DNA of 58,985 bases, the filler included, from Sphacelaria rigidula (taxonomy: Eukaryota): assembly GCA_964200075.2 (NCBI GenBank). It is 5 parts of 5 records of this genome, joined end to end, with 100 filler letters (N's around TTAATTAATTAA, not from the genome) between each part and the next. Parts side by side here need not be neighbours in the genome. Positions count along the whole stretch, not along the records: positions 1 to 11,718 come from CAXNAA020004595.1; 4 more parts are not named here. One strand, written 5' to 3'. The stretch's first letter is position 1, and every line of letters begins with the position of its first letter. This document shows positions 1 to 58,985 of the stretch, piece by piece. The notes beneath the pieces were generated by a model. It worked only from the letters and a program-made list of their open reading frames with translations. It ran no database searches and had not been told where the DNA came from. The translations under genes and the position numbers were made by a program.

Positions 1-1386
1 GATCATTACCACACACCCCTTGCTGGCTTGGGGGCTCACGCCCAACCGCTAAGGCAAGCAAACTATTAGTGCGCCCCCCCCCCCCCTCCCCCCCTCCTGC
101 CCCCCTGCTGAATGTGAAATAGAGCGAAGTCCGGTAAGAGGCATCGCCTACGACCTTATGGATAAACCCGATAACGGGTAGTTTGGCGTGCACTTGTGTG
201 CTGTTACGGGTGAATGAGCTCATTCACAATAATTCCGGGTGGTGGTGAAACGATACAAAACTCATAATGGCGTTGGCGGGGGGTCCGCGATGAGGCGAGT
301 GATGACGGACAACCACCAAAGCCGCCTTATTCGGCTCCGCCTTGTCGCGGGCCGACTACTACTGTAGACTAAAAAATGCCAATCATAGTAACCACTTGAT
401 GCTTTTCTGCCAAATAGTCATTTGGTCCCACGTATGCCGAGGCGAAGGGTTTGTGATGACTTGTTTTTTGTGCGAGTGCCCCTGCAGTTGCAACTCCCAG
501 CGCTCCACACTTGAAGGATATACCGTTCACCGTCAAGTAGCCCTTTTGAGTCAAAGCATGCCGATGTTGAAGTTCGTGAATTGATTTCATTGGACGACCT
601 CTCTTTGCGGTCGAAAGACTTCACACACAAGAGAAGGATGCGAAAACATGAAGTACGTGGCACGTATCCCTAGAGTAGTCTGCGTTGCAAATTTCATACA
701 TTAAGTCTGCATATATACTCGTTTCCAGGAGTGTCTACGAGGGAGTCGTTTTGGGCTACTTCATACTACGAGTATGTGTTGTGGAGTGGTGGCTCCTATG
801 AGGCTATTTGTCACACCATAGTTGCAATTTATGTTGTGTCTATAAGGGTCGAACCACGATTCCATCGCATGAACAGCGTGGTAGAAGCGTTGTACCAGCT
901 CTACAGCACGAATTACAAGACGATTGTGTACGTGTATGCGTACGTTTGAACAGATACAGGAAACGTAAAACCTGACCAGGGTACGATCGCCACTCAACTT
1001 TCTTCGGTTTTGTCAACCATGTGCGCTGACGACACCACGAGAAGGCATTTTTTTATCGTAAGATGCATTCACAACGTTGTCGTCGATGCCAGTTCTCTCT
1101 GCTATTTTGCTGTTGTGGGGAAAGTTGCGAAAACCCTCGTGTACCTGGACGCTTCCGCCCTCCTAGATCCACATTTGCCATGACCCGCAGAGGAAAAGGG
1201 AGAGAAACTCAGAGATAGAGGGAGTCATATCCGGCTATAGTCATAGCCATATTCATATTGTATCGCACTACCTGACCTTCCCGACCAACATTATCGAGAT
1301 AATGAGAAGCACCAGCGGACATCTGGAGATATTATTGTCGGAATTGCTCGTGAATGTCTGTACTGTTATCGGGTGCTTGTCGACAG

Positions 1387-2453
1387 GGTCAGGCGTGCCG
1401 ATTCTGCGGTGCCTGCATAGGTTGCAACCCGTGTCCAGCAAACTCAGCGGCGATCCCCACATCGACGCCCATGTCAGGAACATCGACTGACTCGACTGGG
1501 CTCAGTGAAGCAGACGACAGCGGTGAATGTGCAAGGTGCCGAGAAAACCTGAACAACGCCGATGCTGCCGCCCTTGCGTCATTGGAACAAGGCGTTATGT
1601 GCGATCCGTCTTGCCTGGTGGGGGATACTTCGAATTGCAACATCTTCGGATTGGTGAGCGAAACCGGGCTGCCATTTTCACAGCAACTTCTGCCGGCAAA
1701 CCCCACACGACTGTACCACTCAGTAGTTGATGTGTACACTTTCCCACGCTTGGTATAGAACATTGGGCGTACTCTCTGATGAAAAGATCCAATGATATTC
1801 ATTGACGCATGTTCGAAGATATAATGCTGTTCAGTTAGCGCCTGATAGGAGCTGCGTCGGTCGCGAAGTATGGAGCACGAGCACTGGTGCAACGCCCCTT
1901 CTTTTGCCGGGAATGCTGCAGAACGAGACGCCTCTTCTACAGGATACTTCGTTTTGCATGAAAGACAATTCGGGGATGCAGGAAAAGAAAGTACCATGTG
2001 GGGGAGCTGTACACGTCGTTCCCCATTCCTCGACAGTTTCCAACGCGTGCCGCTTTCCCTATTTTTCTTGCGCGTTCGGATATCTGCGCGGGTCTACAAA
2101 CGACGAAGGGGCAAATGTGCCGGTTATGTGGCGCATGCGAGGGATGCAAAGCTTGCACCGAGGATAGCGATTTCGGTGCTACAGGTACTCCCACACCTCA
2201 GCCTTTAACTACGCTGGAGCCTAAAACCCTATCACCTTCCGGGGAAATATTGGCAACAACAGCGACAACGGCTGCTCCTTCTATTGCTGTCACCGAGACT
2301 CCGGTTTATCTTTGGCCATCGGAGGTCGGCAGTGGCGAGATTGGGGGTTGTCCTGTCGAACCACCAGAGGCAGAGTTTTGTTCCGATAGTCAGGAAACAA
2401 TCGAGTGCCGGTACCACTGTGTGTGCTGCAATGCGGAGACTGAGTTTGATGAG
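1387..2453 (+). CDS. Two internal exons (1387-1653, 2109-2453) of a Cys-rich repeat / Ser-Thr-Pro-rich putative extracellular protein; gene ends not resolved
   Basis: Both exons follow an AG, start in phase 0 with a near-identical motif (GQACRFCGACIGCNPC / GQMCRLCGACEGCKAC) and end at GTGAGC / GTACGC donors. S/T/P-rich linkers separate the Cys clusters. A possible terminal exon lies at about 4474-4723. Confidence 0.6.
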
Positions 2454-5400
2454 GTACGCGGACAATAAACCAAGTCGTTTTTATTTGCGTTCGAACTCAT
2501 ATGCTCATTGAGTTCGAACGGAAATATGCAGTTTGCCTGTAGATACCAGTTCTAGAAGGATCATCAACTAAATCAGTGCTTCCTTCATGATTCAATTGAT
2601 GTACCCGCGTCCGTTGCTCCGTCCGAACGGTGTCGTTCCCCACTTCAAGCGTGCGTGGAGGTCATGCAACCATTGTTTTTTCTAGCGTGGAGAGTGAAGA
2701 GCCCTCCTCTTAGTTGCTGCTACAAAGCATATGTTTCACCAGAAGAGTGGCGGTTTATGTTGCGGGGTGGGATGCCTTCAGTTTCTCGATATCTGGGGCA
2801 TGGACCTTACTGGAAAGTCTCCAATGAAGCGACGAACGTCGGAGCAGTCGCTGGCAATGTGATAGCGGGAGAAGGGCGGAATATCCATTACACACCTAGG
2901 ATGATCCATATCACTCTGTCCCCACCGTAAACACGATTTTGTATCTGTTACAATTCCGGCGGCGCTGCACACGTGACTTTTGCAGGCACGGACGCGATCG
3001 AAAATATTCCCCGCAACGCAAATAACGAGGTTAATGTAACCTGCAGTGCTGTCTACTCGGCTGAAATATTTTCCTCTGTGCGTTTCGCAATCCTCTCTCT
3101 CCAGCTGAAAGAATATATCCTCTTGCCTACAACGGATAGTTGTGTCATCCCGACTGTATTAACAGCCCCCGTTGCCACCGTACCGCGGCGTCAGGATGAC
3201 GGACATGCTGACGTTTTTATCCACTACCTTGCTATTGACGACTCTACCCGCTTGCTTGCTATTGACAGAATTGCCAGCCGACGGATCCTTTTGTGGAAGA
3301 CAAGTGCGTCTTCACTTCCTTTTTTTGGTGCGACAAGGGAAAGTGGGTCATGGCAGTTGCCGATCCATACTGTCCCTCGTGGTATAGCTCTAGCCCCTAG
3401 TATTCTCGTGGTGTAGCTGTGTGTAGTAAGCTCTGTTGTCGCGTTTTAATTATTATAAGGGTGGATGTTGCAGATGGTTTAATAGTTTTGTGTGTTATTG
3501 GTACGATTTGTAACCATACTCCACATGGCATAGTTGCTCAACCTCTGCCGCAGGAGATTTTCGGCCTTGTTGTCTTTCATTAATACCTTATATGGGTAGT
3601 AGGTTCACCTAGGTAGGTTCAAGGTATGCGTAACGGCAGGGTGGAGCACCGTGAAGTTGGGTTTAGGAGTGGAGTTGTCATTCGGTGAGCGCAACTCGTG
3701 AGAACGAAAGCAAGACACACATCGAGAAAGACACAAAGAGTAGTAAACTAGTGAAGTAGTTGTTCGCCCCCCCCCAGTTGCAAGTAGCTCCTCAGTCTCA
3801 CTAAAGCATTATATGTCTCGCGGTGCTTCCCTTGCTCGGTAGACAGCCGGGCTGATCATACGCCGCAACCCCTGTATCTGACGTGCTCGATATGTCTTGT
3901 CACCTGTAGACGGTACGGCATTTGTCGATTCGCGTGTGCCACCCTGTGACCGTAGATACAATCTAATAGTGACAGCTTCTGCCCTGAAGCCATGTCCCGT
4001 TGATATATCATTCTCTCTGAGAATAATGCCTCAGTCCAATCCTTCCGTTGGCGCGGGCTGCTGGCGTCCTAGCTCCTCTGTTCCTGCTGAATAAAAATAC
4101 GGATTTTCTTTACGTGATTGTGATCTTGATGGAAGAGGTCAAGCGTCACGGTTTCAACACAAAATAGGACGACGGGGCTCGCTTGCGTCGTAGTTGCCCA
4201 TGGACCACATATCTCAGAGCAGACGCTGACCTGAGCGGCGGCATTATGATTTTCAATCGTATCCCCACAATAAAGAGGTCAAGTTCGTATTTTGTGCGAC
4301 AAAGACGGGCGGTTGTTCACGTTGTGCGTGCTCCAGTTGTGCCAAGTTTGGTTCAATCTTGACATCAACGTTGGAATAAAGTTGCCCTTGAATCGGGCTT
4401 ACGATCGAAAGGAGCGAATTCCTGGCACCGTATGGTCCCGGGAAAAAGCGTATCGTTAACCGGTCTAAGAACAGTGCACACGCTGTCGGAGAAGAATGGC
4501 TGAATTTGTAAACAGCGATGCCATTCCGTTTCCACCCGCGAACGTCGATAAGTTTAACAGCCGACAAGGCAGTTCTGACAGTTCTGGCCCTTTCGTACCT
4601 GGAAGTAGGGACAGGAAGCGAGCAAGCGTCTCCAAGAAAACGGAACTCTTGAGTCAATTGCAGGATGACACAGTAGGATCTCACTGGCAACCCGCTGGGA
4701 GCAGCATACATTCCCACGGTTGACATGTGGAACATTGGTACGTGGATATATTGTACGACTTTCCCCCGCGGAGAATGACAGTTGTCTATGAATGAAGGCC
4801 GTAAGTTAACTGCACGAAGTTTTAGGAACTTCCGTTCCCTTGTTGCGAAACTGGTGAAACGAGAAGACTACATTCATCACGCCCAAGAGGGGACCGTGGT
4901 TATTGTGAGGATACGCCGAGAGCAAGGTTCAAAAGCACATGTACTATACTGCAAAATTCTGCAGCTTGCGCCGGTCAAGATTTCCCGCTGTCAGCCTGCT
5001 CACACGACACTATTATCTTGAGTACATTTCGCTCTGTGTGTCGGTGCTGCCGTCTTTCCTGCTCAGAAATGAGTTGTTGGTTAATTTGATCGATCGATTA
5101 CCACACATCAACTGATCCGCTCCGTATCCAGCGGTGATCACATAGTAGCTGTACCTAAGATAAATGGATGGAAACGCCCGCTGAAGGGAGTTTGAGAAAG
5201 GACGAATGTGAAGAGGGAAGCAGAGAGCAGAGTAACGTGAAAGAAGGAAGGGGACACACAACAAAAAGAGGGATAGAGGAATGAAGAAAAACGAAACCAG
5301 AATGAGAAAAACGGCAGCTAAGACCTGGAGCTCTAGCACACGTCCCGTGAACAAACCGAACACCCCTGCCAGTTTTAGACCGTAGGGTGGCGACCATATC

Positions 5401-5990
5401 TTAGTTTTCTATGTTCTCAACCTGAAAGACCAAATGTCCAGAACCGATTGTTACATGTCAATGCCCCGCGGTCGATTCAAAGATAATCACGTGAGATGTT
5501 TACTTTTGCCGTCCCGTTCGCAGATGGGCATCTGAGGCTTGTGTCCTAAAAAGATATGGTCATATGACATTTCGCTATTCCGTTTGCTTCAGAGATGTTC
5601 GTATGAGGCTTGTGCTCGCTTCGAAGGTAGGAAAATGTGAGAGCTTGCCCTGCACGTAAAACATCTTGTTACTTGGCCAATGTACCCCGAACAAAAATTG
5701 AAGGTCCCACTCGTGGAGACAGTGTTCCGCATCTACTTTTTTGCACTCGGATAACATCCGGCGAAGATGGACGTGATACGAAAGTTTTTGACGGTAGGCG
5801 ATCAAAGATAACGGGACCAAGTGTGATGAAAACTGTAATGTTTTGCGACTTCGCCAGGTGTTTCCGGATGAAGAGTAGGCACGGCGTATTATTTCACCTC
5901 AACAGCTTCGCCGTTGCGTAATTTCTGACGATTTCTTTCGTCGACGATTGAAAGCAACCTCCCCCCCCCCCCCCCCCTTCCCCGAAACAC

Positions 5991-6060
5991 TCCGTCTCGA
6001 AAGGGATGCGTGGTCAATGGTCGAACGACTAAGGCAAGCAACAAATGAGTACGCCCCCCC
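5991..6060 (+). repeat. Short poly-C/poly-G-flanked interspersed repeat, family A (TCCGTCTCGAAAGGGATGCGTGGTCAATGGTC...CAACAAATGAGTACG)
   Basis: Near-identical copies at 42091-42153 (-), 52287-52349 (-) and 47143-47169 (+, cut by the contig end); partial copy at about 48-80. Confidence 0.85.
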
Positions 6061-7607
6061 CTCCCCCGAAACTGTCTGGTGCCGATAGATCATCAACCAT
6101 CTGTCTGAAAATCATTGGTAGGTCAAATGAAAACAATTGAATGGGTAAGGAGTCTGTGTTTTCTCAGTGGAAATATGCCTACGATACACCTTCTGATATT
6201 GGGAGTGCGTCTTTGGTTCGCTGACGCCGAATTGACACGGCAGGTGAGATGAATGCATGGGTCTTACCTGCTGATACTTTTTACCTCAATTACATCAGCT
6301 GACGACCCCGTTTAATACTAAAACCTGAATCCACATCACCTCGCCGCCTTCCTTGCCACGCTGCCAGCGATTGTCACTTTTACATCGGATCTAAAATGAT
6401 GTTGCATTTCTGCATTCTACTAGATTTCACATCAAAAGATCGTCGCTAAGCTCCTTTAGGTGTATGGCGCCACCCTAAACACAAGCACTCCTCCTAAAAA
6501 GGCATACAGACTATTCTAGAAACCTAGGAAATCCCCCTAAACACGGCGGGAGGGGGAAGTCGAGGGTATGGTTCCAGACGACGAAAGTTATGAGGCCGGC
6601 TATACCCAAGAGAACTAGTGTTTCCTATCTGGTCGTCACACGTCACGGCGAACAAGTCTGCCTAGCCCTGTGATGTTCGTACTCGGACATACCGTAACCA
6701 TAGTGAAACGTCGCTCTACCGCAAAGGCATGTCAGTATAAAGAGTTTTCGATAATTTATTTATTTGCCGGAGGCTTGCTTGTGAATTGGAAACCTGAGTG
6801 CTGATTCTCTGCTCCGGTTCATGTCCGTCTGTCTCCAATTCAACGCTACACGGAATCATCAGTGCGGTTTTCAACGCTACACCGAATCATCTCAGAGTTG
6901 AGATTGAGAACTATGGCCAACTCGTCTCACCCGCTGAGGATCCCGCCAGTGCCACAGACGAAGAACCCGAGGACGGAGTCCTCATTTGTTGTGTCAACGT
7001 CGTGTGAACGGCTTGCACTTGTTGCTTCTCACGCTGTCGACCTATCCATTGCTACGTGAAAAAAAAAAAGGAGCAACGGGATACAGGGAGGGTCTGCTTT
7101 CTCACTGCAGCTGTAATGGAGCAGGAGTGGTCGGGATCAACCGCGCAGATCCTTGATGAAATGCATGCAGGCGAATAGTTGTTGCATATCGAGCGTTTCA
7201 AGGAGAGCAATCATCCTGCCGCCACGATCCTGTATGCAGAGTTTGGAGGAAAGATCTCCCGTCCTGAAATCTTTAGAAAAAACCAAGCTGATTTGAAGCA
7301 TCTAGATTCGTGACAACTACTTCTTGAAAACTGGCATCTGGTGGGAAGAGTGCACGCCCGTAGGCGCATACGGCTTCTGGCTTTCCTTTGCACCTGGTAT
7401 CATCGAATTACGTCCGAAATGGCGGAGGACTACGTGTATGAGACCGTGGTCGTACCTACATTTAAGGAACTTCTCGGCACTGCGAAAATATACGCCAGAC
7501 AAATCTCAGACAACGAACATGCAAATAGAAAATCAAATCGAACACACTACCCTGGTGGGATAGAATTTCCGGACAAGCCAATCAGGATTCCAATTCGACC
7601 AGGACGC

Positions 7608-8135
7608 TGTTAAGGTACCGGTTGACTGCTGAGCTAATTTGCCAGCGTTGACTACTGAGCTAATTAGCCAGCGCTGGCTAATTAGCTCAGCAAGCAACCG
7701 GTATCTTAAAAAAGCTAACTTAGGTGGGTTCGTCGCATAACCCTGAGTACTCATATCCCAGAGTTGACATCCCTGTAACCAACGCTGTTCGGGAAGTACA
7801 ACCGGTAGACTTCGACCGCACCCGGTGCTCAACATCGAGGAATATTTGTACTTGCCCAGGGGTTCGAACCCTAAAATCGGTATCTTGACAAAAGCCAAGT
7901 TCTAGGGTTCGAATCCCTGAGCAAGTAACCGTATTCTTCGACGTTGAGCACGGGGTGCGGTCGAAGTCTACCGGTTGAACTTCCCAGACAGCGTTGGTTA
8001 CAGGGATGACCACCCTGGGGCGTGAGTGCTCGGGCTCATGCGACGGATCCACCGAACTTAGCTTCTGTTAAGATACCGATTGACTACTTAGCCAGCGCTG
8101 GCTGATTAGCTCAGCAATCAACCGGTATCTTGACA
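7608..8135. mobile_element. Non-autonomous fold-back element with TGT...ACA termini and a 5-bp TSD (GACGC)
   Basis: GACGC at 7603-7607 and 8136-8140. Ends are TGTTAAGGTACCG and CGGTATCTTGACA. About 7712-7875 is the inverted copy of about 7900-8065. Confidence 0.85.
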
Positions 8136-8449
8136 GACGCCATCTGACTTCGACGAAAATACGGTTCAACGGGGAATTTGATTCTGCTAGGTGCTTCCAT
8201 GAGGACCGGTTCCGACAAACCAGCCGGCGTCTGAGCAGTCTACCAAGCCTCAGGGCATGGTGTAGACCGTGCACGTCGTACCATTATCCTTGGTGATGGA
8301 GGTAAAGCTCTAGGATCGTTCTTGGCACAGATGGATGATTGATAGATCGATTGTTGTACATCAACAGATCCCGCTAAGAAGCAAACCGCGGTCACAAGAT
8401 AAACGTACCCAGGGTGAACAAAAACAAACGGCAGCACTCGCTGAGGGAA

Positions 8450-8872
8450 AAACAATATTACAAATTTGGGATGGATCTTTCATTACGGATGAAAACCCCA
8501 AGGATTAGAATCTTCGTATCCACACCAAATATTCGAAGTATACTTCCATTTCTTCACTTGCTGATAGCTGTTGACAAGCACACCATAAAAATTTGGATTT
8601 CGATAACCGACATGCCGGGGTCCTAGGTGAAAAACCAATTTTGGCGTCCGATCGGACACCTAAAATCCCCCCAAATTGGTTTTTCTTCAAGGATCCCGAC
8701 ATTTCGGTTATCGAAATCCAAATTTGTATGGCGTGTAGTAGTTGTCAATAACTACCAGCAAGTGAAGAAATACAAGCATACTGCGGAGATTTTGTGTGGA
8801 TACGAAGATTTTAATCCTCCAGGTTCTCATCACCAATAAATAATCCATCCCCGATTTGTAAAATCCCATGTT
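8450..8872. mobile_element. Palindromic MITE (~420 bp), same family as 24120-24558
   Basis: Long arms (GGATGAAAACCCC...GATTTCGATAACCGA versus TCGGTTATCGAAATC...) are inverted about a CGTCCGATCGGAC centre; second copy on another contig. Confidence 0.8.
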
Positions 8873-9863
8873 GAAACCCGAGAGGGGTGGGGGGAAAGGA
8901 AGGAGAAAGAGAATATATATATAAAGCTAACTGCAAATAGAAACGATAGTGATGGAGGGAATGAAACCGAAGGAAAGAAAACGATGCAGAGAAGTAGGTT
9001 GCCAACAAGAAAGTTGCCGGGCCACGATCGAGCACTGGTCCTGAGGTAAAATACGAAACAAAAACGGCAGGCCCTGATCGCATGCCTTCAGGCGAGGAGG
9101 TCACCCAGAAACAACAACAACAGGCAACAAGACCGCGGAAGCAAATTTGCGACTCAGCGATCTAAAGACTACACTAATGGGCAGGAATCTCATCCACGAA
9201 CTCTGCGGGAGCGGGACACGGACACAAATACGGCCCCATGCGGAAAAATATATGGCCAAAGGAAGAGACGGGATACCTCCCAAGTATTTGATCGGGGTAT
9301 AAGCAATGAGTAAGCTTGACGCCCTTCACCGGCAGCGGTATGGCGGCTACAGTCCATACCATGCCCTGAAACTTGGTTGATTACTCCAGTAGGTGCGTTG
9401 GTACGATATACAACGGAGCTGATTGCATTCATACCTATAGCGATTTGTGGATAGTCGTGGGCTGTGAGAATGTGGACTATGGCAACGCGGCGTATGTGGC
9501 GATGCGAGCTGATTCAAGTTATATAACGAATACTATCTTCTAATGGTGAAAAAAATCCATCTTCCAGTGGGATGTCTAAGGAGGCCATATTTGACTTCCC
9601 CGGCCTCTCGTCGAGCTGTGAGCTTACCCACTTCTATATTCGCAGGCTCGTAGGTACACATCTCTCTATGCGCTGTGCCGAGTTTTATGTCCTCCCAATA
9701 CTGCATCAAAGCTGCGCGTTTCGACGGGCAGCCAAGCCTGACGAAGTTCGAGTCTATTCATAGGCTTCGGTACAGTACTCGACATGGAACCGGTGCAGGT
9801 GGCGACTAACGATCAAAACACTGTTCAAAACCCGGAAGTGGACGTAAGAGAAATGTGTTTTGT

Positions 9864-11243
9864 TCAGTTCTGCTTCGGTGATTTACGCGATGAACTCGGT
9901 ACACCGCTCCGCGACCGCCAAAAACACCGCCGAGGCCTCGCGGCCATCAACTTCCAACAGCGCGCCGGTTAATCCATTTGCTGTCCAACTTCGCGGTTTT
10001 GACCTAATCCGCCCACCAAAGGCGCGATCGCCCCCTCCACAACTGTCTCAAGTGACAGACGAGATAAGGGTCAAGTTTCGTCGAACGAATCGGTGTATTT
10101 TCACAGGCTGTTCGAGGGCATGTTAGCAACTTCCGTGTTGCCTCCTCTGAGACTGTTGTGTTGATTTGCTGCCGCCCACCCCCCCAAAAAAAGGCAAGCG
10201 GCCTATCACCGCGGAAACACTCCTACGCCCCGCATAATCGGCAAGCCGTATGTTGAGAACCCGTGCCCCTGGAGAACCCATTTGGCCCTCCGATTTCCGG
10301 TGCCTAAGGAAGTCGTACGTACGCACCTCTAAGAATCGGCAGATGCGAGCTTGATCGCGATCAGACGCTCTCCTGAAAATAGCCCGACTTATGTCTCCTA
10401 GAGATACCTCCCCATCGTTGTCCGCGTCTAGCATGCCAAACTGCAAGCCTTTCAGAAGGCGCACGAATTTGTTGTTGAGTAGAGACTGCCGCCACTGATC
10501 GTAGGTAAACCTGAGGCCACCGTCGCTGGGGTTTTGTCCCACAGCAAGAAAAACGTTTATGCAACCCGCGTGGCCCATTTGATGCGTCAGTTTCTGATAC
10601 TTTGGAGCGCGCGCACGCGAAGGAGAGCTTTGCATGCGGATTGCGGATTAGACCATTGAACTCAACCCAATCCATACCGATAGGAGCCTTCGGTAACTCG
10701 AGTTCCGCGCACAGTAGCTCACGGGGAACGAGCCCCCTCCTGTGAAAATCCTGGTGCCCTCCACCATTCCCTGAGGGAACCATACCGCATACCTAGCGAT
10801 AGAAAGGAACACGCTTCCGATCGCTTCCACCTCGGCTCGAGAGTACGTGCCAAAGCTGCTCATCGTCAACAAGTTGTCCTCATCTTGTTGCTGCTCGACC
10901 CCTTGAGTACCATCCTTACGCCGGAATCGTACAGATCGCTGTGCCGGCTTAGCTCGAGTGCGAGTATGCGCGGTTGATTTTATCTGCCGAATCGAGCGAG
11001 ATATGATGCTGTGTTCGGTCCCTCGACATTGTCATACGTGAGTGTGGGTTCCGAGTCCGAGTAAGAAACGTTCTAGACGTTGCGCGTGTTCAGGGTATTG
11101 GCTGTACTTTCCGTTACAGCCTCATCTTTAGTGGGAGGGGGATCTGGCGGAATGTGAGAGACAACAAAAACTAGTGCAGCCTCTTCCCCGACGCTAGCAC
11201 GCCCCAGTCTCTCGCTTCCCATTTTTTGCCAGTCTATATTTCC
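9864..11243 (-). CDS. EF-hand-containing protein, 3-prime exons
   Basis: Phase-consistent exons 10793-10914 (DGTQGVEQ...VFLSIA), 10327-10525 (DGGLRFTYDQW...LDADNDGEVSLGDI...RFLE, a canonical EF-hand loop) and 9864-9950 (LMAARPRR...QN*). A probable upstream exon lies near 11119-11243. Confidence 0.6.
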
Positions 11244-11718
11244 AACCTGCTACGACGGAAACACCGCCGTTTTTATGATACTCTGAACCCTTCCCCTTCC
11301 TCGAGACGAATCTATGGTCTCCAAGGATCCACCCATCGCTCCCACGGTGAATGGAAATACTAGAAAGCCGAAAAATGAGAACGGATAAAAAACGAGAGCA
11401 CGCACATGTGGAATATGGAACAACATTACACCCTCACCCCCACCAGGACATGACTTGGGGGGAGGTGTACTCATGATCGTGCATGCCATAGTCATCAGAC
11501 CATTGACCTCGCATCCCTAGAAAGCCGGGACGGAGCACGTCGGGTTTTTGCCGGACCAACTCGCATTCAAACCACCAAGCGCGAGGCGCCGTGATGTGTT
11601 TGGCGAGTGGCATGACGGGTGAGCCGCATCCTGCTAAGATTGTTCGGCCCGAAGCCCACCGATTATCTTGCATTTGGATGGCAGCCTACAATGAGTTACT
11701 TTATTTTCTGGTATCGCC

Positions 11719-11818
11719 NNNNNNNNNNNNNNNNNNNNNNNNNNNNNNNNNNNNNNNNNNNNTTAATTAATTAANNNNNNNNNNNNNNNNNNNNNNNNNN
11801 NNNNNNNNNNNNNNNNNN
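11719..11818. other. Artificial contig spacer (N44-TTAATTAATTAA-N44)
   Basis: 100-nt N run with a central stop linker; identical to the three other spacers. Confidence 0.97.
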
Positions 11819-11819
11819 C

Positions 11820-11852
<33 letters not shown>

Positions 11853-11953
11853 CCCCCCCCTTGCCCCCCCCCCCCCGAGTTCTGGCAAGCCCCAGATGTT
11901 TCGGAGCTATCAGCCTGTGCAACTGTTCCGAGGCGACGCTCGTCGTCTGAAGG

Positions 11954-12490
11954 TTAACCCTGACCGCGGAGGTAGGTGAAGGTAGGTGATCTGCTGAATC
12001 GGCATCATGTATACTTGCAAAATGAGGTAAAATAGTGCCGATTCAACCGATCCCCTACACTCGCGGTCAAAGGATCAAAAGAGTCGAAACCTTGATGAAA
12101 CCGAAATATGGAAACAGGGGGAAGAAAAAGGTAGCAGAACTTCACAATACACTACTACTTTTTCTGTTTAGTCAAGCCTTCAACCGCTAGGAGGGTAGTG
12201 CATCTGGGTCATGCATACTTTTTTTAAGGGAAATTCATGTCGATTCAACAGATGACCTACTCTCGCCGTCCAAGGGTTAATTAGACCGCGACGCGGGCAG
12301 TTCATTTAGATCACGCATACTTTTTCGAAGTGAAAATCGATGCCGATTCGGCAGGTTGCCTTCCCTCGCCGTTCAAGGGTTTAACCCTTAGACCGCGAGA
12401 TCAGTCCAGTCTTTCTGGATCATGCATACTTTTTTTCACTTGAAATTGATGCAGATTCAACAGAAGACCAACCTCGCGGTCCAAGGGTTA
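11954..12490. repeat. Cluster of about four ~105-120 bp MITE units with TTAACCCT...AAGGGTTAA ends (piggyBac-like termini)
   Basis: Units at about 11954-12080 (inverted), 12180-12280, 12281-12384 and 12381-12490 share GATCATGCATACTTTTT and GCCGATTCAAC cores and GACCGCGAG/CTCGCGGTC inverted ends. A fragment lies at about 14480-14548. Confidence 0.7.
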
Positions 12491-13094
12491 CGGCCGTGTC
12501 TTATCGCGACGAAATGGTAAGTATGAAAAGTAAACAAGCGTTCAAAAGCAGCATGTTGGTTAGTCGCCGCAAATATAGGTCCGCCTGGGGATCAATCAAC
12601 TTGATGCTTTGGTTTTGCGCTTGTTCCCCTTTCCACACTTCTTTTTTTGGTCTCGGTACGATACTTCCTAAGCAGGCCCGAATGGTCACAGTCGGACCAT
12701 TATACCACCGGGGCGCAGCGGCTACTGGAGTTCATCTATTCCTATGATCAACTCGTGCTCTATGCCGCAGGACTGCTGTTATAGTTATTTTTTTATCGAA
12801 ATTTCTATGCGAAGACACGGCTTGAGACACGGCCAGGACACGCCCTGAAGACACGGCCGTACCAAGTTCAGAAACGTTATTTCATCACCGGCGTGCCCAC
12901 AACAGTTGTATCTGTCGTCACCGTCATAAAAATGAAACCCTGGCTGGTTCAGGTATGCACCGGCCCAATAATTACAACCCCCATTCTAGCCAACTGTTTC
13001 CAGTACGAGTATTCATCATCGATACGAGCTGGGCGAGCAGTGAATCCCGCATTTGCACGCCCCACCATAACACAAGTTTACCAAATCAGCTCGA

Positions 13095-13547
13095 CTTGAG
13101 CACATCGCTGTAAACTGCAGACCAACCTGGTGACGCACGGCACCGCGGATTGGCGCAGTTTGGGGGATGATATCATTGTACTGCATTGAGTACCGGGTAG
13201 GGCTCGTGTTGTTGTGGGATAGCGTGTCTAGAGACGTTTTGTTTCACGAAATGCGGTGAAAGGCACGAGAAGACTCGACTTGTGCAGGCAAAAGCACACT
13301 GGTACGAGTAGTGCTGCAAGATGGCATCAAGGTCGTCGACAGCTCCATCATGGGAGAGAACCTCCCAGCGGGCGGTCATTCACCACCGTAAGAGGGAGAA
13401 GTACTGCCTCAAACTGCGCTATAGACCCCCAGATGCAAGGCGCTATGCCAGATTATGCGCAAAACAAAATGGTGGTGTCGGGAATCGAACTCGTGACCTC
13501 TGTAATAAAGGGCGGTTTCATCAGTTTGACCACCGGGGCGCAGTCGT
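13095..13547 (-). mobile_element. Putative tRNA-derived SINE (second family)
   Basis: The minus-strand head CGCCCCGGTGGTCAAACTG...GAGTTCGATTCCCGACACC has A-box-like and B-box-like motifs. A similar ACCACCGGGGCGCAG head end occurs at about 12704-12720. The 3-prime boundary is approximate. Confidence 0.5.
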
Positions 13548-16500
13548 GCCTCACGAAAAATTGGATGCTGTGCCTAATTTCTACATTTTTTGGCCGAAAT
13601 TGCACGAGGATCCCCTCCACACAAGGGCGCACAACATTACTGGGAATGCCTCCGCATATATATATATTTACGGAATTGAGTTTTTACCTTCTCTTTTTTT
13701 TCCTTGGCGTCCCTAGAAATGTTGTGCGTAGTGATGATAAAAATGTTGTGTCAAGACAGGAGGGCACGAAAAAAATAGTCCTAGACCCCCCCCCTTCCCC
13801 CCCGCCCTCGTCAGGCAAAAAAAATCCAAACGAAATGGGCGTTTCGGAGCCTTGTTGACGTCAGTAGATGACGACGACGTTGTCCAAACGATTCATGTGT
13901 GCCGGTTGTGCGTCGGCGCCTCTCTAGCGACTCTTGTATTGTTGTTTGTTGGTGTGTGCTGCTGCATTTGTCCTTCCATGTGATCCAAGTGATGACTCTT
14001 CTTGTACAAGCAAGTACAAAAAGACAAAGGCTTGGTCTTGGATACCAGACACGGGCTCATCTATCTTCACCTCTCCTGTCGTCCAGTAGGCCTGAAGAAG
14101 TCTCCGTGAACAATGGTTGGTACTCGATTTGATTGCAGAAAGAAGAAACGCACCCTTTGCCCGGAGCACTCTCAACCCCCCCCTTGTCCGAGGGTTTTCG
14201 GCATGACTTGGTCGGGGTTAGGGTGTTACCGTTAGGGTTGGCGATATCTCTACAGTACCAGCTATTATTCACCGGCATTTATTCGGTTGCCTCAGCGATA
14301 TCCGGATGTTGTTGTCGTTGTTGTTGTCTTCACATCCAATGCCGTTGCGATACCTGCTCGGTACATTCGTACTGGGCGTCTGATGCGGACGCCTTCCGTG
14401 GTCAAGGGATAGCTACCTATAATGGACATATCTCTACTCGGCTCCCGGTATCCCGGTCTATTCGCTGGCTCTGAGTTGTGTACTATTTTTTTTCAAGTGA
14501 AAGTCATCGCGATTCATAGGAGGACCTCACCTGACGTTGAAAGGGTTTCATCATCTGGTGAATCGCCTGCACCTCCACTTGAAAAATGAAACAAAACAAA
14601 CCAGGATACCAGGAGCCGAGTTTGAGATACCTCTAAATGAAGTGTGAGAAAATGAAACAAAACCAAAAACACAAAATAGACCCAGATGAAAACTCACCGA
14701 ACGCGACACAAGCACAACGGGGATAAATAATGAAGAAGAAAGAGAATACATATGGCTAACCTCAAAAGAGCCGGTGCCGCAGGTGGCCCTTCGGACGTCA
14801 GGGGGTGGCACCCGGCTTTCCAACTCGACGCGCGAGGCCAAGTAGAATGGACACAGGGTCCGACTACGGGCGAAATTCAAGGCCTCAAAGACCACCAACC
14901 AAAGAACTAAAGAATCCGGATACGAGATGAAAAAAATCGAAAAAAAAAAGACTGAAGACAGACGGTACATCAGCCGTTGCTGGACAGACTGTGGGCGATG
15001 GCGACATGGCCTGGAGTTGTTCATGAAGATTGATGCATGTGGTGGTGCATGGGTTTTCGCAAAATTGAGAGTAGAGGATACGATTACGAGTGAAAAGCGA
15101 TCAATTCATGAATGAATAGTTCCGGTTCCGACATGCCTCCTTTGATATTCCCGAGTATGATATCGACGTACAGCTGTAAGTGCAAGCCAGGCAAAGAAAA
15201 GCACGCAGAATACAGGCAAACAACAGAACACAAGATTGGTCGATGAAACCCACTCTCAATCAACACTCTACTCTAAAGTCTCATGAAAACATTGTTATGT
15301 GCAGACTCGAGTGGGCTGCTTCACGGACAAAAGTCCAAGAAGTCAATGATGGTGCACTGACAGGACGCCACGAAGTGCTGCTGTACTAACAGCTGTGGTA
15401 GTAACGCAGGAGATAACAGCACTGGCCATCGACTTTTCCCACACCTTACCAGGGGTGTACACCCGCTCCCACACAGACCACCACAGCTTGCCATAACAGT
15501 ACAGACAGTACAACAGTCGCACAAAAAATTCAAACTGATGACAAAGTGACGGGTGAAGCCCCCCACCTAGCTTGCCATGCCTAGCAGGAAGGGTACTGAT
15601 TGCTATGTCGTGCACGACTCAACTACGCCTGTGTTGTCTGTACTGACTTCCACGAGTGGTGAGAGTATCAGATGGATGTAAGATAAAACCCGCAGTTGAA
15701 CTGAAAAAAAAAAAACACGGGTCAACCGACCACCTGCCACGACTCTTTTACAAGCATACAAAACAGACTCCACTGCTTCATGTTTTGGGTGTTCAGGTTG
15801 TTGTGGCAATATGCAAAAATAAGTCAAGTCACACAGGAGGAAACGTCGCTCACAACCAAAGCTGAGCACAACCACCACTAAGATACCACGAGGGATAATG
15901 CCGGAGGGCCGGCGGGCCGGGAGCATAGCTTGAACCATAGGAGCCTTCAAAACGGAAGCTAACGTTGACGTGGGTTCTATTTCGAGGGATAAACACAAGC
16001 CCGAGGAAGGTGACGAAACGACTCCCACCTTGTTGATTGAGTGAAGTATTCCGCTCCAATCCTCCTTATCCCCACCGAGCAGCCAGCACAAACAAAGCTA
16101 CCTCCGTGCCTTCCCCCTTTCCCTACTCTCTCTTTCTCTCTCTCTCTCTCTCTTGTTGTGGTTAACCTTCCCAGACTAGACCATGCGCGAAAGTGCTGTG
16201 TAAAATCGTAGCTGTCCTTTTTTTGCTCTCCCACAAAGCGTAGCGTTGTTCTGTGTTGCGGAAGCTCAGTACAGTACGTACATCGAGTGTAACTCTGGGT
16301 ACTAAAGTGTAAGGGGGCACCAGAAATGTTTTTTATGGGGAATATATATGCACGGGAAAACGAGACACGGACGGCTGGGCCTCGATTCCATCGACACTTA
16401 CGCAATCTTAACAAATGTTTGGTCAATAGATAGATGCTATAGGCAAAAATGTACTGGGAAAAGTTCCGTCCTACTGCAACACCCTAACCGGGAGAGAGAG

Positions 16501-17840
16501 ACGAATGCGGCGGCGGCGCTCCGGCGGAGATGGTCACGGCAATGGTGGTGGCCGAGCCTGAAGCAACTTTTGCCGACAAGAGTACCAAGTCAGAGAGCCG
16601 AATCCGTCACCAAGACGATAGTGGAGGAGCCGCTTAACCCTTTTGGGACCGGGCCTCCACAACGACCAATGGTCAGGAATGACGTGTCTGGCGTCTGCAC
16701 GAAACAGCGGCGTGTTGCTGAAAATCCGCGTATGTTCGCGCAGGGTTATGACGAAGACCGAAAGTTTCATCAAGTCTATTTTCAGGTGCACAGGTGCAAT
16801 GCGGTGTACATCTGATGTGTCACGCAGTATGGGTCGCGGTAGAGAGCTTCCAACAGGATGTGGCGACCGGTGGGCCGCCCGCCACTTGTGGCTTTGGATA
16901 ATACTGTTGTCCCCATCACCTTGCCACACAGCCCTTTGTGGTCAGGGTGGGCCGCTATTTACCCCTTTGTTGCATGCGGCAAATTCTCTTCGAACGCGGT
17001 ATCAGTGCTGCGGCACGCATGCATGCAGGAGTATAGTACAATTCAGTAAAGTACAGTGTAGTACGCCTCTCCGACTGAAGCAGCAGCTGCCGCTGCATAC
17101 TCCCTTGCACGTTCTGGGCAATTCTCAGCTNNNNNNNNNNCAGCTACCGAGATCAACTACCTACATACCGCTTCTTCATCCCCACCCACTACATACATAT
17201 TAACTGCACCCTGGAAGTCATCGCCAGAGGGATGAGCAGAAATCACGACAGTAGATCCTTTTGTCTTTCCACAGCCCACCTGGTTTTGGGACGTGGTGAA
17301 AATGACCACATGGTAGCATCTACATTCCTTCCCGGCTTTCCGGTCGACCTGTGTTAGTGTAAATTACTACGTTTTAGTACGGAATTGAGACCCCAAAAAC
17401 CCACCGGAAAACTCGGAAACGGTATACTGAGTGCAAGTCATATCATAAAACCAAGCTCCGACCGCCCTGCGCTTGGAAACCTGCGAAGGCTTATCTGGGC
17501 CAGGGATAGTGTCCCCACACGATCTTTACAGTGGTATCATACTCGCCAACAACCCCAGCACTGGTCGTTCGGGTCTGGTCGATAAATTCGCCTCACCGTG
17601 ATTGAGCAGGTCGCTCGAAGACTTGTTTTTAATTATATCACCAACAGAGGGGGTCAACCCTGTGTTAGTGGGGGGTCGGTCCCAAAAGGGTTGAAGGCAC
17701 AGGATGCATGCCAAGCAAGCACAGTTCCGCACAAAACTAACGAGCATCAAAGGCCAGGACGGGAGAGGAGGCGGAAATCGCGGAAGCTGAAGTGAGCTCG
17801 GAAGATCTCGGTCCACGAAGTGTCTTCGAGGGCAAATCAA

Positions 17841-18700
17841 GGCTCACCTCCCACAGATGGGGGTAACTCAAAGTGTATTTTCGCGCGAAGCGCGATTATC
17901 GCCGAGCGTGTGGAAATCGCCACTCGGCAAAAATCGAGGACCCACCCGAAATCAAGAAAGAACTATCGAATGGGACATGTCCTGTATCAGTGCTGCAGCA
18001 CAACCATACTCATACTCTGTCTCGTGTGCTTTAGCTGTCGCTGCGCTGTGGCGTCTTCAGGCCTGTGTGGAAACGGTTTGATCTCCGCTGGGAAAGCCTG
18101 AGCTTTATTTTGTCACTACGTTCGTCTCTATGAAAAATGATGTCAAGTCGGCACGCAGTCCTCTTTACGCGCTGTTGAAATTTCCATGGTGTGTTGGCTG
18201 TTTCGTCTCGAGTCAATCGAACAAGGCGCTTCCCAAACCCATGATTTCTACGCTGTAGTTGTCGCTGTGCTGGTGTGCATCTAAACACTCTACGACGATC
18301 ACGGTGCGATGTGCGCTGGAGAGTGCCTGAGCAGGTGTACCGCTGCATTCTGTGTTTCGGTCTGCACAGAATTGGGGTGTGGGATCAAGGTGCTGTCCAA
18401 ACAAAGAAAGGTTGACACAATCGTCATGTGACGGCTGTGCAGCTGTTTGTTGCGTCTCCTCTGGTATTTCACTCTTTGTCGGGTGCCGTGATCGAGGAAG
18501 ACACGCAAGGCGGGTGCGTGCAGGTTGGGACAAACAAACTGAGCCAGCACGGATCTGCTGTATCCTCGTTTATTGACGGTCGCAGCTGTCTGCCTCGCAG
18601 CGGCACGATGTGTTGGCCACTCAAAGCTACTTTTCGACTCATGTTCCACTCGTTTTTCTCATCTGATTGGAGAAAGGTCGCCGCATTTTGGTGTATTTCA
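17841..18700. repeat. ~850-bp non-coding interspersed repeat, copy 1
   Basis: Colinear with 44551-45360, starting GGCTCACCTC(C/T)CACAGATGGGG...TTTTCGCGCGAAGCGCGATTATCGCCGAGCG. Confidence 0.85.
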
Positions 18701-18942
18701 AGACTATGGTTGGTCGAAAAATATTTCCACTCATAATTCTTGCCCCTGTCTGTGCGCCCAGTGCCAATCAATGAAATAGATCAAGGGCAGACCGAGCAGG
18801 CTATACCCAATACTCGGTGATTTTGAAAAGCCACACTCTTTGTTCCCAAATATTTGGGTAGATCTGCATGAACACGAATTTTTATTTAACGAACATCATG
18901 CGTCAATGCCAGATATGTATTGAACGACAACGGCACAGTGAC

Positions 18943-19052
18943 TAGGCTTTTACTTATTATGCTAGCACGGTTTTTGAAGAATTCGTTTATCTTGAAAATA
19001 ATATGGGGTCGCTATTAAGTAAAACCGTGCTAGCACAATAAGTAAAAGCCTA
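18943..19052. mobile_element. 110-bp hAT-type MITE
   Basis: ~32-bp TIR TAGGCTTTTACTTATT(A/G)TGCTAGCACGGTTTT; exact 8-bp TSD ACAGTGAC at 18935-18942 and 19053-19060. Confidence 0.9.
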
Positions 19053-19159
19053 ACAGTGACTTACATTACCTCACTGTTATCGACGTCATATTTGGTAGAT
19101 CGGCACCTAAATTACTGAGGAGCCAACAGCGACTCGGAACAAAGCTAAATACTTTTTTT

Positions 19160-22100
19160 TCATGAACTTCCATCCCCAGGCCAGCGTTTTCGCGGCTGGG
19201 GCTCCCGGTCCCTCTTGTTTTTTTTACGCGGAGCCTGTTCAGGCACCTCTGCGGGGCTGCCCCCGCCTCTACGCCCCCCTCGCCCCCGCCCCCGTTCCCG
19301 TCCTCTTCCTCCTACTACTCTTCCTGCTCCTCATCCTCCTCCTCTTCCTCCTCCTGCTCCGCGTCCCCCTCTTCTTCCGATTCTTCTTCCTCGTCCGATG
19401 GTGGTCCAGACGGCAGCCGACGTTTGCCGCCTCTCCTTCTTGTGCTGTCCGCCTGGACGTCGTCGTCGTTCTCCTCATCGTCCTCGTCTTCGTCGTCATT
19501 CCTTGAAGAAGATCCATTGTCGTCGCTGGAGACCTCGCTTCCCTCTTCGGTGTCCCCGTCCGGGCTTACGGGTGTTGTTTTCTTCTTCCCACGAACCCCC
19601 ACCACCCTGGCGCTTCCTCGTTTCCCCTTGCGTGCGAGACGAGCTTGCAGCTTCTTGGTGACAGCTTTTCCCTCCTCCTCGCTCACACTGAAGCTGGTGC
19701 GCCCTCGGTGTCCCTTTGCCTCAGAGCAGATTCATGACGGTCAACTCATCCGCGTGGTTTTCATCGAGTACCGCCATTCGACATGGCAGTCAGGACAAAA
19801 TATGCACTTCATCGACGCGTTGGTGTACGGTGAGGTCGCAGTGAACTTAAGCGCTGAGGCCAACGTTTTTTATGCTGATGAGCCTTGAGCCTTGGTCAGC
19901 AGGTTTCCTAGGCGCAAACAGGCATCTAGAATGGATGCGTGCTGCTCTTGAGCCGGTCGGTGGTTTGTGTATCCACGACTTGCAACCCTGGCGGCCGCAG
20001 AAGCCGCAAGTGCCGCTCTTCCGTAAGTCCTGTAAAATGGTTGGAGCGCAATAACAAGCAGTGGCGATTTTAGCGGTCATAGTCGTCCCTCAGAACGACC
20101 GACGAGTAGCCTATGTGCAAAAAAATAGAGGTCAAGATAAGTAGAAACAATAATTATGTGTTGCGGTGTTCGGGGCTCACTTTGCTTAGTCTGTTGAAGC
20201 CGGCACAAGGACTGTAGCATCTTGACGCCACCTTGTACGCATTTTCCTGGTCCCTGCGCCATGAAAAATGAGGTATGATTGAACGAGCTCACTGGAAAGG
20301 GACAGACGCCAAGGTAAAGACTAGATAGAGCCTGCGTCTGGTTGACTCCTCAAGAAGCGGGCGACACGTGGTAGGCTTTCCGCCATAAACCTCGTCAGGG
20401 CAAACGGCCGACTTGCTGGCCGCGTCAAACTACACAAGGGTATCCTGATAGTCCTCGCCAACAATGAGGTGACCGGCAGTGGAAAGTTGCTGAGTCAAGC
20501 GCTGAAAGCTGGCTTGTCTGAAAAGAGCATTTTGTTGAGGCTGGAGCAGGCCTTCCATGGCAAGTACAGTGCTAAAGGCTTCATGGTCGCTCTGCCGGTC
20601 ACCTCATTGTCGGCGAGAAATATCAGGATACTCTTGTGTTGTTTGCCGCGGCCGGTAAGTCGGCGGTTTGCCCTGACGAGGTTTATGGCGGAAAGCCTAC
20701 CACGTGTCGCCCGCTGCTTCCAGTATTTTTCGCGGTCTTCAGCTTCTTGAGGAGTCAACCAGACGTAGGCTCTAGTCTTTATCTTGGCGTCTGGCCCTTT
20801 CCAGTGAGCTCGTTCAATCATACCTCATTTTTCATGGCGCGGGGACCAGGCAAATGCGTACAAGGTGGCGCCAAGATGCTGTACAGCCCTTGTGCCGGCT
20901 TCAACGCACGAAGCGGAGTGAACCCCGAACACCGCAACACATAATCATTGTTTCTACTTATCTCGACTCACGTTTATACGCCGGCTTGTGCTGAATATCC
21001 TCGCAAGGCTAGCACATTCCTCCCTGGCTGTCCACCCTTACTGTGCACCCTGGTCGAGGTACTCCCGCGACAGTTTCTGCCATAGCATGAAGAGCCAAGC
21101 CCCTTCCTCCCACCCGTACCTCCCGGGGAAGTTGTTCGCTGGTCAGTATATGGGTTACCATGGGGTAGTTCTTCACTAATGGGTCTGGGACACGTGGGGT
21201 GAGCCACGGGCAGGCATGGATCACGCCTTTTACTTCCCTGGTCCCCACAGACTGCCCTCCAACACCGCCACCGGCTTCAGCTACCCCACCGCTCTCTCCC
21301 TCTTGCGACGCAACACCCATGCAATTTATGTCATCACCGTCTTCATTCGTGCCAGAACAGCCCGGTTGAGCTCCTTCCAAATGCTGGTCAGGGTCTAGTT
21401 GCATCGATGTACTAAGTCTGCCGTCGTCATCGTCGTCACTGATTACCACTTCTTCCGCCGATTTCTTTTCCTCTGTACTGCATGCACCCCGAACTTCCAC
21501 GTGTCTTTTTTGTCGATGCTGCCCACACTTGCACTTGTCGTGGAAAAGGGAGTGATCGACTTCGTACACTTCTTGGCGTTTATGATATCCCCACGTTGTT
21601 TAGAGATGGGCAACGCCCGGCAAAAAGTTACATTGTCAGCAAGTCGTGTTGCTCTGTTATCGACATATACGTGAGTTGCAACAAGTTGCGCCAAGAAAAT
21701 CACCATGTCAGTGTCAATTGAGTCAACAAATCGGTCGGACAGTAACCTGCAACGCCGCAGTGCTCCACGATATACTCCCTGGTGTGCTCTTGAGCCTGTA
21801 TGCTGCCCGGTCTGCGTTTCCTGCAAAAATGCGTGGCGCTGCCGAAATCATGCCCACATTCGCAGATCCAGTTCCTTTTTTCGTTTATCATCGCAACTTT
21901 TCCCATCAAACGCTGATGCTGCTGCTGCCCTTCTCTTGCGCGTACACAGCTGTGTAGTGCAAGTTTCGGGCACTGCACTCAAAGTTAGGTGATATCAACG
22001 ATAATACAAGATAAATTTCGTGTGTCAGCACGCTCGGTGTCATTACAACTTGGTCAGCATCAATACATCCTTGCGCAAAGATTTACTGCTCTCTTCCTCG

Positions 22101-22440
22101 CCGACAAAGCCCGGGCTCCGTGTGACGTACCATCCAAGGGTATTGCCAAGTGCTGCGACAATCTAGTCGGCGTTCATCCTTCAGAAGATAGCGTGGCACT
22201 CACGCTGACACTCACTCTGTGTGCCTTGTCGATTTTTCACGTTTTTTGTGCCTGGTGGACGTCGATGCCCGAGCCGTCGCCGAACCTTTTTCCACACCAG
22301 CAAACCCACTCGACGCCGTCACCATTGTCTTCATTCTTATTGCGGTGGTCCTCTAACCACGCCTGTTGATTAAAGGCTCGTTGTGTTGTACCAGTTTCCT
22401 TATCCTTGGTAAATGCCATGAAGTTCGGTGGTGGAGGTAG
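19160..22440 (-). pseudogene. Decayed large transposase-like / Zn-finger ORF, rearranged, with the catalytic core apparently deleted
   Basis: Frameshifted fragments: two W-x-C-x-C-G motifs (WVCWCGK, WICECGH), a helical segment YVWLTPQEAEDRE...LADNEVTG continuing on the inverted piece as SGKLLSQALKAGLSEKSILLRLEQAFHGKYSAKGF, a C-terminal CGFCGRQGC...CIFCPDC Cys cluster and a long acidic tail. Confidence 0.55.
20135..20963. repeat. Inverted duplication (arms 20135-20479 and 20592-20963, loop ~112 nt)
   Basis: The arms are reverse complements; the ORF track shows the same peptide (SSFNHTSFFMA.GPGKCVQGG.KML) on both strands. Confidence 0.92.
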
Positions 22441-23536
22441 GCTTTTGCTTTTTATGCGCGCATACAATTTCGCATGAAACGCGGTTTTGCGCATAACCTT
22501 GTGCGTTTTTTGAACACACATGTTTTTGGAGCATAACAAAGGCGTACAAGCCAAGTATACGCATAACTTGACGCATATAGTCCTCCAATGGGATTATGCA
22601 CCCCATGCCCTGTAGCTAGTAGGTGCCCACGGGTGCTCCATGTGGCATGGCTCGTCGAGTCGTGGCGTTTGTGTTCGTAGTTTCTTCCTTTGAACTTTGT
22701 TGCGGGTCTGAGATCGGTTATTGTGCTGTATGTAAACTACTCTGTTTCTGTTAAAACCGGTAAAAAAAATGAATGTGTCATATTTCACAACAGACGTAGG
22801 CTTTTGCTTTCTATTCGCTTTTTTTTTTCATGCCGGAAGGTACGTTCCATGCGGGGTGCCGCTTGGAACCGCCTCAAGAAGGACGCGAGAAAGGCGCATG
22901 AGTCGCGCATATTTCCCCAAAATAAGCATAAAGTGGCGCATAAATTTCACCTTTGAGCATAGAAACAAATGAAATGAAACGATTAAAATAAAATAAAAAA
23001 ATGCCCATGAAAAGCAAAAGCCTAGGTGAAGGTGCTCGCTGCGCGTCGCAGAAAACAACTCCACCAACCTCCACGCAGAGTATCGCCGCACTTACCGAAC
23101 TCTTTAAATCTCGAATCCTATTACTTCGTGCCTGCAGACGACCTCATTACCGCAGCCAACTTGCTGCAGCACAGGTGCCTTGCTTCATCGAAGTATCATC
23201 AAACTGAGATATCGCGAATCCGAGTCGTACATATACATAGAGCGCATCAACTCGTGTCAACCTCAATTAATACATGAATACACATGATTGAAAATTGGAT
23301 TGAGGTTGCTTGACCCACGTGTTGTCACCCACAGAGTGTCCCAAACCTTAACTCTGACATATTTGCTATCACTGTATAAGGAGATACCGATGTGGAGTGC
23401 GTTTGTATGGGGTTTGATAACCCCCCCCCTCCCCCCCCCCGACATATTCCAGGATTTAAAACTGGGGCTTAGGGTCTGGGACTTTTCTTGGGGGGGGGTG
23501 TACTCATGATCATGCATGCCATAGTCATAAGACCAT

Positions 23537-23636
23537 NNNNNNNNNNNNNNNNNNNNNNNNNNNNNNNNNNNNNNNNNNNNTTAATTAATTAANNNNNNNN
23601 NNNNNNNNNNNNNNNNNNNNNNNNNNNNNNNNNNNN
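23537..23636. other. Artificial contig spacer
   Basis: Same 100-nt N/TTAATTAATTAA/N structure. Confidence 0.97.
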
Positions 23637-23710
23637 TGGTACGCCCACATACACCGAAAGGTGCAGACTGGCGCCCAGAATAAATGGGACGACAACACAC
23701 ACAACACATG
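23637..23710 (+). mobile_element. 3-prime fragment of the tRNA-derived SINE seen at 51222-51579
   Basis: CCCACATACACCGAAAGG..AGACTGGCGCCCAGAATAAAT...CAACACACAC is the reverse complement of about 51222-51290. Confidence 0.7.
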
Positions 23711-23780
23711 TGACACTCATAGGGGAACAGAGAGCTTTTTTCCTGGACGAAAATTCCCCTTTTCCCACCTGCCAATCGTT

Positions 23781-26700
23781 TTATGCCCGTTGCCTTCTAG
23801 TAAAAACGTGAAACGGTCGATTCCTGTTCGGTTCTGTACTGATTGGCACATGCCAATGCCAGCAAAGTTTGGTAATGCTGTTCGACAGTATCTTCGCAGG
23901 TTTCGCCGGACTCAAAGCGGCCACTTTAGCGTGCGAAATATCGATCAGCATGCAGTCTGGACCCAAATCGCGGAAAATAAATGATTCAATGGGCAGAGTG
24001 TTTTCCCCCAACTTGAGGTCGAAACGAATGAAGTCAACTACTTTGATGGGTGCATTATCCGCGCTTCTAAGATCCAAAGATCCGCTTGGGACTGGTTTGA
24101 TATTTGCCATGTTCAGAGTCGAACACGGGATTTTACAACTTGGAGATGGATGTTTCATTGGGGATGAAAACCCAGAGAATTAAAATCTTCGCATTCACAC
24201 CAAATCTATGAAGTATGCTTTCATTTCTTCACTTCCCGGTAGCTATTGACAACTACTACACGCCACACAAATGTGGATTTCGATAACCGAAATGTCAGGG
24301 TCCTACGTGAAAAATCAATTTTGTGGGATTGTAGGTGTCCGATCGGACGCCAAAAATGGTTTTTCACTCAGGACCCCAAAATTTCGGTTATCGAAATCCG
24401 AATTTGTATGGCGTGTAGTAGTTGTCAATGGCTACCAGCAAGTGAATAAATGGAAGCATACTTCGAAAACTTGGTGTGGATACCGTACGAAGATTTTAAT
24501 TCTCCGGGTTTTCATCCCCAATAAAACGTCCATCCCCAATTTCTAAAATCCCGTCTTGTAGGGTGCGAACGGATGGTCTTTAGGCTGATGATGGGCAGGT
24601 CGAAGGCTGAATCTATGGCCAGGGTCTCGACGGCACTATCATTCACTCTCGCTGGTACTTCTCTAATACAAGCCGGATATATTGTCACAGATCCATTCGG
24701 GTACCGTGAGAGTGAAGGATCAGAAAGTCCGATCGGTGTTTTGCATTGATATTACCAGACGGTTGTGCAATGAAAGCTGCTTGCGGAACTCTCTCCAAGC
24801 ACGACGGCTGGCTACACGGCACGTCGTTTTGACTCGAGTTGCTCACTTCGAGCTTCTGCTTGACTCCAGCATGTACTTTCGCTACCTCTTCAGAAGGCTT
24901 CGTACTCAATCTCGTTGAAGAGGCTACTGTACTTTTAGAAAGCCGCGTGCCTTTCCCGATTATACCAACCAGAGCGTTTTCTCTCGGTTTGTTACTACTC
25001 AGCGTCATGCGTGCTACTGGCTTCGTCTTAAACGTCGACTGTGCTACAGTAGTTGCCCTTTTCGCTAAACATAATTTACCCTGGCCGGGCGAGGTCTCGC
25101 GTGCTGGGCACCTTCAGAGGCCAAGGGCGGTCAATTCCTCCCCCTGTTTCTCTGCCGGATGGCAGTTTTCTATCGTAAGCGTTTTTCCTGTACTTGCAAT
25201 ATTTATACGAGCACGACTGTTGAACTTCTTTACCCGTGCAGAATATTATCGCACGGGGGGGTCTGCTACTAGATCTGCTTCTGAGCTCATACCGTACACG
25301 CTTCCCGCCATCTTTGGGTCCAGCCGCTTGCCCTTGCGTCTCTGCTGAGATTGATGTGCGTTTGCGCGATCTACCTCGTTCTGAACTGCGGTTCCTCTCC
25401 TCAAGGAGTTTGTCCAATTTTCCGTCCAGATCAGCCACGGTTTACGCGAGCTGTGCAGTTGAACGTTTCGCAGCAGCAGATGAGACGTGGGAAGCGGAGA
25501 CCATGTTTTCAGGTACTGAACCGCACAAGTTGTTTGTTTCGTGTTTCTTTGCTCTAGCTCGTGCTGTCTGAAAATGGTGGGTGAGATCTTTCCTGATTGT
25601 TTCCACTCTAATGTGGGGCGGTAAACCTGCTTCAAAAGCTGCTGTCTGACGAACCTCTTGAAGGGAACTTGCCGGATCTCTGCCTTTTGGTGTCACTCTG
25701 GCAGCTTCGGCATAAAAACGAGGGTGCGCCTTGGCCACCTCGATTGCATACGCTTCGATGGTTTTGACCATCTTTGTACTTCAATCCAGCGATAGCTCTT
25801 GCTAGAATGGCAATACGGTTTGGGGGCGAGTACACGTTGGTGTATGCGTCCACGAGTCTTTTTACGATAGCCTCCCCCCAAAATCAGCCCAAAACTGCCA
25901 CGAAGAAAATGGTCATACAGCGCCTGACGTTTGGTTTCAGGCTACATGAAGAACCTTACGTGGGCGGCATTGGCGAAAAAAAACCCGAGCGCGGGAATTC
26001 CATTGCTGCTCGTTGTGCTCGCCTTTTTTCATTTCGATTCGCGTGTAGATTTTGCCTCCCCAAATCAGCCACGTTTTGGGGGGAGCGGTCGTGGAAAGTG
26101 TCCCAACCACTCGTTCCAAGATGTTTGGGATCGAGTGTCTACGTCTCTGCCTTGCGCTCAAAGCTATTCGAGCTGTGCTTCTGGGCGCCATTCTAGTGAA
26201 CCAGTGGTAGATCGGAGTACGCGTCAAGGGCTGTACCACGGAGTGGTAGCTGGAGGTGCTTGATGCATCTACGGTTGATGACCTCTGAACTGCACTGATC
26301 CTGAGAGTTCACTCGCACTCTCGATCTGTACTCACGCATGATGGTTGGTATATCCTCTGTTGCGAGTCCATGGAAAGCCTAGGTCAGATTGTTTTGGGGT
26401 AAATCGTGTCGCTTCCCCGGCATATATTTCCCCTCTTCTCGAATCTGCGAATAGTGGAGTGTCGTTGGAGATGTCTCTTCGGGTGTTCATCGGAGTTTTC
26501 GTTTCTGGTTGGATTTGAGCATTTGGGCACGAGTTACTATGAGTGGAATTGCGGGAGACTACCCGTTGGAGGGTATTCATCATATCTGCTTGAGGCGCAT
26601 TCGTGCGTGCGGGCTTCTTACGTAGACGAGGTGGGGGTGTGCTGTTTACTGCGCTGCCAACTCGCTGACCGAACGTTGAACCAGGCACTACCTCTTTACT

Positions 26701-27000
26701 CAGTTAGCTACTCGTGCTACCGTACGTCACCTGTACAACCTGGCGTAGAGCGTCCTCCGATGGTGGGATCATACCTGATGCCGGGAGGGCGCACGTCGGG
26801 GGGTCAGAACCGTCCCGAGCGTAACTTTCGAGGACATTAAGAGCGACGCGCAAGCCCGCTGCCTTGGCCTCCTCGACGTTGGATGCTGGGGGGTAGTAGG
26901 TCTCGCCAGCCTCGTTTGGTTTGCTGTCTTCGTCGCTGTCGCTGCCTGGAGCCAAGTCGTGAAAGCGACAACCGTCGCTGACACTATCGATAGTACCACC
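23781..27000 (-). pseudogene. Decayed LTR retrotransposon (Ty3/Gypsy-like) gag and aspartic protease
   Basis: Gag-like fragments (AAFEAGLPPHIRVETIRK, a coiled segment DLDGKLDKLLEER, Cys-rich CSYKYCKY) precede a retropepsin-like region ARVNDSAVETLAIDSAFDLPIISLKTIRSHP | TLNMANIKP...LRSADNAPIKVVDFIRFDLKLG...GPDCMLID. The region has frameshifts and stops and is split by a MITE. Confidence 0.7.
24120..24558. mobile_element. Palindromic MITE inserted in the retrotransposon protease
   Basis: Ends CACGGGATTTTACAA / TTCTAAAATCCCGTC; same family as 8450-8872. The protease peptide resumes across it. Confidence 0.85.
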
Positions 27001-27976
27001 TCCCCAACTTCTGCTGTCCTTTTGTTCCTCCTCTGTACGGGGCTGTTGCTTTGACCTCTTCCTCCCGCTTGTTTTTTACCTCTTGATTTACTGGCGGGGA
27101 GTAGGCCATGTGGCAGGGCTGGTCTCCTCCGCTACAACTGTCATCATCGCCTCCGCGGGGTCGGAGTTCGATTCGGCTTTGCCTGTCTTGACGTCGGCTG
27201 GGCGGGTGCCGGCGTGACCGTTGCTGGAGTAGCGTTACTGGGGTTCTTGGCCGGCATGTTTTTTGTTGATATCGTCTATAAAACTGTTCTTTCGTAAACT
27301 TATGCTGAATCACCGTTTTCGGGTGAGTTTGTTTCGGATGGTATCGCCACTGTAAACTAGACTTTGCAAGGGGTGAGGCAGTGGAGCTACGTGTCTTGAT
27401 GAAGAACGTTCTTGTGCCTTGCTGCGGAAGGAGCTCCAAAGCGAGGCGTATTTTTTTCCCCTGTTATGTGGAGCAAGTATTTCGCCGTAAGCCGGTGGTA
27501 GGCACAACGAGCGACCGAAATTGCACGGAGGCTCAGCCAACGGTCAATCACGGGCTCGTACAGTGGCTCTTATTATGATGAGCTCTTGCTACCGGAGGAC
27601 CCTGTTACCTAGTTCCCAAAAGATGCAGTTTAACGGGTTCGAACGTTCCGAGTCCGCTCATGTATGACACTGACGAACCCCGTTCCTGTGACTGTTTCTC
27701 CAGTTTACATGTGTGTTGTGATCATCATTACGTTCATACAACGTGGTTTCCACCATAGTGTTGTATAGCTAAGCAAGGTAGGGAGGAGAAAATGAAGGCA
27801 GGTGCGTGGCCTCCCGTCAAACATCAAGTCAGGGCCTCACGTATGTGTCTGGCACCACAATTTCGATGGTAGATCCCACCGTGGGTGACGGACTAAGCAC
27901 AGAGCACAAATACCTCATCGCTGTGTCGTAGATCTAGCAAAATGGACCCTGAAAATAACCCTCTTGACAGGAACAC

Positions 27977-28345
27977 ATGCATCGGGGACAAGTCCCGACA
28001 CAAAAAATAATACTACCTCTGTTGGAGAATGTAAGTTCGCTCGGAGGAAATTGTGAATATCAGGGGCCCATGAAGGAGTTTCCTTATGACCTGGAGAAAG
28101 TTTGGAAATCGAGTCTTTTTTATGAGAACCCAACATCGAACTACTTACACATTCTGGAGGAACAGGTAAAAGGTTTTTGGAAAACCTCCGGTTGAACGGG
28201 TTCTGGTAAAAAACGTTCGGAAACTTGTTCACAGTGGTTCTTCTGGCGTTATGGAGAACCACGCAATACCGAGATATCCGGGAGGCGACCATTACAGCAG
28301 TCAGTCGATCCAGACGAAGATAGGCACTCTGGGGGGGGGTGTTAT
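27977..28345 (+). mobile_element. Possible 3-prime end of another LTR element (degenerate chromodomain-like peptide, G-rich polypurine tract, TGT LTR start at 28340)
   Basis: Peptide CEYQGPMKEFPYDLEKVW weakly resembles the chromodomain pattern EYxVxWxGF...W; G9 at 28331-28339 is immediately followed by TGTTATC. Confidence 0.3.
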
Positions 28346-28689
28346 CTCGCGTCACTATACCCGGGGTTGAAATCATGCTTTCCCCGCCCCCCATTTGGTT
28401 TTGTCGAAAACCACGAACCCATCAGTCGTCTAGAGAACACGAAGGACGAAGTGGTCCCCAGCCGTCCCCAGCCAGAAAACGACCCTGGTAAGCGAGTTAT
28501 CCCAAACGAGCATATATGTCCACCAAATAAGTTCGAGCTTACATTCCCGACCAGAGGTAGTATATGTTCATAGCAGTGTACTCTAATTCACGATATGTGG
28601 CTATCTTGTGGTATGTTATCCTCCTCTACCATACCGTACTGCTGCAGTTGAATGGCCGGTGTGAGATGTGAGCGGGAGCCTTGCACCAT

Positions 28690-29015
28690 CGTGCAGCATC
28701 CATTTGGGATATCATATCCACATTGTTCACTCATCGGAGATGTCATATCCGCCTGGCACATCTATGTGGAATATTCGCATCGATCTGGGATGTGGATATC
28801 CTAGGATGCATATCTGAGACATGAACATCCATCTGGGATATATAGACGATCATCTGGAAATGGATACTTATCTGGGACATCCTCCTGTGATATCCAGATC
28901 TCAGATGCTGTAGATATTGATATCCCAGACAGATGTCCATATCTCAAATGGGCATCCCGGATGGAAATTGATTTCCCAGATGGATGCCCATTCCCCAGAT
29001 GAATATCCCCGATAG
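28690..29015. repeat. GATATCC/CCCAGAT motif-rich segment, probable MITE subterminal repeats
   Basis: Many copies of ATCTGGGA, TCCCAGAT and GATATC in both orientations; no credible ORF. Confidence 0.55.
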
Positions 29016-30274
29016 ACGTGATACACTACGTGGAGAGTGCACGGTAATACAAGAGCGGGATATTAGCCGCATGGACTATGAGCTTCAGTTTCAGTGCTGG
29101 GTAGAATTTGATTGTGTTCACCTTTTCTCACACCGGTGACCAGCCAGCAAAATTTCTCGGCCGTTGGTCAGGTCCATAGAATCAATCAAGGTGGCCTATG
29201 AACTGGAATATTGGATACTTTACATTCCCCTTCCTCTCAGTCCAGACCCCCCTCGAGCCATTTCTCCCCCAGTCTTCGGGTCCGTGATGGGAATACATAT
29301 TACTCCCCCACCACTATCAAAGCAGTATGGAGGCCTCTGCGAGCTCCTAATTGACTGCAGAAGAGTTCTCAACCGCAAAAAAACATCTGGTCCGTTCAGC
29401 TGCTCTTCTCCCACATGGTCCTGCAGGGTAATGCGCGGTCTCCACGAAACGACAGACCTCGACCGCCTCACTGGCGTCGTCATAATCACTGACGGTCAAC
29501 GCTTACCGAAATATTGAAAAAATGGCACATACTTGCTCCGATTTCAGAAACATACTTTCAAGACGTGGCCACACTTCGTCGACACGAGTCTTGCCACGTG
29601 TGTCAAGCTAATGACGTAGATATTGCGGAACATCTCCCTTCCCCTCACCATTTATCGAAATCTTTTGGGTTTGGTGTAGGAAAGGTTCACCACCTCTTAC
29701 AAACAAACACCCAGTTCCGGGGTACTCTGTTTGATTCTTTCGCCACAGGGGCGGCGGTTTTCCGCATTGTACTTGGCTTGTAGATATGTAGAACACCAAG
29801 AGAAGACAGCCGTAGATCGATATCTGGAACGCTACGGTACAACGTAAACAACATGCAGCGTGTTGCTGCAGCACACAGAGTAGCAACAAATACCTGACAA
29901 CTTTCGGCATGGCCAACGTATGTAAACGATAAAAACGCCATCTTCGCCTCATCGCTGTGTTTGCCTGCCGAGAAGAGCATTTGGAGTCAAAAGGACGAAT
30001 AGTATCGGGCTCGACTATCAGTCGGGCATCGATAGTTCACACAAGCGTCCGCTTAGGTCTCATGTCCTTTCACATTAGCGACACATTGGAATGACGCTGT
30101 ATTTTGTATGAGAAGGTACGGCTGTGAATCCCGCCCCTCGCCAACTCGACGGACTAGAGTATCCCTAAGAGTTACGCGAGCAAACAAAAATTGTAAAATT
30201 CAAGGGGCATGAAAAAACTGGTCGGCGACTAGAAAACAGAGTTCAGAATCTCACGGAAAAGTCTTACTTGGAGA

Positions 30275-30805
30275 TTGTCGACTTCGCAACTCGACACATG
30301 CAAGAAACATATGAGGGAAGGAGCGCCACTATTCTTACCACTCTCTTGCAAAAAATGGTGCCTTTACAAACAATTTCAATTTTGGGATTATACGACTATT
30401 GCCAAAATGGAGGGAAACATTCCCGTAAGTGTCCGTCAAGGCCTCACTATTTTCTGTTATGATGATGATCATTTCATTCACCACCTTTCAGTGTATGGTG
30501 ATCTTGTCGTCTTAGCTGACACAAAACGCACAAAACATTGTATACAGGCACTGGACACGGACGACGGGAGCGACGAGGATTCATGCACCGACGAAGTGGC
30601 GGACTGTGAAGCAGACAGTGAATGTGACGAGTGCAACCAACAACTCTCTGACTCATGCACCGAACCGGACTGGGAGAGTACTGAAGATGAATCGTTTTGT
30701 GCGGACGTTGAGGTAGGGCTCGATTTAAGGCCTTTCATGTCATACCAAAGATTATACGTATTGGATCACCTTTGGATGCACAGTGGTAAGCATAGACTTC
30801 GGTGA
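30275..30805 (+). CDS. Hypothetical acidic/Cys-rich ORF, function unknown
   Basis: 176-codon uninterrupted frame with a D/E-rich tract (DTDDGSDEDSCTDEVADCEADSECDEC); no family recognised. Confidence 0.3.
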   Translation: MSTSQLDTCKKHMREGAPLFLPLSCKKWCLYKQFQFWDYTTIAKMEGNIPVSVRQGLTIFCYDDDHFIHHLSVYGDLVVLADTKRTKHCIQALDTDDGSDEDSCTDEVADCEADSECDECNQQLSDSCTEPDWESTEDESFCADVEVGLDLRPFMSYQRLYVLDHLWMHSGKHRLR

Positions 30806-32739
30806 GACGTTCATATTGCTATTATACACCCGCCCGCCTCGTGAAACGAATTCGCCCCGAAGAAACTCTGGGAAAGTTTGGGTACTTCTGCGCACACTAA
30901 ATCTGACGTGAGAAGTTCCAAGGGAATATAAACTGACAAACTCCTTTTCCTGGCCCGCCTCGATCGGTGAACTCCTCAGGATTATATTTGCTGCCAGATT
31001 GAGGATGGCTGCAGTTCAAATGACGCCCTGGTAGACTTGGTGGAATGCTCGTTCGAATCTGTCTGCCCCGACCTGGTCTTTGATTGCAGCGCGGCCGTAG
31101 GGCTGATGGCTGTCCGGGCGGTTGGGTATGCCTTCTGTGCTTTCGCTATCCTCATGGCTACCACGGCTGGATATATGATGTAGTCGATTTTCTACCGTCA
31201 CCAGCCCAAAGGCAGTGGGAGAGGAGTCATGCAACAGCATTCGATTTCGTCTTCGTTCCACTCTCACCTCCAGCTGTTTCTTTTTTCTAGCGTATCTCTC
31301 AGTAGTAACTATACTTTGGGCTTCGCAGCTAGTGTTTCGTGATGGCTCGATCGGGTGTGTCGAAAATCTCGACTCAAATGTAAGGTAGTCTCAACGACAT
31401 TGATCATAAAGGTTGGAGTAGTTTAAGTGGACTGGGGGTACAAAATACAGTTGAAGCAACGTAGTCGTAAAGATAAAGCTATACCCATTTTCATATAGCG
31501 TGAGTGTGTCACGGAATGCGGGCAGCGGGGAAACACGGGAAGGGAGAATAGGTCAGCCGACGGTTATTCCCTGACTGGATCTCGAACAAATCAACCACGG
31601 TAGTATTTGAAGAGGCAGCTTGCAATAGGGAGCGTAGCCTTGCTTGTGTGCTCAAGGTTCTGCTTTCAGTGACGACCCACTTTCTCCTTCAGACGCTTCG
31701 TCGGGGCAAATAAGGTATAGCTGCGCTTGCGCGGTTTGGACCACGTCAGTGTTCGCAAGTTCTTATAATCGATGGAAACACAACCACAGATATTTGTTTG
31801 TATATACAAGGGTTTCGACGGCTGACGATGTCATGCCAAATGGAGCGACAGCCAAGATACACGATAACCGGTGATCGTTGGGTGCGGTAAATATTGGAGT
31901 ACTTTCGCCGTGTGCGTATTTTGGCACATCCCGTCCTAGAAAATGAAAATGAAGGAAGAGTCATTATTGATGTTTGATAGCATGCTTTCTATCTGCAGCA
32001 ACGGGGAGCAAATATCCTCCAGCGTCGACCAGCACACACGAAGATGCGCATGCACGCTTTCCACCTACAGCAACGGATAGCAAAGATCCTCCACCATCGA
32101 TGGACACACATGTGGAGACACTCTTATCATGAACCCAGTGCTGTTTTCAGTAACGACAATAAAATACAGTCCCGTCGAGTCTGTCACGGACGCACAGCCC
32201 TGTTTTCAACCATGAGCCCACAATTATGCGCCGCGAAAACACCCGGCAGCACACGAAGCAATTCATTGAAGTACCGACACATGGAACAGTGTTTACACGA
32301 TACGTCACACCCATATAAAAACATGGCGCGAATACGTAAAGCGTAATACACCCGCGATGTAATAAGAGCTGCAGCAACAGTAGAATAGTTGAGGGAATGA
32401 ACGACACGTAATACTCGCTATACGAAAGCGACACGACTAAGAGAACGGGAACATGCAATGCACGCAGAACTAGCGAAATATGACAGAAACCAGGACCACC
32501 CGGTGTGTGCCCAACGTCATTACTCAAAATGCGGAACAGGCCCCAGAAAGAGAAACGAAACGTAAGACATACAATACCCGCAACGTGACAAAAGTTATGA
32601 AAGTAAGGCAAAAAATACTTGCAACGTGAAGATAACTATGACGTGCAAGGCCAAACTACAAAGACCCTTTGGCCGCAGCCTAGCCAATGTCCGCGTACTG
32701 ATTAGAATGGATGTTGTCATCTCCAGCATTCTGAGTTTC

Positions 32740-35340
32740 CGGAATCTTCACAGCCGAAGTGGTGCATGAGATATAAATACATCAGATCGTCAAATGAGTC
32801 CAGGTTTTAAAGGATAGAGCTATACCCTTGGCTTTTGTTGGTCGTGGATGCATGGCGTACACGAAGCGGTAAGTCTAATCACAAGAGAATCATTTAATTT
32901 CGGCCAACTTTAGATTGAACGCGTGCTCGGAGAATACGAACGAGCGACGATAGTCCGTCCAGTAAATCAACATGAACAACGCGCGTAGAAATCCACGAAC
33001 AATGACATTTTGTCCATTTACTAAGCCTTGCTTGGAACTTCGATGTAGTGTAATCATCAAGATCAAGTTTGAACCAAAATTCAAGGCTTATGGCGGTATT
33101 TCTCAGACATTCATAACGTTGAGGTCAACAGTCGGGACAAACTCGAAACTATTTTCATCACTAGCACCAGGATTGATAGAGTCACAGCTGTAGGCTGTGA
33201 GTAGGTCACCGGGGAGAATATAAATAATATATTCGTTGATGGTGTCGATGGTGGCGTTCGTCGATCATAGATGGCTCTGGTCTTGAGGTCAACTGGGTCC
33301 GCGTGAAGAATGTCCGGGTAGACGAAATTGATGAAATCTTCTGAAGAGTCGATGTTGTCTATGACGAAGGGATCTGAGGGGAGATCTGGAGTGTCAGGAA
33401 CGTATATGGAGGGTATGGCGTCAACGCCGTCGTCATCAGTAGTGTGGAGTTGTGTTCCGATTCCAATACTACTCACAAAAGCATCGAAGTGTCCACGCGA
33501 ACACGTTAGGAAATTCTGAGGCGCATCCGATCGACATACATCCGAAACGGGCTAGAAATAGTGAGAAAATCATCGTTTCGGCGAGACCACCATGTTAGAC
33601 CACAAGTTCTATCTAGCGTAGATAACCACTGAGCAACACAGTCTCACCGCCCATTAACTAACTGGATGTTGCCCATGAGGTGTTAGAGGGTAAGATTTGG
33701 AGCTTCGACCGAAAAACGATGACTCATCGGAACCTCGTTCCAAACTATGAGGTCACATTTTCGAAAGAACTTGACGCGCTGTGATTCGGCAAAGATGTTG
33801 CACATGGTACCACTAACATCTTTTTGATCGAAAGGATCCTTGGACACGAATGTGCTGCCCAACCTCCAGGTATCTGCAGACTAGATATACCCGCGACCGT
33901 AGACATAATGTGCTATCCACAAAGCACCCATTTGCTGTGAGGCCTGAAATGAGCGCAAATAACCCATTCTGTGTACATCCATCTGTGCCATGATGCGCGT
34001 CAATCATCAACACGTTACCTTCCCCTGACATTGCACTGGCGACAACGTTGTTGGAAACATGTGTAGTTGCTCATAGGTAAGGTTTTGGAGGTGTTCATGA
34101 GCAAAACTTCTCTTCTGAGTGCGGTCGAGCATAATATGTTTAAAATTCAAGTAAGTACTCGATATCCTCAAGAATAACGGGAGCCAGGTCAATGATGTCA
34201 TTTGCTCGTCCGTGGTGAGAGACCGATTTCGCAAAGTGCGGCATTGTCGGCAACAAAGTCGGACACGGATGTACGTAAATCTTCAGTGAAGTATGCTTTG
34301 AATTATTCCCAGCGATGTTTCGCGGGGGCGCCCTCAAGAGTAAAGGTAACGAAGAGTTCACGGAGCTACCTTCCCGTGGCGAGGACGGTGGTCTCGTCCA
34401 GAAAACTCCTGTGCTCGTCGTCGTGTTGAACGATACCCGTAGCCCTGGTGGTGTCCAGAAACGTTTCATGCACGGTTCCGTCGTGCGTTTTGATTTGTTG
34501 GGAGGATCTTGTCGGTCTGTGGTAAAGACTCAGACTCATGTAGAACACGCCGCCTTTATCAGGTGTGACAACCATAACGCAGGATACATGTTTTTCAGAA
34601 GAACATGGACTAGCGAAATTGCCGCAGGTGTCTCGGAGAAAAACCCCCGAGTCGTCCTACGATAGGGGGGGGGGGGTGTTTTGAGCCACTTTTCGCTCGA
34701 AGGAGCCCTTTCGGGCCCATCCCAGGATACGCTTGGCGGGCGTATTGGGTCACCTCTTCCCCAAAGGATACCCTGCGATCCCAACCACGTACACAACACC
34801 CGACGTGGAAGATCAATGTCCAATATATCCATTTTTTGTTTTGTTGTTTCCATTTTCGAACGAAAACCCAAACCAACATAAATACAGCACAACAAATCCC
34901 CACACCACCATTCGAGGACTCTCCTTCTCGGAGGTCACAAGTATATGGGTCTTTCTGTGCAACCCAACCCTTTGGCTACCTTACTGCAAGAAAAGGGGTT
35001 TTGGGATACGCGGCCTTCTCGTGACGCGGTGTCGTTTTCAGTATTTGGAATGCGCAGACGAGGCCGATTCACGAAATGGCTTCTCCAACCCCCGTGCAGC
35101 CGCGAGAGCCCCGTTAGCTAAAGATGTGTGCAACCCTTGAGTCGTGCTACAATAGGGTTGCACTTTTTCGGCTAAAATATTGACCTAGTAGCCAAAATCG
35201 AGGTTGCAGGCGAGGAGGGTGAGCTCGTTCGGGGAGGTCTGCTTGCAAGGCGATGGGCTCCCGGTAGGCACGACTAGTGTTTCGTTGGCATTTCTGGGGC
35301 ATTTCACCCTCGGTGAAGGTCATGATGTAACAACAAATTG
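32740..35340 (-). pseudogene. Decayed Helitron Rep-helicase (PIF1-like SF1 helicase)
   Basis: Ordered fragments: KTHDGTVHETFLDTTRATGIVQHDDEH...LRELFVTFTLEGAPAKHRWE..FTEDL (Rep-helicase linker), GNVLMIDA (degenerate Walker A region), ALQIPGGWAAHS, CDLIVWNEVPMSHRFSVEA (Walker B), FINFVYPDI..RAI..TNATIDTINE, GLVNG. Many stops and frameshifts; an insert lies near 34660-34910. Confidence 0.85.
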
Positions 35341-35353
35341 TGCGGATTGAGGT

Positions 35354-35453
35354 NNNNNNNNNNNNNNNNNNNNNNNNNNNNNNNNNNNNNNNNNNNNTTA
35401 ATTAATTAANNNNNNNNNNNNNNNNNNNNNNNNNNNNNNNNNNNNNNNNNNNN
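35354..35453. other. Artificial contig spacer
   Basis: Same 100-nt N/TTAATTAATTAA/N structure. Confidence 0.97.
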
Positions 35454-38400
35454 ATGTCCGTCTGGGTACAGAACCGTTTCACAAATCTGTGATGCTGTAC
35501 CGTCTGTGCCATAAAATGGTCCCCCCGATTTTTTTCAAATCAGGGTCCCAAAAAATCGAGATTCGTTTGCCATAAAAGTGGGTCTTGGCATGGAGAACGA
35601 CAGAGGTATGTTGAATTAAAAAATGAAATCGGTCTTCATTTTTTGTGCAGAGGTTCGGGCGTTCTCGTTCAAAAATGGTCGGTACCATACTGGACCGAAA
35701 ACACGCTCAACCAGTGAAGAAGTGAATAAATTTCAATCTGACCCACTTCTTGCGATTCATGATGCCCTAGCTAGTTCTCACCCAAAATTTCAAGACAACA
35801 ACACCGAACGTGGGTCGGTACGTGACCTCCAAATACAAGATACTCGTCCGAATTTCTACCGACCCCGATACTAAACGGCCCATTCGCCGGTCAATACTTA
35901 AAATTTGACCCTGAAAAAATGGTGTGGATAATGAACAGGGTACAATAAACAAATTACGCATGTGCCCATAAATGTTTTCTTGTTTCTGATGAGTGAGGGG
36001 CAACAATCGGTTGTCAGGTATTAGTATAATGCCCATAACTCATTATTTCGTTTTTGGGGTATATGCGGTTTTTTTTTGCCCTATTCATTGTCCATACCAA
36101 ATTTCAGGACCCAACTCTAAATATTGGCCGACGAATGGGCGTGCAAACTACAAAACTGCCTCTAGGCTAGCCCAGCTCGTAGTACATCGCTGTGTTGGTC
36201 GCTTCATGGAGGAGAAAGAACTGTCAGCTGTCGGATGTAATTCAAATAAATGGCTGCAGTACAGACAGTACAGTTTAGTTCACCGTTTCCAGGCAAGCAG
36301 CGCAAGCAGCGCTTTTTGCTTCCACCCGTGCAGCCCCACACTTTTGTTGGCAACTGTTGCTTGTCTCCAGAGATGGTGGCCTTTGTGTCATTGTTACTCG
36401 TCACACAAACCCGACCCAACCCTAATCAAACCCTAGCCCTAACACAATACGGAATGCGGAGCTTCAACATTTTAGCTTCGAGGCTCCACACCAAGGACAC
36501 TGTCCGAAGGAAAGTAAATCCTCTGTCCCGTAAGTCTACTTGGTTATCGGGTGCAGGCTGTATCTCCCGAACGGAGGCGCTTTCGATAGTGTGGTAAGGA
36601 TCCGTGAAAATATGAAATCATGGAGATACTCATGGACCATGAATAAGAAAAACATTAAGTTGTGTTGTGTACGATACACAGTTTTGAATCGGAGTTGACT
36701 CATTATATGGCCACTCCAAATCCGTTTCTTGGCTAATTTGGCAGATTTTTGCCATTTTTGTGCTGCACAGAGATGACAAAACGATCGAAGTGGTTTCGAA
36801 CGAGAGCGTAGCTAGTCCCAGTACAGTACAAGAGGTGAGCTGAAGCGAGTAATTGCCGGCGTGGTTTTGTCATTTTTTTCGCGATTTTCGTTCTGTCTTC
36901 CCTCAAAACAGGGATGAAATCCGTTTACTTCCGGGCCGACTGTTATTTTTTGTCAGCCCGTTGTGCCGCACGGTGGGGATGACAAAAGCGAAGGAATGGA
37001 AGGATTTCAACCCAAGAATGCCAAGGAATTGGAAAGAGGAAAAAATGAAAACTGAGTCGGACACCAGTAGGGGCCCGTATAAACGTTGACGTCACCGAGC
37101 AGACTCATGAGACTGAGGAAGTATCACTTTGGCGCGGCTGCGGGGAACGGGGATCAGGTGCGGTGTGATCGCGGCGCCGATAACAAAATTTCGGGCCCAA
37201 CAAAATCATGGACCCGTAGGAGTGGAATAAATGACTCGGTTTTCTTCAGACCCAAATCCACCATTCTTTCACAGATGAAGCTCTGTCTTCTCACCTACCC
37301 TTATGCATGTTTCTTCGTATCGAGACGCGTCTGTGAAGCGGTTGTTTGACATCAGGCCGGTGAAACTTCGGTTCATGATGGGTTTCATCGTGGACGACTC
37401 GTTGGTAGTGTGTACGTATGCACCGTCGTAGTACACGGGGCTGTGGTCTCATGAAGATACATCTGCTTGGCATCCGAAATGTAGATGATTCGCTGAAGAT
37501 CGTGTTCGCGCGTACGTGGTCGAAGTCTCTGCTGTGCCAAATTGTGGACGTACTAGCAGTGTATCATTCAAGGAGGGGGGAATAACTGCCGTCATTTGAC
37601 CGCGGGTCTGAACCGAAGGCTGGTGTATCGAAAATAGAACGCGGGCGCGCGAGGTGTCCCGAAAGCCGTAAAAGGCCCCTTAGACGCTTCAAACTAGGCG
37701 GTGGTCTCGTGGGTACGACTCGTGGGTACGAGTCAAATTACGTAACGCGTTTACTAATTTCAAGTTATTTGATTCAAATTTGACCAGTCCCTTCACAATT
37801 TATACGCGTTGTATAACGCAAAATCGATTTTAGTATGGAATCCGTCACACTTGTGTTTTGCCGGCGTTCTGCAGCCCTATAACCTCTGCCAAACGATCTG
37901 GACAAGAGGACTTTCAACGAGGGACTCCTCCAGTAGCACTGGCCTCGTGCTCGACAAGTCCTTTATTCTAACTCGCTATTATCACGGAGTGATCCAGAAA
38001 CAGATAACGAGCCAGACAGCAAGGGGCCACACAGATGAGGGCCATCAATCCAGGATCCCCTGTCCCCTGCCACTGCTCCAAGTATGCATGCGATTATACT
38101 GAAACCTTAGTTTGGTATCATTTGGCTACAGCCCGCAGCCGTAGTGCAGTACCGTGCGGCGGAGAGATGGGTGTTCAGGATAAGAACGGCCCAACAAGCG
38201 GCGCCCTGTTTTTATACGGGTTGGCGTACCCAACGTTCGCTATGAGCGTCGTCGTGCCTGCGGTATGGTTGCGGTGGACGGGGTCGGCGTTGCAGTCTCC
38301 AATCGCGCTTAGCTTGCGCCTGCATCCTGCACGTCTTTGAATACGGCGCATGATAGATGACAATGCTATTGTCGTCATTGTGCGTTGTTTCATGCTGCCC

Positions 38401-38925
38401 GGACGGCATAACCCCGAGAAAAGGATCATATCGGCATCAGAGTTGCTGGCTCCCTAGCATTGATCGTATTGTTTTTGTCGTGGATGGCTCGTGTTGATCG
38501 GTGCCGTACGCAGACAATACCCACGCGATGCCCAGCGGCTGCCCAGGGTTGGGGCATCTTGTGGTGAAAATACAGACAGTCGGTACTGCGACAGAAAGTT
38601 GTTGAAAGATGAAATGGCGAAGACGACCCAGCACTCTACACACGAGATATCAGACAGCTACCGTTAACATGTATATCTCTTGCGTGTGCGACCCCGTGTG
38701 CTAGAGCACCGCCGCCTTCAGAAGGTATACATCGTGAGCTTGGTTCATGACTCGGCGATTATGAAAATATAATTAACAACAACACTGTTCTGGGCTGCAG
38801 CAAGCTAATGGAGGGAAATGAGGCCCAGACCGGGCTCAGACAAAAAATATTCAAACAATCTTGTTGACCTCTCTGCGGCACATGGGGCGCATGTTTGTCC
38901 ACGAAGATCCCGAATAAAATCCGTT

Positions 38926-39382
38926 CAGACCGCTCCTTGTAACAGACTAAAGTGAAAATCTGGGAAAGTGCCTTCGTGGAGCTTCTACGTCGTTATACGC
39001 CCTAAAAGAGAGCTCGGCGGAGTTCGACACCTTGGAATTACCTGCTCTACTAGTTGAGACGGTTCCAGGACATACTCCCGTTCTTCGGTGGCCGCAGTCT
39101 TCCTTTTGACCAACCAAGTATTTTTGTCCAAAAACGATAGAAAAAAATAACTTTTTGTCTCTGGACTTGATCGTTCTTAGACAAGAACTCTTGCTTGGTC
39201 AGAATAAAAACTGCGGCCACCTGAAAACGGGAAGATATCCTGGAACCGCCTCAACTAGTAGAGCAAGTCACTCCATAGTGTCAAACCCTGCCTCGCTCTC
39301 TTTCAGGGCGTAGAACGACGCAGAAGGTCCGGAAAGGCACCTTTCCAGATTATAATGGTGTCTGTTATTAGGGCGTGTCTCA
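38926..39382. mobile_element. Palindromic MITE (~450 bp), copy 1
   Basis: Inverted arms (CTCTACTAGTTGAGACGGTTCCAGGA / TCCTGGAACCGCCTCAACTAGTAGAG); second copy at 46354-46835. Confidence 0.85.
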
Positions 39383-40946
39383 ACACCTTTTTTTCGATGG
39401 AAAAAAATGGGGCGGTAGAGTCAATTTGAGCGATTTTTTCTCGTTTTGATGCAGTCGGATCCGGATGTATTTTCAAGCTTCCGATCGAGGAAAGATCGTG
39501 TCATTCGTGAAACGGCACATGGTCCCTCGTGTACGGTACAGACAGCCCGTACTGTCTGCGCTGCTTGCAAAAAGGGTGTCTCGAGTGCGTGTGTGCGTGT
39601 TTGGTGCAGGAGGATGAAAAGGAGAAGCGGGCAACATGCAGTGCAGACAGCCCAGGTCTATGAGTCCTCTCTGCTTACGATGCGACGTGAAAAATGACTT
39701 CGGAACGTGCATCTTTGTACTACCTGCACTGTCCATGAGCGTGCACGCAACTCGGTTGCCCACCGTACCACACGGTTCGGTCACGGATCCCTACCATGAG
39801 AGAAGATGCGCAAGTTTTCGTTAACAAAAAATAAATAAAGCACACCCAACTACTGCAGTATTTCTAACGCTGTGCTTAACTCGTGCTCTATGCTGCAGGG
39901 TTGTTAACGGTGTCTGAGAATGAGGTGGATGGAGTTTGCATGGTCCTGTGAACAGGTGCTATTTGGCGTGGTGGTCCGTAAGATATAAGTCGAGTTGCGC
40001 TTCGTGCCTTTCGATCACATGTTTTCGATCGAAAACGATTGTTTTTCACCTCGAGGAATTATTCTCCGCGCGTCGCTAATTGCGATTTTGAGTTGAAGCC
40101 TTCTAGGAATATAAATGCGGTGGACCTATCAGATCGTCAAAATGAAATTCGATCGCACTTTTTCGATCAACTTTTTTTTTAGCCAAGACGTGCCGTAAGA
40201 AGCGGCCTCAAGAACGGAAAACAACGAGAAAGTAGCTGATTTCACTTGGAATATTATAACAACCCGTACCCATGGACTTGGTGCGCGGTAAAAGGTCCCT
40301 TGGACTCTACAGACTAAGCCTTGCTTCACCCATGACAGGTGCAAGCCGCCAGTACTTGCTGTAAGCCTCAGTCAGCGGGGTTCGCCGCACACAAATGCTG
40401 TATGGCCGTCGTTTTCGTTCGTCTCACTTTTGGTTGACCCTAGTTGGGGTACAGCTACCGAAGTACTGGTGAGAGATACGGATACATGCTATGCATACGG
40501 AATGGGTACGGATGGGTCGCCGGTGAGTTGTAGTGTCTCGTACCTGAGCCATTTACTCTCTCGAGGGTTCTTCCGAGTGCCATTACCGAGGCTGCATACC
40601 TGCCGAGACACGCTAGTAGCGCTGTAGATCGTACGCATTTCATCAACAAGACACGTGTGGCCACCTCTCTGTTGTGTGGCGTCCACAGTGAAGAAGAAAT
40701 CCACAAGTGGTGCAAAACAGATCATGTCACCGTTGATGTTTTTCTACTTGCCTGCTAATCTGCATGATTCCGTCTACAACACATGATTGCTGTCTTCTCG
40801 CTGGAGCGGCGGGACTCTGGCGCTGCCCAAGGTTTACTTTTTTGCCCGACCATTTTGACCTCTAACGTGCTCGCTTCGAGCAGCTTTCCGTTTGTATCTC
40901 ACACGCACTTTTGACGTGTTCGTCTCCCCCGTTGGTGCCGTTGCAG

Positions 40947-42841
40947 AGTATGGACCACAGGGGCACGAAGCAATTTCCAGGATTGGTGGCCACACTAATA
41001 GCTGACGATGACCTCGAGGTGCGTTAACCTTTTGGACTCTCATCGTTCTCCGGCCACACTGCTGTGCAATTCCGTCGTGGGGTAGTCGCGTATTGATTGA
41101 GTCATTGTTGAATTGATTGTCGCAATTTTATCTGACCCCCCAGGGATCCAGCCGCGGTCACATGATGGACGTACCCGAGAAAAAGCAAAACTGATACGTA
41201 CCCGTGTATGTGAGTCTCTCTGTGTTTATGGGTTTGGAGCACGACAAGCCAGGGCATAGCGAAGTTCCTCTGCTTGGCACGCGCATGCGCGTTCGTGCTT
41301 CCACTACGTGTGTGTGCGTGTATGACTGTGTGGCCATGTGAGTCAAAGGTTTGTGTGTTGTGTGCTCATGCAGGCCCTTGGGGAGCGGTCCGCAGATGAA
41401 ACGCCTTCCCGTACGCACGGAGTGGCGTACAGGGTGCCCGACGACAGAGCGGAAGCGGTTCTGGAAGGACTTGACGTCAGGGAGAGGGGCGGCTACATTA
41501 GGGCAGTCGTCGATGTTTACCCGTCAGCGGGTGAGCGAGGTGAAACGTCTAGCTAAGGTGGTGTGACGTCGGGCCTTCGTGTCCTGCTGTCAGGGAATGT
41601 GTTGAAGCTTACATATATGTATATATATATGTGTGTGTAAATATATATATTCCTCTCGTGCCTTCGCAGAGAAATTGTTGATGCGTTTCTCGTGGACGTT
41701 GGTCTAGTCTAGTTGTGCATACCAGGCACTGAATTCGCCAAAAATATGTTTCATGTATTGGGTTCCTACAAGAATGTACTGTACAGCCGCGCCCGTTAAT
41801 CTAGCGGTACAGCTAACGCAATCAGGGCGGTAGAAACGCAGGTTCGATTCTTCGCCAGATACGTCCGGTTTAACGTTTTCTTCATAAGTCTTACTTCTGT
41901 CGTTGAGAATTTGAGGGCGTGAGCAGCAAAAATGAACGGTTTGGCTGAGTTCGTTACGTTGCGACAGCCGGCCGGGGAACGGGAGTGGTGACCCAATCTG
42001 CAATATTAAACTGCAAGGCGTGTATGGGGGGAAAAATGGGTTGATCCCGAGGGAAGGAAAGGATCGGCAGTGACGGAGGGGGGAGGGGGGCGTACTCATT
42101 TGTTGCTTGTCTTGGTCATTTGACCATTGACCACGCATCCCTTTCGAGACGGAGCATGAGCATAGGGGGGAGGGGGGGGGGAAGGAAAAGTGGGCGGCCC
42201 TGTGCACGGCCGGGTAGTGGTGGCCAAAAAACACCTGCACTGCGGCCGCCCGGCACAAGACCGGTTTCATGCCGGTTGAGCGTCCTCTTTTTTGGTAACT
42301 TGGAGGGAACACCCACGAGATGCTCCATGGATGAAACCAAGTTCTAAATGGCGTGGATGAGTGCTCGCTGTCAGGGGTCGGTTCTCGAGAGGGCGATACG
42401 CCACACATGGAGGCACTTGTGGAGTGAAATGGTGTTGCACGCATGTGTGATAATGGTGCTGATCCAATGTCATGCCGGTTCGGCGAAGCCAGAGCAAAAT
42501 CGGCATCAAATTCTTCGAAAATAGTGCGGAGCAAAACACACCACCCCGACTGCCGTGTGATATAAAATCGGGCGGCGCTATATTGTGGCACACATTGTAC
42601 TACGGAATGTCGTGAATTTGTTGCTGTGTCGTACTTGACTGTTTGTGTGAAGGTTTGCACGAAAAGGTTCACGTGCGTCGCGTCGCACGTTATCATCACG
42701 GACAAAGACATGAAAGACAGTAACGTCAGCTGTTCACATGCCCCACCGACGCGTTCTCTTCGGCAGTGTACGAGCTCAAAGGCGGCAGGTCCCGTCCTCC
42801 GGATGTGCCGAAATTCTATGCTACATGAACATACACGCACG

Positions 42842-42889
<48 letters not shown>

Positions 42890-43335
42890 GTCATGGTTGT
42901 CTCTCCAATCAGCACAAGAACACGCTCCTCGCCTTCGGCGTCCAAAGCAGACGGGTGGTGAGTACGGTGCGCCGTACAGTATCCATCCATAGATTCTGCC
43001 CATCCCTACAACGAGGCGTGTTTGTTGTTCCCAATGTTCGTTCGCCTGTTCGTTGCCGTTTGCTTGCTTCTTTGTGTGCGTATGTTGTTTGTTGCTGTTG
43101 ACCGTTGAACGCTCCTGTCTTCGTGCCACCTTCTCCACTTACTCGTTAATCAAACACATTCGGGACAGGAACGGGCCCGCCCACAAAAGCGCTGCTCTAC
43201 ACCGCCACGGTCGACAACCCACTCTTTTTCATGCCCCCAACACTGGAAGACGCGGCGGCCACCATAGCATCGGCGGTCGGCCCGTCGGGACCCAACTACG
43301 AGTATCTCTTCGCCCTCTGGGAGCACCTGCATAAG
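40947..43335 (+). CDS. CHAC: ChaC-like glutathione-specific gamma-glutamylcyclotransferase, internal exons 40947-41018, 41374-41530 and 43169-43335
   Basis: Phase-consistent GT-AG splicing gives SMDHRGTKQFPGLVATL...HGVAYRV...LDVRERGGY...ALLYTATVDNPLF...IASAVGPSGPNYEYLF, the ChaC family motifs. First and last exons were not located. Confidence 0.88.
42833..42889. repeat. (CA)n microsatellite in a ChaC intron
   Basis: Direct reading of the sequence. Confidence 0.95.
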
Positions 43336-44550
43336 GTCAGTTGGAGATGAGAAGAGCCAGGGTGGGTGACTTCGTCGTTGAGTTTTGGGTGGAAGAAACT
43401 GTACCGTTTCGCGTCACCTTCACACTGGGCTTGGGCAATGACGACAGCAAAGATGAAGGGCTATAGAGGTTATTTATCGTACAAGCCGGTTTGTTCCGCT
43501 AGGGACGGCAATCACCCACACCACACATACGAAAAAAAGTAAAGAAAGGTGTCCCTGCTCTTCTTGATGGAAATTTCTAGCATGCCAGTCAAAACCGAAG
43601 GATCCGCCCGGTCGTTTCGAAGAGACACACACTCTGCGCTGGTGCATTGCCCACGTACTGTCTGTACATTATAATTCACTTTCCAAGTTGAAATCATGCC
43701 GATGCAACAGGCACACACCCTGGGAGTGACTGTGTATGTAGACAAACCCGAACTTGAACGCACAGACAGTACAAAGGTAGTTCAACGTCCTACAATGCTG
43801 TGCAGCATAGGACAGTACACTGTTGTCTTTCTTTTCCTTCCGCTACGTTCCTTCCCTTCGTCTAAGGTTATCACCAAGGACTAGATTACACGAAACCTAT
43901 TGAGAGCGTGACTCCTTCCGCCACTTATGACAGTGGAACCCTCCGACGGCGAGGGTGGGTCATCTCGCTCTTGCATTCATTTACAAGTGAAGAGCATGCC
44001 ATTTCAACCAACGGGTTATGAAACATAACAAAGTGTATAATGTCATGGCCCTTTGAATGCAACATACAAGCCACCCTGGCAGTAGCACCTGCTCCCACGT
44101 TTTTCGAGTGGAAGAACTGGACGCTTTGTCGTAGTGTACGGACGCTGTTCAAACGGTACGGCGCACGTGGCGGTACCGATGGACTCAACACAAGTCATTA
44201 AGAAAAGGTCATGATCCAGACACCATGGTGTTGTCTGTTCCATCACGCACCAAGCTCTCCACCGTGGGTTCCTCATGCGGCTGGGCACGCCAGCGGCAGC
44301 ACCTTTCGGATCAGTTTCTTTCTGAGTACATGGAACACGAACACACGCACGCACCGAAACAATTTTTTGCCGAGCTAGACCTTCCCTCGCACATTACCCC
44401 CCAAGCCCCCTCTGTTTGCGGTGTTTGAGGACTCCCTCGAGGGCCCGACTTTGACACCCTTAGTTCTCCTCGGCGACGTGTGTGATTCGAGCACTCTTTA
44501 TTAGGTTGCGTGCTTCGAAACCGATGCGCCGAGCCATAACCTTCGTTTTC

Positions 44551-45360
44551 GGCTCACCTCTCACAGATGGGGTATATCAAAGTGAAAAGAAAGATTTTCG
44601 CGCGAAGCGCGATTATCGCCGAGCGTTTCAAAATCGGCATTTGACAAAAAATGAGAATCTGTCTAAAATCAGTGGAAGAGGCATCACATGGGACATATCC
44701 TGTTTCACTATGCTGCAGCACATACTCAGCGCTCTCTAATGTTCTGTAGCTGTCACTGCGCTGTAGTGTGTTCGGACCTTCACGGAGACGGTTAGGTCTC
44801 CGCTGGGGCTGCCTGAATTGCTTCAGTATTATTGTGTTAGTCTCTCTGTATAATGATGTCAGTCGGCACGCAGTGCTGTCTTTACGCTGTGGGGAACTCC
44901 GTGGTGTGCTGGCTGTTTGGTCTTCCGTCGAACGAACAAGGCGCTTCCCATACCCATCATTTCTATGCTGAAGTGTTGCGGTGCATTTTATAACTTGACG
45001 AACATGGTGTAATGTGCGCCGGAGAGTGCCTGAGCAGCTGTACTGCTGCATGCCGTGTTCAGGTCTGCACAGAGTTGCTGAGGGATCAAAGTGCTGTCTG
45101 CACAAAGTTGAAACAACCACATGATGGCTGTGCAGCTGCCTGTTGCGTCTCCTTTGGTACTTCTGTAGTCAGGTTTTGTGATCAGACAAGACGCGCAAAA
45201 GCGGATGCGTGCAGGTTGGGGCAAAGAAAGTGAGCCAGCATGGAGCTCCTGTACATTTGGCGATTGATGGTCGCAGCTGTATGCTGTCGTAGCGACGCAG
45301 TGTGTGGGCCAACCAAAGCCATTTTACAGCTCATATGCAACTCGTTTCCCCTGTCTGGTC
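44551..45360. repeat. ~800-bp non-coding interspersed repeat, copy 2
   Basis: Colinear with 17841-18700. Confidence 0.85.
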
Positions 45361-45575
45361 GGTGAACGGTCCTAAAATCAAGTGTATCCATGGAAACGAA
45401 GGAAAGTGGTCCGTGGTGGGTAAACCGTCGTTGAACAGCCCGGACTCTTTTCGGGGTGTAACAGCCCTTCCCCCCCCCCCTTCATCCGACCCGCCGAACA
45501 TTTGACCACGCTTCGCGCTTGGTGATATTGCAAGCCTGCCCCTGCGAGACCCCAGTGTGCTGCGTCCCGGCTTTG

Positions 45576-45696
45576 TAGGGATGCGACGTCAATAGTCGCA
45601 TGACTGCGGTATGCAAGATCATGAGTCCCCCCCCCCCCCCCCCCCCCCTCCCCACCCCCACGATTAGCGCTGTTACACTATCAACATCGTTCCCTA
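45576..45696. mobile_element. ~120-bp MITE with a TAGGGATG terminus and internal poly-C (family B)
   Basis: TAGGGATGCGACGTCAATAGT ... ACTATCAACATCGTTCCCTA form imperfect TIRs. Related ends occur at 11456-11519 (-) and 23489-23536 (-). Confidence 0.65.
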
Positions 45697-46353
45697 GGGG
45701 GTGGGGATGAAAGCCCCGGACATTCTTCTGCTCTCGTGTGTATCTCTTTCCTGTCCTGAAACGTGACTCCGTAAATGTGGTTTCATCAATCGTCTCTCTT
45801 CCATGAGACGGTGGTTTACGGTGGCTTGGTTGTGTTCGCAGCTCTCGTGCATTCCTATAGCATGTTCCATCAGGGAGAGTAGGGGGGATATGATCCCCGT
45901 GTGTGATGAAGACCTGTATGGAGCATACCATCCGTGTGGGAACATTATTGTTTTGTTGTCGGTTTGTGCTTTTCGCTCATCAAACTGCGGTTCTTCGCGA
46001 TCAAACATATGCTATCAAGTCGTACCATCTGTCTCACGGTTGTGATTTTTTGCGTGCCCGACGGGACGCCCAACCACGGGACAGGCCTTGGATATTGCTA
46101 CAACATCTTCCACGCCACGTCCTTCCTCCCCTTTTTTTGATACGGATTTGATGTTGGCGAGTCACCCAGAGGTCTGAAATTGTTGACACGGGAGCATACA
46201 GCACCGATTACAACTGCAACTATGCCATGTACGGTATATACCAAGCTGGGTCGAGGGTGTATTACTCCCTAGGCTTCAGGTCTTTGACCCCTCGGGTACC
46301 CCCATGACCGCGTTCTGCTGATTGGGGCGCGCGATGTCTCCTTTGTTTTGAGT

Positions 46354-46835
46354 GAGGCAGCTTCTTGTAACAGACCATACTGAAAGTCTACAAAAGTGCC
46401 TTTTTGAAGCTTTTACGTCGTTTTACGCCCCAAGAGAGAACTAGGCGGAGTTTGACACCTTGAAGTGACTTGCTCTACTAATCGAGGCGCTTCGAGGACA
46501 TATTCTCATTTTTTCGTGGCCGCAGTTTTTTTTTTGGCCAAACATTTTTTTGTGTCCAAGAACGGTGAAGAACAGTCAAGTCCAGAGAAATGTGCCGATC
46601 TCTTCTAGATTTGACTATTTTTTACCGTTCTTGGACAAAAGTTCTCGTTTAACCAAAATAAAAACTGCGGCCACGGGAAAACGGGAAGATGTCCTGGAAC
46701 CGCCTCAACTAGTAGCGCAAGCCGTTTCAAGGTGTCAAACTCCGCCTAGCTCTCTTCTGGGGCGTAAAACGACGTAAAAGCTTCAAAAAGACACTTTTCC
46801 ATTTTTGTATTTTGTCTATTATCAGGAGCGGCCTG
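46354..46835. mobile_element. Palindromic MITE, copy 2 of the 38926-39382 family
   Basis: Inverted arms GAAGCTTTTACGTCGTTTTACGCCCC / GGGGCGTAAAACGACGTAAAAGCTTC. Confidence 0.85.
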
Positions 46836-47169
46836 ACATCTGAAATCGTTTCTCCTTCCCCTTGACACGATATTTCCGTCCGATAACTTTGTTGTTAGGA
46901 GATGCTGCAGTAGTACCACAAACTGCGTTCCCTGAGTTGATTTGTGCTAATGATCACGGCGGAGTGTTTGCTATCTACGTTTTGTATTCCCCCGCCGAAA
47001 CGGAACACAACACGTGTCATGTTTCTACTTGAGTATTTTGATCACACGGGAATCACCTGACGTAGTCTTTCACAATGCCCCCTCCCCCCCCCGAGAGCGC
47101 CAGAATGTTGGAGGTGTCCCTATTAGGAGTAGGAACGGTGCTCAGTCTCGAAAGGGATGCGTGGTCAAT

Positions 47170-47269
47170 NNNNNNNNNNNNNNNNNNNNNNNNNNNNNNN
47201 NNNNNNNNNNNNNTTAATTAATTAANNNNNNNNNNNNNNNNNNNNNNNNNNNNNNNNNNNNNNNNNNNN
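47170..47269. other. Artificial contig spacer
   Basis: Same 100-nt N/TTAATTAATTAA/N structure. Confidence 0.97.
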
Positions 47270-47342
47270 TGATCGGAAGAGTTTGAATGCACAAACGATT
47301 AAAAGCCCATAACGGACTTTACTTATGGGACAGAGGAAGTAT

Positions 47343-47579
47343 TGTGTTCGTTCTCCACCGTCTTTTTGCGGTGCTTGCCTTTATTTTTTATCACGAGAGA
47401 GGTCCAACAGTCCCGTTCCCTCGTCCACCGTTCAGTTGACTTTTGTGTACTCATGACGTGGTCGCTCTCCACTGTTGGGCCTTGTGTGAAAAAAATCCCA
47501 GATCGCTCCGAGATTTGAACCCACGACCCAACCGTCAGAAGGTTCTAAGGATACCAACTGAGCCACGGGGGCGACCGGC
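47343..47579 (-). mobile_element. tRNA-derived SINE, truncated copy
   Basis: Matches about 51355-51578; minus-strand head GCCGGTCGCCCCCGTGGCTCAGTTGG...GGGTTCAAATC. Confidence 0.8.
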
Positions 47580-48342
47580 ATTGATATCTACTGAAGTCAT
47601 TTCGATCGACCCTCTAGCGTGTGTACATTCCCAACACTTTTGAAATGCTATATAATACTTGAACGCTTCCCCCATGTTCTGTTCTAGCTACAAATTCCGA
47701 ACGGCGACGAGTTGGCTGTTGAAGCAAGGTCTCATTCTCGTTGGACCTTTGCTCCGTGGGCCCTTATAGCCCAAAAATCAGTATGTATTTTGAAAAAAGA
47801 GAGCTTGAGGAGCAGAGGCCCAAGTCTCATCATTCTCGCCTTGCTGTCAGCGACGCGCACCGTAAATTTCAGAAAATCGAGCAGTAACGTTGCATGCGGT
47901 TGCTCGTGACACGTGTCTACCCGTGCTTGCCCGACTCGTCACCAGCGCTGTGCATTAATTTGCGGGCCTGCGATTCTTCAGTTGCTAGCTTATGCATGAA
48001 CCGCTGAACGGCTATGTAGGATCTCCGGGCGAAATTAAAAGGTGCCCTCTTGTCGAGCTGACCTCAGTGGTGAACACAAGCTGCTGTCAGAAAAAAAACG
48101 ACGATCAAGCATGAGGGCACCAAATACTTGCATGTCTGTATCGAACGTTCAGCTGTTACGCGAAAAGGGTACAGCACCTTCGACTCTCGTGAAAAAAAAA
48201 AATCATACATCCTGTTATGTTACGCTCCAGCCGATTGTCACCGTCAATGTGGACCGAGTTCACAATCGAATGTGGGTACCCCTACAGCGGGGAACGCCAA
48301 CCCCCTTCTATTGCAACCCTCGTGTGTTTCCTCATGCGTCAG

Positions 48343-48831
48343 ATTCCGTGCGCAGATCCAACCGGCGACCGAACGTCCAGTCTCATCACGCGATACTCCA
48401 TGTATTTGTTGCCTATCCCGATGGCGGCAGCAGCTCTTGACGCGACGAGCTGGATGTTTGCGGTGGAAGGCACAGCCTTCAACGCGTGTTTGCTCTATCA
48501 GGCGTATCGATTTGGTAAGGACAGGACGAATGCTAACGCGCGAGGTGTCTTCAAGGCCTCTCTTTGGCACCTACCTGCCGTGCTGGCACTATTCGTCTTC
48601 CACTCGCAGCAATGGGTTCGAGATGAAGACACTTTACAGAACGGCAGCACAGTGGGGGTACGGGAAATCATCCAAAGGACGAGAACGCGGCTGCGGGAGG
48701 CCTGTGTGCACGAAGTTTTACATACAGACACCACAGCTGCCCTTTGTCCAGCAGTAATTGCTGAGGAGGGTGCGGAGAAAGCCAAGCGCACAGCTGCCGC
48801 CGTTCAGAAAGATGATGCCTCATCTCTCTGA
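48343..48831 (+). CDS. COX10: Protoheme IX farnesyltransferase (heme O synthase), last exon
   Basis: After a CAG acceptor: IPCADPTGDRTSSLITRYSMYL...TSWMFAVEG...NARGVFKASLWHLPAVLALFVFH, the typical C-terminus of eukaryotic COX10 (UbiA family), ending at TGA. Confidence 0.88.
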   Translation: MPCADPTGDRTSSLITRYSMYLLPIPMAAAALDATSWMFAVEGTAFNACLLYQAYRFGKDRTNANARGVFKASLWHLPAVLALFVFHSQQWVRDEDTLQNGSTVGVREIIQRTRTRLREACVHEVLHTDTTAALCPAVIAEEGAEKAKRTAAAVQKDDASSL

Positions 48832-51221
48832 ACACGTTTCGCTCGACGCCAGGAACACTAGCGCCACGTCACGAGTTTTTTTTCTTCTATGGTAGACATG
48901 GTATGGCTGGGTTTAAATAAGGACAGGACGCCTTGTTGCTTTGTCAGTCTGCGATCTGTGTGTTGCACGCACAGGTTGAATATTCCTCTACTTTGCACAA
49001 TAGGATAGAACAGATACATGGAAGCAAAATTCAACGCTGAGAGAACCCAACGATTGATGTCTGTTCCTCCCAGTTAGTCAGGGAACGTCAAACGTTTCCC
49101 GAAGGGCTGATAATCCGAAGCCTTACGCACAGACCGAAATCACCTGAGTAAGAGCTCAGCACTGTAAATCGTGTGCACACAGGTTTGTCCCGTTGGCATT
49201 GGGTCTGAGTCTAGCTTTGCAGCACGTCCATGAAGTAGATGGTGTCTAAATTGCGGGAGTAGCAGCTTAGAAGTCCAACTTGCACTTCTACCTGTGTGCA
49301 CAGTCGACTTGCACCAAACACTTTTTTTGTGTGTTTGTCCATGCTGTGGGCTTCTGGCGAATTGATGGGAGAATGTATTCAGAGCAGATGAAAAGTCTGA
49401 GCTGATGCTGACAAATTAGGTTTCCGGAACTAAGAACTCCCGTTCCGACATTGATTCGATTGCTTGCCTCTACAGAGGTTTCTTTTTATGATGTGTTGAA
49501 GATAAAGTCCGTCATTTTTGGTATGAGAAGCGCTTGAGACAAGGAAAACGTTGGAATCGGGGTCATGTTTTTCACGATACAGTCATATCTATATAATGCA
49601 CGTGTTCATATGTTGCGGTGTAGTATATGTTTCGCCAGTGTTCATATTGTTGTTGATTTTCATCGGAGAGTGGCCTGCCAGAAGTCCCAGCTTGAACATG
49701 CAGGAACTTCGCACCATCTAACCCTTGCGCGATCGAAAACAGCGTAAAAATAGTGTCTATCGGCCTCTATTGGCTAGCTCGTTTGGCCTAGATCAACTGG
49801 GCCGGCGGCATCACGTATAAGCTTTTGGCTATTGATGAGGAGGGCAGTCGTTTCAGTCTTTCCAATTCTGCGCGAGGTATGCAGTAGTTGATATTTCAAG
49901 ACTTCTCATGTGCAGGGCAAGCTCTCACGTGATCATCCTTCCACCTCGGACGAAAAGAAACGAAAATCTCGCACGATAATATTTGTACTTGGACCGAACG
50001 ACCAGAGTGAAATACCACGGAGTATCAGAGCACATAAGGTTAATCCGTTCGCAAACACAGACCGGTGAACAAAAGATATAAGCGTATCTTCCGGACATGT
50101 GGAACAGCTGATCGCGCGTCAAACTTCTCCCCATGCGCATGACAACAGTTTGTGAGGTACACGAGCTTCACCTGTACTTTTAAAATGGTCTGGTTCAGTG
50201 CAAATATGTCAATCACGAGGGAAAACCTTCTGCACCGGAAAAAACACGTTTGCCGTGAGGACGTGCTTCGCGTGATCACACAGCAATGCCATGCTTTGAA
50301 GCACTTGAAAATATGTCTACATCTGTATGTATCTAGCAATCAGTCCCACTATTTCGGTGTATGACTCACATACAGTAGTTATGTGGCCTTCCGACCACCA
50401 GCAGATTCAGGTTGTGGCTTTGTTGGAAGCCCAAGAAAAATCATCGCTTGAGGGGTCCACGTCTATGACTACCACATTGTTGGCTCACTGGTTATTATTT
50501 CCAGGTAGTGCCTCATTGGTAGACATGACTGGTTAGTGTTGCGTCTCGGGTGGGGGGGTAACCAACGCGTGTAATTGTAATTGGACATGTCGTCTTAAGA
50601 AACTCGACACCCATCACGGTGCGACGTGCACACTTCTTACTCCGACACGGTTGACTGGTTGACTCTGCGGTTCGCTTTCACGGAAGTGCTACACAGTACA
50701 AAACCTAATTTCAGAAATCAAAGTAGTTTGTGACTGGCCTACTCACCAGAACATGTGAACGCATGTGCCGTTAGAATTGTGATACGCTTGTATAGAGTTT
50801 CATGTTCGAGCCACGTCTGCACATTGCAGTTTCGTTTTCTTGTTTCTTAGTTTTTCAAGTAGGAGACCGCTGTATTTTACGATTTCAAATAGCTCGGCGG
50901 AATAGAATCCATCAGCGAGCTCGTCCCGGGATCCTATCCATGTTGACAGGACATGTTTTTCAAGTCTTGACTTTTAAATATTTACATCTCGCGGACCCAC
51001 GAGTAGTGTGTTTCTGTTTTAGTACCGTGTGACGGCAGACGCGACCAGGCACGCTCTAAAAACATTGTGGAGGCAAACTTTTTATCTGAAACAAGGGATG
51101 TTGTGGCTCGTGACTGAGGGTTCCTAGAACGACCGTTGAGCCGATACTTCGGTATTGGAAATTCAGACGTGGCCGGCCCAGTCGGTACGGAAACACGTAT
51201 CACTCGAAATACAAATGATGG

Positions 51222-51579
51222 TGTGTGTTGCGTGTTATTCAATCTATTCTGGACGCCAGTCTATTCCCTTCGGTATGTGTGGGTGCACCAGCCGGGGTCA
51301 CACGGGAGGAAGGCCAACACAGGAATTTCTTCTCTCTTGTTTGTTTGAGTCCTCCAACTTCCACGTGCGGTGCTTGCCTTTATCTTTTATCGCGAGAGGG
51401 GTTCAGCTCTCCCTTTCCCTCGTCGACCGTTGAGTCGAATTTCATTTACCCACGACACAGTCGCTCTCCACTGTTGAGCATTGTCTGAGGAAAATCCCAG
51501 ATCGCTCCTAGATTCGAACCCACGACCCAACCGTCAAAAGATTTGGAGGTTACCGACTGGGCCACCGGGGCGACCGGCT
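51222..51579 (-). mobile_element. tRNA-derived SINE, apparently full length (~360 bp)
   Basis: Head with A box TGGCCCAGTCGG and B box GGTTCGAATC, a CA-rich tail, and ATGATGG on both sides (51215-51221, 51580-51586; candidate TSD). Confidence 0.8.
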
Positions 51580-52116
51580 ATGATGGCTTGTTGTGTCGAA
51601 AATACTATCGCATGGCCATCTGTGAACATGAAAAAGATCTGTGTAATGCCGGTCAAGAAAAACCTTGAAATCTTCGACTCCTGAAGTTTTCAAGACGGTC
51701 ACATCATTACATCGTGGTGATATCGTCTGGTTTCGAATTTTTCCTGTTTGAATACGAGACGTCAAGACGGCGGAAGTGATTCACATGAAATATTACTACA
51801 CATGATACCTCAAGAGAGGTTTGATGTACTAAGAAACGAAACACTATTTTGAGATACGTGGCCGAAGAGCAAGGATGCACCACTGGCTGAAAGCAGCAAC
51901 TAGCCCCCAAATCACGCGGCATTTGAGCAATCAGTTTTAACTGACCACGTGCAGCTCGGCGAGCCTACGCTCTCCGTCTGTAGCACCTAATTCCCAACAA
52001 CACCCTTCGTCCTAAGCCTCCATCCAGATTTCGTCTGAATGACCTCTCATGCTACACATGAAGAGTGAAACAGCCTCGGCTGGAAGTACGCCGGGGCCTG
52101 AAAAAAAAACGTCGTG

Positions 52117-55100
52117 TTAACAACCCGCAGACTCCGGAAGTAGTGTGTCGACGGCCTTTCCAATCTCGTAAGCCAACACTGCGCAGGAACCACCCAGAAG
52201 AAACATCTCCAATCCTGATATGTACCAGCTCCGGGTTCCGAATTGGCTCTGTAGGTCGTTTACGGACGCAGGGTAAAGGGGGGGGGCGTACTCATTTGTT
52301 GCTTGCCTTAGTCGTTTGACCATTGACCACGCATCCCTTTCGAGACGGAGCAATGGTGAAGGGTGGAGGGGGGTGGCTATGCCGTCTGTCCATACAATAT
52401 CTCAGCGTTTAGTCGAAAGCATATTGTTTGGACAACAAATTGGCTCATTGGGTGCTGGGTATTCCAACGGCAATCTCTTCGATTCATGGTTAGCGTAGGG
52501 TCTAATATGGCGTACCTTGATAGCTCCCATAGTGAACAACGTAATCCCGGTCACCGCACATGCCACTGCGAAAAGAACCGTCGGTGATGGATTGGGCAGC
52601 AGTAGTGGCACGATGACGTATCTAGGGACGAAACAGACAGTGCATACAAGAGGGAGAATATCTTGTGTCAACACTGCGGGAGGAAAGACCGAGAGGAGCA
52701 TCGAGTTAAAGTAAGGATGTTAGCACGGAAGGACAACGCACACATCTTGGCGAGTGAGGCACGGCAAAACAAGACAAATACAAGCGTTTGTGACAGCAGT
52801 GCCAACCAGCCACTAACTGCAGACGCCTGCTTTGGGTGTTGGAAGATTGTGAAAACAGCACGAAGGGGTTCCACAATCCTACTGGTGCACGTGCGACGTG
52901 CCGCAATAGCTAGCCAATGGCCTGGCCCTTCTATACGTACACTCTGACACCATCGGGATTGATGCCGGCAGGCCAATGTCCCAGCGTTTTCACCCCCAAC
53001 CCCATGCCGCTCACTGAACAAGGCGTACCATCAACATTCAAGCGCATCCTGTGTGATCTGTGCCAATAGTTACTTGACCTCACTCGCTGAACGGCGTTTC
53101 TAAAAAAATCATGGTCGGGACTTACGCGGACTGAGCGACTGCGGCACTTTGTATTTTTGCTGCCACTCACCCCAACAGAGGCATAGCCCCGAAGGAAGCG
53201 AAAGAAAGGAACATCACAAACCCTTCCTTGATTGTGTCCTCCTCGCCAGTGGGCACCTGGATGTGACAGGAAAGATACGTCATCGGTCAGTTGACGACTA
53301 AAAACAGTTACGGCGATCGCTGTACTAATTACAAGTGGTTGGCCAGCCACAGACAACATGCACCGCGTACAACACACAACACGAGTTCGCGGTTGGATCA
53401 CAAGCATTCCAAAAGAAACTACGATTCAACCTCCCCCCCATCCACCATTCGAGACTGCTTGGCAAACGGACCTGCAAGCCAAGCTCCTCGTTCATCATGA
53501 GGTTGATGAAGAAATCATCATACTTTGCCATCTTGTTTATAACATCGTCCGCATCTTCTCGGCTCATCCCTCGGCCCTGGGGAATGTAACAAAAAATGAC
53601 GGAATGGAATGTTGAGCATCGCGCGCGTTGAATGAAGGTACATCGTTGGATGGCAATGTGCGCTACGGCCTCGTAAGGTACCACCTAGGAGGAAGGAGGA
53701 CACAGAGCACAACAGAGCTGGGGCATCTCCGCTACTAACACAACTTCGAAGAGAAACACGTGGCGCGCCTACAGTTGCTGACAGCCGCTTCTCACAACAT
53801 AATCTCACCTCGAATATGTCCACCATTTCCCGAATTTCTCCGTCCCGATGGTTCTTCAACTCCCACTCCTCCCGCCTCTTTTCTGCCAGGACGTACTCAT
53901 TATGTGCCTGTTGAATGATCATGTGGAGCGGCGCAACCCGAATGATTTGAGCAGTCTTGCTTTGCAAGCTCAGTCGCGCGGCGCTTGGCTTGCTTGTCAA
54001 TAGTCAAAGCGATCTAGCAGGCATGGGATCGCCCCATGCCTACTGCAAAAGAGAAGTCGGGTGCTCTAGAAGGTGTGGAATAAAGCTCTCACCTTGCTGC
54101 TTAGGTATTCGCCCACCCCCATGCTGAGTGCATCCGCGAATATGTTGCTAAATCCCAGCACCAGCACAACCCCCACAGATAGCTGTCCACCTGAAGAGGA
54201 TATTACACAACATCGAGCGCTGTCAAACGCGAGTAGCCACAAGCTCAAACCAACTGCATGTTAATTGCATTGATTTTGTCTTTTGCTGGTGACTTATCGG
54301 TAAACTCCGACCTTTGGCCTTCAGCAAGGGCGTCCACGTTGTGAACACGTTGAGGATATCCTCTTTCGTGGCTTCTATTAACTACTCATTTCTACGTCGT
54401 GATGAGGCGTATGCTATGAACGGCGAGCAGCCAAATGACATTGAAGGGACCGCACTCGCTTGGCATTAGAGGTGGGCACCGGATAGGAAAATCGAAAAAA
54501 CGGTTACCGGATAAGGAGGCGTTATCTTGAAAAACAAAAGGCCGGTTATACCGTTTTTTTCAGCCGGTTGAACCGGATAAGCAAGGGAAAACGCCTCCAA
54601 ATAATTGAGACGCAGGTGAATTCGACGTTGTTGTCGATTGTTTCGTGTGTGGTGGGTGATGGATACTCTCGCACACACCCATTGCCGGTAACGGCAAGGT
54701 TCAATCTTACACCTCTGCACTCCGCACCTGTCAAACTTTACAGCACAGTGGCTGACGACTGGTGACAAAGAGTTTTATGCGTGATAGGAAATGGTGTTCG
54801 TGATTACGTGAACAGCTGCTGTTCAAATCTTGCACCTATCCCTACCAAACACAGGGTGTCAAAAAAAAAAAAACTATACTCCGGAGTAGTAGATAGTAGT
54901 GGGAACCTGAACCGTTCTTTTTCTAATTTCTCCGTCATCGGCGATTTTCTCACGCTCTTCCGCTTGTCACCGCCGATCACATTGGAGATTTGAAGATACG
55001 TGTATCCGCTCCACGTTTAATAAAAACAAAAATAATCTGTACTCAACATTGGGTGACTTACGGGCTGACGGGTCATCGGGGGTCCTGCAATTTTTCAGCA

Positions 55101-57410
55101 CAGATTCTGCCTCTTTGCAATTTCAGGTCGATCGAGCCTGTCCAGATCGTTGTTGTAGGGAAGTGTGCAGTTTAATATTTCTTGGAATTCTACCTACTCA
55201 CTACACCAGAGCCGAATGACTGTGTTTCGCGGTCAATAACACCCTCCTTATAAACGGGGTATCTGCTCATATCTCATACCGCCCGATAACACTGGGTAAC
55301 ACGACTTGGGCACTGTTTTTTCTAGGATTATCTGCTCATTTTACCAAAATCTACCGACGCTAGCACTTTAGAGCTCTATCGAAGGGTAGTACGGGAGAAT
55401 ACCCCCAAAAGAACCCCGAACAGTTCAGGCGCCCAGTACTCTATGCACTTCACACCCCGCCCGCCCCTGCATCCCGATGCCCAACAATACGAGGGAGAAG
55501 CACGGGTCATGCCACTCCTCAACTTCGCAAAGAAAAAGCGTGCCGCTCCTGTGTCGAAAAACAACAAAACAGCGGACAACGGAAAACCCACACTAGACGC
55601 TGCAAACCATCCAAGTGTGTTTGCCACCTCCGCAGTATTGTGGTCTCTGCGAGCTGACTCTATGTGTAAGGTGTAAGGGTGACGTGTGGTGTGACGTGTA
55701 GCGTGTGACGTGTCGTATGTCACGCTTTCGCTACGAGCTACGAGCACCAATTTCAAACTTCGCAATTGAACCGGTTAAACCGGGTCATCGAAAAAAAACG
55801 GTTTAACCGGCATGATAACGCCTCCTTTTGCCGGTTAAACCGGTTTTTCGGTGAACCGGTTTAACCGGCAAAAAAACTCCGGTTATTTTTCGCATAACCG
55901 TAACCGGTTAACGCCTTTTGGGGTTTCCAAAACCGGTCATAATCGGGGGGGTTTTCCCAGTGCCCACATCTACTTGGCATACATAAAATCCTTTGCTCGC
56001 TGAGCAAGGTATACTGCCCTCATTTACCTGCGGCACCAGCGACAATGGCAAAGCTGGTGAGGATGCCATCCAGACCCCCAAACACCACAGCCTTCAGATA
56101 GTCTCCGGATTCACTGTGTGATTCCTCATGACGCTGACCTGCTCGGGCATCGTGTAGTAGTCTGCCGGAGTACAACAATATACCAGCGAATTCGAAGCAG
56201 CACCCGTCGCTGTGTCATCCACAACGTCTTTTTCATATTCACAGTCCTTACTCAGTACTTGCAATCTGTCGTGTACTCGTGAGTCTCTCTTCAACAAAAC
56301 ACTTGTTGCGACATCCAATGCCCTCTATCTACCCTGATTAGCAGAAATCGCAGTAAGGGAATGTTATGTACTCTCAACGCAAGAGGGTCTTGATCGGCCC
56401 AGACCCAGCGGCCGGCGGTGCCGCCGCCAACCCCCCGCTTAATTACGCAATCGTGGCGGGAGTGTCAGATAAGAGTACCAAGCCTTTACAGCACATCCAA
56501 GACAATGTGACAAGGCATTGTGCGACAGAATCGGTGAGTTGTCAACTGAACTGAAGCAGTCATGTAGGTGGGTCATGGCTCAAGAGCGGGTTTCGTGCGT
56601 AACATCATGTAGGCGTAACAGGTGAGACCGGCAATGATCCTATTGGACAAGTTCACGATTCAAAGATCTTGTGATGGAATGTCCCAAGCGGAGACATCTC
56701 CAATCGATTTTTGGCAGCAGTCAGGGAAGGAAAGGTTCTTGGTTCCATCCGCCGAGAGGGAGTGCACCCCATTTCATGTGTACAGACTCTTTCGGAGAAA
56801 ATTCATCGATAAAGCAAGCACAAGTGCCCTGACCCAAACTCTGTAAACGCTGGCATCGCCTCTTCGCTTGTTATGCCCAGCTCTTGGGTTATCGTGATCT
56901 GGCGTTCACTGGAAATCTACGGTTTGGTGTCATGTGTTCATTTGAAAAGTGAGAAATGACCCTACTTTCATCCGGCGGGCTTCGGAACTAAAAGCAGTCT
57001 TGTACATAATGCTTCAGCCCAAACCCAAGTGGCTAACGGTATCGAGGCGGGTTCATGGAGGAACTGATCACCCTTCGGTTAGTGCTCCCAGTTGCCCGCG
57101 CGCCCGGTCTGGGTGTCTTGTCGAATTTTCAGTACAGTAAACCGGTACGAAGCCGATAGGGTGGGGTTTACACACACCAGCCATTTCTCGATTACAACCC
57201 TGTTACTATGTAAGACATCATCAACATGCTCTTCATAGAGTCCCCATTAAGTTAGTTGTACGCCTCTTCGCCCCCCACAACACTTGATTGTCTTCACCTG
57301 GATGCCTCTTGATCTCCGGACGCGAAAGCGTTGCGGACATCTTTGCTGTAGTTCTCCCCAAGTCCCTCAGCCAAGTGAGACGCTTCATTCGCGGAAGCGT
57401 TTACAGTCAT
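52117..57410 (-). CDS. VIT1: VIT1/CCC1 family vacuolar iron/manganese transporter, complete, 8 coding exons, 290 aa
   Basis: Exons 57410-57298, 56161-56028, 54190-54093, 53907-53809, 53576-53472, 53256-53171, 52621-52516 and 52248-52117 total 873 nt, all GT-AG and phase-consistent. Motifs: YLKAVVFGGLDGILTSFAIVAG, NIFADALSMGVGEYLSSK, EKRREEWE...EIREMVDI, MMNEELGL, FLSFASFGAMPLLGY, SGLEMFLLGG. Confidence 0.95.
54467..55972. mobile_element. 1506-bp non-autonomous hAT element in VIT1 intron 2
   Basis: TIRs TAGAGGTGGGCAC / GTGCCCACATCTA; exact 8-bp TSD CTTGGCAT (54459-54466, 55973-55980); AACCGG subterminal repeats at both ends. Confidence 0.92.
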
Positions 57411-57930
57411 GCTGCTAGCGTATTCTGTCTAGTACCGAGTACTTCTACTCCACTTTACGAGCTTCCAGTAGCCTGCCTACCTCGGTGCTCCACGGTCCTG
57501 CTTGTCGACTATGAGGAGGTGATTTTCGAGCGGTGAACATGTGGGGCATGAGTCATGACATACCGTGGTCACACCGCGAGTCTGAGAAGGTCAGCCCCTG
57601 TCGATTTGTGTTACGAGTTACGAGGGGAGTTTACGATCGAAGACACACTCCAAAGATATCATATACAGAGTAATACCGAGAATCACTGCAGTTAATTTCA
57701 TTTAGGTGTCAGTTACGGTGACATCCTCTCCTATTCAACGCGTAGGACATGAATATCATTATTGGATCTACTCTCCGACCAACGGGATTTGCCCATGTTT
57801 TAACCGAATGTGATGTTAGGAAGCATAAAAAACAACAGCTACAAAGTGTTGGGAAGACATCGCAAACAGGTATCAGCTCGAATGTGATGACAGGGTTTCA
57901 CAACTGACGACCTTCGACGCATTCAGGATA
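57411..57930. promoter_or_regulatory. Putative bidirectional promoter / 5-prime UTR region between VIT1 and the CDK gene
   Basis: The divergent start codons are only 520 bp apart; inferred from geometry. Confidence 0.5.
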
Positions 57931-58023
57931 ATGGCTGTTCGACTGCCTGTTGACCATTGGGGTACGCGGTCGATAAGCTGTTATGAAACAGTCGAGCAAA
58001 TAGGAGAGGGTACGTATGGGCAG
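57931..58023 (+). CDS. Cyclin-dependent kinase (CDKC/CDK9-CDK12-like), first coding exon
   Basis: MAVRLPVDHWGTRSISCYETVEQIGEGTYGQ followed by a GTGAG donor. WG.RS..C(F/Y)E..EQIGEGTYGQV is the CDKC-type N-terminus with the kinase Gly-loop. The rest of the gene was not found before the contig end. Confidence 0.85.
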
Positions 58024-58410
58024 GTGAGAGACGGGTGTTATGATACACAACAATGGGTAGTACAGTGTATAATCTGTCGGGTAACCTCCATCAAGTGTCA
58101 TGCGGGTTATTCGCGGTCTGGTATGTCTGTGTGCTGCTTCTGACGTCTTGCATGAATCCGCCGCACCGCGTCGGCTCATTTTCCAAAGCATCGTTACATA
58201 CAAAGCTCTGTCCGTTCGATGGTCCACATCATGCTTCGACCCAGCTCAGTACAGACAGTACGGCTGAAGTGTTGGATATCCTATCCAAAGTTTATGTATA
58301 TCGTACGGTATCGACGGGTTCGAGAGATCGAGCTAATGTGATGGATATAATAATAATAACAATAATAATAATCGAAAGTTTCGATACTCCAGTATATCCT
58401 ATCGAAATAT

Positions 58411-58693
58411 CCAGGGCTATACACGTCACATTTTAAAATTTAACGTTGCGTTCACGTTATGTTCATCACGTGAAATTTTTTTAACGTTCACGTTACGTTT
58501 CGGCCAAAATGTAACGTGAACGTAACGTGTAACGCTATGGCGCGTGTAACGTGTATAGCCCTGGCTATACATGTATACGTTCACGTTCGCGTTCACGTTA
58601 CGTTCATCATGTTTAAAAAAAAAAAACGTTCACGTTACGTTTCGGCCAAAACGTAACGTATCGCTATGGCACGTGTAACGTGTATAGCCCTGG
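58411..58693. mobile_element. MITE with CCAGGGCTATACACGT TIR and a duplicated right half, in the CDK intron
   Basis: Left TIR at 58411; right TIR ACGTGTATAGCCCTGG ends at both 58564 and 58693; ACGTT-rich interior. Confidence 0.8.
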
Positions 58694-58985
58694 GTATATC
58701 AGAGTGTCGCTATCGTATCAAAAGTAGTTAAATGAAACGATAACGATGACGATACGATACGATAAATGCTGTATTTCCTCCTGAAAAACGAGGAATTTGT
58801 TCTACACATACGAGCTGGGCCAGCCGAAAAGCGGATTTAAGCTCTAAACGCAATATCTCATCTACACTGACGAGTTGGGCCGTGACCCGCATATCGTATT
58901 AATCGTCTAACCAAAGGGAATGTGCCCATCTGCTTAAAAGTTTGGGCCCACATTTTCTCGTTGATAAAACCCCATGTCTAGTAAT

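Follow-up and report, generated by a model that had tools for sequence, protein, structure and literature searches.

A fold-back, putatively MITE-like element with palindromic end blocks and a tRNA-like part in the brown alga Sphacelaria rigidula

A 528-bp segment of the Sphacelaria rigidula genome (positions 7608 to 8135) starts with TGT, ends with ACA, and is built of nested inverted repeats. It raises the question of what kind of mobile element it is, and whether it moved as DNA or through an RNA copy. We analyzed it within a window of 58,985 nucleotides, along which all positions are counted. The window is made of five joined parts, the element lying within the first, and the N spacers that separate them, each with a 12-bp linker (11719 to 11818, 23537 to 23636, 35354 to 35453, and 47170 to 47269), join sequences whose adjacency is not genomic.

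The insertion signature that the original prediction had read from the sequence was found as described, with TGT…ACA ends and a target-site duplication (TSD), GACGC, on either side (Table 1). Lengths from 3 to 11 were compared, and only length 5 gave a match; a 5-bp match at equal spacing occurs at 74 of 57,643 window positions (0.13%). TG…CA ends combined with a 5-bp duplication are what an integrase-type DDE enzyme leaves; a Copia integrase or a Ginger2/TDD transposase would, by analogy, be the candidates. The 13-bp end motif had been placed at five sites, and all five were found. Four are exact (7608 and 8066 on the plus strand, 7878 to 7890 and 8123 to 8135 on the minus strand), and the fifth carries 1 mismatch (7699 to 7711, minus strand). 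The other four of the nine matches in the window have 2 mismatches, where 3.7 are expected by chance.

Evaluation of the internal architecture revealed two palindromic end blocks, T1 and T2, that form hairpins (z of −5.3 and −11.4) and are at once direct and inverted repeats of each other, as had been claimed (in direct orientation they agree at 63 of 70 aligned positions, and in inverted orientation at as many). Both reduce to a block of 78 bp, once the 26-bp tandem duplication in T1 and the 8-bp deletion in T2 are taken into account. The hairpin proposed for the left block stands, but its boundary shifts, since the block ends at 7711 and not at 7712, in AAA and not in ACA. Between the blocks lies the predicted head-to-head pair of arms, and positions 7712 to 7876 are 84% complementary to positions 7900 to 8064. 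The central end motif is what is left of a third block, T3, the rest of which is deleted. The ends of the interior are themselves inverted, which lengthens the terminal inverted repeat (TIR) to ∼90 bp; past ∼12 nt, the similarity of the two interior ends has no significance (161 of 2,000 shuffles). The whole element folds at −379 kcal/mol (z of −35), a stability that none of 100 shuffles equaled. Its longest ATG-led frame has 76 codons, and its longest open frame had no homolog among proteins of near length.

Table 1. Features of the element and of its immediate flanks, in window coordinates
Feature	Position	Strand	Remarks
Left flank, 98 stop-free codons to the insertion point	7314..7607	+	No homolog found; may be no gene
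Left target-site duplication, GACGC	7603..7607	+	5 bp
Left palindromic end block, T1	7608..7711	.	78-bp block plus 26-bp tandem duplication; inner end motif with 1 mismatch
Perfect 36-bp palindrome, core of T1	7655..7690	.	Public contigs (k=31) break there (records 1, 9, and 26 end at 7687)
A-box-like motif, right arm of T1	7683..7690	+	Faces the interior end that has only a degenerate B box
Arm A, interior unit reversed	7712..7876	-	Final ∼10 nt missing through the central deletion
B box of arm A	7860..7871	.	12-bp perfect palindrome
Stub of central block, T3	7875..7890	+	Final ∼16 bp of the 78-bp block, including one end motif; A box deleted
Arm B, complete 175-bp interior unit	7891..8065	+	TIR extended by a ∼12-bp inverted repeat between the two ends of the arm
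B box of arm B	7906..7916	+	Inside a tRNA T-arm-like stem-loop
Right palindromic end block, T2	8066..8135	.	78-bp block with 8-bp deletion
Right target-site duplication, GACGC	8136..8140	+	5 bp
Right flank, 51 stop-free codons	8141..8293	+	In frame with the left flank once one TSD copy is removed

We then looked for relatives of the element in public contigs. Those of four of the ten runs listed with element sequence, some of which are labeled "algae metagenome", were mapped to positions 7200 to 8450 (runs X1 to X4), and the comparison rests on 40 of 178 variant rows, 15 of 65 joints, 24 of 462 loose ends, and 32 of 1,300 pieces. The four runs gave 358, 292, 304, and 92 mapped contigs, most of them under 95% identity to this copy (290 of 358 in X1). 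Summed contig depth, which is no copy number, stayed at single-copy level in the flank and rose steeply between the bins holding 7608 and 8135 in all four runs. Among the loose ends listed, 14, 12, 17, and 8 contigs per run continue past 8135 with an agreement of 0.43 to 0.46, and such mixed sequence fits many insertion sites together with some continuation into an interior. The element is a real, multicopy, nonautonomous one, and the claim of a noncoding mobile element with integrase-type ends holds for a diverged family. Pattern scans for copies elsewhere gave 8 matches to a 16-mer in viral contigs, none extending beyond 17 nt, and nothing in three further scans; in metagenomes, none and then 1 bacterial match of 21 nt; and in prokaryote genomes, 6 matches to a 19-mer, which we took as chance.

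The structures of the copies in the mapped contigs vary and include monomer-type, dimer, and deletion forms. Among the joints listed, one from 7638 to 8092 with 3 letters between restores a complete block (31 + 3 + 44 = 78 bp) in all four runs, and others add block sequence at the B-box end of an arm (7873 to 7647 in three of the four runs, 7871 to 8097 in all four, and 7878/8090 in three). Since the B-box end of the arm is thus followed by a complete block in other copies, the basic unit probably consists of two 78-bp blocks with a 175-bp interior between them, ∼331 bp in all, and this locus is probably a head-to-head dimer whose central block is mostly deleted. Whether monomers occur beside dimers had been put forward as a check, and the monomer-type junction with its full block is indeed present in other copies; free monomers with 5-bp TSDs of their own may exist, although among the pieces listed no monomer is whole and no second TSD was seen. 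A head-to-head arrangement also appears in other contigs: records 2 and 18 (from X1 and X4), of 143 nt, cover 7824 to 7973 with 21 to 22 other letters and pass through both arms across a shortened center, with junction letters unlike those of this copy. A monomer-type junction would cost these records at least 29 mismatches in their first 47 nt, and they therefore represent another head-to-head junction, close in size to the one seen here and found in two of the four runs among the pieces listed. This suggests, at the level of contig sequence, that the dimer form has multiplied or recurs at a hotspot.

Two further places in the contigs deserve mention. Behind 7838, loose ends among those listed (11, 8, 6, and 3 contigs) show a relative that leaves the arm for a T-rich stretch without the B-box segment and that may be a subfamily or a longer parent. 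Just to the right of the element, a short repeat (8386 to 8423) coincides with a depth peak and, among the loose ends listed, with varied ends on both sides.

The two arms could also have arisen at the site itself, by insertion of a monomer with its TSD and addition of the second arm through template switching at the palindromes, or the locus could be an assembly chimera in which this site is fused to the center of a different copy. We consider this unlikely. It would agree with the slippage duplication in the left block and the deletion in the right one, with the breakage of contigs at the perfect palindrome of T1, and with the finding that no contig among the pieces listed bridges 7688 to 7966 with the letters of this copy. 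The arms themselves speak against it. We compared them at 25 of the 40 listed variant sites, leaving out 7 flank, 3 block, and 5 center rows; at the 20 sites where X1 has another majority letter, the opposite arm has that majority letter 16 times, a third letter 3 times, and the same private letter once. Arms that are 84% alike and share 1 of 20 private changes have each decayed on their own; neither a recent copy made in place nor a mirror artifact would look like this, and the similarly sized second head-to-head junction argues in the same direction. That the dimer was inserted as one unit, as originally proposed, is likely.

As for the insertion itself, its left junction is bridged in all four runs and its right junction in one, with two further runs holding 30 letters inside. 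The insertion appears common to the samples of two studies, as no empty-site joint occurs among the 15 of 65 joints listed. At its center, no contig among the pieces listed, in any run, has the window's own junction letters (7871 to 7877). The best runs contain only 46% of the sampled words; contigs break at the 36-bp palindrome and omit rare variants, and the missing junction letters are therefore no disproof of the center.

LTR-type reverse transcription needs both a polypurine tract (PPT) and a site for primer binding (PBS). No TGG directly follows any of the three blocks (the first is at +13, at +14, or absent), only 6 of the 15 positions before each of the three blocks are purines, and no canonical PBS or PPT is present in the element in either orientation. 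This, together with interior ends that are inverted repeats, leads us to favor mobilization at the DNA level. The element had been labeled a TRIM/MITE hybrid. The MITE half of that label is kept, the element being short (528 bp), noncoding, and bounded by TIRs and a TSD, while the TRIM half is dropped, since neither a canonical primer site nor a polypurine tract is there. The TGTNR termini and 4- to 5-bp TSD of Ginger2/TDD transposons are likewise found, as TGTTA and TGTCA ends and as 5 bp at this site.

We propose, with a probability of roughly 0.45, that the locus holds a MITE-like nonautonomous element of a brown alga that moved as DNA and whose palindromic blocks permit composite forms. 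The ∼331-bp unit, with its ∼90-bp TIRs, would be recognized by a retroviral-integrase-type DDE enzyme whose gene lies elsewhere and which would bind the 13-bp end motif, cut at TG…CA, and insert the element at a stagger of 5 bp; the likeliest partner would be a DNA-level transposase similar to Ginger2/TDD. Because the palindromic block carries the end motif on both faces, any two blocks would be usable as ends. A block-arm-block-arm-block dimer would first have been deprived of the greater part of its central block and would afterwards have moved by the outer ends. Together, the block's right arm and the first ∼30 nt of the interior would make up a tRNA-like head with an A box and a B box, probably of tRNA or SINE origin, that may drive polymerase III (Pol III) transcripts from intact monomers and would be broken in this copy. 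The occurrence of free monomers bearing TSDs, the partner enzyme, the DNA rather than RNA intermediate, the movement of the dimer, and any transcription are what we infer. Against a DNA-level route, cut-and-paste has no need of a tRNA-type A and B box, which points to an RNA step, and, to judge from the curated Ectocarpus library, an integrase with TG…CA ends and 5-bp TSDs has been demonstrated in brown algae only for the retroviral type. It also counts against our proposal that no partner enzyme turned up in the collections scanned, that the TSD is read at this one site, that the center of this copy has no matching contig letters, and that an empty-site joint is absent from the 15 of 65 joints listed.

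Internal deletion that joins two TIRs is the usual origin of MITEs. The 331-bp unit could accordingly be the long TIR of a larger transposon, and this copy an internal-deletion derivative in which two such TIRs are joined, the center of the element being the deletion joint. Records 3, 11, and 19 (one in each of three runs), in which arm B adjoins 1.5 to 1.7 kb that has no listed piece on the stretch, could hold the interior of such a parent on the B-box side of the arm, but these pieces are at single-copy depth and may be flank. Both TDD-4 and TDD-5 carry TIRs of 260 to 297 bp with 5-bp TSDs (PMC2836005), and the five other fold-back elements of the window show the same two-arm form. Such a parent leaves unexplained why the inner end of the TIR has a second complete end motif and palindrome, and we regard it as decidedly unlikely.

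The fold-back shape alone is ordinary here, since the same 59 kb contain five other near-full-length fold-back elements of 400 to 880 bp. Two of them (8455 to 8872 and 24122 to 24557) form a second MITE-like family, ∼82 to 86% alike, with ∼200-bp arms and no clear TSD. Two copies of a third family (38911 to 39396 and 46355 to 46826) are ∼79% alike, and an 837-bp element (20131 to 20967) has arms that are 90 to 95% complementary.

The element lies within a stop-free frame of 149 codons, which it splits; more in-frame sequence is found upstream, broken by two stops. The frame gave no Pfam match under an E value of 0.1, no homolog among longer proteins, and an Atlas recognition below threshold, and two profile matches were discarded as repeat-driven artifacts. 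Dropping 2 nt restores the frame as well as dropping 5 nt does, and its continuity is a weak sign of a clean insertion or of the TSD. Elsewhere in the window, positions 48301 to 48828 hold a heme O synthase exon (PF01040 family), with best matches in Laminaria, Ectocarpus, and Choristocarpus at 58 to 62% identity, which places the host among the brown algae or their near relatives. Decayed minus-strand frames at 23781 to 27463 had no Pfam match above the cutoff, and by eye they resemble gag/protease remnants of an LTR retrotransposon. A tandem array of ∼109 bp in 2.7 copies (12203 to 12490), with a related unit 2 kb away (14488 to 14529), possibly represents subterminal repeats of a DNA transposon, and a dispersed repeat of ∼700 bp occurs at 17877 to 18593 and 44594 to 45284 (75 to 85% alike). 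Dispersed short repeats beside C or G runs (5990 to 6066, 11446 to 11554, 23479 to 23536, 42078 to 42180, 45541 to 45638, and 52278 to 52376) may possibly be ends of an RTE-X-dependent element, by analogy with C-rich ends in Ectocarpus.

We then analyzed the tRNA-like part. The strict B-box motif has three matches in the window, all inside the element. Both of the B boxes announced as pointing outward are present, but the left one is a perfect palindrome and reads both ways. In a monomer model, in which an intact block precedes arm B, the A-box-like motif lies 44 nt ahead of the B box, which is the spacing of a tRNA. The pairing of the two boxes at that distance occurred in 1 of 20,000 dinucleotide shuffles (72 of 20,000 with loose motifs), for motifs picked after inspection of the sequence and a monomer modeled from this copy. 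On the same model, ARAGORN found a tRNA-like fold at thresholds up to 88% and none at 90% or at its default, and 26 of 1,000 shuffles passed at 85% and 6 of 1,000 at 90%; in this fold, the place of the anticodon loop is taken by the end motif. The A-box-like motif is incomplete, having no downstream GG, and the B box lies 15 nt outside the block. We regard the evidence for a tRNA or SINE origin as moderate, and Pol III could, on the modeled promoter, transcribe intact monomers. The suggestion that the element is Pol III-transcribed is therefore plausible as regards a tRNA-type promoter in the monomer, but improbable for this copy: no A box lies 30 to 60 nt upstream of either B box in the dimer, and it is thus probably no Pol III template.

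Other tRNA-related identities were set aside. ARAGORN gave no tRNA in the window, and none of 16 Rfam matches reached the gathering score or belonged to a tRNA family (14 were microRNA hairpin models), so a functional tRNA gene was rejected. The calls that ARAGORN makes across the real center at 90% are a product of the inverted arms. A likeness of one arm to an initiator-tRNA anticodon primer site lies ∼25 nt from the block and depends on a letter private to arm B. SINE2 elements have a 5′ tRNA head, a simple-repeat or poly(A) tail, TSDs of variable length, and no TIR; here the head is internal, the ends are fixed inverted motifs, and there is no tail.

The tRNA-like part would also suit a retroelement of the TRIMp3 kind, functionally analogous to Helenus and Cassandra, in which the 78-bp blocks would be very short palindromic LTRs. 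Pol III would start near the center of the 5′ block, directed by the block's A box and by the B box that lies a short way into the interior; the RNA would be reverse transcribed and inserted by a Copia element, and the dimer would arise by fold-back second-strand synthesis or by recombination of palindromic LTRs. The rarity of the box pairing among shuffles and the fold that ARAGORN still reports at 88% would suit this scheme, as would the family-majority T at 8065, which gives a run of four T's at the 3′ border of the interior. The independent divergence of the arms (16 of 20 sites private, 1 shared) is what is expected if they were identical at insertion. A 5-bp TSD is also made by Ectocarpus Copia and by fungal and plant Helenus (311 to 1,263 bp), and Cassandra provides self-complementary LTRs and shared-LTR arrays. 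The same motifs were, on the other hand, chosen with hindsight and tested on a monomer modeled from this copy; the fold is lost at 90% and at the default; one variant does not have the B-box segment; the two ends of the interior form inverted repeats; and neither orientation shows a canonical PBS or PPT, while Helenus has both, along with both boxes inside its LTR. We hold this scheme to be rather unlikely.

Helenus and the TRIMp3 group, as described by Kojima in 2024 (PMC10886601), are short and noncoding, with terminal direct repeats, TG…CA ends, and tRNA-type A and B boxes, as is the element; Helenus also shares a nonfunctional tRNA fold, a 5-bp TSD (in fungal and plant families), and sizes starting from 311 bp. 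Unlike Helenus, the element has its B box outside the block, a palindromic block of 78 bp, inverted interior ends, and no canonical PBS or PPT, and its A and B boxes would not both lie within an LTR unless all 331 bp of the unit made up a single LTR. Fungal Helenus and Copia use an alternative PBS complementary to the tRNA anticodon loop (PMC10886601). Neither stramenopiles nor palindromes nor inverted repeats come up in the main text of that article, and three motifs and two taxon names are absent from its supplement. Cassandra TRIMs, as presented in the available text of PMC7215508, likewise combine a terminal repeat that contains a Pol III promoter, LTRs that are self-complementary, a super-hairpin fold of the whole element, and repeat-sharing multimers, but with a promoter of the 5S type, tandem direct arrays, a PBS and a PPT, and in land plants.

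On the transposon side, Bao et al. (2010, PMC2836005) describe Ginger2/TDD elements with TGTNR ends, TIRs of 45 to 297 bp, and a 252-bp nonautonomous member, and propose that Ginger TIRs could derive from two opposed LTRs. The element resembles them in its TGTNR ends, long TIRs, and 5-bp TSD; it differs from animal Ginger2, which makes 4-bp TSDs at AT-rich RTATAY targets, in its GC-rich target, and the descriptions in the available text of that source are without palindromic blocks or tRNA boxes. As far as the available text goes, the curated Ectocarpus library (PMC12477816) has no Ginger superfamily, and the TSD is 5 bp in 23 of its 23 Copia rows but 4 bp for Gypsy. It does hold DNA5-N1_Ec32 (Dinatale et al., 2025, PMC12477816), a 502-bp element with a 5-bp TSD, TGTTG…CAACA ends, and 103 annotated copies, curated as a DNA element with the remark "possible Ginger?". 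By description only, the two are alike as nonautonomous brown algal elements with TGT…ACA ends and 5-bp TSDs, and some relatives of the S. rigidula element share its five terminal letters; unlike ours, DNA5-N1_Ec32 is described with a 9-bp imperfect TIR, and no fold-back or internal repeats are noted in that entry (PMC12477816). Also considered and put aside were the Ectocarpus repeat Sower (PMC3145265), as far as its source describes it; the most abundant Ectocarpus family, now recognized as RTE-X dependent and with C-rich ends unlike those of this element (PMC12477816); and, for a poorer fit of the TSD as given in the available text of PMC10045372, IS481EU (∼4, 15, or 25 bp, in parabasalids) and IS3EU/GingerRoot (6 bp).

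It follows that the view of the element as belonging to no standard category was overstated. TRIMp3 joins Pol III boxes with 5-bp TSDs, Cassandra adds self-complementary LTRs and multimers that share them, a TGT…ACA element of 502 bp with a 5-bp TSD is already curated in Ectocarpus, and the fold-back shape is common in the window. No title or abstract listed in searches of the open literature, subscription papers and Repbase aside, describes the full combination of features. The element has the testable end features of MITEs and of Ginger2/TDD, fails as a TRIM, and resembles TRIMp3 in its promoter parts; its design is unusual, yet close to known miniature transposons.

The two lines of evidence could also be combined in a Pol III-transcribed retroelement that needs neither a host-tRNA primer nor a PPT, its block being promoter, fold-back self-primer, and integrase end in one. 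Judging from the modeled fold, the block could then have originated when the 5′ half of a tRNA, ending at the anticodon-loop position, was duplicated in inverted orientation, and the head-to-head dimers could be unresolved fold-back products that still integrate. We give this very little chance; if true, the element would be an intermediate between LTR-type and TIR-type integrase substrates, a step of the sort that Bao et al. envisaged for Ginger TIRs. Taking the evidence together, we favor the MITE-like element moved as DNA over a TRIMp3-like retroelement, a long-TIR parent, and an in-place or chimeric origin.

Brown algal repeats are mostly unclassified, according to the available text of PMC12477816, and the enzyme behind the short TG…CA elements with 5-bp TSDs in these algae is only guessed at. 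The sharp 13-bp end motif can serve to locate the partner of this family in a full assembly, and so to tell whether a Ginger-type transposase or Copia is responsible. Should the tRNA-type boxes be nonfunctional, the element is a further MITE family with a captured tRNA-like piece, mainly useful for annotation. If they are functional, TRIMp3-like elements would reach the stramenopiles, with one that works without a canonical primer site.
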